From: Escherichia coli | GTDB taxonomy: Bacteria > Pseudomonadota > Gammaproteobacteria > Enterobacterales > Enterobacteriaceae | Reading direction: 5' to 3' (one strand) | Length of the DNA stretch: 64,000 nucleotides | Assembly: GCF_030013595.1 (NCBI RefSeq) | Contig: NZ_CP122768.1 | Shown here: positions 1-64,000 of the stretch, piece after piece | Position numbering within the stretch: position 1 is the stretch's first letter | How the letters are laid out: each line of letters opens with the position of its first letter | Notes under the pieces: model-generated | What the model saw: the letters and a program-made list of their open reading frames with translations, nothing else | What the model was told of the DNA's origin: nothing | Databases searched by the model: none | Program-made: the position numbers and the translations under genes

Positions 1-635
1 TGCTGAAAGAATATCTGCCAGCGTCCTACCACGAAGGATCTAAAAATCCGGTAGCGCGTGAACGTGTTCACAGTGCAGCAACTATCGCGGGTATCGCGTT
101 TGCGAACGCCTTCCTGGGTGTATGTCACTCAATGGCGCACAAACTGGGTTCCCAGTTCCATATTCCACACGGTCTGGCAAACGCCCTGCTGATTTGTAAC
201 GTTATTCGCTACAACGCGAACGACAACCCGACCAAGCAGACTGCATTCAGCCAGTATGACCGTCCACAGGCTCGCCGTCGTTATGCTGAAATTGCTGACC
301 ACCTGGGTCTGAGCGCACCGGGCGACCGTACTGCTGCTAAGATCGAGAAACTGCTGGCATGGCTGGAAACGCTGAAAGCTGAACTGGGTATTCCGAAATC
401 TATCCGTGAAGCTGGCGTTCAGGAAGCAGACTTCCTGGCGAATGTGGATAAACTGTCTGAAGATGCATTCGATGACCAGTGCACCGGCGCTAACCCGCGT
501 TACCCACTGATCTCCGAGCTGAAACAGATTCTGCTGGATACCTACTACGGTCGTGATTATGTAGAAGGTGAAACTGCAGCGAAAAAAGAAGCCGCTCCGG
601 CTAAAGCTGAGAAAAAAGCGAAGAAATCCGCTTAA
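1..635 (+). CDS. adhE: Aldehyde-alcohol dehydrogenase AdhE, C-terminal fragment (5' end lies outside window)
   Basis: Frame open from window edge to TAA 633-635; product ends AAKKEAAPAKAEKKAKKSA, recognisable AdhE C-terminus; ORF-track Met at 132 is internal. Confidence 0.85.
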   Translation, partial: LKEYLPASYHEGSKNPVARERVHSAATIAGIAFANAFLGVCHSMAHKLGSQFHIPHGLANALLICNVIRYNANDNPTKQTAFSQYDRPQARRRYAEIADHLGLSAPGDRTAAKIEKLLAWLETLKAELGIPKSIREAGVQEADFLANVDKLSEDAFDDQCTGANPRYPLISELKQILLDTYYGRDYVEGETAAKKEAAPAKAEKKAKKSA

Positions 636-661
636 TCAGTAGCGCTGTCTGGCAACATAAA

Positions 662-688
662 CGGTCCCTTCTGGGGCCGTTTTTTTGT
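662..688 (+). terminator. Rho-independent terminator downstream of adhE
   Basis: GC hairpin cggtccc-ttct-ggggccg followed by T7 run. Confidence 0.5.
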
Positions 689-937
689 TTTACCCAAAGC
701 AACTTTCCCATAAACCGACAGCATTTGCCTTCATCATATTTACGGCGATGTATAACGCCTAAACACAGCGATATTGTACTTTACAGGTCACAAGTCAACG
801 TCGGTGCTTAAGCGCCCTGTGAGGCGTATAGCGGCGTTAAAGAACTGTCGAGAAGGGTATATACACCGGAAGAAGTGAGTAAAACGAACTGACAGGATAA
901 AAGCGCCCTGCTCACCCTGTCAGTAAAGAAATTCTTA

Positions 938-1555
938 TTAATCGTGGCGATGCCTTTCCTGAATAGCCGTTAATGAGCCGACTTCTAACGCCTCTTTATA
1001 GTGTTTACGGCATACAGAAACGTAGCGTTCATTACCACCAATAACCACCTGCTCACCTTCGTTATAAGGTCTGCCTGCTTGATCAAGACGCAGCACCATG
1101 CTTGCTTTACGACCACAAAAACAGATGGTTTTTAATTCAACCAGTTTGTCGGACCATGCCAGTAAGTATTGGCTGCCAATAAATAATTCACCTCGAAAAT
1201 CGGTACGTAAACCATAACAAAGTACGGGTATATCGAGTTGATCGACAACCTCCGATAATTCATATACTTGTTGTCTGGTTAAAAACTGGCATTCATCAAC
1301 CAGTACGCAATGAATTGCCTGCTGTTCATGTTCCGCACGAATCTCATCAAATAATGATGAATTTTGGTTAAATAATTTTGCAGGCGATGACAAACCTATA
1401 CGCGAACTGACTTTCCCGGCACCAAAGCGATCATCAATTTCTGCCGTATATACGACAGTGCGCATGCCGCGTTCCTGGTAATTGTATGAAGATTGCAACA
1501 ATGCTGTAGACTTACCCGCATTCATTGCGGAATAGTAGAAATATAGCTGTGCCAT
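938..1555 (-). CDS. tdk: Thymidine kinase
   Basis: 205 aa ORF; P-loop GKS near N-terminus ([10 protein letters not shown]); length and sequence match Tdk. Confidence 0.93.
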
Positions 1556-2158
1556 CAGCCACAGGCCCTCAATGATATGAATTAAAGTTGGCTGGAGTTT
1601 ATCATAATTCGTCAGTTTTTCAGCTCAACAGTATGCACAGAAGTGGTATATGCGTTCTCCCTTACGAAGCCTTGCATAATCCTTCTGAGCTATCATTACA
1701 ACTGCCTCGCTTGTTATAAGCGGGTAAATGACTGCTGGTAACTATTCACAATCTTTAACCTGTTGCGCAAGTAATAGCCCTCTGTTGACCTCCTGGAGAT
1801 AGTGCAATACTAAGTCCCTGCTCTTATTGCGACTGTTCTACTTTTCATCATTCGCTTAATAGGGAATTCTCGTAAACACGACTAATACAGAAGACTGAAA
1901 GGTCGTCAGCCTACGATAATCTCCCCATAAAATGTGACATGAATCAGGAAGTTTTAACCTCACGTGCTGCGAAATCATCGGCGCAAATAGGGCTATATGC
2001 CGCGTCTTTTCTGGCTAATTTTATGAAAAGATATTTATTGGCGGCACAAAATAAAGAACAATTTTGAATTCCTTACATTCCTGGCTATTGCACAACTGAA
2101 TTTAAGGCTCTATTATTACCTCAACAAACCACCCCAATATAAGTTTGAGATTACTACA

Positions 2159-2572
2159 ATGAGCGAAGCACTTAAAATTCTGAACAACATCCGTACTCTT
2201 CGTGCGCAGGCAAGAGAATGTACACTTGAAACGCTGGAAGAAATGCTGGAAAAATTAGAAGTTGTTGTTAACGAACGTCGCGAAGAAGAAAGCGCGGCTG
2301 CTGCTGAAGTTGAAGAGCGCACTCGTAAACTGCAGCAATATCGCGAAATGCTGATCGCTGACGGTATTGACCCGAACGAACTGCTGAATAGCCTTGCTGC
2401 CGTTAAATCTGGCACCAAAGCTAAACGTGCTCAGCGTCCGGCAAAATATAGCTACGTTGACGAAAACGGCGAAACTAAAACCTGGACTGGCCAGGGCCGT
2501 ACTCCAGCTGTAATCAAAAAAGCAATGGATGAGCAAGGTAAATCCCTCGACGATTTCCTGATCAAGCAATAA
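2159..2572 (+). CDS. hns: Nucleoid-associated protein H-NS
   Basis: 137 aa [23 protein letters not shown]...TWTGQGRTP...; canonical H-NS sequence and length; AT-rich upstream region. Confidence 0.97.
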
Positions 2573-2595
2573 TCTTTTGTAGATTGCACTTGCTT

Positions 2596-2627
2596 AAAAA
2601 TCCCGCCATCGGCGGGATTTTTTATTG
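2596..2627 (+). terminator. Rho-independent terminator of hns
   Basis: aaaaatcccgcc-atc-ggcgggatttttt hairpin plus T-run immediately after hns stop. Confidence 0.7.
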
Positions 2628-2661
2628 TCCGGTTTAAGACAATTTAATAAGAATAAGCTAT

Positions 2662-2695
2662 AAAAAAACGGCGTCGATTGCTCAACGCCGTTTCG
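2662..2695 (-). terminator. Probable terminator of galU
   Basis: Inverted repeat aacggcgt...acgccgtt flanked by A/T runs just downstream of galU stop on minus strand. Confidence 0.55.
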
Positions 2696-2716
2696 TGGAT
2701 AACACCGATACGGATG

Positions 2717-3625
2717 TTACTTCTTAATGCCCATCTCTTCTTCAAGCCAGGCTTTAAATTCCGTGCCAAGGGTGTTATGACGAATACCGTATTCAACGAA
2801 GGCCTGCATGTAACCTAATTTATTACCGCAGTCATGGCTCTTCCCTTTCATATGATAGGCTTCCACCGTTTCTTTTTCGATCAGCATATCAATTGCGTCG
2901 GTGAGCTGAATTTCATCACCAGCTCCCGGAGGGGTTTTTGCCAGCAACGGCCAAATATCCGCGCTAAGTACGTAACGACCCACAATAGCGAGATTAGACG
3001 GCGCAACATCCGCTTTTGGTTTTTCAACCACGCCAACCATCGGTACGCTTTCACCCGGCGCTAATTCAACGCCTTTGCAATCCACAACGCCATATGCGGT
3101 CACATCAGCAACCGGTTCAACCATGATCTGGCTATGACCCGTTTCATCAAAGCGGCGGATCATCTCTGCCAGGTTATCCTGTGACAAATCGGATTCATAT
3201 TCATCCAGAATAACGTCAGGCAAAATAACAGCCACAGGTTCATCACCCACTACCGGGTGAGCACACAATACCGCGTGTCCCAGGCCTTTCGCCAGCCCCT
3301 GACGAACTTGCATAATAGTCACGTGCGGCGGACAAATAGACTGCACTTCATCAAGTAGTTGACGTTTTACACGTTTTTCCAGCATTGCTTCCAGTTCAAA
3401 ACTGGTATCAAAGTGGTTTTCAATCGAGTTTTTAGATGAGTGAGTAACCAGCACAATTTCAGTAATGCCAGCCGCAATACATTCATTCACGACGTATTGA
3501 ATTAATGGCTTATCGACAAGTGGCAGCATCTCTTTCGGGATGGCTTTCGTCGCCGGCAACATCCTGGTTCCTAATCCCGCAACGGGGATAACGGCTTTTT
3601 TGACTTTCGTATTAATGGCAGCCAT
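2717..3625 (-). CDS. galU: UTP--glucose-1-phosphate uridylyltransferase
   Basis: 302 aa ORF; N-terminal nucleotide-binding motif [22 protein letters not shown]; length matches GalU. Confidence 0.96.
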
Positions 3626-3826
3626 TTAAATTCTCCTGGACTGTTCGTGTTTTGAACGTGTTCATATTTCTGTATCGCATCCCAGTATATCAGCACCCCG
3701 AAGGGGCTAAGTTCTGAAAAGGATGCGAGTTAGCATAATTAAGACAATTACTTATACGAATGGCGACGATAGTACCACCAGCCGACATTAGCTGGTAATG
3801 CAAATTTAGCCCGCGTTATCGTTTGC

Positions 3827-4840
3827 TCATTCTGCAGACAACATCAAGCGCAGCCGACCACCGGTTCCCCATATTTGGCATTGCCAGGCATCGCATCGCT
3901 GGCTCAATTGATTCAAATAAGCGTTACCTAAAGTGCCTAACGGAACACCATTACTGATTTGCACCTGGTGTTCGCCGGTATTTAACGTCGCATTCAGCCC
4001 CGCAGAAACCAGAATGAGATTTTTCAGTTCGCGATGATAATAGCCAACTAATAGCGGAAACTGCCCCGGCAGATTGGCCTGACGGAGTAAATGGTTTACC
4101 TGCTTCAATAACGCGCCCAACTCTGGCAACCGTTGATTTTGGTGTGCAAGCTGTTCCTGTAATAATCCGTTAAACAATGCGCGTAATAACAAGGCAGCAA
4201 GTACGCCATTATGTCCAGCTCGGGTGACATCAAGGCAATAAAATGCCAGATCGTTTTCCGAAAGTGCGGCAATATCAAGCACCAGGCCGGGTTTGTCCGC
4301 GGCAACCAATTGACGATAATTAACCCGGCAATGGGAAATCACCTGCTGAACCGGCGGTTGCAATTCCTGTAATAATTTCGCCGCTGCGGCAGGGTTATCA
4401 ACCATTGCATCCCAGTCGCGAAAAAGCCTTTCCTCTTCCTCAACGCGGGAATTAAACATGCTGGGATAGAGACAGGCAAAAACCATCTCGCGCAAGCGAT
4501 TCAGATCTTTAACTGGTTTCAGCAAAACATCTTCAACGCCCAGACGTAACGCTTTGGCAATATCTGCCATATTTTCAGTGGCAGATATCACGAGAACAGG
4601 TGTCTGGTCACCTCTGTTACGTATATGCTCCAGCAGTTTAAGCCCGTTCATTCGTGGCATCGCGATATCACATATCATCAGGTCTGGAGTGAAACCTCCC
4701 AGCAACTCAAGGGCATCCACCCCATCAGCCGCCAGTACCGTTGTCGCTCCCAATGAGGAAAACCACGAATCCAGAAGCGAGCGAAATACCTGCTCATCTT
4801 CAACAATGAGAATCTGTTTTCCGACCAATGGCTGCGTCAT
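3827..4840 (-). CDS. rssB: Response-regulator adaptor for RpoS proteolysis (RssB)
   Basis: 337 aa ORF with N-terminal receiver domain (ILIVEDEQVFR...DLMICDIAMPRMNGL) and PP2C-like C-terminal domain. Confidence 0.94.
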   Translation of the reverse strand: MTQPLVGKQILIVEDEQVFRSLLDSWFSSLGATTVLAADGVDALELLGGFTPDLMICDIAMPRMNGLKLLEHIRNRGDQTPVLVISATENMADIAKALRLGVEDVLLKPVKDLNRLREMVFACLYPSMFNSRVEEEERLFRDWDAMVDNPAAAAKLLQELQPPVQQVISHCRVNYRQLVAADKPGLVLDIAALSENDLAFYCLDVTRAGHNGVLAALLLRALFNGLLQEQLAHQNQRLPELGALLKQVNHLLRQANLPGQFPLLVGYYHRELKNLILVSAGLNATLNTGEHQVQISNGVPLGTLGNAYLNQLSQRCDAWQCQIWGTGGRLRLMLSAE

Positions 4841-4931
4841 GTTCTCTCCCCTGACTGGCTTTACTCAATAGTGGCATGCTATTGCCACCTGCGCCTGTCA
4901 GAATTAACTTAAGTGTAGATAAAAATTCTGG

Positions 4932-5837
4932 TCAAATGTTGGTGCGTACCAACGGCAAAAGTTCGTCCATTTTCTTTTCCACTGCCAGCTGCCCAGCCGC
5001 AATGGCAGCGTGCGCGCGATGGAAATCAAGCGTAGATATTTGCGGGCAAACAGGTTGAATCAGAATATCGGGCGGATCACCTGCCATGCGGTTCCTTTTA
5101 AGGCGGTTCTCCAGCACCTGGATAGAAGTGGTCATAATCTCTGTTGCCGTTGGCGCTGTCACCGCCCGACGTGTCGTTATGCTGCCCAACCTTTCTTTCA
5201 GACGCGCATGCCACGGTAGAGAATCACCATTCTCGCTATTTTCTTCACTGACATTAAAGGAGAGCAGATCTTGTTGCATCAAATGAGCATCGTGCTGCAG
5301 GTCGACCGCTATCACAATATCAGCACCCAATGCACGCGTGAGCGAAATAGGAATTGGGTTAACTACAGCGCCATCAACCAGCCAGTAGCCGTTATGCGCA
5401 ACGGGTGCCATTAGTCCTGGAATACTGCATGATGCACGAATAGCAAGATGGAGATCGCCTTCAGTAAACCATAATTCGCGCCCAGTACTTAAATTGGTGG
5501 CAACAGCCGCGAAGCGACGGGAACAATTTTCGATCTCTGTTTCCGGCATTATTTCGCGATATTGATTGAAGACACGCTCGCCGCGCAGTAACCCACCGCG
5601 CTGCCAGGAGAGATCCATCAGGCGTAAAACATCCCAATAACTGAAAGAGGTCACCCAATCTTCCAGCGCAGACAGTCGATCGCATGCATAGGCAGCGCCC
5701 ACCAGCGAACCAATTGAACATCCTGCAACGATATCAATTTCAATACCCACTTTTTTTAGCGCATTAATAACGCCAATATGCGACCAACCTCTCGCCGCGC
5801 CAGATCCCAGCGCCAGCCCTATTTTTATCTTTCTCAT
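4932..5837 (-). CDS. rssA: Patatin-like phospholipase RssA
   Basis: 301 aa ORF; patatin GxSxG/oxyanion motifs (GLALGSGAARGWSHIGV, AGCSIGS). Confidence 0.92.
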   Translation of the reverse strand: MRKIKIGLALGSGAARGWSHIGVINALKKVGIEIDIVAGCSIGSLVGAAYACDRLSALEDWVTSFSYWDVLRLMDLSWQRGGLLRGERVFNQYREIMPETEIENCSRRFAAVATNLSTGRELWFTEGDLHLAIRASCSIPGLMAPVAHNGYWLVDGAVVNPIPISLTRALGADIVIAVDLQHDAHLMQQDLLSFNVSEENSENGDSLPWHARLKERLGSITTRRAVTAPTATEIMTTSIQVLENRLKRNRMAGDPPDILIQPVCPQISTLDFHRAHAAIAAGQLAVEKKMDELLPLVRTNI

Positions 5838-5949
5838 TATTCCCGCAAGATTCCCCTGGAATGCAATCGTAGCAACATCGCTACTGCTCGGTTAACATAG
5901 TGCTACTCAGGCGGTTAATACGCCGTTATTGTTTCCAGGGAGATTATTT

Positions 5950-6408
5950 GTGTCTCAGCTTTGTCCCTGTGGTAGTGCTGTCGAGTATAGCCTATGTTGC
6001 CACCCTTATGTGTCTGGTGAAAAGGTTGCACCTGATCCAGAACATCTCATGCGTTCGCGTTACTGCGCTTTTGTGATGAAAGACGCAGATTATTTAATAA
6101 AGACCTGGCATCCATCTTGTGGAGCGGCGGCGTTACGTGCCGAATTGATTGCCGGATTTGCGCATACTGAATGGTTGGGATTGACCGTATTTGAACATTG
6201 TTGGCAGGACGTCGACAATATCGGATTTGTCAGTTTTGTTGCGCGATTTACCGAAGGTGGCAAAACAGGTGCAATCATTGAACGTTCGCGATTTTTGAAA
6301 GAAAACGGTCAATGGTACTATATTGACGGTACACGTCCGCAGTTTGGCCGCAACGATCCCTGCCCTTGTGGTTCAGGTAAAAAATTTAAAAAGTGCTGCG
6401 GCCAATAA
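5950..6408 (+). CDS. ychJ: UPF0225 / SEC-C motif protein YchJ
   Basis: Cys-rich SEC-C-like motifs at both ends (CPCGS...[13 protein letters not shown]); GTG start at 5950 gives 152 aa; ORF-track start at 5929 is a 7-codon extension. Confidence 0.85.
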
Positions 6409-6457
6409 TGGTTGACGGTACGGTTTAGCAAACACTCTCAACAAGGTTTTTCCAGCA

Positions 6458-7300
6458 ATGCATTCACTCCAACGTAAAGTTCTGCGTACTATTTGTCCGG
6501 ACCAAAAAGGTCTGATCGCACGTATTACCAATATTTGCTACAAGCACGAGTTAAATATCGTACAGAACAATGAATTTGTTGATCACCGTACCGGGCGCTT
6601 TTTTATGCGCACGGAACTGGAAGGAATTTTTAATGATTCCACCCTGCTGGCGGATCTCGACAGCGCATTGCCAGAAGGCTCCGTACGTGAGCTGAATCCT
6701 GCTGGTCGTCGCCGGATAGTGATTCTGGTCACTAAAGAGGCGCATTGCCTTGGCGATTTGTTGATGAAAGCCAATTACGGCGGCCTGGATGTCGAAATCG
6801 CGGCAGTTATTGGTAACCACGATACTTTACGTTCTCTGGTTGAGCGTTTCGATATTCCGTTTGAGCTGGTAAGTCATGAAGGATTAAGCCGCAACGAGCA
6901 CGATCAAAAGATGGCGGATGCCATTGATGCTTATCAGCCTGACTACGTGGTGCTGGCGAAGTATATGCGGGTATTAACGCCAGAATTTGTGGCACGCTTC
7001 CCGAATAAGATCATCAATATTCACCATTCATTCCTGCCAGCGTTTATCGGCGCACGTCCTTATCACCAGGCCTATGAACGTGGCGTGAAGATTATTGGCG
7101 CAACCGCTCACTATGTGAATGACAATCTGGACGAAGGTCCAATCATCATGCAGGACGTTATTCATGTCGATCATACCTACACAGCTGAAGATATGATGCG
7201 CGCAGGTCGTGACGTCGAGAAAAACGTCTTAAGTCGCGCACTCTACAAAGTACTGGCGCAGCGCGTCTTTGTTTACGGTAATCGGACGATTATTCTTTAA
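6458..7300 (+). CDS. purU: Formyltetrahydrofolate deformylase
   Basis: 280 aa ORF; N-terminal ACT-like domain plus formyltransferase core (HHSFLPAF motif). Confidence 0.95.
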   Translation: MHSLQRKVLRTICPDQKGLIARITNICYKHELNIVQNNEFVDHRTGRFFMRTELEGIFNDSTLLADLDSALPEGSVRELNPAGRRRIVILVTKEAHCLGDLLMKANYGGLDVEIAAVIGNHDTLRSLVERFDIPFELVSHEGLSRNEHDQKMADAIDAYQPDYVVLAKYMRVLTPEFVARFPNKIINIHHSFLPAFIGARPYHQAYERGVKIIGATAHYVNDNLDEGPIIMQDVIHVDHTYTAEDMMRAGRDVEKNVLSRALYKVLAQRVFVYGNRTIIL

Positions 7301-7381
7301 TCGCCAGCAAAAATAACTGGTTACCTTTAATCCGTTACGGATGAAAATTACGCAACCAGTTCATTTTTCTCAACGTAACAC

Positions 7382-7409
7382 TTTACAGCGGCGCGTCATT
7401 TGATATGAT
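7382..7409 (+). promoter_or_regulatory. tyrT promoter (-35 TTTACA, 16-bp spacer, -10 TATGAT, GC-rich discriminator GCGCCCCGC)
   Basis: Sequence ctTTTACAgcggcgcgtcatttgaTATGATgcgccccgc matches the classic stringently controlled tyrT promoter, about 50 bp upstream of the first tRNA. Confidence 0.8.
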
Positions 7410-7459
7410 GCGCCCCGCTCCCCGATAAGGGAGCAGGCCAGTAAAAAGCATTACCCCGT

Positions 7460-7544
<85 letters not shown>

Positions 7545-7579
7545 TCTCAAGCATTACCTCAAAATTTGAATTACCCCGT

Positions 7580-7648
<69 letters not shown>

Positions 7649-7664
<16 letters not shown>

Positions 7665-8205
7665 TCACTTTCAAAAGTCCGTGAACTCTCAAACGAATCC
7701 GCGATTAAATATTCTGCCCATGCGGGGAAGGATGAGAAGCTTCGACCAAGGTTCGACTCGAGCGCCAGCGAGAGAGCGTGGCCGCAGGCAACGACCCGAA
7801 GGGCGAAGCGCGCAGCGCTGAGTAATCCTTCCCCCACCACCATCACTTTCAAAAGTCCCTGAACTCTCAAACGAATCCGTAATTAAATATTCTGCCCAAG
7901 CGGGGAAGGATGAGAAGCTTCGACCAAGGTTCGACTCGAGCGCCAGCGAGAGAGCGTTGCCGCAGGCAACGACCCGAAGGGCGAAGCGCGCAGCGCTGAG
8001 TAATCCTTCCCCCACCACCATCACTTTTCAAAAGTCCGTGAACTCTCAAACGAATCCGCAATTAAATATTCTGCCCATGCGGGGAAGGATGAGAAGCTTC
8101 GACCAAGGTGCGACTCGAGCGCCAGCGAGAAAGCGTTGCCGCAGGCAACGACCCGAAGGGTGAAGCGCGCAGCGCTGAGTAATCCTTCCCCCACCACCAT
8201 CACTT
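7649..8205 (+). repeat. Three and a bit tandem copies of a 178-bp repeat at the 3' end of the tyrT-tyrV operon (rtT/tpr region)
   Basis: Unit starts at 7649, 7827, 8005 and partial at 8184, each beginning with the tRNA 3'-end-like ccttcccccaccaccatcac; units differ by a few substitutions. Confidence 0.9.
7732..7821 (+). CDS. tpr: Protamine-like small protein Tpr (29 aa) encoded inside first 178-bp repeat
   Basis: ATG 7732 to TGA 7819-7821 encodes [29 protein letters not shown], Arg-rich; matches my recollection of the 29-aa Tpr; paralogous ORFs in repeats 2 and 3. Confidence 0.35.
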
Positions 8206-8286
8206 CCTGTAAATACTCAAAACCTGTTACTCCGAGCTAATTCTACCCAATGGCACCGCGTTTACCGGACCTACAATATCCTCCCC

Positions 8287-8318
8287 TGTAGGTCGGATAA
8301 GCGAAGCGCATCCGACAA
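8287..8318. repeat. REP (repetitive extragenic palindromic) element
   Basis: tgtaggtcggataagcg-aagc-gcatccgacaa imperfect palindrome of the REP type between repeat array and narI. Confidence 0.45.
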
Positions 8319-8339
8319 CTCACCCCGTACCGTGCCCAT

Positions 8340-8364
8340 AAAAAAACCCCGCCGAAGCGGGGTC
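8340..8364 (-). terminator. Rho-independent terminator of narGHJI
   Basis: Minus-strand reading gaccccgcttcggcggggttttttt: GC stem with ttcg loop and T7 run 20 bp after narI stop. Confidence 0.75.
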
Positions 8365-8383
8365 TATGCAAACTAAAATTCGC

Positions 8384-9061
8384 TTAGTGACGAGCGCGCA
8401 CCAGCTGATACTTACGTGTCAGATACTCCACCGGTACGCTCCAGATGTGCACCAGACGTGAGAACGGGAACAGCAAGAATAACGTCATCCCCAGCACCAG
8501 GTGCAGACGGAAGATAAACGCCACACCATCAAGGTGTTGAGAAGCGCCACCGTGGAAGGTCACTACCGACTGCGCCCAGCCAACCAGTTTCATCATCTCG
8601 CTACCGTCCATATGCTGGGCGGAGAACGGAATGGTCAGCAAGCCCAGAGCGCACTGGATAACCAGCAGAGACAGGATCAGGATATCCGCTCCGGTAGTCG
8701 TTGCACGCACGCGTGGGCTGAACAGACGACGTTTCAGCAACAGCACGCCGCCAATCAGACACAGCACGCCGCTGGCACCACCAGCAAACATCGCCATTTT
8801 CTGTTTCACTTCAATCGGCAGCCAGGCTTCATACATCCAGTGCGGCGTCAGCATACCGAAGAAGTGACCAACAAAAATCCCCAGAATACCGATATGGAAC
8901 AGGTTCGACGCCAGGTTCATCCCTTTGCGATCCAGCATCTGGCTGGACGCCGCGCGCCAGGTGTACTGCCCGTAGTCATAACGCAGCCAGCTACCAATCA
9001 GGAAGACCGCCCCGGCTATGTACGGGTAGATATCAAAGAAGAACATATTCAGGAATTGCAT
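8384..9061 (-). CDS. narI: Respiratory nitrate reductase gamma subunit (cytochrome b)
   Basis: 225 aa polytopic membrane ORF, last gene of narGHJI. Confidence 0.96.
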
Positions 9062-9771
9062 TAGTGCTGTCCTCCGGTGGTGATATTCAGATATTGCGGC
9101 GCGACGGCACCAGCAAAGCGACGCTGATGAGCAGTGATTGCTGAATCACCGCAGCCTTTGTCAGCAAAGAATTTAACCTGCTCTTCTTCCCAGACAGCAT
9201 CCAGCGCCTGCGGCGTATCGTCGCGCGCTTCGTCGGCAATTTTTTCCGCCACTTTGTCGCTGTCGATTGCGGTATTCGCCAGTTTCAGCAGCAGATCAAA
9301 CAGCACGGCATAACGGCTTTCACGCTGTTGCAGACGCGCACTCAGCAATGCCAGAATCGGCGCAATATCTATCAAACCCTCCACGGCTTCGCTTTGCGGC
9401 AGCTGCGCCAGGTACTCCAGATACAGCGGCAGATGGTCGGGCAATTCGCGGCTGTTTAACTGCAAACCGTGCTGCTCATACTGCGCCAGCAGGTCTACCA
9501 TCGCCTGACCGCGGTCGCGGGATTCCCCGTGAACGTGTTCAAACAGCAACAGCGACGTGGCGCGACCACGATCGAACAGTTCGCTGTACTGCGCCTGGGC
9601 ATCGAGCGGATCCATCGTCGTTAAATCGCGCAGGAAAATGCCCAGCGCATGGGCATCTTCTTTCGACAGATTTTTCGACGCAGCAATTGCCTCAAACATC
9701 TCTTGTTGATGCTGCCATAAGGCAGCATCCGGATATTCAAGGAGACGCGATACAATCACGAGTTCGATCAT
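9061..9771 (-). CDS. narJ: Nitrate reductase delta subunit / molybdenum cofactor assembly chaperone
   Basis: 236 aa ORF; start overlaps narH stop and stop overlaps narI start. Confidence 0.96.
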
Positions 9772-11306
9772 GGGTGCGGCTCCGTTTTGCTGGTTACGTC
9801 GATGGCATCGATACGGCGGCTGTTGAACAGATTGAATTTGGTATCTGAACCGTGGCAGCCATCACCAAAGGTAAAGCCGCAGCCATTTTTCTCCGGGAAG
9901 GCTTCCCGCGCCAGTTCACGATGACTGCTCGGCACCACAAAGCGATCTTCGTAGTTAGCAATCGCCAGATAACGGTACATCTCCTGTGCCTGGGCTTCGG
10001 TCAGACCGACCTCTTCCAGCGCACGGGTATCGCCTTTACCGTCAACGGTTTCAGCACGTTTGTAATGACGCATCGCCAGCATACGTTTCAGCGCGCGCAG
10101 TACTGGTTTGGTATCACCGGCGGTCAGCAGATTCGCCAGATACTGTACCGGAATACGCAGACTTTCGACGTCTGGCAGAATGCCGTTGCTGCCCAGTTCA
10201 CCCGCATCTGCCGCAGACTGAATCGGCGACAGAGGCGGCACGTACCAGACCATCGGCAGTGTGCGATATTCCGGATGCAGCGGCAGCGCCAGTTTCCATT
10301 CCATCGCCATTTTATAAACCGGCGACTGCTGTGCGGCTTCAATAACGCTCAGCGGAATACCGTCTTTAATTGCCTGCTCGATGACTTTCGGATCGTTCGG
10401 ATCGAGGAACACCTCCAGCTGACGCTGGTAGAGATCTTTCTCGTTCTCGGTGCTGGCTGCACGTTCAATGGCGTCCGCATCGTACAGCAGCACGCCGAGA
10501 TAACGGATACGACCGACACAGGTTTCAGAGCACACCGTCGGCTGACCCGCTTCAATACGCGGATAGCAGAAGATGCACTTCTCAGACTTACCGCTCTTCC
10601 AGTTGAAGTAGATTTTTTTGTACGGGCATCCGGTGATGCACATACGCCAGCCACGGCATTTATCCTGGTCGATCAGGACGATGCCATCTTCTTCACGCTT
10701 GTAAATCGCACCGCTCGGGCAGGTCGCCACACATGCCGGGTTCAGGCAGTGTTCGCACAGGCGCGGCAAATACATCATGAAGGTGTTTTCGAACTGGCTA
10801 TACATCGCCTTCTGGATGTTGTCGAAGTTCTTGTCTTTCGCCAGCTTGTCAAACTCACCGCCCAGGTCATCTTCCCAGTTCGGCCCTTTTTCGATTTTCG
10901 CCATACGTTCGCCGGTAATCAGCGAACGCGGACGGGCAATCGGCTGCGATTTGCTGCCTTCCGGCGCGGTATGCAGGTTCTGATAATCAAAATCGAACGG
11001 CTCGTAATAATCGTCGATACCCGGCAGATGCGGGTTAGCAAAGATTTTACCCAGCAGCATGGCGCGGTTACCCATGCGCGGCTGCAGTTTGCCGTTGATT
11101 TTACGGATCCAGCCGCCTTTGTATTTTTCCTGGTTTTCCCAGTCAGTCGGGAAGCCCTGGCCCGGCTTGGTTTCCACGTTGTTGAACCACGCGTATTCCA
11201 CGCCTTCGCGGCTGGTCCAGACGTTTTTACAGGTAACTGAACAGGTGTGGCAGCCGATGCACTTATCGAGATTCAGCACCATGCCGACTTGTGAACGAAT
11301 TTTCAT
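9768..11306 (-). CDS. narH: Respiratory nitrate reductase beta subunit (Fe-S)
   Basis: 512 aa ORF with multiple ferredoxin-type Cys clusters (CIGCHTCSVTC, CEHCLNPACVATCP, CRGWRMCITGCPYKK). Confidence 0.97.
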   Translation of the reverse strand: MKIRSQVGMVLNLDKCIGCHTCSVTCKNVWTSREGVEYAWFNNVETKPGQGFPTDWENQEKYKGGWIRKINGKLQPRMGNRAMLLGKIFANPHLPGIDDYYEPFDFDYQNLHTAPEGSKSQPIARPRSLITGERMAKIEKGPNWEDDLGGEFDKLAKDKNFDNIQKAMYSQFENTFMMYLPRLCEHCLNPACVATCPSGAIYKREEDGIVLIDQDKCRGWRMCITGCPYKKIYFNWKSGKSEKCIFCYPRIEAGQPTVCSETCVGRIRYLGVLLYDADAIERAASTENEKDLYQRQLEVFLDPNDPKVIEQAIKDGIPLSVIEAAQQSPVYKMAMEWKLALPLHPEYRTLPMVWYVPPLSPIQSAADAGELGSNGILPDVESLRIPVQYLANLLTAGDTKPVLRALKRMLAMRHYKRAETVDGKGDTRALEEVGLTEAQAQEMYRYLAIANYEDRFVVPSSHRELAREAFPEKNGCGFTFGDGCHGSDTKFNLFNSRRIDAIDVTSKTEPHP

Positions 11307-14300
11307 TTTACGCTCTCCTGTACCTGGTCATTGCCTTCGCCATCTAACCAGTCAATGTTCTTCATCTTACGCACTACAACAAACTCATCGCGGTTAGAAC
11401 CTACGGTGCCGTAGTAGTTAAAGCCGTATGCCAGATGGGCATAGCCGCCGATCATATGCGTCGGTTTCGGCGTGATACGGGTGACCGAGTTATGGATACC
11501 ACCACGCTGTTGGGTAATTTCCGAACCAGGCAGGTTAACGATACGTTCCTGCGCGTGGTACATCATGGTCATCCCTGCCGGAACACGCTGGCTGACAACC
11601 GCACGGGCAGTCAGAGCACCGTTGCGGTTGAAGACTTCAATCCAGTCGTTATCGGCGATACCCAGCTCTTTGGCATCGGCTTCACTCAGCCAGACCACCG
11701 GACCACCGCGACCTAAAGTCAGCATCAGCAGGTTGTCGCTGTAGGTGGAGTGGATACCCCACTTCTGGTGCGGCGTCAGGAAGTTGAGCGCTTTTTCCGG
11801 GTTGCCGTTGGATTTCTGGCCTATCACTTCTTTCACCGAACGGGTGTCGATCGGCGGACGGTAAACCAGCAAGCTTTCACCGAAATCACGCATCCATTGG
11901 TGATCCTGATACAGCTGCTGACGGCCAGAGAGCGTACGCCACGGGATCAGCTCGTGAACGTTGGTGTAACCGGCGTTGTAAGAAACGTGTTCATCTTCAA
12001 GGCCAGACCAGGTCGGGCTGGAGATGATTTTGCGCGGCTGTGCCTGAATATCGCGGAAGCGAATCTTCTCGTCTTCTTTATTCAGCGCCAGATGCGTATG
12101 GTCACGACCGGTAAACTCGCTCAGGGCAGCCCAGGCTTTCACGGCTACCTGACCGTTGGTTTCCGGTGCCAGCGTCAGGATCATCTCTGCCGCATCAATT
12201 GCGGTATTGAGCATCGGCTGACCTTTTGCCGGACCTTCCGCTTTGGTGTAGTTGAGCTTACGCAGCAGATCCATCTCGCTCTGGGTGTTCCAGGCAATCC
12301 CTTTACCGCCGTTACCGATTTTCTCCATCAGCGGGCCGATAGAGGTAAAGCGTTCGTAAGTTGCCGGATAATCGCGCTCTACGACCATAATGTGCGGTGC
12401 AGTTTTACCTGGGATCAGGTCGCATTCGCCTTTTTTCCAGTCTTTCACATCCAGCGGCTGCGCCAGTTCAGCGGCAGAGTCGTGCTGGATAGGCAGCGTG
12501 ACGATGTCAGTTTCTTTACCCAGATGACCAACGCACACTTCGGAGAATTTCTTCGCGATGGCTTTGTAGATTTCCCAGTCGCTTTTCGCTTCCCAGGCCG
12601 GATCGACCGCCGCAGACAGCGGGTGAATAAACGGATGCATATCCGAAGTATTCATGTCGTCTTTTTCGTACCAGGTCGCCGTCGGCAAAATGATGTCGGA
12701 ATAGAGACAGGTGCTCGACAGACGGAAGTCCAGCGTCACCACCAGATCCAGCTTGCCTTCCAGACCGTTGTCCTGCCAGTCCACTTCTTCCGGCTTCACG
12801 CCGCCCTGCTGACCCAGGTCTTTACCCTGGATACCGTGCTCCGTCCCCAGCAGGTACTTGAGCATAAACTCATGACCTTTACCGGAAGAACCGAGCAGGT
12901 TAGAGCGCCAGATGAACAGGTTACGCGGGTGGTTTTTACCGTTTTCTGGTTGTTCTGCCGCAAAACGGATAGAACCCTCTTTCAGGGATTTCACGGTGTA
13001 ATCCACCGGATTCATGCCCGCTTTTTCCGCTTCGCGAGCGATAGTCAGCGGGTTAGTGCCTAACTGCGGCGCAGACGGCAGCCAGCCCATACGTTCTGCA
13101 CGGACGTTAAAGTCGATCAGATGTCCGGTATAACGGGATTTATCCGCCATCGGTGACAGCAACTCTTCCGCCGTGACGGTTTCATAACGCCACTGGCTGG
13201 AGTGGTTATAGAAATAAGAAGTGCTGTTCATGTGACGCGCCGGACGCTGCCAGTCAAGGGCAAACGCCAGCGGCTGCCAGCCGGTTTGCGGACGCAGTTT
13301 TTCCTGACCTACATAGTGCGCCCAGCCGCCCCCGCTCTGACCGACACAGCCGCAGAAAATCAGCATGTTGATCAGACCACGATAGTTCATATCGAGGTGA
13401 TACCAGTGGTTCAGCCCCGCACCGACGATAATCATTGAACGACCGTGGGTTTTATCAGCGTTATCGGCAAATTCACGGGCGATGCGAATAATCTGGCTGC
13501 GAGAAACGCCGGTAATCTGCTCGGCCCAGGCAGGGGTGTAAGCTTTCACATCGTCATAGCTGGTTGCACAATTAACGTCGTTCAGGCCACGTTCCAGACC
13601 GTAGTTTGCCAGCGTCAGATCATAAACGGTGGTCACCAGGGCGGTGCTGCCATCAGCCAGTTGCAGGCGTTTCACCGGCAGTTTGTGCAGCAGCACGTTT
13701 TCCAGTTCCACTTTGTTGAAGTGTTCAGTACCGTCGCCACCAAAGTACGGGAAGCCAACCTCAGCGATCTCATCCTGGCTACCCAGCAGGCTTAGTTGCA
13801 GCTCGGTTTCTTCGCCAGTTTTGCCGTCGCGCTGTTCAAGATTCCATTTGCCCTTCTCGCCCCAGCGGAAGCCGATAGAACCGTTCGGCGCAACCATTTC
13901 GCCATTGGTATTAAAGGCGACAGTTTTCCATTCCGGATTGTTTTCCTGGCCCAGCGCATCCACCAGATCAGCAGCGCGCAGCATACGACCCGCAGCGTAG
14001 TAACCGTCGCGTTCTTCCAGCATCACCAGCATCGGCATGTCGGTGTAGCGACGCACATAGTCGGTGAAATACTGGCTTGGGTTGTCGAGGTGGAATTCAC
14101 GCAGCATTACGTGGCCCATCGCCAGCGCCATTGCCGCATCGGTGCCCTGTTTCGGTGCCAGCCACAGATCGCACAGTTTGGCGATTTCAGCGTAGTCTGG
14201 CGTGACGGCAACAGTTTTGGTGCCTTTGTAACGCACTTCAGTAAAGAAGTGAGCATCCGGGGTACGCGTCTGCGGCACGTTTGAACCCCAGGCGATGATG

Positions 14301-15046
14301 TAGCTGGAGTTGTACCAGTCAGCAGATTCCGGTACGTCAGTCTGCTCGCCCCAGGTTTGCGGAGACGCAGGAGGCAGGTCGCAGTACCAGTCGTAGAAGC
14401 TTAAGCAAGTACCGCCAAGCAGCGAGAGATAGCGCGCACCCGACGCGTAAGAAACCATCGACATTGCCGGAATTGGCGAGAAGCCAGCGACGCGGTCCGG
14501 GCCGTAGTTTTTGATGGTGTAAACGTTAGAGGCGGCGATCAGTTCGTTCACTTCCTGCCAGGAAGAACGAACAAAACCACCGCGTCCACGCGCCTGCTTA
14601 AAGCTTTTCGCTTTATCGGCGTCTTCAATGATAGAAGCCCATGCCTCAACCGGATCGCTATGCAGCGCCTTCGCTTCACGCCACATTTTCATCAGGCGTT
14701 TGCGCATCATTGGGTATTTCAGGCGGTTGGCGCTGTAAAGATACCAGGAGTAGCTGGCACCGCGCGGGCAGCCGCGAGGTTCATGGTTTGGCAGGTCCGG
14801 GCGAGTACGCGGATAGTCAGTCTGCTGGGTTTCCCAGGTCACCAGACCGTTTTTGACGTAGATTTTCCAGCTGCAGGAGCCGGTGCAGTTTACCCCGTGG
14901 GTAGAGCGGACGATTTTGTCATGCTGCCAACGCTGGCGATATCCATCCTCCCAGTCACGGTTGGTATTGAGAAGCTGGCCATGCCCATCGGCAAAGGTTT
15001 CACCCTTCTGTTTGAAGTAGCGAAACCGGTCCAGGAATTTACTCAT
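11303..15046 (-). CDS. narG: Respiratory nitrate reductase alpha subunit (molybdopterin)
   Basis: 1247 aa ORF; N-terminal Fe-S motif HGVNCTGSCSWKIYVKNG, molybdopterin oxidoreductase core; 4-nt overlap with narH. Confidence 0.97.
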   Translation of the reverse strand: MSKFLDRFRYFKQKGETFADGHGQLLNTNRDWEDGYRQRWQHDKIVRSTHGVNCTGSCSWKIYVKNGLVTWETQQTDYPRTRPDLPNHEPRGCPRGASYSWYLYSANRLKYPMMRKRLMKMWREAKALHSDPVEAWASIIEDADKAKSFKQARGRGGFVRSSWQEVNELIAASNVYTIKNYGPDRVAGFSPIPAMSMVSYASGARYLSLLGGTCLSFYDWYCDLPPASPQTWGEQTDVPESADWYNSSYIIAWGSNVPQTRTPDAHFFTEVRYKGTKTVAVTPDYAEIAKLCDLWLAPKQGTDAAMALAMGHVMLREFHLDNPSQYFTDYVRRYTDMPMLVMLEERDGYYAAGRMLRAADLVDALGQENNPEWKTVAFNTNGEMVAPNGSIGFRWGEKGKWNLEQRDGKTGEETELQLSLLGSQDEIAEVGFPYFGGDGTEHFNKVELENVLLHKLPVKRLQLADGSTALVTTVYDLTLANYGLERGLNDVNCATSYDDVKAYTPAWAEQITGVSRSQIIRIAREFADNADKTHGRSMIIVGAGLNHWYHLDMNYRGLINMLIFCGCVGQSGGGWAHYVGQEKLRPQTGWQPLAFALDWQRPARHMNSTSYFYNHSSQWRYETVTAEELLSPMADKSRYTGHLIDFNVRAERMGWLPSAPQLGTNPLTIAREAEKAGMNPVDYTVKSLKEGSIRFAAEQPENGKNHPRNLFIWRSNLLGSSGKGHEFMLKYLLGTEHGIQGKDLGQQGGVKPEEVDWQDNGLEGKLDLVVTLDFRLSSTCLYSDIILPTATWYEKDDMNTSDMHPFIHPLSAAVDPAWEAKSDWEIYKAIAKKFSEVCVGHLGKETDIVTLPIQHDSAAELAQPLDVKDWKKGECDLIPGKTAPHIMVVERDYPATYERFTSIGPLMEKIGNGGKGIAWNTQSEMDLLRKLNYTKAEGPAKGQPMLNTAIDAAEMILTLAPETNGQVAVKAWAALSEFTGRDHTHLALNKEDEKIRFRDIQAQPRKIISSPTWSGLEDEHVSYNAGYTNVHELIPWRTLSGRQQLYQDHQWMRDFGESLLVYRPPIDTRSVKEVIGQKSNGNPEKALNFLTPHQKWGIHSTYSDNLLMLTLGRGGPVVWLSEADAKELGIADNDWIEVFNRNGALTARAVVSQRVPAGMTMMYHAQERIVNLPGSEITQQRGGIHNSVTRITPKPTHMIGGYAHLAYGFNYYGTVGSNRDEFVVVRKMKNIDWLDGEGNDQVQESVK

Positions 15047-15137
15047 CGGTTTTCTCCTGTGGGAGCCTGTCGGCCCTCTGATAAATCGACATTGCTAATG
15101 TTTAAGGGCAAGGTAACGCTCTGAAACAGCGTGAGAA

Positions 15138-15151
15138 TTGATAACGATCAA
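15138..15151. promoter_or_regulatory. FNR binding site in narG promoter
   Basis: Perfect TTGATaacgATCAA palindrome about 92 bp upstream of narG ATG, consistent with a class II (-41.5) FNR site. Confidence 0.75.
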
Positions 15152-15188
15152 GAGTGATGGGGATGAAAAATAAAGTAAATTCCTAAGA

Positions 15189-15195
15189 TACCCCT
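15189..15195. promoter_or_regulatory. NarL heptamer (TACCCCT) upstream of narG
   Basis: Matches TACYYMT NarL consensus; further heptamer-like sequences (aggagta/taccca) near 15280-15310. Confidence 0.4.
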
Positions 15196-15440
15196 TTAGG
15201 ATAATTAACAGCCACCACATAACAGACTGTAAATTAAGACGTTTTATACCTGTAGTTATTTAAACTATTAAGATTTTTATGCAGATGGGTATTAAGGAGT
15301 ATTCCCCATGGGTAACATATTAATGGCTCTTAATGAAATCCGGCGAAATAAGCCACTCACACATAAGTATGTTGTAACTAAACGACAGATAAAAAAAAGC
15401 GCGACACCATGCCGCGCAAAGGATAATCAAATATTAAGAT

Positions 15441-16832
15441 TTATTTTTTAGAATGCCGACCATATACCGCCCAGGTAATCACTACGCAGGCGATATAGAA
15501 AATCAAAAATACTTTCATTGCGCCGACTGGCGAACCCGTTAATGCCAGCGAGCTACCGAACGCTTTCGGGATAAAGAAGCCACCAATCGCGCCAATCGCA
15601 GAGATGAAACCCAGCGCCGCCGCCGTGTCGGTTGCCGCTTCACGCATCGCACGTTCGTCAGAACCCCCTTCTGCTTTCACGCGATCCATTGTCAGTTTAC
15701 GGAAGATCACGGAAATCATCTGGAAAGTGGAACCACTACCCAGCCCAGCTGTCAGGAACAGCGCCAGGAAGACTGCGAAGAACGCCATGAAGCTTCCGCC
15801 CTGCCCGTCAGTCGGTAAGGTCAGGAACAGCAGGCCGCTGAAAATCGCCATCAGAATAAAGTTCACCAGCGTGACACGAGTTCCGCCCAGACGGTCAGAT
15901 AATGCACCACCTGCAGAACGCGCCAGCGCACCAATAAACGGCCCGAAGAAAGCGTATTGCAGAATCTGAACATCCGGGAACTGCGTTTTTGACAGCATCG
16001 CAAAGCCCGCGGAGAAGCCGATGAAGGAGCCGAAGGTTGCCAGATACAGCAGGCTCATAATCCACAGATGACCCCGTTTGAGTACCGGCAACTGCTCCTT
16101 GATGGAGGCTTTCGAGGTAGCAAGATCGTTCATGCCAAACCACGCCGCAATGGTGAAGATGGCAAGGAACGGCACCCATACCCAGGACGCATTCGCCAGA
16201 TACAGCTCACTCCCATCCGGCTGTTTGACACCCTGGCTACCAAATACTGCGAAAATCGACAGTGATACCACCAGCGGAGCAACCAACTGCATGACGCTGA
16301 CGCCCATGTTGCCCAGACCACCATTCAGACCCAGCGCGCCACCCTGCTTCTGTTTCGGAAAGAAGAAGCTGATGTTTGCCATACTGGAAGCGAAGTTCGC
16401 GCCAGCAAAGCCGCACAGCAGAGAGATGATGATGAAGACGCTATAAGGCGTGGAGGTATCCTGCACGGCAAAACCCAGCCAGACGCAAGGAATAATCAGA
16501 ATACCGGTGCTGAACGCCGTCCAGCGACGACCACCGAAGATAGGAACCATAAAGGAGTATGGAACACGTAATAACGCGCCAGAAACCGAAGGCAGCGCAG
16601 TCAACATAAATAGCTGATCTGTCGTAAAATTAAAACCAACTTTTGGTAAGTTCACCGCAACAGCGCTGAACAACATCCATACGCAAAACGCCAGCAGCAG
16701 ACAGGGAACGGAAATCCACAGGTTGCGGCTGGCAATACGTTGACCGCGTTGTTGCCAGAACGCAGGATCTTCCGGTCGCCAATCTGTAATGACAGCTCCA
16801 GTAGCCCTTTCGGGGGCGGATGAGTGACTCAT
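15441..16832 (-). CDS. narK: Nitrate/nitrite transporter (MFS)
   Basis: Polytopic MFS ORF; start chosen at second Met (MSHSSAPERATG) giving 463 aa; ORF track begins two codons earlier at 16838. Confidence 0.92.
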   Translation of the reverse strand: MSHSSAPERATGAVITDWRPEDPAFWQQRGQRIASRNLWISVPCLLLAFCVWMLFSAVAVNLPKVGFNFTTDQLFMLTALPSVSGALLRVPYSFMVPIFGGRRWTAFSTGILIIPCVWLGFAVQDTSTPYSVFIIISLLCGFAGANFASSMANISFFFPKQKQGGALGLNGGLGNMGVSVMQLVAPLVVSLSIFAVFGSQGVKQPDGSELYLANASWVWVPFLAIFTIAAWFGMNDLATSKASIKEQLPVLKRGHLWIMSLLYLATFGSFIGFSAGFAMLSKTQFPDVQILQYAFFGPFIGALARSAGGALSDRLGGTRVTLVNFILMAIFSGLLFLTLPTDGQGGSFMAFFAVFLALFLTAGLGSGSTFQMISVIFRKLTMDRVKAEGGSDERAMREAATDTAAALGFISAIGAIGGFFIPKAFGSSLALTGSPVGAMKVFLIFYIACVVITWAVYGRHSKK

Positions 16833-16891
16833 AGACACCTCTGATACTCGTTTCGATGTCTGCCACCTTAGTGTCTGTAGCTAAAGGCAAT

Positions 16892-16905
16892 TTGATGTAA
16901 ATCAA
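16892..16905. promoter_or_regulatory. Promoter-proximal FNR site of narK
   Basis: TTGATgtaaATCAA perfect FNR palindrome about 60 bp upstream of narK start. Confidence 0.65.
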
Positions 16906-16929
16906 ACGATAAGATAACTTTATCTATCA

Positions 16930-16943
16930 TTGATATTTATCAT
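16930..16943. promoter_or_regulatory. Second (upstream) FNR-like site of narK
   Basis: TTGATatttATCAT, one mismatch to consensus, centre 38 bp from the proximal site (two helical turns apart, as expected for -41.5/-79.5). Confidence 0.5.
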
Positions 16944-17170
16944 TACCCATAGTGAGTACAGTGATTTCATAAAAATTATGAGATTTTTCACGGTGCTGTA
17001 GAATCCCTACCCTTACCGATGTAAAGCGACTAACCACACGGCAAATAAGGAGTAACTCTTTCAGGGTATGGGTATACTTCAGCCAATAGCCGAGAATACT
17101 GCCATTCCAGAATGTATCGTCACATTCATTAAGGTTATTGCTCATTTAAAGCCTGAAGGAAGAGGTTTAC

Positions 17171-18967
17171 ATGCTTAAACGTTGTCTCTCTCCGCTCACC
17201 CTGGTTAATCAGGTTGCGCTTATTGTGTTGCTTTCTACTGCTATTGGACTGGCAGGGATGGCAGTTTCTGGCTGGCTGGTGCAAGGCGTTCAGGGCAGCG
17301 CCCATGCGATCAACAAAGCGGGATCGCTGCGCATGCAAAGTTACCGTCTGTTGGCAGCAGTGCCATTAAGCGAGAAAGACAAGCCCTTAATTAAAGAAAT
17401 GGAACAAACGGCATTTAGCGCCGAGTTAACCCGAGCAGCAGAACGAGACGGACAACTGGCGCAATTACAGGGTTTACAAGATTACTGGCGTAATGAACTG
17501 ATCCCTGCGCTGATGCGTGCACAAAACCGCGAAACGGTGTCAGCGGATGTCAGCCAGTTTGTTGCCGGGCTTGATCAGCTGGTATCTGGTTTTGACCGCA
17601 CCACGGAAATGCGCATTGAGACAGTGGTGCTGGTCCATCGGGTAATGGCGGTATTTATGGCACTTTTACTGGTGTTCACTATTATCTGGTTGCGGGCGCG
17701 ACTGCTACAACCGTGGCGGCAATTGCTGGCAATGGCGAGTGCCGTCAGTCATCGCGATTTTACCCAACGCGCGAACATCAGCGGGCGCAACGAAATGGCG
17801 ATGCTTGGAACTGCGTTGAACAATATGTCTGCAGAACTGGCCGAAAGTTATGCCGTACTTGAGCAGCGGGTTCAGGAGAAAACCGCCGGGCTGGAGCATA
17901 AAAATCAGATCCTCTCTTTTTTATGGCAGGCCAACCGCCGATTGCATTCCCGCGCCCCGCTGTGTGAACGCCTGTCACCTGTACTCAACGGCTTACAGAA
18001 TTTGACCCTGCTACGTGATATTGAACTGCGGGTGTATGACACTGATGATGAAGAGAATCATCAGGAGTTTACCTGCCAGCCAGATATGACTTGTGATGAT
18101 AAAGGCTGCCAGCTCTGCCCGCGCGGCGTATTACCCGTTGGCGATCGCGGCACAACCCTGAAGTGGCGGCTGGCTGACTCTCATACGCAGTACGGTATTT
18201 TGCTGGCGACCCTGCCGCAGGGGCGTCATCTTAGCCATGATCAACAACAACTGGTGGATACCCTGGTTGAACAACTCACCGCCACGCTGGCGTTGGATCG
18301 CCATCAGGAACGTCAGCAACAGTTGATCGTGATGGAAGAGCGTGCCACCATTGCGCGCGAACTGCATGATTCTATTGCCCAATCTCTCTCTTGCATGAAG
18401 ATGCAGGTGAGTTGTTTACAGATGCAGGGCGATGCGCTGCCAGAAAGCAGCCGCGATCTGTTGAGTCAGATCCGTAACGAACTGAATGCATCCTGGGCGC
18501 AGTTGCGTGAATTGCTCACCACATTCCGTTTGCAGCTCACCGAGCCTGGATTACGTCCGGCGCTGGAGGCGAGTTGCGAAGAGTACAGCGCCAAATTTGG
18601 CTTCCCGGTGAAGCTGGATTATCAATTGCCGCCTCGTCTGGTGCCTTCGCATCAGGCAATCCACTTGTTGCAAATTGCCCGTGAGGCATTAAGTAACGCC
18701 CTCAAACATTCGCAAGCGAGTGAGGTCGTGGTGACGGTGGCGCAAAACGATAATCAGGTCAAACTGACCGTCCTGGATAACGGCTGCGGCGTGCCTGAAA
18801 ATGCCATCCGCAGCAATCACTACGGCATGATAATAATGCGCGACCGTGCGCAAAGTTTACGAGGCGATTGCCGCGTCCGCCGTCGTGAATCAGGTGGCAC
18901 CGAAGTGGTTGTCACCTTTATTCCCGAAAAAACTTTCACAGACGTCCAAGGAGATACCCATGAGTAA
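17171..18967 (+). CDS. narX: Nitrate/nitrite sensor histidine kinase
   Basis: 598 aa; two TM segments flanking periplasmic P-box, HAMP, H-box ([18 protein letters not shown]) and HATPase domain. Confidence 0.97.
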
Positions 18968-19610
18968 TCAGGAACCGGCTACTATCCTGCTGATCGACGA
19001 TCACCCGATGCTGCGAACTGGCGTAAAACAGCTTATCAGTATGGCACCAGATATCACCGTGGTTGGCGAAGCGAGTAATGGCGAACAGGGTATTGAACTG
19101 GCGGAATCTCTTGATCCCGATCTGATCCTGTTAGATCTCAATATGCCCGGCATGAATGGTCTGGAAACGCTGGATAAACTGCGCGAAAAGTCCCTCTCCG
19201 GGCGCATTGTGGTATTCAGCGTTTCTAACCATGAAGAAGATGTGGTCACCGCACTGAAACGCGGCGCGGATGGCTATCTGTTAAAAGATATGGAACCGGA
19301 AGATCTGCTGAAAGCATTGCATCAGGCTGCTGCTGGCGAAATGGTATTAAGCGAAGCATTAACGCCTGTTCTGGCCGCCAGCTTGCGCGCTAACCGTGCC
19401 ACTACTGAGCGCGATGTTAACCAGTTAACCCCACGCGAGCGCGATATTCTCAAGCTGATTGCCCAGGGTTTGCCGAACAAGATGATTGCCCGCCGCCTGG
19501 ATATCACCGAAAGCACAGTAAAAGTGCACGTCAAGCACATGCTGAAGAAAATGAAGCTCAAGTCTCGCGTGGAAGCAGCAGTATGGGTGCATCAGGAGCG
19601 CATTTTCTGA
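18960..19610 (+). CDS. narL: Nitrate/nitrite response regulator
   Basis: ATG at 18960 gives 216 aa ([21 protein letters not shown]...), receiver plus LuxR-type HTH; overlaps narX stop by 8 nt; ORF-track start 18846 is an upstream extension. Confidence 0.95.
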
Positions 19611-21041
19611 TTACAGTTCCCAGCGCAGTTCGTCGTTTGACAATGCGTCGAACGGTTCGACAAGCGTTAGCGTGATCTCATTGGAGGAGACACGCTGCCC
19701 CTGGTTATCTTCCACCACTACAGATAATCGCCAGTGATTGCTTGCCCCTTCCCCGTTTTGCCAGTCAGGCATGATCAGCGTCCAGCCCTCCGCGCTGTTG
19801 GCTTGTGCGCCCGACGTCAAACTTAATATCTGCGTATCGCCCTGCCAAATCAGTTGCCGAATACCATAACGACTGCGGATTTGTAATTTCAGCGGCACTG
19901 TTTCGCCTGGTTTAAGATCCCACGGCGGTGTCGCCAGAAACACCGTTAACGTTTTTCGCTGTCGGTACTCAAGAGTCGGTAGATTATTTCGCTGCGGATT
20001 ATCATAGCGACTACCACGTAACGACTGACTTTCGGCAACCTCGCCCGCAGAAAGTTGTTTTTTGAGCGGGACACCAAAGCGGTAGTTAAGATTCAGCCCG
20101 AGGTTATTTTGATTCTCACCACTTTCACCCTGTTTATGCTGGGCCGTCACAGTGACTAAGGGCACAGGGGTGTAATTTAATCCCAGACTCAATGCGACGG
20201 GATTGTGATAACCCGTACCAGAGTTAAACAAATCAACACGATCACCAAAATACTGTTCTACGCTGACACTGGTATTGAGGTGTTGATAAAACGGCATGCG
20301 CATCCGGGCTGTCAGGTCGTACCCGCGCGCCATCCGTTGTTCCTGCGTGGCTGTCTGTTCATGCCATGCAGCAAACGGCTGATAAAAGTTTGCCGATAGT
20401 CGCAAATATTCGCCCCACGCTTCGGCACCGAAGCCCGCTCGCTGAAGATTTTCGTCCAGCAAGTTGTCATAAAAAGTGTTATAACCCACCAGCCAGCTGC
20501 CGCGCGCCCAGCGTTGCCCAACGCCCACATTGCTCACCAGCCCATCATCCTGCTGAGTAAGACCAAGCTGGCTCCAGGTGAGATAACGATCATTATCTTG
20601 TAACGGCACAAACCAGCTTCCACGACTGCCGGTGAAATGTCCTTCGTTATCCACTTTGACGTCAACACTGGCATTTCCCCACGCTGATAGCCAGGACTCT
20701 ACGTGCTGATTAACCTGTTGACTAAGCGCATCGCGGACTTTTCCCAATGCGAAAGCTTTTGCCTGCTCGCCAGTATCCAGCCCGTTATCATTCATACTGG
20801 TTTCGCCGAAATCTTTCACAATTTCAGCAAAGTGTTTTTCCCCATCATGATTTTCAGGTGCCATGCCTAAATCCGGCAGACCATCATTGTTATTATCAAA
20901 GGGATTTGCCGCTTTTTGCTCGAAGGTAGATTGTGCGTTAGCTGTACCGCCTGCCGCCAGCAAGAGTAAATAAAACGGAATAATGCGAGGAACGAAACGG
21001 CTCAAAACGTCGGTAACTTCCGGTAAAAAATGAAAAACCAT
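19611..21041 (-). CDS. ychO: Invasin/intimin-like outer-membrane protein YchO
   Basis: 476 aa ORF with signal-peptide-like hydrophobic stretch and beta-rich invasin-type sequence; precise start uncertain; stop abuts narL stop. Confidence 0.75.
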   Translation of the reverse strand: MVFHFLPEVTDVLSRFVPRIIPFYLLLLAAGGTANAQSTFEQKAANPFDNNNDGLPDLGMAPENHDGEKHFAEIVKDFGETSMNDNGLDTGEQAKAFALGKVRDALSQQVNQHVESWLSAWGNASVDVKVDNEGHFTGSRGSWFVPLQDNDRYLTWSQLGLTQQDDGLVSNVGVGQRWARGSWLVGYNTFYDNLLDENLQRAGFGAEAWGEYLRLSANFYQPFAAWHEQTATQEQRMARGYDLTARMRMPFYQHLNTSVSVEQYFGDRVDLFNSGTGYHNPVALSLGLNYTPVPLVTVTAQHKQGESGENQNNLGLNLNYRFGVPLKKQLSAGEVAESQSLRGSRYDNPQRNNLPTLEYRQRKTLTVFLATPPWDLKPGETVPLKLQIRSRYGIRQLIWQGDTQILSLTSGAQANSAEGWTLIMPDWQNGEGASNHWRLSVVVEDNQGQRVSSNEITLTLVEPFDALSNDELRWEL

Positions 21042-21069
21042 AGCCCTAAAGAATAACGATTACTGGCAA

Positions 21070-21173
<104 letters not shown>

Positions 21174-21190
21174 GAATACAGGAGTAAATA

Positions 21191-21544
21191 ATGCAAAAAA
21201 TCGTGATCGTTGCCAATGGCGCACCTTACGGGAGCGAATACTTGTTTAACAGCTTGCGGCTGGCCATTGCGTTACGAGAGCAGGAGAACAATCTGGATCT
21301 GCGTCTGTTCCTGATGTCTGATGCGGTCACAGCCGGGTTGCGCGGGCAAAAACCAGGGGAAGGCTACAACATTCAGCAAATGCTGGAGATCCTTACCGCT
21401 CAGAATGTACCGGTGAAATTGTGCAAAACCTGTACCGACGGGCGCGGGATTAGCACACTTCCTCTGATTGATGGGGTGGAAATCGGTACTCTTGTGGAAC
21501 TGGCGCAATGGACGCTGTCAGCCGATAAAGTGCTCACATTTTAA
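21191..21544 (+). CDS. ychN: DsrE/DsrF-like family protein YchN
   Basis: 117 aa ORF MQKIVIVANGAPYGSE..., good SD (aggag) upstream. Confidence 0.92.
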   Translation: MQKIVIVANGAPYGSEYLFNSLRLAIALREQENNLDLRLFLMSDAVTAGLRGQKPGEGYNIQQMLEILTAQNVPVKLCKTCTDGRGISTLPLIDGVEIGTLVELAQWTLSADKVLTF

Positions 21545-21583
21545 TGTTTGAGGGGGCGTCTGACGCCCCACTATGAGGGAAGT

Positions 21584-22282
21584 TTACTCAGGCGAATCCC
21601 GGCCGTAACACACCATCCGGATAATTCTCCGCCAGCAGTTTTTTACCGATACCAGCAAATCATTCAGCCCATCGTCCTGCATTCCCAGTTTGATAAGCTC
21701 CTGTTCCAGTGAAAACAGGTATTGTGCGTTGGTTCCCAGTGGACCGCTCGCCGCCGCAATCAACGGCGCGATGACCTGAGCGCGAGTGTCAGATTCATAT
21801 TCTGGATGTCGCGGGTCCATAATAAACACAATGGCGTTTACTGTGCGTCCATCATCAAGATCAAGCTGACACCAGGTTGGCAGATAACAGCCGGTAATCA
21901 TCTCGCGCTTCCACAACAGGGTTAGTTCCTGCTCCAGCGTCTCTTCTGGCAGTCGATAGGCGACGCCTGTGGTGCGTCCGCCCTCTTTCAGTGCAAGCAT
22001 CCGTCCCGGCTGGTGCGCAGTCCCGCGCCCGGCGGTCAGGCGCAGGCAAAACGCGCGATGCCATCCAACCAGTGTACCGGTGCACGACTCGGTAAACTCC
22101 AGTGCCGGATTCCACATCAACGATCCATAACCGAAGATCCACACCGGTCCCTCATCAGGTCGACAAGCCAGCGTCGCCGCCAGCGAAGCCGCCCGTTGCT
22201 CTGCTGACCATAAGAGTGATTCTTCAATGGCACCAAATGCCGTTTTACAATCGGCATTCATCAAGAAATCACGCGTTATCAC
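21584..22282 (-). CDS. chaC: ChaC (gamma-glutamylcyclotransferase family), with possible 3'-terminal frameshift
   Basis: GTG start at 22282 gives MITRDFLMNADCK...; YGSLMWNP motif present; the last 18 codons look out-of-frame, see findings. Confidence 0.8.
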   Translation of the reverse strand: MITRDFLMNADCKTAFGAIEESLLWSAEQRAASLAATLACRPDEGPVWIFGYGSLMWNPALEFTESCTGTLVGWHRAFCLRLTAGRGTAHQPGRMLALKEGGRTTGVAYRLPEETLEQELTLLWKREMITGCYLPTWCQLDLDDGRTVNAIVFIMDPRHPEYESDTRAQVIAPLIAAASGPLGTNAQYLFSLEQELIKLGMQDDGLNDLLVSVKNCWRRIIRMVCYGRDSPE

Positions 22283-22439
22283 CTTACACCTCCGCCACTG
22301 CATACTTCCCTGCGACAACTTTTTGGTGTCTTCCGGACATTTTTACTGCTCATTTTGAAACCACTAACGGGACAATATGCAATCCACGGACCACTTGCAA
22401 GGCAACACCGCACGAATAGCTTTAACTAAGCTACCGGTT

Positions 22440-22670
22440 TTACGATTTTTTATGCCATTTATCATCATCCCCTTTGGCATATTCATGCTTCACAGCAGCC
22501 CAGGCCACTTTATGCGCGGTTTCTTCGCGACTGGCGTCATCACGCCGATCTTCTTTATCTTTATATTGATCCCATGCGCTGTTAAACGCTTCTTTATAGA
22601 TATCCTGGGCATGAGACGGAAGCACGTGCTTTACGCTTTCCGGCAGATCGCTTTTCGTTTTATACGGCAT
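22440..22670 (-). CDS. chaB: Cation transport regulator ChaB
   Basis: 76 aa ORF MPYKTKSDLPESVKHVLPSHAQDIYKEAFNSAW... Confidence 0.92.
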   Translation of the reverse strand: MPYKTKSDLPESVKHVLPSHAQDIYKEAFNSAWDQYKDKEDRRDDASREETAHKVAWAAVKHEYAKGDDDKWHKKS

Positions 22671-22939
22671 CGTTGACTCCTTTTACAAAGTTGAACATTA
22701 AGTGTGGTCAACAATATCCACTCTTGCCAAAACATAAGAATTTTCATGTCAGACTCTTCTTAAGAAATGCTAAAACAAACATTGTCTAAACGCATTGCTT
22801 ATTTTTATGGCCCAATGAGTAAAAAATCGACAGCGGGGTAAAAATTCGTAAAATGTTACCGATATCCAGACACTTTCTGTTATTTTTCCTACCTATTTTT
22901 TACATTTTCGATAAATTCATCTGCAAAGGGATAACCATA

Positions 22940-24040
22940 ATGTCAAATGCTCAAGAGGCGGTAAAAACCCGCCACAAGGAGACTTCGCTTATTTTCCCGG
23001 TTCTGGCGCTGGTAGTGCTGTTCCTGTGGGGAAGCAGCCAGACACTACCAGTGGTCATTGGCATCAATCTTCTTGCTCTTATTGGTATTTTAAGTAGCGC
23101 CTTTAGTGTTGTCCGTCATGCGGACGTATTAGCCCATCGCCTGGGAGAACCTTACGGTTCGCTTATTCTTAGCCTTTCAGTGGTTATTCTTGAAGTCAGT
23201 TTGATTTCAGCTTTAATGGCAACCGGCGACGCCGCGCCAACGCTAATGCGTGATACGCTCTATTCAATCATTATGATTGTTACCGGTGCGCTGGTTGGCT
23301 TTTCATTATTGTTGGGCGGACGCAAGTTTGCCACCCAATATATGAATCTGTTTGGTATCAAGCAGTATTTAATTGCGCTGTTCCCCCTGGCGATAATCGT
23401 ACTGGTATTTCCAATGGCTCTGCCTGCGGCGAATTTTTCAACCGGTCAGGCGTTACTGGTAGCATTAATTTCTGCGGCAATGTATGGCGTATTTTTGCTG
23501 ATCCAGACCAAAACGCATCAAAGTTTATTTGTCTACGAGCACGAAGATGACAGTGATGATGACGACCCGCACCACGGTAAACCGTCTGCCCATAGCAGCC
23601 TTTGGCATGCTATCTGGTTGATTGTCCATCTGATTGCCGTTATTGCAGTCACCAAAATGAACGCCAGCCCGCTGGAGACATTGCTCGACAGCATGAATGC
23701 CCCTGTCGCCTTTACTGGCTTCCTGGTAGCTCTGTTGATTCTGTCGCCGGAAGGTTTAGGTGCGTTAAAAGCAGTGTTGAACAACCAGGTCCAGCGCGCG
23801 ATGAATCTGTTCTTTGGTTCAGTGTTAGCAACCATTTCGCTTACCGTACCTGTCGTCACGCTAATTGCCTTTATGACGGGTAACGAATTGCAGTTTGCAC
23901 TTGGTGCGCCAGAAATGGTGGTGATGGTGGCCTCTTTAGTGCTGTGCCATATCTCCTTCTCCACCGGACGTACTAACGTGCTCAATGGCGCAGCGCATCT
24001 CGCACTGTTTGCCGCCTATTTGATGACGATATTTGCCTGA
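22940..24040 (+). CDS. chaA: Ca2+/H+ (Na+/H+) antiporter
   Basis: ATG 22940 (MSNAQEAVKTRHKE) gives 366 aa polytopic CaCA-family protein; ORF-track start 22853 is an extension. Confidence 0.93.
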   Translation: MSNAQEAVKTRHKETSLIFPVLALVVLFLWGSSQTLPVVIGINLLALIGILSSAFSVVRHADVLAHRLGEPYGSLILSLSVVILEVSLISALMATGDAAPTLMRDTLYSIIMIVTGALVGFSLLLGGRKFATQYMNLFGIKQYLIALFPLAIIVLVFPMALPAANFSTGQALLVALISAAMYGVFLLIQTKTHQSLFVYEHEDDSDDDDPHHGKPSAHSSLWHAIWLIVHLIAVIAVTKMNASPLETLLDSMNAPVAFTGFLVALLILSPEGLGALKAVLNNQVQRAMNLFFGSVLATISLTVPVVTLIAFMTGNELQFALGAPEMVVMVASLVLCHISFSTGRTNVLNGAAHLALFAAYLMTIFA

Positions 24041-24445
24041 CAGATATATCTCCTCCGATGACAGAAATCGGGGGAGATAATATAAATTCCTGCTTATTGT
24101 ATTTCTTCATACTACCTGAACAGGTTGTTAATCAGAATTGCGAGCCTGTACCAGAACCTGCACGAAACCACTGCAACAGCTGTTGAAAAGCCGGAATGTA
24201 CTCTTTATTGCAAACATTTCAGGGATGAAGTGAAGATGAATTGAGACGTAGTATCCACACCAAGCCGGCGTTATCCGGTGAGGCGCAATGTTGCGGGGGC
24301 TTTATCCCTGGTGGCATTGGTTGCTGGAAAGAGAAAACCCCCGCACGTTGAGAGGTAAAACCTGACAACAGAACGGGGGCTAATCTTGAACCATCAACAA
24401 TTCAAGAATAGCCGCAAAATGTTGTCATTACAACAAGGCGGCTAT

Positions 24446-24553
24446 ATGACGCTCGCGCAGTTTGCCATGATTTTCTGGCACGACCTGGCAGCACCGATCC
24501 TGGCGGGAATTATTACCGCAGCGATTGTCAGCTGGTGGCGTAACCGGAAGTAA
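24446..24553 (+). CDS. ldrA: Ldr-family small toxic peptide (35 aa)
   Basis: ATG to TAA encodes MTLAQFAMIFWHDLAAPILAGIITAAIVSWWRNRK, single TM helix; matches Ldr toxin family. Confidence 0.8.
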   Translation: MTLAQFAMIFWHDLAAPILAGIITAAIVSWWRNRK

Positions 24554-24602
24554 GGTGAAAACGGGCGTCAGGCTGCCGTGATGGCAATATGCGCCCGAAA
24601 CC

Positions 24603-24635
24603 GGCCGCAGGGGTAACAGCCTGCGGCCTTTTTTG
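24603..24635 (+). terminator. Rho-independent terminator of ldr transcript (copy 1)
   Basis: ggccgcagg-ggtaacag-cctgcggcc followed by T6. Confidence 0.75.
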
Positions 24636-24980
24636 TCTTTATCTCTTCCACAAGTAAATATTGGCAACCCGAGCTGGAAGCATCATCCAGAGCACTCATG
24701 AAACGACTGTAACAGCTGTTGAAAAACCGGAATGCACTCTTCATTGCATACATTTCAGGGATGAAGTGAAGATGAATTGAGTCGTAGTATCCACACCAAG
24801 CCGGCGTTATCCGGTGAGGCGCAATGTTGCGGGGGCTCTATCCCTGGTGGCATTGGTTGCTGGAAAGAGAAAACCCCCGCACGTTGAGAGGTATAACCTG
24901 ACAACAGAACGGGGGCTAATCTTGAACCAGAACAATTCAAGAATAGCCGCAAAATGTTGTCATTACAACAAGGCGGCTAT

Positions 24981-25151
24981 ATGACGCTCACGCAGTTTGC
25001 CATGACTTTCTGGCACGACCTGGCAGCACCGATCCTGGCGGGAATTATTACCGCAGCGATTGTCAGCTGGTGGCGTAACCGGAAGCAAGGTGAAAACGGG
25101 CGTCAGGCTGCCGTGATGGCAATATGCGCCCGAAACCGGCCGCAGGAGTAA
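24981..25151 (+). CDS. Ldr-family toxin variant with stop codon replaced by CAA (56 aa read-through form)
   Basis: MTLTQFAMTFWHDLAAPILAGIITAAIVSWWRNRK followed by Q (CAA at 25086-25088 where copy 1 has TAA) and 20 further codons through the terminator hairpin. Confidence 0.6.
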   Translation: MTLTQFAMTFWHDLAAPILAGIITAAIVSWWRNRKQGENGRQAAVMAICARNRPQE

Positions 25152-25170
25152 CAGCCTGCGGCCTTTTTTG
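25138..25170 (+). terminator. Rho-independent terminator of ldr transcript (copy 2)
   Basis: ggccgcagg-agtaacag-cctgcggcc followed by T6. Confidence 0.75.
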
Positions 25171-25183
25171 TATCCGGCCCCAT

Positions 25184-25221
25184 GAAAAAAGCCTTAACGC
25201 AGAACGCTAAGGCTTTAGTTT
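25184..25221 (-). terminator. Probable terminator of kdsA
   Basis: Imperfect inverted repeat gccttaacgc...gctaaggc with flanking T/A runs just downstream of kdsA stop. Confidence 0.45.
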
Positions 25222-25235
25222 TCAAGCAAAAAAGA

Positions 25236-26099
<864 letters not shown>

Positions 26100-26125
26100 T
26101 TAATCTTGAGTAAAATGTCGATTAA

Positions 26126-26935
26126 TTAATGCAGCACAATATGTTTATGCGCGATGTTATTTATTTGCGCACGGATCATTTCGCTGATCGGGTCTTCCGG
26201 ACACTGTTCAACGAAATAACTTAAATCGTTCAACGCAACGTGTTCGCAATCCAGTTGCGCATAAATCAACCCGCGATCGCGAATTTCATAGGGATCTTCC
26301 GGGTTGAATTGTAATAAAGCTTCGCTGGTGCGTAACGCCAGCTCCATCTGATTTTCTTCCATCAATGAAGCTTTGAGTGTATCCAGCAATTTGCGGATTA
26401 CCTCAATGTTATCAGCTTCATCAAGGTCTTCATAAAACAGTTCCGCCGACGGGCTGATATTTCCCTTTAACCATACGTCCAGCATATGTTCGCTTAACGA
26501 TTCACCGTTAAAAGGATTAATCAACCAAATTTCGCCATCCGGACATTCAATGCGCAATATCAGCTGCGTAGGGAAAATCACCGGCAGCAGCGGCAAATCG
26601 AGACGATTCGCGACCCATAATAAAACGGCACCTAATGATACCGCACTGCCCTGTCGATTCTTTAACACCTGGTCCAGCCATAATGCATCGGAAAGACGAT
26701 AAACGCCGCGTGAGGCTTTAAATCCCCAGTCGCCGTAAAACAGCGCGATCAGTTTTTCCAGCTGCTCTTCTAAAGGCAGAAGCTGGCTGATTTCTTCCTT
26801 CGCCAGAGTAACGAGACGCTCCAGTTCGTCGTAAACATCTTGCGAGGGAAAATCGCGGCGGATTGCTTCGCAAGCCAGGATCATGCCTTCGCACAATGGC
26901 GCTTTATTAAATTCGAAATCAGCTAACGATCTCAT
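26126..26935 (-). CDS. sirB1: SirB1/YchA family protein (transglutaminase-like/TPR)
   Basis: 269 aa ORF immediately upstream of kdsA in same orientation. Confidence 0.9.
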   Translation of the reverse strand: MRSLADFEFNKAPLCEGMILACEAIRRDFPSQDVYDELERLVTLAKEEISQLLPLEEQLEKLIALFYGDWGFKASRGVYRLSDALWLDQVLKNRQGSAVSLGAVLLWVANRLDLPLLPVIFPTQLILRIECPDGEIWLINPFNGESLSEHMLDVWLKGNISPSAELFYEDLDEADNIEVIRKLLDTLKASLMEENQMELALRTSEALLQFNPEDPYEIRDRGLIYAQLDCEHVALNDLSYFVEQCPEDPISEMIRAQINNIAHKHIVLH

Positions 26936-26938
26936 GAC

Positions 26939-27331
26939 TTACCCCAGTAACGGTACTTTTGTGGTGGCGAGTTTAATGATGATGTACAGCACCACCAACG
27001 CCAGCGGGAAGGCAATAATGCGCGCCTGCTGACTGTGCATACGACGATAATCGAGTGCAATAAAACCCAAAACGATATAAATGATAACTCCAAACAGCTT
27101 TTCAGTCAGCCACTGTGCCTGCCCGGAAAATGGCAGGATGTGCGCTTTAGCCATCAACGCAATGCCGCTTAACAATAACACCGTATCGACAACCGGCGGC
27201 ACAATGCGCGTCCAACGAGCAAATGCCTGTGGATGCTTCTGATAACGTAGCCAGAAACGTAAGGTTAATAGCCCTACAGAAAGCGCAATGCTAATGAGAT
27301 GAACGCTAAGCAGTGTAGAAAAACTTGTCAT
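26939..27331 (-). CDS. sirB2: SirB2/YchQ family inner-membrane protein
   Basis: 130 aa, four hydrophobic segments; overlaps prmC stop by 4 nt. Confidence 0.9.
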   Translation of the reverse strand: MTSFSTLLSVHLISIALSVGLLTLRFWLRYQKHPQAFARWTRIVPPVVDTVLLLSGIALMAKAHILPFSGQAQWLTEKLFGVIIYIVLGFIALDYRRMHSQQARIIAFPLALVVLYIIIKLATTKVPLLG

Positions 27332-28161
27332 TGATAATAGCGGCCGAGCGTTACGCGCTCGTTATCACCATAGTCCCGACAGGTTTCGACGTCATGATAT
27401 CCCGCGTGGATAAATGCCTGTCGCACCGCTTCGCCCTGCTGCCAGCCATGTTCCAGAAGCAGAAAGCCGCCGGATACCAGCGCGTTACGCGACTGTTCGA
27501 TGATATGCACGATGTCTGCCATTCCACTGTCTGCCGCAACCAGCGCAGTGAGCGGCTCAAAGCGGACATCGCCTTGTTGAAGATGTGGGTCCTGCTCGTC
27601 AATATACGGCGGATTACTGACAATCATCACAAACTGCTGCCCGGCTAGCGCGCTAAACCAGTCGCTTTGCAGAATATGGATGTTTTTGATCGCCAGATTC
27701 TGGGCATTACGTTGCGCCAGAGAGACAGCATCTGGCATACGATCTACAGCGGTAATTTCGCAGTCCGGGCGCTCGCTAGCCAGCGCCAGCGCAATCGCCC
27801 CGGTACCCGTCCCGAGATCGAGAATACGGCAAGGTTGTTCAGGCAACCGCGCCAGTGCCTGTTCCACCAGACACTCCGTATCCGGGCGCGGAATTAAGGT
27901 CGCTGGCGAAACAAATAACGGCAGCGACCAGAATTCTCGCACCCCGGTTAAATGAGCAATAGGTTCACCATCGCGACGACGCGTCAGTAGCGCATCAAGT
28001 TGCTGACATTGTTCGTCAGTCAGCTGCGTTTCACCAAAGGCGAGAATAAAAGTACGCCCTTTGCCGGTAACATGCTCCAGCAGGATTTCAGCATCACGCC
28101 GCGGGCTTTCGCTCGCCTGAAGTTGGCTTATTGCTTCACGTAACCAGTGTTGATATTCCAT
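27328..28161 (-). CDS. prmC: Release-factor glutamine N5-methyltransferase (HemK/PrmC)
   Basis: 277 aa; SAM motif LDLGTGTGAIALALA and NPPY catalytic motif (VSNPPYI). Confidence 0.95.
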   Translation of the reverse strand: MEYQHWLREAISQLQASESPRRDAEILLEHVTGKGRTFILAFGETQLTDEQCQQLDALLTRRRDGEPIAHLTGVREFWSLPLFVSPATLIPRPDTECLVEQALARLPEQPCRILDLGTGTGAIALALASERPDCEITAVDRMPDAVSLAQRNAQNLAIKNIHILQSDWFSALAGQQFVMIVSNPPYIDEQDPHLQQGDVRFEPLTALVAADSGMADIVHIIEQSRNALVSGGFLLLEHGWQQGEAVRQAFIHAGYHDVETCRDYGDNERVTLGRYYQ

Positions 28162-29243
28162 TATTCCTGCTCGGACAACGCCGCCAGTTGGTCGGCCTGA
28201 TGTTCCTGGATAATCGGTTCAATCAGCATATCCAGCTTACCTTCCATCACTTCATCCAGGCGGTAGAGCGTCAGGTTGATGCGGTGATCGGTAACGCGCC
28301 CCTGCGGGAAGTTGTAAGTACGGTTACGGTCGCTGCGATCGCCACTCCCCAGCAGGTTACGACGGGTAGACGCTTCGGCCTGTTGCCGTTTTGCCATTTC
28401 TGCAGCGTGGATGCGAGCACCGAGTACAGAAAGTGCTTTAGCTTTGTTTTTATGTTGTGAACGTTCGTCCTGACATTCAACAACAATCCCGGTCGGCAAG
28501 TGAGTAATACGAATTGCCGAATCGGTGGTGTTAACGTGCTGACCACCCGCCCCTGAGGAGCGGAAAGTATCAATGCGCAAATCTGCTGGGTTGATGTCCG
28601 GCAGTTCTGCGTCAGGCAGTTCTGGCATTACAGCAACAGTACAAGCAGAAGTATGAATACGCCCCTGCGATTCCGTAGCAGGCACACGCTGCACGCGATG
28701 ACCGCCAGATTCAAATTTCAGACGACCATACACACCATCACCGCTAATTTTGGCGATGATCTCTTTATAACCACCATGTTCACCCTCGCTGGCGCTCATG
28801 ATTTCTACCCGCCAGCGGCGGGCTTCGGCATAACGGCTGTACATACGGAACAGATCGCCAGCGAAGAGCGCCGCTTCGTCGCCGCCGGTTCCGGCACGGA
28901 CTTCGAGGAAGGCGTTACGTTCGTCATCAGGATCTTTTGGTAGTAACAGAACCTGTAATTGCTGTTCCAGTTGCTCGCTTTTTTCTTTAGCTTCACGCAG
29001 TTCATCCTGCGCCATCTCACGCATTTCAGGATCGTCGAGCATCATCTGTGCGGTTTCGATATCTTCCTGAACCTGTTGCCAGTCGGTAAAACAGCGCGAA
29101 ACATCACTTAACTGCGCATATTCGCGTGATAATGCGCGAAAACGTTCCTGGTCGGCGATAGTTTGCGCGTCACCCAGCAACGCCTGAACTTCTTCATGGC
29201 GTTCATGCAGGGCTTCCAGTTTGGCAACGATAGAAGGCTTCAT
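28161..29243 (-). CDS. prfA: Peptide chain release factor 1
   Basis: 360 aa; GGQ motif ([14 protein letters not shown]) and PxT-type stop-codon recognition region. Confidence 0.97.
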
Positions 29244-29284
29244 AGGCGTAAATGCACCCTGTAAAAAAGGAAAATGATGTACTG

Positions 29285-30541
29285 CTACTCCAGCCCGAGG
29301 CTGTCGCGCAGAATATTCAGGCGTTCGTTATCCCCGTCACGGGCGGCCTGTTGAAGTGATTTCGTTGGCGCATGGATCAGGCGGTTAGTCAGTTTCCATG
29401 CCAGATCCTGCATAATGGCTTGAGCGTCGCCGCCCTGCTCAAGGGCCGCTAACGCTTTGGCGGTTAACTCATCGCGAACGTGCTCTGCCTGGCTGCGATA
29501 CTCGCGAATGGTCTCGCTGGCGCTTTGTGCACGCAGCCACGCCATAAATTCGCTGGTTTCCTGAGCGACAATAGTTTCCGCCTCAACCGCTGCGGCTTTA
29601 CGCTGCGCCAGGTTGTGCGAAATGATGCTTTGCAGATCATCAACGCTATAAAGATAAGCATTCGCCAGTTTGCCAACTTCCGGCTCAACATCGCGCGGAA
29701 CGGCAATATCCACCAACAGCATTGGTTGGTTGCGACGGCTTTTTAATGCCCGCTCCACCATGCCTTTACCGATAATCGGTAACGGGCTTGCAGTTGAACT
29801 AATGATGATATCGGCTTCGCGCAGACGCTCGTCGATATCGCTCAGGGCAATCACTTCCGCGCCGACTTCATCTGCCAGAATTTGGGCACGTTCGCGAGTG
29901 CGGTTGGCGATAATCATCTTCTGTACTTTGTGTTCGCGCAGATGACGCGCCACCAGCTCGATGGTTTCGCCCGCACCCACCAGCAGTACCGTCACCGTAG
30001 AGAGCGATTCAAAGATCTGCCGCGCCAGCGTACAAGCCGCAAAAGCGACAGAAACAGCGCTGGCACCGATATCTGTTTCAGTGCGAACACGTTTCGCTAC
30101 AGAGAAAGATTTCTGAAACATGCGTTCCAGTTCGCTGGCCTTCATATGGCCTTTTTGCGAATCGGCAAACGCTTTTTTAACCTGACCGAGGATCTGCGGC
30201 TCCCCCAGAACCAGTGAATCCAGGCCGCTGGCAACACGCATTAAATGGCTAACCGCGTCGTTATCCTGATGCCAGTAGAGGCTTTTGCGCAGGTCTTCTT
30301 CATTAAGATTGTGATAATCGCAAAGCCAGCGGATTAACGCCTCTTGCAGGTTATCCTGCTCTTCAACGCTAAGATAAAGTTCCGTGCGATTGCACGTCGA
30401 CAGCACCACGCCGCCCTGCACCATCGGCTGCGCAAGCAGGCTGTCAAGCGCCTGATCGAGCTTATCCGGCGAAAACGATACACGTTCTCGCAGCGATACA
30501 GGTGCCGTTTTATGGTTGATACCGAGTGCTAAAAGGGTCAT
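29285..30541 (-). CDS. hemA: Glutamyl-tRNA reductase
   Basis: Start at [21 protein letters not shown] gives 418 aa; ORF-track extension to 30739 has no SD and runs into the divergent lolB promoter region. Confidence 0.94.
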
Positions 30542-30685
30542 GTCTGCGGGAAATAATACCAACGTTGATAGGGTTAGTCTGCTTGCATCATACAGGATGC
30601 GTAAGATCAATAAAAGAGAGCGACCCCTTTTGGAGTAATTGCCGAAAGCCGTTAGATTCTGGCAATTAAGACAACTTGAACATAG

Positions 30686-31377
<692 letters not shown>

Positions 31378-31378
<1 letters not shown>

Positions 31379-32229
31379 TGCGGACACAGTGGCCCTCTCC
31401 GGCAAAACTTAATCTGTTTTTATACATTACCGGTCAGCGTGCGGATGGTTACCACACGCTGCAAACGCTGTTTCAGTTTCTTGATTACGGCGACACCATC
31501 AGCATTGAGCTTCGTGACGATGGGAATATTCGTCTGTTAACGCCCGTTGAAGGCGTGGAACATGAAGATAACCTGATCGTTCGCGCAGCACGGTTGTTGA
31601 TGAAAACTGCGGCAGACAGCGGGCGTCTTCCGACGGGAAGCGGTGCGGATATCAGCATTGACAAGCGTTTGCCGATGGGCGGCGGTCTCGGCGGTGGTTC
31701 ATCCAATGCCGCGACGGTCCTGGTGGCATTAAATCATCTCTGGCAATGCGGGCTAAGCATGGATGAGCTGGCGGAAATGGGGCTGACGCTGGGCGCAGAT
31801 GTTCCTGTCTTTGTTCGGGGGCATGCCGCGTTTGCCGAAGGCGTTGGTGAAATACTAACGCCGGTGGATCCGCCAGAGAAGTGGTATCTGGTGGCGCACC
31901 CTGGTGTAAGTATTCCGACACCGGTGATTTTTAAAGATCCTGAACTCCCGCGCAATACGCCAAAAAGGTCAATAGAAACGTTGCTAAAATGTGAATTCAG
32001 CAATGATTGCGAGGTTATCGCAAGAAAACGTTTTCGCGAGGTTGATGCGGTGCTTTCCTGGCTGTTAGAATACGCCCCGTCGCGCCTGACTGGGACAGGG
32101 GCCTGTGTCTTTGCTGAATTTGATACAGAGTCTGAAGCCCGCCAGGTGCTAGAGCAAGCCCCGGAATGGCTCAATGGCTTTGTGGCGAAAGGCGTTAATC
32201 TTTCCCCATTGCACAGAGCCATGCTTTAA
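31378..32229 (+). CDS. ispE: 4-diphosphocytidyl-2-C-methyl-D-erythritol kinase
   Basis: 283 aa GHMP kinase; motif [14 protein letters not shown]; start overlaps lolB stop. Confidence 0.95.
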
Positions 32230-32253
32230 GCCGGGCAAGCTGAGTTTCGGTGA

Positions 32254-33327
<1,074 letters not shown>

Positions 33328-33343
33328 TCGAACCCGGCTCAAA

Positions 33344-33367
33344 GACCCGCTGCGGCGGGTTTTTTTG
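33344..33367 (+). terminator. Rho-independent terminator of prs
   Basis: gacccgc-tgcg-gcgggt followed by T8 run. Confidence 0.75.
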
Positions 33368-33451
33368 TCTGTAATATCCATTTGTATGACCTATGCCTCC
33401 TTCACCTGCCATTTAGTTGACAGATGATGCGCTCACGGATGAAACATTATT

Positions 33452-35131
33452 GTGAACAAAATATTTTCCTCACATGTGATGCCTTTCCGCGCTCTGATCG
33501 ACGCTTGCTGGAAAGAAAAATATACTGCCGCACGGTTTACCCGTGACCTGATTGCCGGGATAACCGTCGGGATTATTGCTATCCCGCTGGCAATGGCGTT
33601 GGCTATTGGTAGTGGTGTGGCACCCCAGTACGGTTTATATACCGCAGCTGTTGCGGGGATTGTCATTGCTCTGACGGGTGGGTCACGCTTTAGCGTTTCC
33701 GGTCCGACTGCGGCATTTGTGGTAATTCTCTATCCCGTTTCGCAACAGTTTGGACTGGCAGGACTGCTGGTCGCGACACTCATGTCAGGTGTCTTTTTGA
33801 TCCTGATGGGGCTGGCACGTTTTGGACGCTTGATTGAATATATTCCGGTTTCCGTGACCTTAGGTTTCACCTCGGGTATCGGGATCACCATCGGTACCAT
33901 GCAGATTAAAGATTTTCTCGGTCTGCAAATGGCCCATGTCCCGGAGCATTATCTACAAAAAGTCGGCGCATTATTTATGGCGCTGCCGACCATTAATGTG
34001 GGTGATGCAGCCATTGGCATTGTGACGCTTGGCATTCTGGTTTTCTGGCCGCGTCTGGGCATTCGTTTGCCTGGTCACCTTCCGGCCTTGCTGGCTGGTT
34101 GCGCGGTGATGGGGATTGTTAACCTGCTCGGCGGACATGTTGCTACCATCGGTTCGCAGTTCCACTACGTTCTGGCCGATGGTTCTCAGGGTAACGGTAT
34201 TCCGCAATTGCTGCCACAACTGGTGCTGCCGTGGGACCTGCCCAATTCAGAATTCACGCTAACCTGGGATTCTATTCGCACACTGCTGCCTGCGGCATTC
34301 TCAATGGCAATGCTCGGCGCAATCGAATCTCTGCTCTGCGCCGTGGTGCTGGATGGTATGACCGGAACGAAACACAAAGCGAACAGCGAACTGGTTGGAC
34401 AGGGACTGGGGAATATCATCGCCCCGTTCTTTGGTGGTATTACCGCTACAGCTGCCATCGCGCGCTCTGCCGCTAACGTCCGTGCCGGGGCAACTTCCCC
34501 TATCTCGGCGGTGATCCACTCTATTCTGGTTATTCTTGCCCTGCTGGTACTGGCACCGCTGCTCTCCTGGCTGCCGCTTTCCGCCATGGCTGCCCTGCTG
34601 TTGATGGTGGCGTGGAACATGAGTGAAGCGCACAAAGTGGTCGACTTGCTGCGTCATGCGCCGAAAGATGACATCATCGTCATGCTGCTGTGCATGTCGC
34701 TGACCGTGCTGTTTGATATGGTTATTGCCATCAGCGTGGGGATCGTGCTGGCATCGCTGCTGTTTATGCGTCGTATCGCACGTATGACTCGCCTGGCCCC
34801 GGTAGTCGTAGACGTTCCAGACGATGTTCTGGTTCTGCGCGTTATTGGCCCGCTGTTCTTTGCTGCCGCTGAAGGCTTGTTCACGGACCTGGAGTCACGT
34901 CTTGAAGGCAAACGGATTGTGATTCTGAAGTGGGATGCCGTTCCGGTACTTGATGCTGGTGGTCTTGATGCGTTCCAGCGTTTTGTGAAGCGTCTACCCG
35001 AAGGATGTGAACTGCGCGTGTGCAACGTGGAATTCCAGCCACTGCGCACTATGGCTCGAGCAGGCATTCAACCGATCCCGGGCCGCCTTGCTTTCTTCCC
35101 GAATCGTCGCGCGGCGATGGCGGATTTATAA
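33452..35131 (+). CDS. dauA: C4-dicarboxylic acid transporter DauA (SulP family, STAS domain)
   Basis: 559 aa polytopic SulP-type ORF with C-terminal STAS domain. Confidence 0.94.
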
Positions 35132-35185
35132 GTACGAGATTGACCAGTCAGCGCAAACTGACTGGTCAGCAAACTGCAGTATTTG

Positions 35186-35464
35186 TTAGCTATGACGGCG
35201 ATTATCGCTACGGCGGCAACGTTTGTCATAGTGGCGAACCCACCAGTAACGGTCGCACACCTGTTCATGCCCGCCAACACGGGCCCCCGCCAGCCAGAGA
35301 ATGGCACCGACGAAAATACTTAGCACTGCACCATGTGCGAAATACTGGGGCATATTAAACTGTGGTAACTGGTTGAGGATTGAATACCCCACGCCGACCA
35401 CCATTACCACCAGACCCAACCCCATGAGCACGTTACCGAGTAACGAAGCGTTTTTGCGTTTCAT
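35186..35464 (-). CDS. ychH: Small inner-membrane protein YchH
   Basis: 92 aa ORF with two hydrophobic helices. Confidence 0.88.
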   Translation of the reverse strand: MKRKNASLLGNVLMGLGLVVMVVGVGYSILNQLPQFNMPQYFAHGAVLSIFVGAILWLAGARVGGHEQVCDRYWWVRHYDKRCRRSDNRRHS

Positions 35465-35741
35465 ATGTCACCTCCGGAACTTTCTGGGTTGTAACAGGGA
35501 ATACCCCTCTTCCTTATGTGTAAAGTATAGACAACACCCTGTGGGTTATGTGCGGGCGTGATCACAATTACAACCCTTATTTCAACAAAACTTTACAAAT
35601 AAACGCCTGAACACCTTGACTTTCTAATAGTCCACTCAGGCAATTATTGCGTTATCTGCATTTGATACGCAGTTTTTTGTCAAGCGGGGCCGCAACCAGT
35701 AAACTACGCGCCAGTTATGTACACACTCAGGACAAAAAAAC

Positions 35742-36326
35742 GTGACGATTAAATTGATTGTCGGCCTGGCGAACCCCGGCGCTGAATACGCCGCAACGCG
35801 ACATAATGCTGGTGCCTGGTTCGTTGACTTACTGGCAGAGCGATTGCGCGCTCCGCTGCGCGAAGAGGCTAAATTCTTTGGTTATACTTCGCGAGTCACC
35901 CTTGGAGGCGAAGATGTCCGCCTGTTAGTCCCGACTACATTTATGAATCTCAGCGGCAAAGCCGTTGCGGCGATGGCCAGTTTTTTCCGCATTAATCCGG
36001 ACGAAATTCTGGTGGCCCACGACGAACTGGATCTGCCTCCTGGCGTCGCCAAATTTAAGTTGGGCGGTGGCCATGGTGGTCACAATGGACTGAAAGACAT
36101 CATCAGTAAATTGGGTAATAACCCTAACTTTCACCGTTTACGCATCGGAATCGGTCATCCGGGCGATAAAAATAAAGTTGTTGGTTTTGTATTAGGCAAA
36201 CCGCCTGTTAGTGAACAGAAGTTAATTGATGAAGCCATCGACGAAGCGGCGCGTTGTACTGAAATGTGGTTTACAGATGGCTTGACCAAGGCAACGAACC
36301 GATTGCACGCCTTTAAAGCACAATAA
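35742..36326 (+). CDS. pth: Peptidyl-tRNA hydrolase
   Basis: 194 aa; [27 protein letters not shown]... canonical Pth. Confidence 0.96.
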
Positions 36327-36442
36327 GTCGTTGTCTGCGGCATTTTTGCCGAGTGCCGTGTATAATAGGCAAAGTTATTTCCATTTCTGCAATCTGTTAG
36401 CAATAACAGGTTGATTATTAAGATATTAAGGTGATTTAAATC

Positions 36443-37534
36443 ATGGGATTCAAATGCGGTATCGTCGGTTTGCCCAACGTCGGGAAATCTACCCTGTTCA
36501 ACGCGCTGACCAAAGCCGGTATTGAAGCGGCCAACTTTCCATTCTGCACCATTGAGCCGAACACAGGCGTCGTACCAATGCCTGACCCTCGCCTGGATCA
36601 ACTGGCTGAAATCGTAAAACCGCAGCGTACGCTTCCCACGACCATGGAATTTGTCGATATCGCCGGTCTGGTAAAAGGCGCATCGAAAGGCGAAGGTCTG
36701 GGTAACCAGTTCCTGACTAACATCCGTGAAACCGAAGCGATCGGTCACGTTGTTCGCTGCTTTGAAAATGACAACATCATTCACGTTTCCGGCAAAGTTA
36801 ACCCGGCGGATGATATTGAAGTTATCAACACCGAACTGGCGCTGGCGGACCTCGACACCTGCGAACGTGCGATTCATCGCGTACAGAAGAAAGCCAAAGG
36901 TGGCGATAAAGACGCGAAAGCCGAGCTGGCGGTACTGGAAAAATGCCTGCCGCAGCTGGAAAACGCAGGTATGCTGCGCGCGCTGGATTTAAGCGCTGAA
37001 GAGAAAGCGGCTATTCGTTACCTGAGCTTCCTGACGCTGAAACCAACAATGTACATCGCCAACGTCAACGAAGACGGTTTTGAAAACAACCCGTATCTTG
37101 ACCAGGTGCGTGAAATCGCGGCGAAAGAAGGTTCTGTTGTGGTTCCGGTTTGTGCTGCTGTTGAAGCAGACATTGCCGAACTGGACGACGAAGAACGTGA
37201 CGAGTTTATGCAGGAGCTTGGGCTGGAAGAGCCGGGCCTGAACCGTGTGATCCGTGCCGGTTATAAGCTGCTGAACCTGCAAACTTACTTCACCGCTGGG
37301 GTGAAAGAAGTACGTGCATGGACCATTCCGGTTGGTGCAACCGCGCCGCAGGCCGCTGGCAAAATCCATACTGATTTTGAAAAAGGCTTTATCCGTGCAC
37401 AAACTATTTCGTTCGAAGATTTCATCACTTACAAAGGTGAACAAGGCGCGAAAGAAGCAGGCAAAATGCGTGCAGAAGGCAAAGATTACATCGTTAAAGA
37501 TGGCGATGTAATGAACTTCCTGTTCAATGTCTAA
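36443..37534 (+). CDS. ychF: Ribosome-binding ATPase YchF (Obg-family GTPase)
   Basis: 363 aa; P-loop [15 protein letters not shown] domain at C-terminus. Confidence 0.97.
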
Positions 37535-37593
37535 TTAATTTGTTGTCTCATGAGGTTTCGCTAAATCTCATGAAGAGCGCAAAAGTATATAAA

Positions 37594-37620
37594 ATCCACG
37601 CAATTGCGTGGATTTTTCAT
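37594..37620 (+). terminator. Rho-independent terminator of pth-ychF
   Basis: atccacgc-aatt-gcgtggat followed by T5. Confidence 0.7.
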
Positions 37621-37779
37621 TTCACCGAGTCCTAACCATTCTTATAACATCCTACACTTTTGTGCTTATTGCCTATAGTGAACCACCAGAATAATTAAAG
37701 ACATAAGTGTTCAGATGAGGGATATCTCATTAGCAATGAGATAACGTAAGTTTGTGTTCCACTGCACATCAGACACCTT

Positions 37780-38034
37780 TTACAGCTGATCAATATTGAT
37801 CACGCTCCAATATGCTGGCGAGAAAAGGACTTGCCTGAAGGGCAATATCCAGCAGATAAAGCCCCCGAATAACGTGATTACGTGCGATCCTGGCAAGATG
37901 AAAATGATAACCAGTAGCACGATAATAACGATAAGCCAGAAAATCCATTGATCAAAAATGAATATCGATGTTTTTTGCTTTTTCTTATTAGTAATGCAAA
38001 AATGGCTCATATTGTTTTTGTTATGCAGATACAT
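37780..38034 (-). CDS. Hypothetical small membrane protein (doubtful ORF in AT-rich intergenic region)
   Basis: 84-85 aa ORF with two hydrophobic segments in a very AT-rich region; no clear SD; may be non-coding. Confidence 0.2.
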   Translation of the reverse strand: MYLHNKNNMSHFCITNKKKQKTSIFIFDQWIFWLIVIIVLLVIIFILPGSHVITLFGGFICWILPFRQVLFSPAYWSVINIDQL

Positions 38035-38378
38035 CAAGCGAAAATCCCATAACTAATTAGGATTATTACCAAAAATATTCACCAAATTATTTAACCGCTG
38101 TTTGTTGTAATGTTTTTGTCATATTCATAGTAACGAATTGGAATAAGTAACGACAACTTAGGGAATAACTCGATCTAAACTCACCTTTGTAAGGAGGATG
38201 TTAAATATATATTAATTCCTGTGTTCCTGATTTTGCCCGGTAATAGAGAATTATTCTCAGAGCAGCTCATCATGATTGCACCATACAAATATCATGATGA
38301 TAAGAGGATATTATGCATTGACTTAAACAAAATGACAAAATCCATAGACCCATAGCCTGGGTACTATATAGGAGTGGT

Positions 38379-41246
38379 ATGGGCATCAAACAACACAATG
38401 GGAATACCAAAGCCGATCGTCTCGCTGAATTAAAAATCCGTTCGCCCTCAATTCAACTGATAAAATATGGCGCTATTGGTTTGAATGCAATTATCTTTTC
38501 CCCCCTGCTGATAGCTGCTGATTTAGGAAGTCAAAATGGCACCAATATTACTATTAGTGATGGTGACAGAATTACAGGAGATACCGCCGATCCATCAGGA
38601 AACCTCTATGGTGTAATGACCCCAGCAGGAAACACGCCTGGCAATATCAACCTGGGTAATGATGTCACCGTCAATGTCAACGACGCCTCTGGATATGCAA
38701 AGGGAATCATTATTCAGGGCAATAACAGCTCCCTGACAGCTAACCGACTTACAGTAGATGTTGTTGGTCAAACCTCTGCCATCGGCATTAATTTAATTGG
38801 TGACTATACCCATGCTGACTTAGGCACAGGCAGCACCATTAAGAGTAACGATGACGGCATCATTATTGGACATAGCTCAACACTAACAGCCACTCAATTC
38901 ACCATTGAAAACTCGAACGGTATAGGCCTAACCATCAATGACTATGGCACCAGTGTCGATCTTGGAAGCGGAAGTAAAATCAAGACCGATGGAAGTACAG
39001 GTGTTTATATCGGTGGTCTCAACGGCAATAACGCCAATGGTGCTGCGCGTTTTACGGCGACAGACCTGACAATCGATGTTCAGGGCTATAGCGCCATGGG
39101 AATAAACGTACAGAAAAACTCTGTTGTCGATCTCGGAACAAACAGTTCCATTACAACCAATGGCGATAATGCACACGGCCTCTGGAGCTTTGGCCAGGTG
39201 AGCGCGAATGCACTCACTGTTGATGTAACTGGAGCCGCGGCAAATGGCGTCGAAGTTCGTGGTGGTACAACCACTATCGGTGCTGATAGCCATATTTCTT
39301 CCGCGCAGGGCGGTGGCCTCGTAACCAGTGGTTCAGACGCGACAATCAATTTTTCTGGCACGGCAGCGCAACGAAACAGCATCTTTTCCAGCGGTTCTTA
39401 TGGTGCCTCAGCCCAGACGGCAACGGCTGTTATCAACATGCAAAATACCGATATTACGGTTGATCGTAATGGCAGTCTGGCGCTGGGTTTGTGGGCGCTC
39501 AGCGGCGGTAGAATAACCGGAGACAGTTTGGCTATCACCGGCGCGGCAGGAGCCAGGGGAATTTATGCTATGACCAACAGCCAGATCGACCTCACGAGCG
39601 ATCTGGTCATTGATATGAGTACACCCGACCAGATGGCCATTGCAACGCAACATGACGATGGTTATGCCGCCAGCCGCATCAACGCCTCGGGTCGTATGCT
39701 TATCAACGGTAGCGTTCTTTCCAAAGGTGGGCTAATCAATCTGGATATGCACCCCGGGTCGGTTTGGACAGGTTCTTCCCTCAGCGATAATGTCAATGGC
39801 GGGAAACTGGACGTTGCAATGAATAACAGCGTCTGGAACGTAATAAGTAATTCTAATCTCGACACGCTGGCGCTGAGCCATTCAACTGTCGATTTTGCCA
39901 GCCACACGTCAACTGCCGGCACATTTACCACATTAAACGTAGAGAACCTGAGCGGTAACAGTACCTTTATTATGCGTGCTGATGTTGTTGGCGAGGGTAA
40001 TGGCGTTAATAATAAAGGGGATTTATTGAATATCAGCGGGAGTAGTGCTGGTAATCACGTATTGGCTATCCGTAACCAGAGCAGCGAGGCCACAACGGGA
40101 AATGAAGTTCTGACTGTGGTAAAAACCACTGACGGCGCGGCCTCGTTCAGCGCGTCTTCTCAGGTTGAGTTGGGAGGATATCTGTATGATGTGCGTAAAA
40201 ATGGCACTAACTGGGAGCTTTATGCTTCCGGGACAATTCCGGCGCCGACTCCTAATCCTGAGCCCACACCAGCTCCCGCTCAGCCCCCCATAGTCAACCC
40301 CGATCCTACGCCTAACCCCACTCCCACACCTAAACCCACCACGACCGCAGATGCTGGCGGCAATTATCTCAATGTCGGTTACTTATTAAACTATGTTGAA
40401 AACCGTACGCTGATGCAACGGATGGGTGACCTGCGAAATCAGAGTAAAGACGGAAATATCTGGCTGCGCAGTTATGGGGGAAGTCTGGACTCCTTCGCCA
40501 GTGGCAAACTGAGCGGCTTTGACATGGGTTACAGCGGTATCCAGTTTGGTGGGGATAAACGTCTCTCTGATGTAATGCCGTTGTATGTCGGTCTGTATAT
40601 TGGCTCAACACATGCATCGCCGGACTATAGCGGAGGCGACGGTACCGCACGTTCAGACTACATGGGAATGTACGCCAGTTACATGGCACACAGCGGTTTT
40701 TACAGCGATCTCGTTGTAAAAGCATCACGCCAGAAAAATAGTTTCCACGTACTGGACAGTCAGAACAACGGCGTTAATGCCAACGGCACTGCGAATGGAA
40801 TGAGTATCGCCCTGGAAGCCGGGCAGAGGTTCAACCTGACCCCTACTGGTTATGGGTTCTATATAGAGCCGCAAACCCAGCTCACATACAGCCACCAGAA
40901 TGAGATGGCTATGAAGGCGAGTAATGGCCTCAATATACATCTGAATCACTACGAATCGCTGCTGGGGCGTGCCAGCATGATACTGGGATATGACATCACC
41001 GCAGGCAACAGCCAGCTGAATGTCTATGTGAAGACTGGCGCTATCCGCGAGTTTTCAGGGGATACCGAATATCTGTTGAACAACTCCCGGGAGAAGTACA
41101 GTTTCAAAGGTAATGGCTGGAATAACGGCGTGGGAGTCAGTGCACAGTATAACAAACAGCACACATTCTATCTCGAAGCGGATTACACGCAGGGTAACCT
41201 CTTTGATCAGAAGCAAGTCAACGGAGGATATCGCTTCAGCTTTTAA
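38379..41246 (+). CDS. ycgV: Autotransporter adhesin-like protein YcgV
   Basis: 955 aa; Gly/Thr/Asn-rich repetitive passenger, Pro-rich linker (PAPTPNPEPTPAPAQPPIVNPDPTPNPTPTPKPTT) and C-terminal beta-barrel ending in aromatic residue (RFSF). Confidence 0.9.
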   Translation: MGIKQHNGNTKADRLAELKIRSPSIQLIKYGAIGLNAIIFSPLLIAADLGSQNGTNITISDGDRITGDTADPSGNLYGVMTPAGNTPGNINLGNDVTVNVNDASGYAKGIIIQGNNSSLTANRLTVDVVGQTSAIGINLIGDYTHADLGTGSTIKSNDDGIIIGHSSTLTATQFTIENSNGIGLTINDYGTSVDLGSGSKIKTDGSTGVYIGGLNGNNANGAARFTATDLTIDVQGYSAMGINVQKNSVVDLGTNSSITTNGDNAHGLWSFGQVSANALTVDVTGAAANGVEVRGGTTTIGADSHISSAQGGGLVTSGSDATINFSGTAAQRNSIFSSGSYGASAQTATAVINMQNTDITVDRNGSLALGLWALSGGRITGDSLAITGAAGARGIYAMTNSQIDLTSDLVIDMSTPDQMAIATQHDDGYAASRINASGRMLINGSVLSKGGLINLDMHPGSVWTGSSLSDNVNGGKLDVAMNNSVWNVISNSNLDTLALSHSTVDFASHTSTAGTFTTLNVENLSGNSTFIMRADVVGEGNGVNNKGDLLNISGSSAGNHVLAIRNQSSEATTGNEVLTVVKTTDGAASFSASSQVELGGYLYDVRKNGTNWELYASGTIPAPTPNPEPTPAPAQPPIVNPDPTPNPTPTPKPTTTADAGGNYLNVGYLLNYVENRTLMQRMGDLRNQSKDGNIWLRSYGGSLDSFASGKLSGFDMGYSGIQFGGDKRLSDVMPLYVGLYIGSTHASPDYSGGDGTARSDYMGMYASYMAHSGFYSDLVVKASRQKNSFHVLDSQNNGVNANGTANGMSIALEAGQRFNLTPTGYGFYIEPQTQLTYSHQNEMAMKASNGLNIHLNHYESLLGRASMILGYDITAGNSQLNVYVKTGAIREFSGDTEYLLNNSREKYSFKGNGWNNGVGVSAQYNKQHTFYLEADYTQGNLFDQKQVNGGYRFSF

Positions 41247-41345
41247 GTGGGGGATAGACAAGCCCTTAAACGATGCTGAAAATTGTTAGCGTGCGCCGGA
41301 ATGAAATACAGATCACTCTGATGTATCATAAATCGTTTCTGTCTT

Positions 41346-43265
41346 TCATACCCGGCGCTTAAACTGCCCTGCATCAATGCCATGTTGCTTCATTTTCCGC
41401 CACAGCGTAGTGCGGCCGATTCCAAGTAAAGCCGACATTTCCTGAATGCGACCGCCTGTGACCTGGGCTGCGTTAATAATTGCCTCTTTTTCAACTTCCG
41501 CAAATGACAGACTGGTGGAAAGGCGGGTGGCGCTGACATCATCTGTCGCCTGCTCGGTAAACAGATGTTCAGGTAAATCACTGACGCGAATGCGCCCGTT
41601 ATCACTACTCAGAGCAAGATTCTCGATGACGCTGTAAATTTCAAAATCGTTGCCTGGCCATGCACAAGAAACCAGGCGAGCGAGGGCATCGTCGTCAATT
41701 TTCAGACGCGTAGAGAAGCGTTTTTCAAGACTGCGTAATTTGTTATTCACCAGCGCCGGAATGCTGCCACGCCGCATACGCAGAGGCGGGATGGTAATTT
41801 CAAATGCATGCAGCGCGTAATACAGCTGGCGACTAAAGCGATTTTGTTCCACCAGCATTGCCAGGTCCGCGGTCGTTGTGGCAATCACTTTGACATCAAT
41901 GGGTATTAAACGCCGCGCATCCAGTCGCGTGATAACACCCTGCTTGATAACCTGAAGCAAAGCAGACTGTAACTCCACCGCCAGATATTCAATCTTTTCA
42001 AGAAACAGCGTGCCGCCGTGCGCCAGTTCCAGCCGACTCAGACGGCCATTTTCATTATCCGTGCGATCGCCACCAATAAATTCTTCCGCCAGCGCCGCAT
42101 CACCATATAACTCACAATTGACGGCAATATAAGGCCCCGCTGCACGCTCGCTTTCATTATGAATTGCCTGACTTAGCAGTGCCTTGCCCACGCCCTCTTC
42201 TCCACAAAGCAGGACAGGAAAGCTACTACGCGCCGCCTGGCGACCAAAATGAATCAAGCGGCGGGTTTGCGGATCGTCCTGTGGCATATGAGCGAAAGTA
42301 TGGCTGACTTTTCCTAATTGACTGGTCATTAACTGCCGCATCTGTTCCACAGGATGGAGCAACAAAATAAAGCTGGTTCCCTGCGTTTCTATTATCGGTT
42401 TAAGGGTTATCACCGCATCAATAAACTGGTGCTGGCTTTCAAAGGTTGCTTCTACGTGTTTGAGCGGATGTGCCTGTTTTATTGCTTGTTGCAATACGGC
42501 GGGTAACGTTAAGAGTTCAGTGATTGCCCTTCCCTGACTTGCCGTCGCGTCAAGGCGCAAGGCCCGCGCCGCCTGGGCGTTGATAAATTGCAAATTACCC
42601 TGCTCGTCCCAGCTAATCACGCCATCATCCATACTTTCTAACAGGGCATTAAGTTGATTTAAATGACGGTTAGTTTCAGCGAGCAAACTGTCCGTCAGCA
42701 GTAAATTACCGACCTCGCGGGCGATTGCTAACGTCAACGGCAAATCAGCTGCGGTAGTTTGCTCAACCGGACACGCCAGCGCTATTGTTCCCGTCAATCG
42801 GCCCTTGCTGTCAAACAACGGCGTTGCACAAAAGGCCCAGTTCCAGAGTGCCTGTTTGAAATGTTGATCGGCCATCGTTTTCACGGCCTGACCAGAGATA
42901 GCCGCTAACGATAGCGCACAAGTACCAATAATTCCCTCGGCGCAATACGTGCCGTCATTGAATCCCAGTGTACTTAGTTGCTGCAAGGTTTGCGGATCGC
43001 CATTACGGCTGAGAATGCAGGCGGTTTCATCGAGGATAAACAACGCACACTCTCGCGGTGCCATATATTCCCAGGCATCTTCCAGCGCAGCCTGCCCGAG
43101 CGTCAGCATCGCTTTCTTACGCCGATAAATAGACGCAAATGTCACGCCCTGGGCCTGGTGTGGTACGTTCCATGTCTCCCGTTTCATCAGCTTATTGCAT
43201 CTCTCCCAGGAGGTTGCAATTAAGGGAGATATGCCCCGACCATCGTTGTTAAAAGCGCCACTCAT
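41346..43265 (-). CDS. dhaR: Sigma-70-dependent transcriptional regulator of dha operon (GAF-PAS-AAA+-HTH)
   Basis: Start at MSGAFNNDGRG gives 639 aa; AAA+ motif GEEGVGKALLSQAIH and C-terminal Fis-type HTH; divergent from dhaK. Confidence 0.93.
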   Translation of the reverse strand: MSGAFNNDGRGISPLIATSWERCNKLMKRETWNVPHQAQGVTFASIYRRKKAMLTLGQAALEDAWEYMAPRECALFILDETACILSRNGDPQTLQQLSTLGFNDGTYCAEGIIGTCALSLAAISGQAVKTMADQHFKQALWNWAFCATPLFDSKGRLTGTIALACPVEQTTAADLPLTLAIAREVGNLLLTDSLLAETNRHLNQLNALLESMDDGVISWDEQGNLQFINAQAARALRLDATASQGRAITELLTLPAVLQQAIKQAHPLKHVEATFESQHQFIDAVITLKPIIETQGTSFILLLHPVEQMRQLMTSQLGKVSHTFAHMPQDDPQTRRLIHFGRQAARSSFPVLLCGEEGVGKALLSQAIHNESERAAGPYIAVNCELYGDAALAEEFIGGDRTDNENGRLSRLELAHGGTLFLEKIEYLAVELQSALLQVIKQGVITRLDARRLIPIDVKVIATTTADLAMLVEQNRFSRQLYYALHAFEITIPPLRMRRGSIPALVNNKLRSLEKRFSTRLKIDDDALARLVSCAWPGNDFEIYSVIENLALSSDNGRIRVSDLPEHLFTEQATDDVSATRLSTSLSFAEVEKEAIINAAQVTGGRIQEMSALLGIGRTTLWRKMKQHGIDAGQFKRRV

Positions 43266-43492
43266 ATCCCGCATCCCTTATGACAAAAGGTGTTCCGGCT
43301 CGCAATTTTAAGTATTAATACACGTAAAAGTTTCAATATGGAACATTCATTAAAGCATATGTTTCACTATGAAACATAATTTGGGCTAATTTTCTTTTCC
43401 CTTGCCTGATGCACAATGGATTCATCGGCAGTCAGTGGTCGCCGTGTCGTTGAACATCATCCATGCCCTACCGTAATTGCTGGAGCAAAATA

Positions 43493-44563
43493 ATGAAAAA
43501 ATTGATCAATGATGTGCAAGACGTACTGGACGAACAACTGGCAGGACTAGCGAAAGCGCATCCATCGCTGACACTGCATCAGGATCCGGTGTATGTCACC
43601 CGAGCTGATGCCCCCGTGGCAGGAAAAGTCGCCCTGCTGTCGGGTAGCGGTAGCGGACACGAGCCGATGCACTGCGGTTATATCGGTCAGGGGATGCTTT
43701 CGGGGGCCTGTCCGGGCGAAATTTTCACCTCACCGACGCCCGATAAAATCTTTGAATGCGCCATGCAAATTGATGGCGGCGAAGGTGTACTGTTGATTAT
43801 CAAAAATTACACCGGCGATATTCTTAACTTCGAAACAGCAACCGAGTTACTGCACGATAGCGGCGTAAAAGTGACCACTGTGGTCATTGATGACGACGTT
43901 GCAGTAAAAGACAGTCTTTATACCGCCGGGCGGCGCGGCGTTGCCAACACCGTATTAATTGAAAAACTCGTAGGCGCAGCGGCGGAGCGTGGCGACTCAC
44001 TGGACGCCTGTGCGGAACTGGGGCGTAAGTTGAATAATCAAGGCCACTCAATAGGTATTGCTCTCGGTGCCTGTACCGTTCCTGCCGCGGGCAAACCTTC
44101 TTTTACCCTGGCGGACAATGAGATGGAGTTTGGCGTCGGCATTCATGGTGAGCCAGGTATTGACCGCCGTCCCTTCTCTTCCCTTGATCAAACCGTCGAT
44201 GAAATGTTCGACACCCTGCTGGAAAATGGCTCATACCATCGCACTTTGCGTTTCTGGGATTATCAACAAGGCAGCTGGCAGGAAGAATCACAAACCAAAC
44301 AACCGCTCCAGTCTGGCGATCGGGTGATTGCGCTGGTTAACAATCTTGGCGCAACTCCGCTTTCTGAGCTGTACGGCGTCTATAACCGCCTGACCACACG
44401 TTGCCAGCAAGCGGGATTGACTATCGAGCGTAATTTAATTGGCGCGTACTGCACCTCACTGGATATGACCGGTTTCTCAATCACCTTACTGAAAGTTGAT
44501 GACGAAACGCTGGCACTCTGGGACGCCCCGGTCCACACCCCGGCCCTTAACTGGGGTAAATAA
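43493..44563 (+). CDS. dhaK: Dihydroxyacetone kinase, DHA-binding subunit
   Basis: ATG 43493 (MKKLINDVQDVLDEQLAGL) gives 356 aa; DhaK domain. Confidence 0.95.
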   Translation: MKKLINDVQDVLDEQLAGLAKAHPSLTLHQDPVYVTRADAPVAGKVALLSGSGSGHEPMHCGYIGQGMLSGACPGEIFTSPTPDKIFECAMQIDGGEGVLLIIKNYTGDILNFETATELLHDSGVKVTTVVIDDDVAVKDSLYTAGRRGVANTVLIEKLVGAAAERGDSLDACAELGRKLNNQGHSIGIALGACTVPAAGKPSFTLADNEMEFGVGIHGEPGIDRRPFSSLDQTVDEMFDTLLENGSYHRTLRFWDYQQGSWQEESQTKQPLQSGDRVIALVNNLGATPLSELYGVYNRLTTRCQQAGLTIERNLIGAYCTSLDMTGFSITLLKVDDETLALWDAPVHTPALNWGK

Positions 44564-44573
44564 GGAGATAGCA

Positions 44574-45206
44574 ATGTCACTGAGCAGAACTCAAATTGTT
44601 AATTGGCTCACTCGTTGTGGCGATATTTTCAGCACCGAGAGCGAGTATCTTACCGGACTGGATCGCGAAATTGGCGACGCTGACCACGGGCTAAATATGA
44701 ACCGAGGTTTTAGCAAAGTGGTGGAAAAACTCCCTGCTATCGCAGATAAAGATATCGGTTTCATTCTCAAGAATACCGGCATGACGCTACTTTCCAGCGT
44801 CGGAGGTGCCAGTGGTCCGCTGTTCGGTACCTTCTTTATCCGCGCCGCACAGGCGACCCAGGCACGGCAAAGCCTGACGCTGGAAGAGCTTTATCAGATG
44901 TTCCGCGATGGCGCGGACGGCGTAATCAGTCGCGGGAAAGCCGAACCTGGCGATAAAACCATGTGTGATGTGTGGGTGCCGGTGGTGGAATCGTTACGTC
45001 AGTCCTGCGAGCAAAATCTCTCTGTTCCGGCGGCGCTCGACGCTGCCAGTAGCATCGCCGAATCCGCTGCACAAAGTACGATTACGATGCAAGCCCGCAA
45101 AGGCCGCGCCAGTTATCTCGGTGAACGCAGTATTGGTCACCAGGATCCCGGCGCGACCTCGGTGATGTTTATGATGAAAATGTTGGCGTTAGCCGCAAAA
45201 GAGTAA
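44574..45206 (+). CDS. dhaL: Dihydroxyacetone kinase, ADP-binding subunit
   Basis: ATG 44574 (MSLSRTQIVNWL) gives 210 aa; SD ggag 8 nt upstream. Confidence 0.95.
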   Translation: MSLSRTQIVNWLTRCGDIFSTESEYLTGLDREIGDADHGLNMNRGFSKVVEKLPAIADKDIGFILKNTGMTLLSSVGGASGPLFGTFFIRAAQATQARQSLTLEELYQMFRDGADGVISRGKAEPGDKTMCDVWVPVVESLRQSCEQNLSVPAALDAASSIAESAAQSTITMQARKGRASYLGERSIGHQDPGATSVMFMMKMLALAAKE

Positions 45207-45216
45207 GGAATTGGTG

Positions 45217-46635
45217 ATGGTAAACCTGGTCATAGTTTCACATAGCAGCCGACTGGGAGAAGGTGTCGGTGAATTAGCCCGTCAGATGTTAATGGGTGAT
45301 AGTTGTAAAATCGCCATTGCCGCGGGAATTGACGATCCACAAAATCCCATTGGTACCGATGCCGTCAAAGTGATGGAGGCCATCGAATCTGTTGCCGATA
45401 CCGACCATGTGCTGGTCATGATGGATATGGGTAGCGCATTATTGAGTGCTGAAACTGCGCTGGAATTGCTGGCTCCCGAGATCGCCGCAAAAGTACGTTT
45501 GTGTGCTGCACCGTTGGTCGAAGGTACACTGGCAGCAACGGTCAGCGCGGCCTCGGGGGCGGAGATCGACAAAGTTATCTTTGACGCCATGCATGCGCTG
45601 GAAGCCAAACGTGAACAACTGGGTTTACCCTCCTCCGACACTGAAATCTCTGACACATGTCCTCCGTACGATGAAGAAGCCCGTTCTCTGGCGGTGGTCA
45701 TTAAAAACCGTAACGGCCTGCATGTACGTCCGGCCTCCCGGCTGGTTTATACCTTATCGACATTTAATGCCGATATGTTGCTGGAGAAAAACGGCAAATG
45801 CGTCACACCGGAGAGTATTAACCAGATTGCGTTACTACAAGTTCGCTATAACGATACGCTGCGCCTGATTGCGAAAGGGCCAGAAGCTGAAGAGGCACTG
45901 ATCGCTTTCCGTCAGCTGGCTGAAGATAACTTTGGTGAAACGGAGGAAGTTGCTCCACCTATTCTGCGTCCCGTTCCGCCTGTTTCGGGTAAAGCCTTTT
46001 ATTATCAACCGGTTTTATGTACGGTACAGGCAAAATCAACCCTGACCGTGGAAGAAGAACAAGAACGATTACGCCAGGCCATTGACTTCACGTTATTAGA
46101 TCTGATGACGTTAACAGCGAAAGCAGAAGCCAGCGGGCTTGACGATATTGCCGCAATCTTTTCTGGTCACCATACACTGTTAGATGATCCGGAACTACTG
46201 GCGGCGGCAAGCGAACTCCTTCAGCATGAACATTGCACGGCAGAATATGCCTGGCAGCAAGTTCTTAAAGAACTTAGCCAGCAATACCAGCAACTGGATG
46301 ATGAATATCTACAGGCTCGCTATATTGATGTGGACGATCTTCTGCATCGCACCCTGGTCCACCTGACCCAAACGAAAGAAGAACTCCCGCAGTTTAACTC
46401 GCCAACTATTCTACTGGCGGAGAACATCTATCCCTCCACAATACTGCAACTGGATCCGGCGGTTGTAAAAGGTATCTGCCTTAGCGCCGGAAGTCCGCTA
46501 TCCCACAGCGCCCTGATCGCCCGTGAACTGGGGATTGGCTGGATTTGCCAGCAAGGTGAGAAACTGTATGCGATACAACCAGAAGAAACGCTAACGCTGG
46601 ACGTTAAAACGCAACGTTTCAGCCGTCAGGGTTAA
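45217..46635 (+). CDS. dhaM: Dihydroxyacetone kinase phosphotransfer subunit (EIIA-HPr-EI fusion)
   Basis: 472 aa from MVNLVIVSHSS; PTS HPr-like and EI-like segments. Confidence 0.94.
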   Translation: MVNLVIVSHSSRLGEGVGELARQMLMGDSCKIAIAAGIDDPQNPIGTDAVKVMEAIESVADTDHVLVMMDMGSALLSAETALELLAPEIAAKVRLCAAPLVEGTLAATVSAASGAEIDKVIFDAMHALEAKREQLGLPSSDTEISDTCPPYDEEARSLAVVIKNRNGLHVRPASRLVYTLSTFNADMLLEKNGKCVTPESINQIALLQVRYNDTLRLIAKGPEAEEALIAFRQLAEDNFGETEEVAPPILRPVPPVSGKAFYYQPVLCTVQAKSTLTVEEEQERLRQAIDFTLLDLMTLTAKAEASGLDDIAAIFSGHHTLLDDPELLAAASELLQHEHCTAEYAWQQVLKELSQQYQQLDDEYLQARYIDVDDLLHRTLVHLTQTKEELPQFNSPTILLAENIYPSTILQLDPAVVKGICLSAGSPLSHSALIARELGIGWICQQGEKLYAIQPEETLTLDVKTQRFSRQG

Positions 46636-46643
46636 ACCACCGT

Positions 46644-46672
46644 TCGGATGGCATCGTTCTGATGCCATCCGG
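46644..46672 (+). terminator. Perfect hairpin downstream of dhaM (possible terminator or REP-like element)
   Basis: cggatggcatc-gttct-gatgccatccg perfect 11-bp stem; no strong U-tract. Confidence 0.4.
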
Positions 46673-46954
46673 CTATTTACTCTGCACTAATGTTTTTTAA
46701 CTATCTGTTATATTTTTCACCAATTTATGATGATTTTTCTTCGCTAATCGCGAACCCAACGCCGCTGACTGGCTAACAAACAGACGTTATTTGATCACTC
46801 TATTTCGCCGTTATTTATCCCTTTAATTCCCTTTTCTAAAATGCCTGACCGTTCGCAGAATGAGATTTCGATCATGCAGCTAGTGCGATCCTGAACTAAG
46901 GTTTTCTGATACTTGAATACCGTTTTATTCGGTTTCGCCAAAGGAGAATGATTG

Positions 46955-48652
46955 ATGAAATCCCCCGCAGCTTCTCGCCCGCTAAAAATGGCGTTAATTC
47001 CAGCCTGCATTTTTTTGTGTTTCGCTGCGCTATCGGTGCAGGCAGAAGAAACACCGGTAACGCCACAGCCGCCTGATATTTTATTAGGGCCGCTGTTTAA
47101 TGATGTGCAAAACGCCAAACTTTTTCCGGACCAAAAAACCTTTGCCGATGCCGTGCCGAACAGCGATCCGTTGATGATCCTTGCTGATTATCGGATGCAG
47201 CAAAACCAGAGCGGATTTGATCTGCGCCATTTCGTTAACGTCAATTTCACCCTGCCGAAAGAGGGCGAGAAATATGTTCCGCCAGAGGGGCAATCACTAC
47301 GCGAACATATTGACGGACTTTGGCCGGTATTAACGCGTTCTACCGAAAATACCGAAAAATGGGATTCTCTGTTACCGCTGCCGGAACCTTATGTCGTGCC
47401 GGGCGGACGTTTTCGCGAGGTATATTACTGGGACAGTTACTTCACCATGTTAGGGCTTGCCGAAAGCGGTCACTGGGATAAAGTCGCGGATATGGTAGCC
47501 AATTTTGCTCATGAAATAGACACTTACGGGCATATTCCCAACGGCAACCGCAGTTACTATTTAAGCCGCTCGCAACCGCCCTTCTTTGCCCTGATGGTAG
47601 AGTTACTGGTGCAGCATGAAGGCGATGCCGCGTTGAAGCAATACCTGCCGCAAATGCAAAAAGAATATGCTTACTGGATGGACGGTGTTGAAAACCTGCA
47701 AGCCGGACAACAGGAAAAACGCGTTGTAAAACTTCAGGATGGTACCCTTCTCAACCGCTACTGGGACGATCGCGATACGCCACGACCAGAGTCATGGGTG
47801 GAAGATATTGCCACCGCCAAAAGCAATCCGAATCGACCTGCCACTGAAATTTACCGCGACCTGCGCTCTGCCGCTGCGTCTGGCTGGGATTTCAGCTCGC
47901 GCTGGATGGACAATCCGCAGCAGTTAAATACCTTACGCACCACCAGCATCGTACCGGTCGATCTGAACAGCCTGATGTTTAAAATGGAAAAAATCCTCGC
48001 CCGCGCCAGCAAAGCTTCCGGAGATAACGCGATGGCAAACCAGTACGAAACGCTGGCGAATGCCCGTCAAAAAGGGATCGAAAAATACCTGTGGAACGAT
48101 CAACAAGGCTGGTATGCCGATTACGACCTGAAAAGTCATAAAGTGCGCAATCAGTTAACCGCTGCCGCCCTGTTCCCGCTGTACGTCAATGCGGCAGCGA
48201 AAGATCGCGCCAACAAAATGGCGACGGCGACGAAAACACATCTGCTGCAACCAGGCGGCCTGAACACCACGTCGGTGAAAAGTGGACAGCAATGGGATGC
48301 GCCAAATGGCTGGGCTCCCCTGCAATGGGTGGCGACAGAAGGGTTGCAAAACTACGGGCAGAACGAGGTGGCGATGGACATTAGCTGGCACTTCCTGACC
48401 AATGTTCAGCACACTTATGACCGGGAGAAGAAGCTGGTCGAGAAATATGATGTCAGCACCACCGGAACAGGGGGCGGCGGTGGCGAATATCCATTACAGG
48501 ATGGCTTTGGCTGGACCAATGGCGTGACGCTGAAAATGCTGGATTTGATCTGCCCGAAAGAGCAACCGTGTGACAATGTTCCGGCGACGCGTCCACTCAG
48601 TGAATCAACAACACAGCCGGTAAAACAAAAAGAGGCGGAACCTACGCCTTAA
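46955..48652 (+). CDS. treA: Periplasmic trehalase
   Basis: 565 aa from [30 protein letters not shown] (signal peptide); glycoside hydrolase family 37 motifs. Confidence 0.95.
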
Positions 48653-48666
48653 CTTTGCTGTATATC

Positions 48667-48710
48667 GAGCAATGCCATTATGTGCATAAAATTGGCATTG
48701 CTCTTTTTTC
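48667..48710 (+). terminator. Rho-independent terminator of treA
   Basis: gagcaatgcca...tggcattgctc stem with T6 run. Confidence 0.65.
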
Positions 48711-48982
48711 GCCACGAAATGCCCCCCATTCTACGGTCTATGCCTTTATTTTCTTTTATCAGAGAAGATTTTAATTTTATTTTATCAATTTGTTAATCAT
48801 TACACCTCTATTTATATTTTTCGCCACTCCGCCATTCTCCCTGACAATTTTCTTGTGGAACAAAGTGTTATTTAAGCAACAAGCAAATCATTCTGTCTCT
48901 TTAGACAAATTTTGACATCAAACATGATTTTTTTCGATATATATGTAAATATATAGCGGTTTTTATTATCAGGATATAACTT

Positions 48983-50005
48983 ATGTCACTAACCAGACGG
49001 AGGTTTACACAGATTCTTGCGTCGACATTGTTCCTGCATCATCTGCCGTCCTTTGCACAATCAGTCAAATTCTGGGCCTCACTGACGCTTCCCGAAGCCC
49101 AAAACATTACACGCATCGTCAGCGCAGGCGCGCCCGCCGATTTACTATTGCTGGCTGTCGCGCCAGAAAAAATGGTCGGTTTTTCCTCTTTTGATTTTGC
49201 CCGTCAGGCATTAATTCCATTGCCAGAGCACATTCGCCAGTTCCCCAGGCTGGGACGACTCGCCGGGCGCGCCAGCACACTCTCGCTGGAAGGGCTTATG
49301 GCGTTACATCCCGATTTGGTCGTTGATTGCGGCAATACGGATGAAACCTGGATCTCCCAGGCACGGCAGGTTAGCGAACAGACACAAATACCCTGGTTAT
49401 TGCTTAACGGGAAACTGGAACAATCAGCAGAACAGTTAACAACGCTTGGCAAAACGTTAGGCGAAGAGCACCGCACCGCAGAACAAGCCAATCTCGCCAG
49501 CCGCTTCGTTGGTGAAGCTCAGGCATTCGCCACCTCACCCGCCGCTAACCTCAGCTTTTATGCTGCGCGCGGTCCTCGAGGGCTGGAAACGGGCTTACAG
49601 GGTTCGTTGCATACCGAGGCGGCGGAATTATTAGGTTTGCACAACGTCGCGCAAATAGCCGATCGCCACGGTCTGACACAGGTTTCCATGGAAAATCTCC
49701 TGCGCTGGCAGCCGGATATTATTCTGGTTCAGGAGGCCGTTACTGCAGATTTTATTCGTCGTGATCCTCTCTGGCAGGGCGTGAAAGCGGTTGCGGAACA
49801 ACGCATCTTATTTTTAAGTGGCCTGCCCTTTGGCTGGCTGGATGCCCCGCCGGGAATCAACCGTCTTCTGGGATTACGCAGACTTCACGCCTGGCTGGAT
49901 CCCGCCATCAATCGCCAGTTTAAAAGTGACATGCAGCATTACGCCCAACTGTTCTGGCATTGCCCATTAAGTGACGCCGACTATCAAAAATTGGTGGCGA
50001 GCTAA
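48983..50005 (+). CDS. ABC transporter periplasmic substrate-binding protein (FecB/BtuF-like, class III) with Tat-type signal
   Basis: 340 aa; N-terminus MSLTRRRFTQILASTLFLHHLPSFAQ has twin-arginine motif; SD agga upstream; first gene of operon; stop overlaps next start (TAATG). Confidence 0.85.
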   Translation: MSLTRRRFTQILASTLFLHHLPSFAQSVKFWASLTLPEAQNITRIVSAGAPADLLLLAVAPEKMVGFSSFDFARQALIPLPEHIRQFPRLGRLAGRASTLSLEGLMALHPDLVVDCGNTDETWISQARQVSEQTQIPWLLLNGKLEQSAEQLTTLGKTLGEEHRTAEQANLASRFVGEAQAFATSPAANLSFYAARGPRGLETGLQGSLHTEAAELLGLHNVAQIADRHGLTQVSMENLLRWQPDIILVQEAVTADFIRRDPLWQGVKAVAEQRILFLSGLPFGWLDAPPGINRLLGLRRLHAWLDPAINRQFKSDMQHYAQLFWHCPLSDADYQKLVAS

Positions 50006-50985
50006 TGAGAACCGTAAACGGATGTATTTTGCTGCTGGCAGCTATCAGTATCACTTTTGCCGCCGTAAGTGGGGCTTATCATCTCGATATACAGCAACTG
50101 CTGGCGCTCATTCTGCGTCAAGAAAATGTTCCTGTGCAGGAACAAATTGTCTTCTGGCAAATCCGCGTGCCGCGTATTCTTGCTGCGCTGTTTCTGGGCG
50201 CGGCGCTGGCAGGGGCCGGAACCACCTATCAGGGAATGTTCCGTAATCCCTTAGTGTCACCGGATATTTTAGGCGTCTCCGCCGGTGCCGGACTTGGTGC
50301 CTGCGCGGCAATCCTGTGGGGATTATCCATTGTTTACATCCAGCTGTACGCATTTTGCGGCGGGCTGATGGTGGTCGCGGGCGTCTGGTTGATTACGCGT
50401 CGGGTGACCCGCCACGATCCGATCTTAACCCTGGTGCTGGTAGGCATTGCGTTAGGAACGTTGTGCGGAGCGGGGATATCGCTAATAAAAACGCTGGCCG
50501 ATCCTTACACCCAGTTACCGTCAATTACCTTCTGGTTGCTGGGGGGGCTGTCCACCGTGACCTTACGCGATCTCTGCTATGCTGCACCGATCATTCTCAT
50601 AGGCTCCTTGCCCCTGTTTTTTCTCCGCTGGCGCATGAATTTACTCACGCTTTCCGACGACGAAGCCCGTTCGCTGGGACTGAACGTGACACGTCTGCGC
50701 TTTGGATTAATTGTCTGCGCCACACTAATCACCGCCAGCACGGTAGCAATAGCGGGCATAATTGGTTGGGTCGGCCTGGTCGTTCCGCACATTGCCCGCT
50801 TGTTGACCGGTCATAACCATCAGCAGCTGTTGCCCATGGCAATGTGTACTGGCGCGATTCTGCTCCTGCTTACCGATACGCTGGCACGCAGCATTGGAAC
50901 AACAGAAATCCCACTTGGCATTCTGACCGCTTTTGTTGGTGCACCGTTTTTCCTGTTTTTGTTGTTACGCGGAGGTCGCCAGTGA
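50005..50985 (+). CDS. ABC transporter permease, FecCD family
   Basis: 326 aa polytopic protein with FecCD-type conserved region. Confidence 0.88.
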   Translation: MRTVNGCILLLAAISITFAAVSGAYHLDIQQLLALILRQENVPVQEQIVFWQIRVPRILAALFLGAALAGAGTTYQGMFRNPLVSPDILGVSAGAGLGACAAILWGLSIVYIQLYAFCGGLMVVAGVWLITRRVTRHDPILTLVLVGIALGTLCGAGISLIKTLADPYTQLPSITFWLLGGLSTVTLRDLCYAAPIILIGSLPLFFLRWRMNLLTLSDDEARSLGLNVTRLRFGLIVCATLITASTVAIAGIIGWVGLVVPHIARLLTGHNHQQLLPMAMCTGAILLLLTDTLARSIGTTEIPLGILTAFVGAPFFLFLLLRGGRQ

Positions 50986-51740
50986 CTTTGCTTGCCGTCC
51001 GTCATGCGTCTCTGGGTTACTCCCGCCATCCGGTGCTACGCGACGTGTCCTTCACCCTGTCGCAAGGAACAATTTGTTGTCTGTTAGGAGCCAATGGTTG
51101 CGGCAAAACCACACTCATGCGCTCCATTCTTGGCGTTATACCGTTATTAAAAGGCGAGATCTTACTGGATAGCCTCCCTGTGCAGACACTCAGCCATCGC
51201 CAGCGCGCGCAGGCTATTGCCTGGGTGCCGCAGGCGCACGACGGCATTTTTGCTTTTAGTGTGCTGGATATGGTGTTGATGGGCCTGGCCCCCACCATAG
51301 GCGCTTTTTCCGTTCCCGGTAAGCAAGAACGCCTGAAAGCAACGGAGCAACTGGAAAAGCTGGGCATTTTGCATCTGGCGACACGACGCTGGAATACGCT
51401 TAGCGGCGGTGAACGTCAGCTGGCTTTAATCGCTCGTGCACTCGTCCAGCAACCGCGCTTGTTATTACTGGATGAGCCTGCCTCCAGCCTCGATTTCGGT
51501 CATCAGATCCAACTACTGGACACGCTGGCGCAGCTCAAAAATAACGGCATGACAATGTTAATGTCGACTCATCATCCGCTCCATGCCAACGCCATTGCCG
51601 ACAGCATTATCCAGGTAGAGCCAGATGGACGAGTAACACAAGGCTTACCGACCGAACAGTTAACAACGAACAAACTGGCTGCCCTGTACCGGGTTTCTGC
51701 CGACCAGATTCACCATCACCTCTCTGCAATTAAGCACTAA
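50982..51740 (+). CDS. ABC transporter ATP-binding protein
   Basis: GTG 50982 overlapping permease stop (GTGA); Walker A GANGCGKTT, signature LSGGERQ, Walker B LLLLDEP; 252 aa. Confidence 0.85.
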   Translation: MTLLAVRHASLGYSRHPVLRDVSFTLSQGTICCLLGANGCGKTTLMRSILGVIPLLKGEILLDSLPVQTLSHRQRAQAIAWVPQAHDGIFAFSVLDMVLMGLAPTIGAFSVPGKQERLKATEQLEKLGILHLATRRWNTLSGGERQLALIARALVQQPRLLLLDEPASSLDFGHQIQLLDTLAQLKNNGMTMLMSTHHPLHANAIADSIIQVEPDGRVTQGLPTEQLTTNKLAALYRVSADQIHHHLSAIKH

Positions 51741-51749
51741 GGAAAAATC

Positions 51750-52550
51750 ATGCTCATTGACGATATTGATTTTGCAGACCTTTACCTTCAGCAACTCAGG
51801 CTGGCCCATCGCACAGAAAAAACGCCGGATCACTGGGATCAACGGGCGGAAAATTGCGCCTCGCCTACGGACAGCTACCTGCAACAACTGATCGCTAAAA
51901 TTGACCTACAAGGCGCTCAGACCTTATTCGATATGGGCTGCGGACCGGGTACCGTATCGCTGGCGCTGGCTGACAAACTCACGACGATTTATGGCGTTGA
52001 TTACAGTCAGGGGATGCTGAAGGTTGCCGCCCGTCGCGCCGCCGCGCTAAAGGCAGACAATGTCCACTGGATCCAGCGCGCCTGGGAAGAGGACTGGAGT
52101 GACCTGCCACGCTGCGATATTGCCGTGGCTTCCCGCTCCACTCTGGTGGCTGATATGCGCCAGGCAATGAGCAAACTGAATAATCAGGCACGGCTTCGCG
52201 TCTATACGACTCATCTGGTCAGCACCTCGTTCGTCTCTCCAGCCATTCAGCGGGCGGCTGGTCGGGAAGTGATCGAATTACCCAACTATATCTTTGCGCT
52301 CAACGTCCTGTATCAGATGGGAATTTATGCTCACGTTGATTTTATCCGTGGACAAAATTGCCAACAGGATAACAGCACCTGGGAACGTTTTGAGCAGAAC
52401 GTCAGCTGGAGTCTGGGCGCGCTTAACGACGATGAGCGTGAGCGGTTATATCGCTGGTATCAACAACAAGATGCTCGTGCCCTCGCCCCTGCCAGCCGCG
52501 ACTGGGCGCTCATCTGGTGGGATAGCGTACCGCAAGAGGCACTGCGATGA
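51750..52550 (+). CDS. SAM-dependent methyltransferase (class I)
   Basis: 266 aa; motif I LFDMGCGPGTVSLALA; SD aagga upstream; 4-nt overlap with next gene. Confidence 0.78.
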   Translation: MLIDDIDFADLYLQQLRLAHRTEKTPDHWDQRAENCASPTDSYLQQLIAKIDLQGAQTLFDMGCGPGTVSLALADKLTTIYGVDYSQGMLKVAARRAAALKADNVHWIQRAWEEDWSDLPRCDIAVASRSTLVADMRQAMSKLNNQARLRVYTTHLVSTSFVSPAIQRAAGREVIELPNYIFALNVLYQMGIYAHVDFIRGQNCQQDNSTWERFEQNVSWSLGALNDDERERLYRWYQQQDARALAPASRDWALIWWDSVPQEALR

Positions 52551-53401
52551 TTTTCCTTTCTCAGGCACAAATCGATGCGTTACTTCTGGAAGATATCCAG
52601 GGCGGTGACCTGACCACGCGAGCATTAAATATTGGACACCAGCATGGCTATATAGAGTTTTTTCACCGTCAGGGCGGCTGCGTCAGCGGAATTTCTGTCG
52701 CGTGTAAGATGTTAACTACGCTGGGATTAACTATTGATGACGCGGTCAGCGACGGTTCACAAGCGAACGCGGGTCAGCGGCTAATCCGTGCGCAGGGTAA
52801 TGCCGCAGCACTTCATCAGGGATGGAAGGCAGTCCAGAATGTGCTGGAGTGGAGTTGCGGTGTTTCTGATTATCTCGCTCAAATGCTGGCGTTACTTCGT
52901 GAACGTTACCCTGATGGCAATATCGCCTGCACCCGAAAAGCAATTCCGGGCACCCGCTTACTGGCCTCGCAGGCAATTCTGGCTGCCGGAGGACTGATTC
53001 ATCGTGCCGGATGTGCGGAAACCATATTATTGTTTGCCAACCACCGCCATTTTCTTCATGACAATCAGGACTGGTCAGGCGCAATCAATCAGTTACGTCG
53101 CCACGCACCCGAGAAGAAAATAGTTGTTGAAGCCGACACGCCGAAAGAGGCAATCGCCGCGTTACGCGCGCAACCAGACGTACTTCAGCTCGACAAATTT
53201 AATCCGCAACAGGCAACTGAAATTGCGCAAATAGCACCGTCGCTGGCTCCTCACTGCACGCTGGCTCTGACCGGCGGAATTAATCTGACAACACTCAAAA
53301 ATTACCTCGACTGCGGCATTCGCCTTTTTATTACCTCCGCGCCTTATTACGCGACACCAGCTGACATTAAAGTCAGTCTGCAACCCGCAGCCTCTATTTA
53401 A
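52547..53401 (+). CDS. ModD / nicotinate-nucleotide pyrophosphorylase (QPRTase)-fold protein
   Basis: 284 aa; resembles ModD/NadC family (family assignment from sequence impression, not searched). Confidence 0.7.
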   Translation: MIFLSQAQIDALLLEDIQGGDLTTRALNIGHQHGYIEFFHRQGGCVSGISVACKMLTTLGLTIDDAVSDGSQANAGQRLIRAQGNAAALHQGWKAVQNVLEWSCGVSDYLAQMLALLRERYPDGNIACTRKAIPGTRLLASQAILAAGGLIHRAGCAETILLFANHRHFLHDNQDWSGAINQLRRHAPEKKIVVEADTPKEAIAALRAQPDVLQLDKFNPQQATEIAQIAPSLAPHCTLALTGGINLTTLKNYLDCGIRLFITSAPYYATPADIKVSLQPAASI

Positions 53402-53426
53402 TTCTTTGTTAAACGGAATTTATTCT

Positions 53427-64000: not shown

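Follow-up and report, generated by a model that had tools for sequence, protein, structure and literature searches.

The open reading frame at 38379..41246 (plus strand) is very probably an intact allele of ycgV, encoding a monomeric, pertactin-type adhesin that belongs to the classical (type Va) autotransporters. ycgV is an already known, catalogued gene of E. coli. The frame starts with ATG, encodes 955 aa and spans exactly the interval given in the original prediction, which had also proposed the name YcgV; RefSeq annotates a near-identical locus as ycgV, flanked by ychF and dhaR, as found for members of the ycgV orthologous group. Domain architecture, fold prediction, orthology and synteny were derived in the present analysis. 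The features of the locus are given below, with positions referring to the window (i.e. the whole 64-kb stretch of DNA that was analysed).

37535..38378, strand not assigned: AT-rich ychF-ycgV intergenic spacer with the ycgV promoter region (844 bp, 35.4% GC)
38253..38378, plus strand: equivalent of the YbdO probe, 126 bp abutting the start codon (from the EMSA primers of PMC11681634)
38370..38374, plus strand: AGGAG as Shine-Dalgarno sequence, at a distance of 4 nt from the ATG (direct sequence reading)
38379..41246, plus strand: ycgV coding sequence, 955 codons and stop (ORF call and RefSeq annotation of the near-identical locus)
38379..38519, plus strand: leader of 47 aa with putative cleavage at its end (hydropathy, charge, homologue alignment)
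38500..38505, plus strand: C6 homopolymer in the leader, codons 41-43 (recurrent +1/-1 frameshifts among strains)
38520..40229, plus strand: passenger, aa 48-617, a predicted G/S/T/N-rich beta-helix of about 20 three-stranded rungs (AlphaFold2 model, Foldseek, internal repeats)
39858..40223, plus strand: autochaperone segment in the last part of the passenger, aa 494-615, matching Pertactin, PF03212 (Pfam, E = 1.3e-36)
40230..40346, plus strand: Pro/Thr-rich spacer, aa 618-656, predicted to be disordered (composition; pLDDT about 40 over 620-649)
40299..40316, plus strand: single 18-nt unit encoding PDPTPN (nucleotide alignment of seven alleles; protein alignment)
40341..40415, plus strand: alpha-helix, aa 655-679, the predicted pore-spanning linker helix of autotransporters (DSSP on the model, H655-661 and H663-679)
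40455..41243, plus strand: C-terminal outer-membrane beta-barrel, aa 693-955 (PF03797, TIGR01414, Foldseek, PDB sequence matches)

An in-frame stop codon lies 60 nt upstream of the ATG. Over 3811 nt the locus matches a pig isolate with 99.9% identity; its identity to K-12-type strains is 97-98%. In length, in its ychF-ycgV-dhaR context and in domain order, the K-12 counterpart (b1202; 955 aa) does not differ from the present gene. The two are 97.3% identical as proteins and 97.6% identical as nucleotide sequences, with 26 amino acid substitutions located in the leader (two), passenger, linker (four) and barrel (six); the spacer between ychF and ycgV is 76 bp longer here than in K-12. The present allele is uncommon, as only 2 of 4119 matching records reached at least 99% identity over the coding sequence.

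Upstream region, length variation and gene loss

As originally noted, the gene adjoins an AT-rich spacer and the dha locus. The GC content of the spacer (35.4%) contrasts with about 50% in its flanks, and dhaR (41346-43274) is convergent to ycgV. A terminator-like hairpin of ychF was located at 37591-37616; an Rfam scan of 37400-41500 returned no family at gathering score, and its sub-threshold matches all fell on this hairpin. A hydrophobic ORF of 85 aa on the minus strand of the spacer (37780-38037) was rejected as a gene, as the frame does not stay intact from strain to strain and lacks a family match. Within the 99-nt gap between ycgV and dhaR, structure was not significant (z = -1.56) and a consensus terminator was not found.

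The K-12 equivalent of the spacer has been listed among 'promoter islands' (PMC3661553). For a strain of avian pathogenic E. coli, binding of the repressor YbdO to a 126-bp probe upstream of ycgV has been described (PMC11681634). The forward EMSA primer of that study matches 38253-38272 with two mismatches, and the reverse primer is complementary to the stretch whose last position is 38378. Transcription of ycgV would start in this AT-rich spacer and its level would normally be low, with repression by YbdO as reported in the literature.

Sampled ycgV alleles measured either 2868 or 2886 nt. An alignment of seven alleles placed the 18-nt difference in the Pro-rich linker, where a further tandem copy (CCCGATCCTACGCCTGAA) stands directly before 40299..40316 in other alleles, which encode 961 aa. 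The common difference between 955 and 961 aa thus equals one PDPTPE unit of 6 aa, and most gene-bearing strains encode a YcgV of exactly one of these two lengths. In-frame deletions of whole passenger rungs occurred in rare alleles only. The variation in passenger repeat number among strains that had been anticipated is therefore essentially absent; it is the linker that changes in length.

ycgV is dispensable. At least 80% of the gene is kept in 3935 of 5426 complete E. coli genomes, and it is missing or fragmentary in about one quarter of them. Losses took several forms: (i) in the one ST131 genome examined, an integrase-bearing island follows ychF in place of ycgV; (ii) in a sublineage of O157:H7, a deletion extends from nt 1631 of ycgV into dhaR; (iii) 3 of 60 sampled alleles were annotated as frameshifted; and (iv) a leader-profile search detected at least 10 distinct truncated YcgV products of E. 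coli. Two protein clusters, P0007 (867 aa, 3116 members) and P0014 (716 aa, 1256 members), were considered as pseudogene lineages and rejected; their members are a mixture of full-length and partial proteins, so that cluster sizes are uninformative about the frequency of truncation. Since ycgV is dispensable and often lost, frameshifted or truncated, it may contribute little in many backgrounds.

These disruptions, together with the AT-rich 'promoter island' upstream, would also fit a gene that is intact yet effectively cryptic, i.e. a silenced, slowly decaying accessory gene that makes no contribution in this strain under normal conditions and whose copy here has simply escaped inactivation so far. 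We regard this as a serious possibility, although on balance an unlikely one. The present ORF is full-length with all domains intact, and the uniform lengths of 955 or 961 aa in most carriers likewise speak against decay. Moreover, published scans detected positive selection on ycgV (PMC9110714), ycgV mutations emerged in a fim-deleted strain selected for adhesion, and regulated transcription of the gene was measured in the avian pathogenic strain (PMC11681634).

Domain architecture and passenger repeats

The C-terminal barrel, part of the original prediction, was confirmed. Pfam assigned PF03797 (Autotransporter) to residues 694-935 (E = 1.1e-36), and TIGR01414 covered 513-955 (E = 4e-105). 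In the AlphaFold2 model (mean pLDDT of 85.7 for the whole protein), DSSP placed 12-13 strand segments across residues 693-954. Foldseek matched the barrel to the beta-domains of EspP and BrkA (E about 1e-13, target-normalised TM 0.78-0.90), and sequence matches in the PDB included Vag8 over 480-954 (E = 4e-24) as well as the beta-domains of BrkA (E = 8e-23) and EspP. Alignments to pre-cleavage structures of EspP begin at residues 665-669. The protein ends in ...GGYRFSF, with the aromatic residue of the BAM beta-signal; this residue, F955, was invariant in 50 homologues. The Pro/Thr-rich linker had been placed at 40240-40340, within about 10 nt of the boundaries found here (40230-40346). It contains up to nine prolines per 20-residue window, and the model is disordered over residues 620-649, as it is over residues 1-44.

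The passenger was modelled as a continuous three-stranded beta-helix from residue 50 to 617, with pLDDT values mostly above 90. Its composition over aa 51-493 (G 14%, S 11%, T 10%, N 10%, A 9%, and I 9%) agrees with the richness in G, T, N, S and I noted before. Among solved passenger structures, pertactin (1dab) was the best Foldseek match (E = 5e-10), followed by IgA1 protease, Hap and UpaB, which bears out the beta-helix-like fold initially proposed. YcgV has also been named among autotransporters with an autochaperone domain (PMC5767081). The protein shows four features of type Va autotransporters: a barrel, an alpha-helical linker, a beta-helical passenger with an autochaperone, and a C-terminal aromatic residue.

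Units of about 20 residues, as originally described for the passenger, were not recovered. Fixed-lag BLOSUM autocorrelation of the passenger, run alongside a Fourier analysis of hydropathy, put none of the lags above the 95th percentile of its shuffles, and none near 20 stood out. Compared with itself as a whole, the passenger gave only the identity match. When fragments of 60 aa were instead searched by gapped BLAST against the masked passenger, repeats emerged at offsets of 46-57 and of 102-106 aa. The highest-scoring match reached 34.3 bits (20.8-28.5 in 10 shuffles), and 38 matches had E < 0.01 (2-23 in shuffles). The spacing of rungs in the AlphaFold2 model was 25.8 ± 3.2 residues. Structurally, the passenger is made up of rungs of about 26 residues each; what repeats detectably in its sequence is a pair of rungs, about 47-57 residues long.

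With pertactin P.69, BrkA and Vag8 of Bordetella, YcgV has in common a beta-helix passenger ending in PF03212, a helix-plugged barrel and a Pro-rich region; pertactin 2iou aligns to residues 478-616. Identity between the passengers is merely 16-17%, however, and the family-specific leader of 47 aa sets YcgV apart from these proteins.

AIDA-type passengers have a 19-residue repeat. By this measure YcgV, with rungs of 25.8 residues and a two-rung repeat of about 50, differs from Ag43, AIDA-I and TibA, and its passenger autocorrelation showed no significant lag near 19-20. Nevertheless, a phylogenetic review placed YcgV in 'Group 4' together with these three proteins, all associated with biofilms, and discussed it as a possible new self-associating member (PMC9289746). 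Its barrel has a Foldseek match to the AIDA-I transport unit (4mee). Given this grouping and the biofilm phenotype cited for YcgV (PMC9289746, PMC3796261), YcgV might act by cell-cell aggregation through head-to-tail contacts of beta-helices rather than by binding to host or abiotic surfaces in the manner of pertactin-like adhesins. Judged from sequence and model, such self-association seems unlikely: pertactin gave the best match among solved passengers, ahead of IgA1 protease, Hap and UpaB; the best 50 Foldseek matches (most of them to barrels) included no passenger of Ag43, AIDA-I or TibA; and Pfam found no AIDA-type repeat family in aa 48-494.

The leader and its C6 tract

The leader consists of a charged N-extension of 29 aa (six K/R and two D/E; net charge +4) and a hydrophobic core of 18 residues from Y30 to A47, over which 11-residue Kyte-Doolittle means reached 1.45-2.45. 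A signal-peptidase site, I-A-A|D, is predicted after A47. The leader had pLDDT values below 50 in the AlphaFold2 model. For 23 long-leader homologues from several genera, chosen for an equal N-terminal length of 62 residues, the alignment was gapless over 52 columns and Met1 was invariant. The predicted mature N-terminus of YcgV also aligns with Pantoea homologues bearing ordinary leaders of about 30 aa, with which it shares the junction 'AA|xxGSQ'. Length is conserved in the extension and sequence only weakly so. A leader-profile search of 1.84 billion representative proteins found the motif restricted to proteins and fragments of the YcgV family.

The N-terminus had been likened to an extended autotransporter signal peptide, a resemblance that held for its length but not for its motif. 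Unusual length is shared with the leaders of the ESPR type (PF13018). Searches with the N-terminal 70 aa gave no family in Pfam, PF13018 included, even at E ≤ 10, and no match in NCBIfam, ruling out an ESPR; PF13018 is present in the distant Citrobacter relatives P0086 and P0087. The leader is an extension specific to the YcgV family, of conserved length and with signal-peptide features. Nor does the idea of a context-dependent start find anything in its support: codons 2-60 contain no in-frame ATG or GTG, and the sole in-frame TTG is codon 35 within the hydrophobic core.

Exact-context counts of the leader tract in complete genomes gave 3271 C6, 19 C7 and 56 C5, i.e. 2.2% out of frame, with several of the variants being clonal or duplicate records. 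A control G6 tract of the same gene, located at nt 1794 of the coding sequence in alleles that have it, varied in 18 of about 3575 cases (0.5%), and another C6 tract, which lies in the linker (40284-40289 in the present allele), in 0 of about 370. The odds ratio of leader C6 to G6 was 4.5 (Fisher p = 1.6e-10); the clonal and duplicate records inflate this p-value and reduce the number of independent events to far below 75. The window contains just four C/G runs of at least six residues, two of them in ycgV.

Two proposals build on this tract. In the first, the leader would represent a second, family-restricted class of extended signal peptide unrelated to ESPR, whose 29-residue N-extension modulates the timing of Sec export, and C6 would be a frameshift switch operating at low frequency to turn the adhesin off in subpopulations; this is speculative and we place little confidence in it. 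In the second, the elevated variation, the contrast with both control tracts and the concentration of runs in ycgV would reflect slipped-strand on/off switching of a phase-variable contingency gene. We consider this improbable: six residues are short for a contingency tract, a dispensable gene would gather such frameshifts regardless, and besides the clonal records some variants may be homopolymer errors of long-read assembly, the rate of which may be increased by a neighbouring T4 run.

It is established that outer-membrane beta-barrel proteins have no route to BAM without crossing the inner membrane. In a 2026 report, YcgV is termed 'leaderless', its native leader having a SignalP 6.0 probability of 0.47 and no signal peptide seen by InterProScan; the YcgV scaffold is described there as showing cargo at the cell surface once supplied with a signal peptide, and fusions without one as giving no display (PMC13101318). 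That YcgV lacks a functional signal peptide altogether, its annotated N-terminus containing no export signal, is very hard to sustain despite these scores and the lack of Pfam or NCBIfam matches to the N-terminal 70 aa, given the core at 30-47 with its preceding net charge of +4 and I-A-A|D end, the selected homologues sharing the first 52 residues without gaps, the short-leader homologues meeting YcgV at the common junction, the failure of the signal-peptide-free fusions and the need of a barrel to cross the inner membrane before reaching BAM.

Proposed secretion and significance

From known type Va secretion we infer export by Sec, the position at which the leader is cut, the sequence of translocation steps and the role of the linker as a spacer. 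The 47-aa leader would direct YcgV to the Sec translocon, a step against which the SignalP 6.0 probability of 0.47 and the 'leaderless' label count, and would probably be cleaved after A47. The C-terminal domain (aa 693-955) would then be inserted by BAM, forming a beta-barrel whose pore holds helix 655-679, and the passenger (48-617) would exit C-terminus first. Folding may begin at the Pertactin/autochaperone segment (494-615) and proceed to a beta-helix of about 20 rungs, which the disordered Pro/Thr spacer (618-656) would keep off the membrane. At the surface, the beta-helix would promote adhesion and biofilm formation.

We rely on the literature for adhesion, biofilm formation, the binding of YbdO and display at the surface via the YcgV translocator. 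In reviews, adhesion and biofilm formation by YcgV are credited to Roux et al. 2005 (PMC3796261, PMC9289746), in line with the description as a known adhesin-type gene from which this work started. Both are promoted by over-expression of ycgV.

Outside correct annotation the finding carries little weight, and its useful outcomes are corrections. The conserved, translated, family-specific leader with signal-peptide features bears on the 'leaderless' claim of the 2026 report, and the frameshift-prone C6 tract, together with many independent disruptions, shows that ycgV has been lost repeatedly in E. coli.

Identity and setting of the locus

The ORF at 38379-41246 (+) is the already known ycgV, as the original prediction had recognized. 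When 37535-41345 was searched by megablast in 5,426 complete E. coli genomes, the locus matched in 4,727 (with at least 80% query coverage in 3,930). The top match was a pig isolate (99.9%), and K-12-type strains matched at 97-98%. In all cases examined, near-identical loci included, RefSeq annotates ycgV between ychF and dhaR. The K-12-like protein has the same length of 955 aa and differs from the window protein at 26 positions. The window allele is uncommon, with at least 99% CDS identity in only two of 4,119 matching records. Eight or nine matches among the complete E. coli genomes sit on plasmid-labelled records. The 955-codon frame is ATG-initiated, spans exactly the predicted interval, and is preceded by an in-frame stop 60 nt upstream. 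The AT-rich spacer and the dha neighborhood ascribed to the gene were likewise found, with a GC content of 33-39% in the spacer versus about 50% in the flanking genes.

Features of the ycgV locus
36443-37534: ychF, followed by the spacer
37535-38378: ychF-ycgV spacer, 844 bp, GC 33-39%
38370-38374 (+): AGGAG, four bases 5′ of the ycgV ATG
38379-41246 (+): ycgV
38500-38505 (+): C6 run within the probable signal-peptide coding region of ycgV
40299-40316: 18-nt unit encoding PDPTP(E/N), one copy, insertion point after 40298
41346-43274 (-): dhaR, convergent with ycgV

The spacer measures 768 bp in K-12-type strains versus 844 bp in the window, and 75 bp (37815-37889) are missing from the former. 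Just 3′ of ychF, a palindromic hairpin (37591-37616; 11-bp stem, A and T runs on either side) looks like a bidirectional intrinsic terminator and accounts for sub-threshold Rfam matches to 'Leu_leader'. A strongly hydrophobic 85-aa ORF in the spacer (37780-38037, -) had no significant family match, loses 75 bp in K-12, is reduced to 73 aa in O55, O157, and O103 strains, and is probably not a gene. For dhaR, the longest ORF encodes 642 aa versus 639 aa (1920 nt) in the RefSeq annotation of a near-identical strain, whose start lies three codons downstream.

The K-12 ycgV/ychF spacer counts among published 'promoter islands' (PMC3661553). In an avian pathogenic strain, YbdO represses ycgV and bound a 126-bp probe (PMC11681634) corresponding to 38253-38378. 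Two reviews (PMC3796261; PMC9289746) credit Roux et al. 2005 with the finding that ycgV induction promotes initial adhesion and biofilm formation. YcgV has been placed phylogenetically among self-associating autotransporters in a 2022 review, which as of then knew of no published structural studies (PMC9289746), and ycgV recurs in positive-selection scans (PMC9110714).

Passenger, linker, and barrel

YcgV has a textbook type Va architecture. Pfam models for pertactin (PF03212, aa 494-615) and the autotransporter beta-domain (PF03797, aa 694-935) matched with E-values of about 1e-36 each, and NCBIfam TIGR01414 spans aa 513-955 (E = 4e-105). A PDB sequence search aligned Vag8 to residues 480-954 (E = 4e-24), matched pertactin over 478-616, and also recovered the beta-domains of BrkA, EspP, and Hbp. 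In an AlphaFold2 model built from 50 homologues (mean pLDDT 85.7), residues 50-617 form an unbroken three-stranded beta-helix, mostly with pLDDT above 90, followed by a helix (655-679) and a barrel (693-954); segments 1-44 and 620-649 are of low confidence. Foldseek against the PDB matched the EspP and BrkA barrels (E about 1e-13, target-normalised TM 0.78-0.90), and the first passenger match was pertactin 1dab (E = 5e-10). The predicted beta-helix passenger and C-terminal barrel are supported, and the Pro-rich linker, placed at 40240-40340, agrees with a measured tract at aa 618-656 (nt 40230-40346; up to nine prolines per 20 residues). The protein ends in RFSF, with the terminal Phe invariant among homologues.

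The passenger composition (G 14%, S 11%, T 10%, N 10%, A 9%, I 9%) was as anticipated. Units of about 20 residues, which had also been proposed, found no support: in fixed-lag similarity autocorrelation, every lag stayed within the 95th percentile of shuffles, with the highest at 47, 105, 86, and 49, and the modelled rungs are spaced by 25.8 ± 3.2 residues on average (starts at 89, 118, 145, 168, 192, 223, 248, 273, 296, 321, 351, 378, 402, 433, 452, and 476). When 60-aa fragments were compared with the remaining passenger allowing gaps, self-matches appeared at offsets of 46-57 and 102-106. The best reached 34.3 bits (44% identity over 52 residues) versus maxima of 20.8-28.5 bits in ten shuffles; therefore, the internal repeats are real, yet only modestly above the level expected from composition alone. 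Aligned two-rung segments reveal a degenerate unit, one rung resembling xVDLGxxSxI...GIxI and the other LTAxxLTVDVxGxxAxGI; units 1-4 are mutually 37-38% identical, with weaker similarity in later units.

Variation in passenger repeat number between strains had been suggested. Across a spread of 60 allele rows, nearly all had a CDS of 2868 or 2886 nt. The longer class has 18 nt more, a second copy of CCCGATCCTACGCCTGAA (PDPTPE) inserted in tandem after CDS nt 1920 in the Pro-rich linker, so that one versus two PDPTP(E/N) units yield the 955-aa and 961-aa classes. The unit is single in the window and K-12-type alleles and double in O55:H7 and many others. Passenger length was otherwise constant. 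In rare E. coli alleles (retrieved proteins P0003/P0006, P0004, P0005, and P0011), the passenger has lost 57, 78, 76, and 130 aa by in-frame deletion, equal to 2, 3, 3, and 5 modelled rungs. The 78-aa deletion occurs in several NCBI accessions on four contigs; the others are each singletons and could be assembly collapses. Common passenger repeat-number variation is therefore refuted, and it is in the linker that copy number varies.

Leader and translation start

Leader residues 1-29 contain six K/R and two D/E, and residues 30-47 form the sole hydrophobic stretch, ending I-A-A|D. As in YcgV, 62 residues precede the conserved 'DG' in 30 of 50 aligned sequences, drawn from E. coli, Citrobacter, Leminorella, Morganella, Limnobaculum, and Pragia, among other genera. 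Homologues whose leaders have the ordinary length of about 30 aa, among them those named Pantoea, share the AA|xxGSQ junction with the long ones. Across 23 selected long leaders, the alignment was gap-free over 52 columns with Met1 invariant, at identities to the window protein down to 17-35%, a pattern that argues for translation of the extension and for 38379 as the true start. A context-dependent start, as once suggested, found no support: codons 2-60 hold no in-frame ATG or GTG and a single in-frame TTG, at codon 35 within the hydrophobic core.

The supposed resemblance to an extended autotransporter signal peptide held for the unusual length and failed for ESPR (PF13018): neither this nor any other Pfam or NCBIfam model matched the leader. 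A leader profile searched against 1.84 billion representative proteins retrieved 18 at E ≤ 0.001. Three were YcgV-family proteins recovered earlier, and 14 of the 15 new ones resembled YcgV by BLASTP, the exception (P0132) being a weak repetitive match. YcgV is treated as 'leaderless' in a 2026 paper (PMC13101318), which gives a SignalP 6.0 probability of 0.47. Judged by comparison of homologues, the leader is more probably a true, if atypically long, Sec signal peptide.

Loss, decay, and a probable frameshift hot spot

About a quarter of complete E. coli genomes lack ycgV. In ST131 strain 751 (L003, 6211-12087), the place of ycgV-dhaR next to ychF is taken by a tyrosine recombinase integrase, remnants of IS3 and IS91, and DUF3999/DUF2339 genes; in some 600 genomes, the match is confined to the first 87 nt or so 3′ of ychF. 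One O157:H7 sublineage has lost 1.2 kb from the 3′ end of ycgV together with most of dhaR, which leaves dhaKLM without its regulator; strain OK1 (L005, 5001-6751) has ycgV nt 1631 fused to a dhaR remnant. O157:H7 strain FRIK944 (genome match H8) keeps the complete locus. The leader search also returned many different truncated E. coli YcgV products, and a frameshift was annotated in 3 of the 60 sampled alleles.

Two of these three frameshifts, one +1 and one -1, fall in the C6 run at 38500-38505. Among complete E. coli genomes, records with the exact context comprised 3271 with C6, 19 with C7, and 56 with C5, i.e. 2.2% are frameshifted. Control tracts within ycgV varied in 18 of about 3575 records (G6, 0.5%) and in none of about 370 (linker C6). 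Relative to the G6 tract, the odds ratio was 4.5 (nominal p = 1.6e-10), several variants being clonal or duplicate records. Only four C/G runs of at least six occur in the 64-kb window, two of them within ycgV; the longest is a G7 (50541-50547) in a 326-aa ORF (50005-50985) within what looks like a five-gene, transporter-like cluster. Given the clonal or duplicate variants and long-read homopolymer error as a possible contributor, the leader C6 tract falls short of demonstrated phase variation and is probably a frameshift hot spot. For YcgV as a whole, the corrected rung and repeat size, the linker polymorphism, and the conserved non-ESPR leader are refinements rather than discoveries.

What the first reader, a model, noticed from the sequence alone, without database searches (positions are those of the whole stretch)
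46644..46672. Perfect 11-bp stem hairpin between dhaM and treA
cggatggcatc-gttct-gatgccatccg follows the dhaM stop by 8 bp. It lacks a U-tract, so it may act as an mRNA-stabilising 3' structure or protein-binding palindrome rather than an intrinsic terminator.
Basis: seen in the sequence. Interest (0 to 1): 0.15.

Follow-up and report, generated by a model that had tools for sequence, protein, structure and literature searches.

The report
dhaKLM mRNA 3'-end stem-loop
This is the stem-loop at the end of the E. coli dhaKLM messenger RNA, where a published genome-wide map already places the transcript's 3' end, so it is a real but ordinary feature of a known kind.

Summary
The hairpin is real. 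Its arms are at 46645-46655 and 46661-46671: 11 perfect pairs, loop GTTCT, plus a U·G pair at 46644/46672. It starts 8-9 nt after the dhaM stop codon. The window is E. coli. In K-12, published Term-seq data (Adams et al. 2021, PMC7815308, Supplementary file 1) list a "primary" dhaM 3' end at 1247656(-). That is 4 nt past this stem and corresponds to window 46675.

The tail (GCUAUUUACUCU; GCAAUUUACUC in most strains) scores 0.35-1.45 on a T-tract measure, against 4.2-5.0 for canonical terminators in the same window. The next 200 nt are G-poor with C/G of 1.7. The same paper reports a bicyclomycin-sensitive Rho termination region 546 nt downstream.

Among 44 E. coli-type sequences the stem has 1 variable site in 22, against 15 in 36 for the flanking non-coding sites (p = 0.002). 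That one stem change is G-C to G·U, which keeps pairing only in the dhaM-sense RNA. Most strains carry the G·U form, so the perfect stem is a minority allele.

Best reading: a 3'-end-defining, exonuclease-blocking stem-loop of a mostly Rho-terminated transcript. A weak intrinsic terminator is the main rival. The element is single-copy and not a REP element. Nothing supports a protein-binding palindrome. Already known in kind and already mapped; low interest.

The parts
46633..46635 (+). dhaM stop codon TAA (dhaM CDS 45217-46635)
   Evidence: ORF list. RefSeq annotation of the 100% identical record NZ_CM149870.1, mapped onto the window.
46645..46655 (+). Left (5') arm of the stem, CGGATGGCATC. 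T46644 adds a U·G closing pair with G46672.
   Evidence: No variable site among 44 E. coli-type sequences.
46656..46660 (+). Loop GTTCT (ATTCT in 18 of 44 E. coli-type sequences)
46661..46671 (+). Right (3') arm GATGCCATCCG. C46665 is T in most E. coli, giving a G·U wobble in the sense RNA.
46675..46675 (+). Position homologous to the Term-seq 'primary' dhaM RNA 3' end of K-12 (NC_000913.3 1247656, minus strand). It lies 4 nt after the 11-bp stem.
   Evidence: Adams et al. 2021, PMC7815308, Supplementary file 1, LB OD 0.4 sheet. Mapped through the K-12/window alignment.
46680..46879 (+). Untranslated, T-rich, G-poor spacer with C>G. Candidate Rho loading (rut) region; this role is inferred.
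   Evidence: C/G = 1.7 and G = 14%. That is the 99th percentile for C/G and the 0.3rd percentile for G content among 200-nt windows of both strands. Dar & Sorek report C-over-G enrichment just downstream of such stem-loops.
46851..46954 (+). treA-proximal upstream block, conserved even in Escherichia lineages that lack the hairpin and spacer. Presumed treA promoter and 5' UTR; not part of the hairpin element.
   Evidence: Alignment A2

Best explanation
The hairpin is the 3'-terminal stem-loop of the dhaKLM mRNA. It forms in the dhaM-sense RNA just after the stop codon and fixes the steady-state 3' end a few nucleotides downstream of the stem.

Proposed mechanism: the stem is not followed by a U-tract, so most RNA polymerases read through it into the ~280-nt untranslated, G-poor, C>G spacer. 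Rho loads there and releases the transcript further downstream, in the spacer or the early part of treA. The 3'-to-5' exonucleases PNPase and RNase II then trim back until the stable stem (about -19 to -21 kcal/mol) stops them. The result is a sharp, protected 3' end, and treA is insulated from dhaKLM transcription.

Shown: the structure, its conservation, the in vivo 3' end in K-12, the poor U-tract, the composition of the spacer, and a bicyclomycin-sensitive region downstream. Inferred: that the Rho-terminated transcripts come from dhaKLM, that exonucleases create the observed end, and that the stem stabilises the mRNA.
For: (1) Structure. 11 perfect pairs plus one U·G; -20.9 kcal/mol; z = -5.6. 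The K-12 allele gives -19.5 kcal/mol, z = -4.6.

(2) In vivo 3' end. Adams et al. 2021 Term-seq lists 1247656(-), classified 'primary' for dhaM, 52,954 average reads, with RNA ending ...CAUCCGGCAA-3'. That is 4 nt after the stem and before the UUU.

(3) No U-tract. T-tail score is 0.87-1.45 for the window and 0.35-0.58 for K-12, against 4.2-5.0 for canonical terminators in the same window. There is no A-tract upstream.

(4) Downstream composition. 46680-46879 has C/G 1.7 and G 14%, extreme for this window.

(5) Rho. The same paper's Supplementary file 2 gives a Rho termination region with its peak at 1247110(-), 546 nt downstream. Reads are 176 upstream and 9 downstream without bicyclomycin, and 195 and 151 with it. 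Rho score is 15.1, p = 5.7e-24 (method).

(6) Class description. Dar & Sorek 2018 found that Rho-dependent transcripts end immediately downstream of stable stem-loops without U-rich tails. C-over-G usage is enriched downstream, and the structures protect against PNPase and RNase II.

(7) Selection on the RNA. Among 44 E. coli-type sequences the stem has 1 variable site in 22, against 15 in 36 for spacer, loop and tail (Fisher p = 0.002). The one stem variant is G-C to G·U, and the base pair U·G becomes C-G in E. whittamii. Both keep pairing only in the dhaM-sense RNA.

(8) The hairpin stays with dhaM in E. whittamii although the downstream gene there is different.

(9) Non-homologous stable hairpins follow the dhaM stop in Citrobacter, Klebsiella, Yersinia, Cedecea, Pantoea and Rahnella.
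Against: The Rho termination region peaks 546 nt away, just beyond the 500-nt association limit the authors used. It lies inside treA, so the bicyclomycin-dependent reads could come from treA-promoter transcripts rather than dhaKLM read-through.

A Rho score at the 3' end itself is not tabulated.

A 3' end at +4 could also arise by trimming of transcripts that terminated intrinsically at +7/+8.

The Term-seq end was called in only one of three growth conditions. It appears once in Supplementary file 1 and was placed on the LB OD 0.4 sheet by its position in the file (part 4 of 39).

There are no compensatory double changes; only two one-sided wobble changes were seen.

Two Escherichia lineages and C. 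amalonaticus lack the hairpin altogether, so it is dispensable.

All experimental data are from K-12, whose allele differs from the window at two positions (G·U in the stem, A for T in the tail).
Confidence: 0.55

Rival explanations
1. A weak, non-canonical intrinsic (Rho-independent) terminator. The strong stem, together with the interrupted U-rich tail (CUAUUUACUCU in the window, CAAUUUACUC in K-12), releases a useful fraction of polymerases by itself, perhaps helped by NusA or NusG. The released RNA is then nibbled back from +7/+8 to +4.
For: The stem energy and geometry are typical of terminators: 11-12 bp with a 5-nt loop. A lenient terminator scan calls it, with 13 pairs and 5 T in 8. 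Three U residues sit at +5 to +7. The in vivo 3' end is sharp and abundant. The window allele has both a stronger stem (C, perfect) and one more T in the tail than K-12. Pantoea species have a canonical hairpin plus T-tract at the same place.
Against: The tail score of 0.35-1.45 is far below the 4.2-5.0 of canonical terminators in the window. The residues next to the stem are G, C, A/U and A, which pair strongly in the RNA:DNA hybrid. The mapped 3' end precedes the U run. A bicyclomycin-sensitive termination region lies downstream.
Confidence: 0.3
2. A DNA palindrome that serves as the binding site of a dimeric regulator, for example one acting on treA or on the dha operon.
For: It is a perfect 11-bp inverted repeat with a 5-bp spacer in the window. 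It lies in an intergenic region upstream of treA.
Against: It is about 280 bp upstream of the treA start codon, and outside the treA-proximal block that stays conserved where the hairpin is missing. In 37 of 44 E. coli-type sequences the DNA symmetry is broken by C to T, while RNA pairing is kept as G·U on the sense strand. An RNA 3' end maps right after it. No promoter-like site is found nearby.
Confidence: 0.03
3. A degenerate REP/BIME-like or other repeated extragenic palindrome, or a neutral leftover with no function. The outer stem, CGGATG...CATCCGGC, resembles the outer part of E. coli REP sequences; that resemblance is recalled from memory.
For: The outer 6-7 bp resemble REP ends. The hairpin and about 215 nt of spacer behave as an indel among Escherichia lineages.
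Against: It is single-copy. The 39-nt query finds a median of 1 place per genome in 5319 of 5426 E. coli genomes at E <= 10, and one copy in the window with up to 3 mismatches. The inner stem and loop differ from REP. The stem is under stronger constraint than its flanks. It coincides with a mapped RNA 3' end.
Confidence: 0.05

Closest known systems
3'-terminal protective stem-loops of Rho-dependent E. coli transcripts (Dar & Sorek 2018, NAR, PMC6061677)
   Same: A stable stem-loop lies immediately upstream of a precise steady-state 3' end. There is no U-rich tail and no upstream A-tract. C exceeds G just downstream. A bicyclomycin-sensitive region lies further downstream.
   Different: Rho dependence of the dhaKLM transcript itself has not been shown. 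The nearest tabulated Rho region is 546 nt away and inside treA. Dependence on exonucleases is untested.
Canonical intrinsic (Rho-independent) terminators
   Same: A GC-containing stem of 11-12 bp with a 5-nt loop, directly after a stop codon, with a sharp RNA 3' end nearby.
   Different: There is no contiguous U-tract (tail score 0.35-1.45 against 4.2-5.0). The residues next to the stem are G/C/A. The mapped 3' end is at +4, before the U run.
REP / BIME extragenic palindromes of E. coli
   Same: An intergenic, stable imperfect or perfect palindrome with CGGATG...CATCCGG-like outer stem. REPs are also known to act as 3' mRNA stabilisers (from general knowledge).
   Different: It is single-copy per genome. 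The inner stem and loop are unrelated to REP, and there is no flanking GTAG/CTAC motif.

Membership tests
Canonical intrinsic terminator | Stable G+C-containing stem-loop (about 5-14 bp, loop 3-8 nt) in the nascent RNA | tested here: met
   11-12 bp, 5-nt loop, -20.9 kcal/mol, z = -5.6
Canonical intrinsic terminator | U-tract of about 7-9 nt immediately 3' of the stem, with U residues proximal to it | tested here: not met
   Tail is GCUAUUUACUCU (window) or GCAAUUUACUCA (K-12). T-tail score is 0.35-1.45 against 4.2-5.0 for four canonical terminators in the window.
Canonical intrinsic terminator | RNA 3' end inside the U-tract, about 7-9 nt after the stem | tested here: inconclusive
   The published Term-seq end is at +4, before the U run. 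Trimming after release cannot be excluded.
Canonical intrinsic terminator | Termination independent of Rho (insensitive to bicyclomycin) | tested here: inconclusive
   A bicyclomycin-sensitive region with Rho score 15.1 peaks 546 nt downstream. No score is tabulated at the site itself.
Protective 3' stem-loop of a Rho-dependent transcript (Dar & Sorek class) | Precise steady-state 3' end immediately downstream of an energetically stable stem-loop | tested here: met
   3' end at K-12 1247656(-), 4 nt after the stem. Stem energy -19.5 to -21 kcal/mol.
Protective 3' stem-loop of a Rho-dependent transcript (Dar & Sorek class) | Reduced U content after the stem and no A-tract before it | tested here: met
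   The upstream sequence is ACCACCGUU.
Protective 3' stem-loop of a Rho-dependent transcript (Dar & Sorek class) | C-over-G enrichment (rut-like sequence) just downstream | tested here: met
   46680-46879 has C/G 1.7 (99th percentile) and G 14% (0.3rd percentile).
Protective 3' stem-loop of a Rho-dependent transcript (Dar & Sorek class) | Bicyclomycin-dependent read-through beyond the 3' end by the same transcript | tested here: inconclusive
   Downstream sense reads rise from 9 to 151 with bicyclomycin. The origin of those transcripts, dhaKLM or the treA promoter, is not resolved.
Protective 3' stem-loop of a Rho-dependent transcript (Dar & Sorek class) | 3' end generated and limited by PNPase / RNase II | not testable with these tools
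   Needs Term-seq or Northern blots in pnp and rnb mutants.
REP / BIME element | Many dispersed copies per genome sharing a consensus | tested here: not met
   Median of 1 place per genome in 5319 genomes. One copy in the window with up to 3 mismatches.
Described RNA families (Rfam 15) | Match to a curated covariance model | tested here: not met
   Only chance-level hits (E of 6 or more), none over the hairpin on the sense strand.

The most novel reading that the evidence does not exclude
The hairpin and its ~215-nt G-poor spacer form a lineage-specific 'insulator cassette'. It is present in E. coli, Escherichia sp. MOD1-EC7003 and (hairpin only) E. whittamii. It is absent from two other Escherichia lineages and from C. 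amalonaticus, where the dhaM stop abuts the treA promoter block. Under this reading, its gain or loss switches treA between independent expression and co-transcription with the dihydroxyacetone kinase operon. The common G·U and rarer G-C stem alleles would then tune how much dhaKLM mRNA survives.
Probability: 0.12. Interest if true: 0.3.

Novelty: already known. Interest (0 to 1): 0.1.

Why it matters
It matters little beyond annotation. The hairpin marks the true 3' boundary of the dhaKLM transcription unit and explains why dhaKLM and treA, although co-directional and adjacent, behave as separate units. It is one more clear example of the 'stable stem-loop without U-tract' ends that characterise Rho-dependent E. 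coli transcripts. The natural G-C / G·U allele pair and the hairpin-less Escherichia lineages could serve as ready-made material for testing how such stems set mRNA stability. The principle itself is already established.

Tried and rejected
- Rfam scan of 46000-47400 at E <= 10: only chance hits.
- Repeat or REP hypothesis: rejected, since the element is single-copy in the window and in 5319 E. coli genomes.
- Promoter scan of 46300-47100: none found.
- Covariation test on 9 Escherichia haplotypes: no double compensatory changes, only two one-sided wobble changes. Too little divergence to be informative.
- Other genera: the hairpins after dhaM are not homologous, so they cannot be aligned for covariation.
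- Literature searches for dhaM, treA and terminator returned nothing specific. One search failed on syntax.
- Supplementary tables of Dar & Sorek 2018, the 3'-UTR valve paper and the Nanopore paper are not held.
- TERMITe and SMRT-Cappable-seq supplements do not list dhaM.
- Ju et al. 2019 and Peters et al. 2012 are not held.
- 3'UTR-derived sRNA or Hfq-target idea: no dhaM entries in the Hfq-CLASH supplements or in the sRNA literature search, so it was dropped.

Full report
**Observation.** The window sequence at 46636-46690 reads ACCACCGTT-CGGATGGCATC-GTTCT-GATGCCATCCG-GCTATTTACTCT. The repeat finder reports one inverted repeat in 46500-46900. Its arms are at 46645-46655 and 46661-46671: 11 nt, 100% complementary, 5 nt apart. 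The preceding ORF ends with TAA at 46635.

The window is Escherichia coli. An 801-nt query matches 5323 of 5426 complete E. coli genomes, and one record is 100% identical. RefSeq annotation of that record gives dhaK, dhaL, dhaM (window 45217-46635) and treA (46955-48652), all on the + strand. As RNA the stem-loop has -20.9 kcal/mol in a 65-nt context, z = -5.6, and none of 200 shuffles folds as well. The window has five distinct perfect hairpins with stems of at least 11 bp, against 0.1 expected per shuffle.

**Is there a U-tract?** The tail after the stem is GCTATTTACTCT. A lenient scan (5 T in 8) lists the site as terminator-like. A graded T-tail score of the d'Aubenton-Carafa/TransTermHP type gives a different picture. 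The window scores 0.87-1.45 and the K-12 allele (GCAATTTACTCA) 0.35-0.58. Four canonical terminators in the same window score 4.2-5.0.

**Experimental evidence from the literature.**
- Term-seq 3' end. Adams et al. 2021 (eLife, PMC7815308) mapped RNA 3' ends in K-12 MG1655. Supplementary file 1 lists a 3' end at 1247656 on the minus strand, classified 'primary' for dhaM, with 52,954 average reads. I assigned it to the LB OD 0.4 sheet from its position in the file (part 4 of 39). The flanking sequence is GTCAGGGTTAAGCCACTGTTCGGATGGCATCGTTCTGATGTCATCCGGCAA|TTTACTCAGC.
- Table layout. The table holds 50 nt, then the 3' end, then 10 nt. I checked this on the sgrS row. The RNA therefore ends ...CAUCCGGCAA-3', 4 nt after the 11-bp stem and before the UUU. 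Through the K-12/window alignment this corresponds to window position 46675. In K-12 the predicted stem can extend by three more pairs, which would leave the end 1 nt after the stem.
- Rho termination region. Supplementary file 2 of the same paper lists a Rho termination region with its peak at 1247110(-), inside treA and 546 nt downstream. Reads in the 800-nt windows are 176 upstream and 9 downstream without bicyclomycin, and 195 and 151 with it. The Rho score is 15.1 and p = 5.7e-24. The arithmetic (151/195)/(9/176) reproduces the score, which confirms the column order; the method is.
- The described class. Dar & Sorek 2018 (PMC6061677) showed that Rho-dependent E. coli transcripts have precise steady-state 3' ends immediately downstream of stable stem-loops. 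These lack U-rich tails and upstream A-tracts, are followed by mild C-over-G enrichment, and protect against PNPase and RNase II.

**Sequence context.** The 200 nt after the hairpin (46680-46879) have C/G = 1.7 and 14% G. Among 200-nt windows of both strands of this window, that is the 99th percentile for C/G and the 0.3rd percentile for G content. This is the composition expected of a Rho loading region. No promoter-like site and no Rfam family was found there.

**Comparative evidence within E. coli.** A scan of one genome per species with DhaM returned 19 loci. A metagenome scan anchored in the dhaM 3' end returned 43 E. coli-type contigs. Among 44 E. coli-type sequences:
- The left arm is invariant.
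- The right arm has one polymorphism. GATGTCATCCG occurs 37 times, K-12 included, and GATGCCATCCG occurs 7 times, the window included.
- The common allele has a G·U wobble in the dhaM-sense RNA. On the other strand the same position would be a C/A mismatch, and predicted stability there drops to a split helix.
- Variable sites number 1 of 22 in the stem, against 15 of 36 in spacer, loop and tail (Fisher p = 0.002).
- Across 5321 E. coli records, only 290 are at least 99% identical to the window over 39 nt. The element occurs once per genome.

**Comparative evidence beyond E. coli.**
- Escherichia sp. MOD1-EC7003 keeps 9 pairs.
- E. whittamii keeps a 12-bp version (TCCGGATGGCAT/ATGCCATCCGGA, U·G changed to C-G at the base) although its flanks differ. 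The downstream gene there is a convergent transporter-like ORF rather than treA. The hairpin therefore belongs to the dhaM 3' end and not to treA.
- A formal pair count finds no double compensatory change. Support comes from differential conservation and wobble-compatible changes, not from covariation.
- Two other Escherichia lineages (L004, L006) and C. amalonaticus lack the hairpin and about 215 nt of spacer. In them the dhaM stop abuts the conserved treA-proximal block.
- Other genera carry unrelated stable hairpins after dhaM. Pantoea has a canonical T-tract; Citrobacter, Klebsiella, Yersinia and Rahnella lack a clear one.

**Mechanism.** I am confident (about 0.85) that this is the stem-loop that defines the 3' end of the dhaKLM mRNA. 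How the polymerase is released is less certain.

The best-supported model (0.55) has four steps. The polymerase reads through the hairpin. Rho loads on the untranslated G-poor spacer and terminates downstream. Exonucleases trim back to the stem. The stem then protects the mRNA, and Rho keeps treA insulated from dhaKLM transcription.

The main rival (0.3) is a weak intrinsic terminator whose products are trimmed from +7/+8 to +4. The available tables cannot separate the two. The Rho region is 546 nt away and inside treA, so the bicyclomycin-dependent reads might originate at the treA promoter. No Rho score is given at the site itself.

A protein-binding DNA palindrome (0.03) is disfavoured for two reasons. 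The majority allele is asymmetric in DNA yet still pairs in RNA, and an RNA end maps right beside it. A REP-like or neutral palindrome (0.05) is disfavoured by single-copy status and by stem-specific constraint.

**Comparison with the known, and novelty.** The element works like the Dar & Sorek class and meets three of its five defining features here. One feature is inconclusive and one is untestable. It fails the U-tract criterion of canonical intrinsic terminators, and it fails the multi-copy criterion of REP elements. The 3' end is already in a published genome-wide table and the class has been described. I therefore rate it already known, with interest 0.1.

The only mildly novel angle is the presence/absence polymorphism of the hairpin-plus-spacer among Escherichia lineages, together with the G-C / G·U allele pair. 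These could be used to test insulation and mRNA stability (probability 0.12 that this has regulatory meaning).

**Basis of claims.** The properties of PNPase/RNase II stalling, the Rho loading requirements and the REP consensus are taken from the cited papers or from general knowledge, and were not tested here. All experimental data refer to K-12. Its allele differs from the window by C to T in the stem and T to A in the tail.

Noticed in passing
window 24386-25165: Two ~535-bp direct repeats, each ending in the same hairpin GGCCGCAGG-N8-CCTGCGGCC followed by T6 (24603-24628 and 25138-25163). Copy 1 encodes a 35-aa peptide MTLAQFAMIFWHDLAAPILAGIITAAIVSWWRNRK. From memory this looks like an Ldr type I toxin of the E. 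coli LDR repeats. In copy 2 the stop codon is CAA instead of TAA. Its ORF therefore runs on for 21 more codons (...RNRKQGENGRQAAVMAICARNRPQE) to a TAA in the loop of its own terminator hairpin.
   Followed up: partly
window 37591-37616: A perfect 11-bp hairpin AAAATCCACGC-AATT-GCGTGGATTTT with an A-tract before and a T-tract after, so it looks bidirectional. The same sequence appears in Adams et al. 2021 as an 'orphan' Term-seq 3' end at K-12 1256636(-).
   Followed up: no
window about 45636 (K-12 1248695, minus strand): Adams et al. 2021 also list an ORF-internal 3' end inside dhaM, with 25,192 reads, Rho score 1.1, not Rho-dependent, and intrinsic terminator score 1.36. What it represents is unknown.
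   Followed up: no
L004:3919-4020 and L006:3919-4020, compared with window 46636-46850: Two Escherichia lineages (GTDB representatives 'E. coli' SCPM-O-B-8794 and Escherichia sp. E1V33) lack the hairpin and about 215 nt of spacer. In them the dhaM stop lies directly next to the conserved treA-proximal block. C. amalonaticus (L010, L011) has the same short arrangement.
   Followed up: partly
L005:3919-5330: In E. whittamii the hairpin is retained after dhaM. The next gene is a convergent 451-aa transporter-like ORF (3975-5330, minus strand) instead of treA, so the hairpin sits between two converging stop codons.
   Followed up: partly
window 35141-35168 and 62055-62083: Two further perfect 11-bp hairpins without T-tails: TGACCAGTCAG-CGCAAA-CTGACTGGTCA and ATAGTGTCCAT-CATTGTA-ATGGACACTAT. 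Their context was not examined.
   Followed up: no
E. coli genome collection: Twelve of about 5330 matches to the dhaM-treA junction lie on records labelled as plasmids. About 100 of 5426 genomes have no match at all. Neither point was examined.
   Followed up: no

Follow-up and report, generated by a model that had tools for sequence, protein, structure and literature searches.

A probable twin-arginine signal peptide on the class III binding protein of a ModE-linked transport cassette in Escherichia coli

The DNA analysed here, referred to throughout as the window, is a stretch of 64,000 nucleotides from Escherichia coli, and the 4 kb of it that were tested showed 100% identity with the chromosome of the pig isolate HCP5S3_I2. 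Between treA and ymgE the window carries six co-oriented, tightly packed genes, the first of which (48983 to 50005, plus strand) encodes a binding protein whose translation starts MSLTRRRFTQILASTLFLHHLPSFAQSVKF, as the initial annotation had given it. Positions 48983 to 49060 code for MSLTRRRFTQILASTLFLHHLPSFAQ, the N-terminus of a 340-amino-acid binding protein of class III (PF01497). The ATG at 48983 is the earliest start codon past the upstream stop, and RefSeq places the start of the protein at the same ATG in identical E. coli genomes. The features of the locus are as follows.

48912 to 48917, plus strand: perfect TTGACA hexamer, read off the sequence, a tentative candidate for the -35 element of the operon promoter
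48933 to 48960, unstranded: ModE-type operator TTCGATATATA-TGTAAA-TATATAGCGGT, matching 20 of the 22 specified positions of ATCGNTATATA-N6-TATATANCGAT
48971 to 48974, plus strand: Shine-Dalgarno sequence AGGA, read off the sequence, 8 nt 5' of the ATG
48983 to 49057, plus strand: probable Tat signal peptide (25 codons), with MSLT-RR-R as n-region, FTQILASTLFLHHL as h-region and PSFA as c-region
48995 to 49000, plus strand: the arginine pair R5-R6 (AGA CGG), 98-99% conserved in 83 orthologues and written with all six Arg codons across genera
49058 to 50005, plus strand: mature class III (cluster A) periplasmic binding protein (Pfam PF01497, E 1e-15)
50005 to 50985, plus strand: FecCD/BtuC-type permease of a type II ABC importer (NCBIfam BtuC, FecD and FhuB models; RefSeq)
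50982 to 51740, plus strand: ABC ATPase (NCBIfam models; RefSeq)
51750 to 52550, plus strand: class I SAM-dependent methyltransferase (NCBIfam, RefSeq), in the same slot in most of 80 related loci
52547 to 53401, plus strand: ModD, quinolinate phosphoribosyltransferase-like (TIGR01334, 501 bits against a cut-off of 179)
53427 to 55397, plus strand: TonB-dependent receptor gene (from its translation), with an in-frame stop at codon 165 (53919 to 53921)

Membership of class III (cluster A) is indicated by the PF01497 match, by a two-lobe fold with a long helix, and by the adjoining FecCD permease and ATPase genes. In the AlphaFold model of the binding protein (pLDDT 92) the long helix spans residues 162-183, and Foldseek-type structural matches to this model were to class III proteins only, the best being 4pag and the next MolA (3psa).

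Of 5426 complete E. coli genomes, 2149 (about 40%) carry the island, which is absent from K-12, where ycgY holds the site. We considered whether the K-12 ycgY gene is a remnant of the island and rejected this, as the ymgE-ycgY-treA interval shares only its ymgE end with the window. The receptor gene, interrupted in the window, is intact in E. coli ECA64 and PCN033 and frameshifted in the pig isolates HCP5S3_I2 and K_EC180, and the permease gene of PCN033 carries a stop, suggesting that the cassette is decaying in several E. coli lineages; given the premature stop in the receptor gene, the system may not work in the strain studied. The binding-protein gene and its signal stay intact despite this decay. 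A census in which one genome per species was scanned yielded 80 loci from about 30 genera. At one distant locus the ModD slot is occupied by a ModE-like gene with HTH_1 and TOBE domains, and at another, formate dehydrogenase genes adjoin the cassette. Literature searches on ModD with TonB and molybdenum, and on PMI2675-2680, returned no description of the cassette; earlier surveys of ModE sites lay outside these searches.

The textbook Tat consensus is S/T-R-R-x-F-L-K, and the consensus of the binding-protein family, [T/N/S/H]-R-R-x-F(48/62)-L(37/62)-[Q/K] over the 62 distinct RR N-termini of the genome census, agrees with it. The E. coli version, T-R-R-R-F-T-Q, lies at the boundary of the n- and h-regions and resembles S/T-R-R-x-F-L-K; the pair of interest is R5-R6 and R7 takes the variable “x” position, while F-T-Q, like the F-A-Q of Citrobacter, is a degenerate version of F-L-K. 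RRRFT fits the default pattern of TatP, RR.[FGAVML][LITMVF], which many Citrobacter orthologues (RRxFA) do not. Taken alone, this pattern also picks up 7% of Gram-negative Sec signals (PMC1182353), and so a match in a single sequence proves little. That figure would also suit a different reading, in which the peptide is an ordinary Sec signal whose Arg-Arg-Arg n-region arose by chance, the protein passing unfolded through SecYEG, as would the departure of the motif from F-L-K and the shortness of the signal at 25 residues.

The comparative evidence argues against such a chance origin of the arginines. Among the 83 non-identical orthologues (49-98% identity) used to calculate entropy, R5 and R6 gave values of 0.19 and 0.09 bit respectively, against 1-3 bit for the remaining positions of the signal peptide, and R7 was fully variable; the conservation of the pair equals that of the SAGxPAD core in the mature protein. 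The T-R-R-x-F motif reported by the initial annotation is thus present and, at R5-R6, 98-99% conserved. The N-terminus could be resolved at 75 of the census loci, with RR in 58, KR in 2 (both Shewanella) and neither in 15, and all 15 of the latter are from the Pasteurellaceae (Haemophilus, Aggregatibacter and Glaesserella). A Sec n-region tolerates Lys, yet 58 of the 60 N-termini from outside the Pasteurellaceae have Arg-Arg. Both positions draw on all six Arg codons among the 62 distinct RR N-termini, which points to selection acting on the amino acids and not on the DNA, and this, with Phe at +3 in 48 of the 62, is hard to square with a Sec signal bearing arginines by accident.

The h-region is short and its hydrophobic stretch is interrupted by His-His. 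Its peak Kyte-Doolittle hydrophobicity over 12 residues is 1.23, under the mean of 1.68 for a reference list of 25 E. coli Tat signals (PMC7549933) and below every complete signal among them, and so the h-region is indeed as weakly hydrophobic as had been proposed. Within the family, signals with RR had lower values than those without it, both among cluster representatives of the wider family (mean 1.97 versus 2.52; Mann-Whitney p = 5e-6) and among the census loci (mean 1.72 versus 2.22). A Tat h-region is expected to be less hydrophobic than that of a Sec signal, and the E. coli value of 1.23 lies far under the 2.2-2.5 of the Sec-type signals without RR in the same family, which again speaks against the Sec reading. 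S-F-A ahead of Q26 obeys the -3/-1 rule for signal peptidase I, with cleavage predicted after A25, a residue conserved in 84% of the 83 orthologues, and this bears out the A-x-A-like cleavage site that had been noted.

Curated models of Tat signals were negative: neither Pfam TAT_signal (PF10518) nor TIGR01409 matched, whether the query was the N-terminus or the complete protein, a result that counts on the side of a Sec signal. PF10518 found matches in only 1-2 of 38 orthologues scanned, so that these models are insensitive for this family and amount to weak negative evidence. Published TatP results point both ways. In a TatP run on Proteus mirabilis HI4320, PMI2675 was among 20 Tat substrates with a clear motif, being listed as an iron-compound ABC binding protein with RRQFL at position 5 and cleavage after residue 27, and the P. 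mirabilis orthologue from our genome census, MAIHRRQFLSYLTTLAALSALPRCARA, agrees with these details. PMI2675 therefore appears to be that orthologue, an identification made by matching the TatP details and not by accession, and a positive TatP call for it goes against the Sec reading. The island of the ExPEC strain PCN033 encodes an identical signal peptide, and its binding protein is missing from a published TatP-derived list of 25 substrates for that strain, which would favour Sec; either its TatP score was under the threshold or those who compiled the list kept to known substrates. With the Pasteurellaceae orthologues also carrying Sec-type signals, the reading as an ordinary Sec signal retains some points in its favour, and weighed against the conserved arginines and the low hydrophobicity we consider it quite unlikely.

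That RR-type and Sec-type signals have switched within one family suggests that the mature domain is compatible with Sec, and so a promiscuous signal, one that engages Tat and can be used by Sec also, deserves consideration; were this the case, export in a tat mutant would be lowered and not abolished. Many E. coli Tat signal peptides reportedly send reporters through both pathways, as Tullman-Ercek and colleagues are said to have found in 2007, which would fit dual routing here as well. The very low hydrophobicity of the h-region, with its two His residues, and a Lys at +4 of the mature protein that disfavours Sec both tell against it, and we regard such dual use as unlikely.

The best-supported reading, and in our judgement a probable one, is that the first 25 residues form a functional Tat signal, and from the comparative data Tat routing is the most likely export path. 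By this route the precursor would first fold in the cytoplasm, its RR motif would be recognised by TatBC, TatABC would carry the folded binding protein over the inner membrane, and signal peptidase I would cut after A25. No cofactor would be needed for this proposed route, as likewise for FhuD.

The initial annotation had gone further and taken Tat export to imply that the protein folds, and perhaps loads a cofactor or metal, in the cytoplasm beforehand. Many Tat substrates do carry cofactors, and the operon is linked to molybdenum and codes for two cytoplasmic enzymes, a methyltransferase and ModD, all of which would accord with a binding protein that takes the Tat route to allow folding around a cofactor or metal before export. 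The Pasteurellaceae orthologues weigh heavily on the other side. In Haemophilus, Aggregatibacter and Glaesserella the binding proteins of the cassette have classic Sec-type signals (MKKWIGIALALCVSTSAFA; MKKW..., no RR), which indicates that the mature fold does not need cytoplasmic folding or loading; to judge from these signals, the mature domain evidently leaves the cytoplasm unfolded in the Pasteurellaceae. The protein matches PF01497 only, with no further cofactor-binding domain, and to pre-load a binding protein that serves import would be counter-productive. We also looked at Cys116 and Cys327, as a buried thiol might be the reason for using Tat, and rejected them: Cys116 is found in 39 of 69 RR proteins, with no consistent link to RR, and in 15 RR proteins the mature part has no Cys at all.

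Tat signals are also found on binding proteins that have no cofactor. FhuD of E. coli and Salmonella is listed as a predicted Tat substrate, Tat use was shown experimentally for the cyanobacterial Tery_3377 with an RR-to-KK control, and several ABC binding proteins of Achromobacter are predicted Tat substrates that were detected in the periplasm. Comparison with such proteins, which the initial annotation had proposed, thus provides precedents, and its remark that Tat export is uncommon for siderophore-binding proteins is weakened by FhuD, a protein of the same class in the same species. With Sec-type orthologues and cofactor-less Tat substrates both at hand, the inference from Tat export to cofactor or metal loading is not supported, and we think it very improbable that loading is the reason for Tat use here. 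The most economical view is that Tat would be used since the protein folds fast or its signal is incompatible with Sec, as is assumed for FhuD.

The region 5' of the binding-protein gene bears on what the protein may bind. The E. coli ModE consensus is ATCGNTATATA-N6-TATATANCGAT (PMC545781), and the ModE-type operator, which lies 23 bp 5' of the ATG, is the sole match at up to 3 mismatches in the window's 64 kb; shuffled sequences gave an expectation of 0. A consensus promoter scan at the operator gave no convincing -35/-10 pair. With the TTGACA hexamer on one side and the ribosome-binding site on the other, the operator should overlap the -10/+1 region, which would imply repression by ModE-molybdate; from an operator in this promoter region, the operon is probably repressed by ModE-molybdate and switched on under molybdenum shortage.

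Across the census a ModE-type site lies ahead of the binding-protein gene in 42 of the 80 loci and ahead of the receptor gene in 17, and at least one such site is in a promoter position at 54 of the 80 loci, from about 30 genera. Elsewhere in the census sequence there were 6 sites in 1.07 Mb, and two of these, in Gilliamella, apparently lie where a receptor gene on the reverse strand begins. The site is conserved in Citrobacter, Serratia, Shewanella (where one is perfect), Proteus, Providencia or Providencia-like genomes, Wohlfahrtiimonas, metagenomic loci and others, with equivalent sites directly 5' of one or both of the binding-protein and receptor genes. A 19-bp Fur box was not found in the whole 64-kb window at up to 3 mismatches, a threshold under which more degenerate sites are possible. 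All iron-specific NCBIfam models scored far below their cut-offs (FecB 31.9 bits versus 320, FepB 22.3 versus 205 and IsdE 19.2 versus 299).

The description of the protein as siderophore-binding is therefore doubtful, given the ModE operator, the ModD gene, the missing Fur box and the fact that MolA is the nearest characterised structure. Taken together, “iron ABC transporter” is probably a mistaken annotation, and the binding protein is probably not a ferric-siderophore binder. Probable control by ModE suggests that the ligand is likely to be a molybdenum or tungsten species, either the oxyanion or a larger complex; a TonB-dependent receptor and a BtuC-like permease would suggest a ligand larger or scarcer than free molybdate.

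We put forward tentatively, as a possibility and not as an expectation, that the cassette serves the acquisition of molybdenum or tungsten in about 30 gamma- and betaproteobacterial genera, by a TonB-dependent path that is uncharacterised and under ModE control, that it may import a molybdenum or tungsten complex (metallophore-bound or cofactor-like) and not free molybdate, that the methyltransferase and ModD may process the cargo, and that the binding protein may be a conserved Tat substrate outside the K-12 catalogue. Since the island is absent from K-12, the protein is missing from Tat substrate lists that are based on that strain, and its signal extends the E. coli Tat catalogue, built on K-12, by one likely substrate. 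The family is also a natural example of one set of binding proteins that alternates between Tat-type and Sec-type signals, which could help to explain the use of Tat by proteins without cofactors. The ModE operator and ModD, for their part, suggest that many Enterobacterales have a second way of taking up molybdenum or tungsten, one that depends on a receptor. Anaerobic respiration that depends on molybdoenzymes matters for gut colonisation. A published transposon screen names PMI2675, the apparent Proteus orthologue, among its candidate factors for fitness in the bloodstream. Tat signals on class III binding proteins have precedents, and the probably ModE-controlled cassette of receptor, ABC importer, methyltransferase and ModD is the more interesting by-product of this analysis.

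Among known systems, the closest solved structure to the binding protein is 4pag, an ABC binding protein of Sulfurospirillum deleyianum from structural genomics (phmmer E 5e-25; profile E 3e-84; TM about 0.8), the deposit titles of which name no ligand or function and so give no information on specificity. The nearest characterised structure is MolA (Foldseek E 6e-17, TM about 0.7; profile E 7e-34), the class III binder of molybdate and tungstate from Haemophilus influenzae. MolBC-A (HI1470-HI1472) resembles the present system in having a class III binding protein, a type II importer and an adjoining modD; it differs in that MolA shares only about 20% identity with the present binding protein, and in that a methyltransferase and a TonB-dependent receptor are extra components of the present cassette. 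The Haemophilus loci of the census were considered as possible MolA loci and this was ruled out, as they matched 3psa at just E 3e-11.

FhuD is like the present protein in being a PF01497 class III binding protein of a FecCD-type importer, with an RR signal (MSGLPLISRRRLLTAMALSPLLWQMNTAQA) and no cofactor. It is a remote relative, however, FhuD chains coming far down the PDB profile list (E about 1e-9), and FhuD is a hydroxamate binder encoded in the Fur-regulated fhu operon, whereas the gene studied here is preceded by a ModE operator and lacks a Fur box. With ModABC the cassette shares a ModE operator of the ATCGNTATATA-N6-TATATANCGAT type right before the first gene; ModA belongs to another class of binding protein and ModBC is a type I importer, and to our knowledge ModABC has no outer-membrane receptor, methyltransferase or ModD. 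The overall layout of receptor, class III binding protein, FecCD/BtuC permease and ATPase is that of BtuB-BtuFCD and the siderophore routes, from which the present cassette differs in having a ModE site in place of Fur or B12 riboswitch control, two extra cytoplasmic enzymes, and a probable Tat signal on its binding protein.

In K-12 MG1655 the gene ycgY (L093, the K-12 locus, 1245160-1245600) stands between ymgE and treA, where the six-gene island is found in the window, and within this ymgE-ycgY-treA interval the ymgE end is the sole part common to the two sequences. The treA gene of strain K_EC180 has an internal stop (its locus L011, 1856-3553), and in strain ECA64 an IS66-family element adjoins treA (its locus L010, 1-1616).

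The cassette carries internal stops or frameshifts in several strains, and one of these is in the window itself:

Window 53427-55397: TonB-dependent receptor gene, with a premature in-frame stop at 53919-53921.

In HCP5S3_I2 and K_EC180 the same receptor gene has a frameshift; ECA64 and PCN033 have it undamaged, the latter with an internal stop in the cassette permease instead. From comparison of these sequences, decay of the cassette appears to be proceeding separately in several E. coli lineages. The methyltransferase gene (window 51750-52550) differs in length by 12 nt in frame, being 801 nt here compared to 813 nt in ECA64, K_EC180 and PCN033, which explains why the match in the records of those three strains spans 4013 bases against a query of 4001. 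The strain table of the PCN033 paper includes a “modD” deletion mutant of PCN033, and the results table of the same paper gives mdoD (PMC7549933); the former name is probably a misprint, and the cassette's modD was then not the gene deleted.

Some copies in other genomes were anomalous. The E. coli operon was found at 99% identity on contig JAIJJM010000486.1 (L012), binned as a Collinsella MAG; contamination or misbinning of the contig is the probable cause. Affinibrenneria salicis carries the whole cassette twice on one scaffold (L031 and L032, about 760 kb apart) with identical match statistics; a large duplication may account for the pair, or the second copy may be an artefact of assembly. 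For Citrobacter braakii ATCC 51113 (L030) and Raoultella ornithinolytica NBRC 105727 (L065), the binding-protein match starts only at residue 37 and the RR signal is not encoded in the reading frame 5' of it. Possible causes are a disrupted N-terminus and a sequence error.

The regulation of the cassette is addressed by the following features:

Window 48933-48960: predicted near-perfect ModE operator, directly 5' of the operon, which is annotated as encoding an iron ABC transporter.
L008 (a compared locus) 1-4463 and 4876-10215: cassette version with receptor, binding protein, ModD and permease, the span including the formate dehydrogenase neighbourhood.

Sequence comparison showed this operator to be kept in about 30 genera, and because of this conservation we suggest that the operon is molybdenum-regulated. 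The L008 version has a predicted perfect ModE operator 5' of its cassette genes, and adjoins genes for formate dehydrogenase, a molybdopterin enzyme. In L006, a metagenomic relative whose binding protein shares 38% identity with that of the window, the usual ModD slot is filled by a gene (11622-12437) encoding HTH_1 and TOBE domains, which is the architecture of ModE.

Follow-up and report, generated by a model that had tools for sequence, protein, structure and literature searches.

A probable ModE-controlled, TonB-dependent molybdenum acquisition operon of Escherichia coli with an embedded methyltransferase and ModD pair

A six-gene operon residing in a 64-kb stretch of an E. coli chromosome (the window, meaning the whole of the DNA analysed) is likely a ModE-controlled, TonB-dependent system for the acquisition of molybdenum (or tungsten), and not an iron-siderophore system. 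Molybdenum biology, rather than generic or iron-siderophore import, is indicated by a conserved ModE operator, by the linkage of orthologous clusters to modABC and modE, and by ABC components resembling those of MolBC-A. The genes encode, in this order, a binding protein, a permease, an ATPase, a methyltransferase, ModD and a TonB-dependent receptor; all six are closely spaced and lie on the plus strand. The features are as follows.

48935..48958, no strand: ModE operator-like palindrome, CGATATATA-TGTAAA-TATATAGCG, ending 24 nt before the first start codon
48983..50005, plus strand: periplasmic substrate-binding protein of the Peripla_BP_2 class, with a twin-arginine signal (TRRRF)
50005..50985, plus strand: type II ABC importer permease of the FecCD family, closest to MolB by PDB matches
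50982..51740, plus strand: ABC ATPase; the GTG start overlaps the permease stop, and the equivalent annotated in locus L001 is 759 bp long
51750..52550, plus strand: class I SAM-dependent methyltransferase of the "yc73" family, 266 aa, with a 12-bp in-frame deletion after 51844
52547..53401, plus strand: ModD, QPRTase fold, TIGR01334, 284 aa, with an ATGA overlap with the methyltransferase gene
53427..55397, plus strand: TonB-dependent outer-membrane receptor gene "prrA", a pseudogene here (amber codon at 53919-53921)

The preliminary description of this DNA had reported a methyltransferase with a GCGPG motif and a ModD-like gene of QPRTase fold, coupled by an ATGA at 52547-52550 and placed between an ABC ATPase and an outer-membrane receptor. 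Both reading frames and their overlap are found in the sequence: at the junction (...gcgATGAttt...) the ATG of ModD (52547-52549) overlaps the TGA of the methyltransferase (52548-52550), and the pair, genes 4 and 5 of the operon, is flanked on the same plus strand by the ATPase gene (50982-51740) and the receptor gene (53427-55397). The same description took enzymes within an import operon as a sign that a compound is chemically processed, or synthesized. Its anatomical part stands, and either activity is possible, but the molybdenum context given by the ModE box, the mod linkage and the likeness to MolBC had escaped it.

The palindrome at 48935-48958 fits the core of the ModE consensus, quoted as ATCGNTATATA-N6-TATATANCGAT (PMC545781), without a mismatch at any of the 16 specified positions. 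No other match to CGNTATATA-N6-TATATANCG exists in the 64-kb window, even when two mismatches are tolerated (0.00 expected). The proven modA operator of strain K-12 has the same pattern with two mismatches, thereby fitting the consensus less well, and ends 19 nt before the modA ATG, versus 24 nt here. A perfect TTGACA (48912-48917) lies a short way 5' of the box; in a simple scan for promoters, the box itself was not overlapped by a canonical one. Eighty species-level loci carrying the methyltransferase were collected, 73 of which could be evaluated for a 5' box. Of these 73, 54 have a ModE box with up to three mismatches at the cluster's 5' end, against 0.26 expected from the background density in the same loci, and only 14 boxes were found elsewhere in the 1.48 Mb which they span. 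Of 49 loci, 21 have a second box immediately before the receptor gene, and stand-alone methyltransferase-ModD pairs of Edwardsiella (L040, L041 and L044) are likewise preceded by a ModE box. The match to the operator, and its conservation in front of orthologous clusters, make the operon a predicted member of the ModE regulon. No paper tying it to ModE was found in literature searches, and the site may have been noticed earlier; a regulon study of 16 Shewanella genomes placed only modE and modABC under ModE.

Other control signals were looked for as well. The best upstream match to the 19-bp Fur consensus GATAATGATAATCATTATC reaches 13 of 19 positions, and a scan of the window revealed more than 20 sites elsewhere which score equally or better; control by Fur was consequently rejected. 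Rfam models, searched at E values up to 1 over 47500-56500, gave zero matches, cobalamin and Moco riboswitches included, and riboswitch control was discarded on this ground.

Orthologous clusters have been identified in Proteus, Providencia, Morganella, Citrobacter, genera of the Klebsiella group and Shewanella. Gene order is strictly kept, along with translational coupling, across bacterial orders, and the methyltransferase gene follows that of the transporter ATPase in 48 of 66 species-level loci. In Burkholderiales and Rhodocyclales the cluster is formed by the box, the receptor, DUF2478, binding protein, permease, ATPase and methyltransferase, and is bordered by modA-modB and by modA-modB-ModD-modE. 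Many clusters lack ModD: eight loci are of the type S-P-A-M-R, and others host DUF2478 in its stead. The existence of stand-alone pairs under a ModE box of their own shows that methyltransferase and ModD can work apart from the transporter, and weakens the notion that they process a specific imported organic compound.

The operon shares with ModE-controlled modABC(D) operons, such as modABC of E. coli and modDABC of Geobacter sulfurreducens, the type of operator and a similar distance of the latter from the first start codon, as well as ModD as accessory gene; in beta-proteobacteria the two systems are adjacent. The modABCD genes of Rhodobacter capsulatus also form a molybdate uptake operon controlled by ModE. 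The transporter belongs, however, to a different ABC class, since ModABC is of type I, works with a binding protein of the ModA family and lacks an outer-membrane receptor.

Another likeness is found in MolBC-A of Haemophilus influenzae (HI1470/HI1471/HI1472), a molybdate/tungstate importer which is similarly of type II (BtuCD-like), relies on a binding protein of the Peripla_BP_2 class and has modD and mod-like neighbours; modD (HI1473) adjoins molABC in that species (PMC3928620). Among solved structures, where the best match is no proof of orthology, the permease ranks MolB (HI1471, 2nq2_A) at the top with 223 bits, ahead of FhuB (175), HmuU (168) and BtuC (146), and the best single-domain match of the ATPase is MolC (HI1470, 2nq2_C; 126 bits). 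In contrast to MolBC-A, the operon additionally carries a TonB-dependent receptor and a SAM methyltransferase, and its binding protein is distant from MolA; the binding of molybdate or tungstate, a feature of MolBC-A, is here a prediction. The best PDB sequence matches of the binding protein are the uncharacterised 4pag (92 bits) and MolA HI1472 (34 bits). Its AlphaFold2 model (pLDDT 88) is also more similar to 4pag (TM 0.78) than to MolA (3psa, TM 0.66), the latter being the best characterised match; further structural matches include the siderophore and haem binders YiuA, BhuT and CeuE. Given this weak resemblance to MolA and the closer one to 4pag, the ligand may not be free molybdate. The need of a TonB-dependent receptor for molybdate is not obvious, because the free anion is small enough to cross porins. 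Among 26 orthologues, residues R5 and R6 of the twin-arginine signal show a conservation of 90% or more.

The transport families found here mostly carry iron chelates, haem or B12, an observation that speaks against the molybdenum reading. Fec, Fhu and Fep likewise combine a receptor with a periplasmic binding protein and a type II ABC importer, but the predicted regulator is here ModE and not Fur. Some Fur-regulated siderophore systems include a cytoplasmic enzyme which frees the metal (Fes, FhuF). The embedded enzymes differ here from those of siderophore systems, being a methyltransferase and a QPRTase-like protein rather than an esterase or a reductase. The intact orthologue of the receptor scores 126.7 bits with the siderophore-receptor model TIGR01783, the cut-off of which is 223.5, and meets no specific NCBIfam receptor cut-off.

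The methyltransferase matches the Pfam families Methyltransf_31, 25, 12 and 11 (E values from 6e-11 to 6e-7), and its AlphaFold2 model (pLDDT 90) matches class I methyltransferases. The DMGCGPG motif (D61-G67) and D84 of the window protein, corresponding to D65-G71 and D88 of the 270-aa orthologue, are invariant in 42 orthologues. Of the NCBIfam models, CpaM scores highest, with 43.5 bits where its cut-off requires 180; UbiE, BioC, Tam, ArsM and other equivalogs score lower. A fold search retrieved only generic small-molecule methyltransferases, at a TM of about 0.55, and pointed to no specific substrate class. The protein looks like a small-molecule enzyme, and these scores set it apart from the well-characterised housekeeping methyltransferases which the preliminary description had considered as an alternative identity.

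ModD scores 501.4 bits with TIGR01334 (cut-off 178.85), covering profile positions 1-277 of 277, and matches both QRPTase_N and QRPTase_C of Pfam; with the NadC model TIGR00078 it reaches 135.7 bits, below the cut-off of 198.4. The protein has the two-domain fold of NadC and keeps most of the residues contacting quinolinate and PRPP, among which R130, K131, H152, R153, E195 and D216. The cationic set that binds quinolinate in NadC (R105, R139, R162 and K172, plus K140 and H161, in Mycobacterium tuberculosis numbering) is nevertheless incomplete. Phe163 takes the place of lysine K172, and Phe is found at this position in 94 of 100 diverse ModD proteins; Lys94 replaces arginine R105, and Lys217 replaces an Asn. 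A simple NadC paralogue, envisaged earlier as a protein retaining all the catalytic residues, is at odds with the F163 and K94 substitutions brought out by this active-site comparison, and to judge from sequence ModD is no paralogue of NadC. With the catalytic lysine changed to phenylalanine, ModD would not make NaMN. Its genomic ties lead to molybdenum instead: in addition to the ModE box and to modAB and modE as neighbours, a modA-modB operon of another organism encodes a ModD-ModC fusion, a ModD-NifQ fusion occurs as well, and the modDABC operon of G. sulfurreducens has a ModE site.

We infer that the operon is expressed when molybdenum is scarce. ModE-molybdate would bind the palindrome at 48935-48958 when molybdate is abundant, and shut the operon off; with the promoter region upstream of it and the start codon downstream, like the box of modABC, it has a geometry which suggests repression rather than activation. 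The receptor would take up a molybdenum species at the outer membrane at the expense of TonB energy, and the Tat-exported binding protein, together with the MolBC-like type II importer, would deliver it into the cytoplasm. There ModD and the methyltransferase may act as a pair, their target being the molybdenum species itself or some small molecule connected with its handling. ModD keeps the anion and PRPP-binding residues of quinolinate phosphoribosyltransferases and would form no NaMN. A more specific version of the scenario, possible though doubtful, is that bound molybdenum is pirated. The imported species could be thiomolybdate, in sulfidic gut or sediment, a Mo-catecholate or other chelate, or the pterin-dithiolene fragment of the molybdenum cofactor, and S- or O-methylation of the ligand by the methyltransferase, along with the action of ModD, could release the metal or activate it once in the cytoplasm.

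Different scenarios may be drawn from the same data. Methyltransferase and ModD might synthesize a pyridine-type chelator, a "molybdophore", from a quinolinate-like precursor, to be released and retaken, once loaded with molybdenum, by the receptor and the ABC importer. A TonB-dependent receptor would suit a chelate better than a free oxyanion, the residues for PRPP and heterocycle binding are kept in ModD, the methyltransferase fold resembles that of natural-product methyltransferases, and the stand-alone pairs preceded by a ModE box fit in with a biosynthetic role. Yet a pathway of just two enzymes, with no exporter, would be very thin, many clusters dispense with ModD (the eight S-P-A-M-R loci) or replace it by DUF2478, and ModD also accompanies plain modABC, or is fused to ModC or NifQ, where no chelate uptake is implied; this scenario is unlikely. 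The sense of the regulation may also be questioned. ModE activates moaABCDE, dmsABC and napF. E. coli annotation lists it as a dual regulator, and the promoter scan placed nothing canonical over the box; ModE could activate the operon, which would import, for instance, a cofactor precursor, or a substrate of molybdoenzymes, required when molybdenum is available, and not serve for scavenging. We regard this as quite unlikely, since the distance of the box from the start codon (24 nt) is akin to that of the repressed modA operator (19 nt), a perfect TTGACA is a short way upstream, the cluster flanks modABC uptake genes in other lineages, and MolB and MolC come out as the best matches of permease and ATPase.

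The annotation of the operon favors iron. A FecCD permease, a Peripla_BP_2 protein and a TonB-dependent receptor are what a Fur-type siderophore uptake system would contain, with prrA as receptor and a fepC-like ATPase, the enzymes freeing iron from the siderophore or recycling it; the literature treats the cluster as putative iron uptake, and the binding protein also matches YiuA, BhuT and CeuE in structure. The regulatory element kept across loci is however a ModE box, the best Fur match upstream (13/19) is unconvincing, the receptor is well below the siderophore-receptor cut-off (127 bits vs 223.5), the cluster is embedded in mod loci in beta-proteobacteria, and ModD is tied to molybdenum wherever else it is found, all of which renders an iron system very unlikely. 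Import of a corrinoid or other tetrapyrrole, modified by the methyltransferase as an imported cofactor, is evoked by CpaM, a corrinoid protein-associated methyltransferase, being the best NCBIfam match, by the matches of the permease to BtuC models, and by the E. tarda cluster, which adjoins cbi genes. The link through CpaM was rejected, as its score (43 bits vs 180) is far below the cut-off and the SAM-binding half alone is covered; BtuC is a weaker match of the permease than MolB, no cobalamin riboswitch was detected in 47500-56500, and the ModE box and the linkage to mod genes point elsewhere, so that a corrinoid system appears highly improbable. Lastly, the QPRTase fold and the retained R130, K131, H152, R153, E195 and D216 could be taken to mean that ModD is a second quinolinate phosphoribosyltransferase for NAD synthesis, next to a housekeeping methyltransferase located there by chance. 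Against this are the score of ModD below the NadC cut-off (136 bits vs 198), the phenylalanine in place of the catalytic lysine in 94% of 100 diverse ModD proteins, the methyltransferase reaching no equivalog cut-off, and a gene order strictly kept, with translational coupling, across bacterial orders. We give hardly any credit to this explanation.

Enterobacteria are thought to take up molybdenum through ModABC, sulfate transporters serving as a reserve route. A review on molybdenum in pathogens, published in 2020, recognises no TonB-dependent step for the metal at the outer membrane of these bacteria. In the literature the operon is known as prrA-modD-yc73-fepC, a putative iron-uptake cluster present in extraintestinal pathogenic strains; neither the papers on this cluster nor the 2020 review were found to mention the ModE operator, a connection with mod genes or a resemblance to MolBC, and no biochemical work on the operon emerged from literature searches. 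If the operon scavenges molybdenum, a region listed among virulence-associated iron-uptake clusters needs reinterpretation, and the system would influence bacterial fitness in gut and urinary tract, where anaerobic respiration needs molybdoenzymes. Were bound molybdenum pirated as outlined above, prrA would be the first outer-membrane molybdenum receptor of enterobacteria, and ModD would gain its first enzymatic role some thirty years after the gene was named. The function of ModD could be tested in an organism with convenient genetics, along with a conserved partner methyltransferase, and with DUF2478 in other lineages.

The cluster is an accessory one, found in 39% of complete E. coli genomes. 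In O157:H7 (Sakai ECs1693-ECs1699; OI#55, S-loop 83) it is located between treA and ymgE, and the O157:H7 genes have been equated in the literature with the cluster of the uropathogenic strain CFT073. A foreign island was considered and dismissed: the GC content, 52-55%, is near that of the flanks, and no trace of recent foreign origin is seen. The receptor gene encodes an uninterrupted protein of 656 aa in NRZ14408 and O157:H7, and is broken in the present strain by an in-frame TAG (53919-53921), which is CAG (Gln166) in other strains. Read-through by selenocysteine insertion was rejected, the codon being TAG and not TGA, and CAG elsewhere; the change is a nonsense mutation. The label "Plug domain-containing protein" was set aside as a sign of truncation, as it is merely another name given to the intact 656-aa receptor. 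The amber codon probably leaves the system of this strain non-functional at the outer-membrane step. The methyltransferase differs from the species norm as well, being 266 rather than 270 aa long; the 12 bp missing correspond to the residues AEKM.

The best-supported interpretation of the six tightly packed genes lying between treA and ymgE (gene order across the window, a segment of E. coli chromosome: adhE, nar genes, treA, operon, ymgE, ycgR, emtA) is that of a TonB-dependent, MolBC-like system for the acquisition of molybdenum or tungsten, putatively repressed by the molybdate-sensing regulator ModE. ModE with molybdate would act through a site at 48935-48958, a molybdenum (or tungsten) species would be taken up via the TonB-dependent receptor and the MolBC-like importer, and ModD and the methyltransferase would work as a cytoplasmic accessory pair. 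The operon includes:

48983-50005, + strand, binding protein (gene 1)
50005-50985, + strand, FecCD permease (gene 2)
50982-51740, + strand, ABC ATPase (gene 3)
51750-52550, + strand, methyltransferase (gene 4)
52547-53401, + strand, ModD (gene 5)
53427-55397, + strand, TonB-dependent receptor (gene 6)

The preliminary description had the methyltransferase and ModD reading frames overlapping at an ATGA (52547-52550) and located between ATPase and receptor; both points were confirmed. Of 5426 complete E. coli genomes, 2139 contain 80% or more of the operon, and the O157:H7 Sakai counterpart is ECs1693-ECs1699 (O-island 55). A role in iron uptake has been proposed for the cluster, and no biochemical study of the operon was found in the literature. 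The narGHJI, narK and narXL genes, encoding a molybdoenzyme and regulators, reside at about 8400-19600, some 30-40 kb upstream; this is probably a coincidental chromosomal neighbourhood.

The sequence at 48935-48958 is CGATATATA-TGTAAA-TATATAGCG. The E. coli ModE consensus is ATCGNTATATA-N6-TATATANCGAT, as quoted in PMC545781, and the site matches all 16 specified positions of its core, CGNTATATA-N6-TATATANCG. The proven K-12 modA operator fits this core pattern with two mismatches. In the outer flanks (ATCG / CGAT) of the site here, the left outermost base (T for A) and the right third base (G for A) differ from the consensus. Even with two mismatches tolerated, this is the sole ModE-type site in the 64 kb (expected, 0.00). 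The distance from its end to the first gene is 24 nt, compared with 19 nt between the K-12 operator and modA; this modABC-like geometry favours repression by ModE-molybdate over activation of the operon by ModE, the alternative reading of the site. The box is preceded by a perfect TTGACA (48912-48917). A simple promoter scan yielded no canonical promoter overlapping the box, and no Rfam match was found in 47500-56500.

The box is conserved along with the cluster. A methyltransferase alignment, run against a single genome of each species, picked up 80 loci, from Enterobacterales, Shewanella, Burkholderiales, Rhodocyclales, Pseudomonas and Halomonas-group genera, which were annotated by comparison with the proteins of the window. 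Of 73 evaluable loci, 54 have a ModE box (three mismatches at most) at the cluster's 5' end; the density of boxes at other positions in these loci, 14 in 1.48 Mb, would predict 0.26. Half-sites persist across genera while spacers and flanks vary, the pattern expected of a functional site. In 21 of 49 loci, those of Proteus, Providencia, Morganella, some Shewanella and Serratia sp. H1w, a second box sits immediately upstream of the receptor gene; boxes of this kind, about 20 nt ahead of the gene, lie at 10897-10920 in locus L003, at 10871-10894 in L036, and in L045-L062. In Proteus, Providencia, Morganella and those Shewanella the receptor is thus probably a separate, molybdenum-controlled transcription unit; E. 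coli has the first box only.

Gene order was counted in the 66 loci with enough flanking sequence (S, binding protein; P, permease; A, ATPase; M, methyltransferase; D, ModD; R, receptor). The S-P-A-M-D-R arrangement occurs in 30, S-P-A-M-R without ModD in eight, R-S-P-A-M variants in seven, M-D alone in five, and the methyltransferase without other window genes in ten. These counts make the methyltransferase the gene with the closest tie to the transporter. Stand-alone M-D pairs of Edwardsiella (L040, L041, L044) are also preceded by a ModE box. The E. tarda operon (L005) carries transporter, methyltransferase and receptor genes, lacks ModD, and adjoins cbi genes. The module has been split in Edwardsiella into an operon and a separate M-D pair, hence two methyltransferase paralogues.

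Among all solved structures, the permease best matches H. influenzae MolB (HI1471; 223 bits), and MolC (HI1470) is the best single-domain match of the ATPase. The binding protein is closest to 4pag, an uncharacterised Sulfurospirillum protein (92 bits, TM 0.78); among characterised proteins MolA matches it best, by sequence and fold alike. A 2020 review of molybdenum in pathogens describes MolBC-A as importing molybdate with lower affinity, and modD adjoins it in H. influenzae (PMC3928620). Iron or siderophore uptake and corrinoid import are rival readings of the operon, and the permease does match FhuB (175 bits), HmuU (168) and BtuC (146), all more weakly than MolB. No convincing Fur box was found at the operon, which speaks against iron. 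The system might alternatively serve a chelator made by the cell and then taken back up; molybdenum acquisition is nonetheless the preferred reading. The binding protein starts with a twin-arginine signal, MSLTRRRFTQ... (48983-49060). In 26 orthologues both arginines reach a conservation of 90% or more, and the protein is probably exported folded through Tat.

The QPRTase-fold, ModD-like assignment was upheld: both QPRTase domains are present, and the protein scores 501 bits on the NCBIfam ModD model (cut-off 179). Aligned to M. tuberculosis NadC, ModD keeps T129, R130, K131, H152, R153, E195 and D216, as a plain NadC paralogue would. It scores, however, 136 bits on the NadC model, below the cut-off of 198, and a paralogue with all catalytic residues is ruled out by F163 at NadC K172 and K94 at R105. 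Phe occupies the F163 position in 94 of 100 diverse ModD representatives (Lys in E. coli NadC), and K217 replaces Asn in 85; such replacements indicate that ModD is not simply NadC duplicated. ModD also occurs in fusions. A ModC/WtpC-like ATPase is joined to ModD inside a modA-modB operon, and ModD::NifQ fusions exist in other organisms, NifQ being the molybdenum donor for the nitrogenase cofactor. A protein in which only part of ModD is joined to two TOBE/Mop domains may be a chimera. The fusion records are P0263 and P0268 (locus L094, 6001-7575), P0315 (L093) and P0288. Fusions and mod-operon links together assign ModD to the cytoplasmic end of molybdenum import. The pocket is rich in cationic residues which in NadC bind carboxylate and phosphate, and by analogy could bind molybdate, a phosphate analogue.

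The gene 4 product is a class I SAM methyltransferase, as first described, with a DMGCGPG motif and Pfam Methyltransf_31/25/12/11 matches. It reaches no equivalog cut-off (best CpaM, 43 bits vs 180), and its PDB sequence matches are confined to the SAM-binding region. The model is confident (pLDDT 90), and fold matches are small-molecule enzymes (TM about 0.55), namely phosphoethanolamine N-, sugar O- and thiol S-methyltransferases. Residues invariant outside the SAM site in 42 orthologues (F8, Y12, K24, W29, D30, Y47, W116, W120, R133, Y156, R176, W256) are aromatic and charged, which suggests a defined small substrate.

In Burkholderiales, Rhodocyclales and Pseudomonas the box is followed in turn by the genes for receptor, DUF2478, binding protein, permease, ATPase and methyltransferase. 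This block has modA-modB on one side in several Burkholderiales loci (L064, L066, L067, L075) and, in most, modA-modB-ModD-modE on the other. DUF2478 (PF10649), a distantly NTPase-like protein, is a regular member outside Enterobacterales (L083, 9392-9976; L078, 9312-9989; between receptor and binding-protein genes in L064, L066, L067, L075, L077, L080 and L081). Castellaniella, Pseudomonas lopnurensis and Bordetella have DUF2478-methyltransferase two-gene units, and in the first two genomes named a ModE box lies upstream of the unit. The cluster and its gene names were already known. The literature read, including the 2020 review, did not contain the proposed reading of the cluster as a molybdenum rather than an iron system, nor the conserved operator, the putative place of the methyltransferase in the core molybdenum regulon, or the pairing with ModD or DUF2478; older papers may have noticed them.

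The operon is damaged in this strain. The receptor gene carries an in-frame amber TAG at 53919-53921 (CAG to TAG, Gln166); the codon is CAG in NRZ14408 and O157:H7, whose receptor is intact at 656 aa. The closest genome, a pig isolate (99.9% identical), keeps the CAG and has an extra G near 53776, about 140 nt upstream, its receptor being annotated as frameshifted (+1). A single lineage has thus lost the receptor on two independent occasions, suggesting that selection on it is relaxed or negative. The methyltransferase has lost AEKM through a 12-bp in-frame deletion at 51844 (codons 34-37 of the 270-aa form), within an N-terminal helix and beside the invariant W29, D30 and R32. Two closely related pig isolates, one of them that with the frameshifted receptor, are the only others to share the deletion among the ten best-matching records; O157:H7 and NRZ14408 lack it. 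Frameshifted or split operon genes were also seen in Citrobacter koseri NCTC10786, a Symbiopectobacterium and some Providencia (loci L009, 7207-9991; L017, 10001-13616; L058; L062), and the system seems to decay often.
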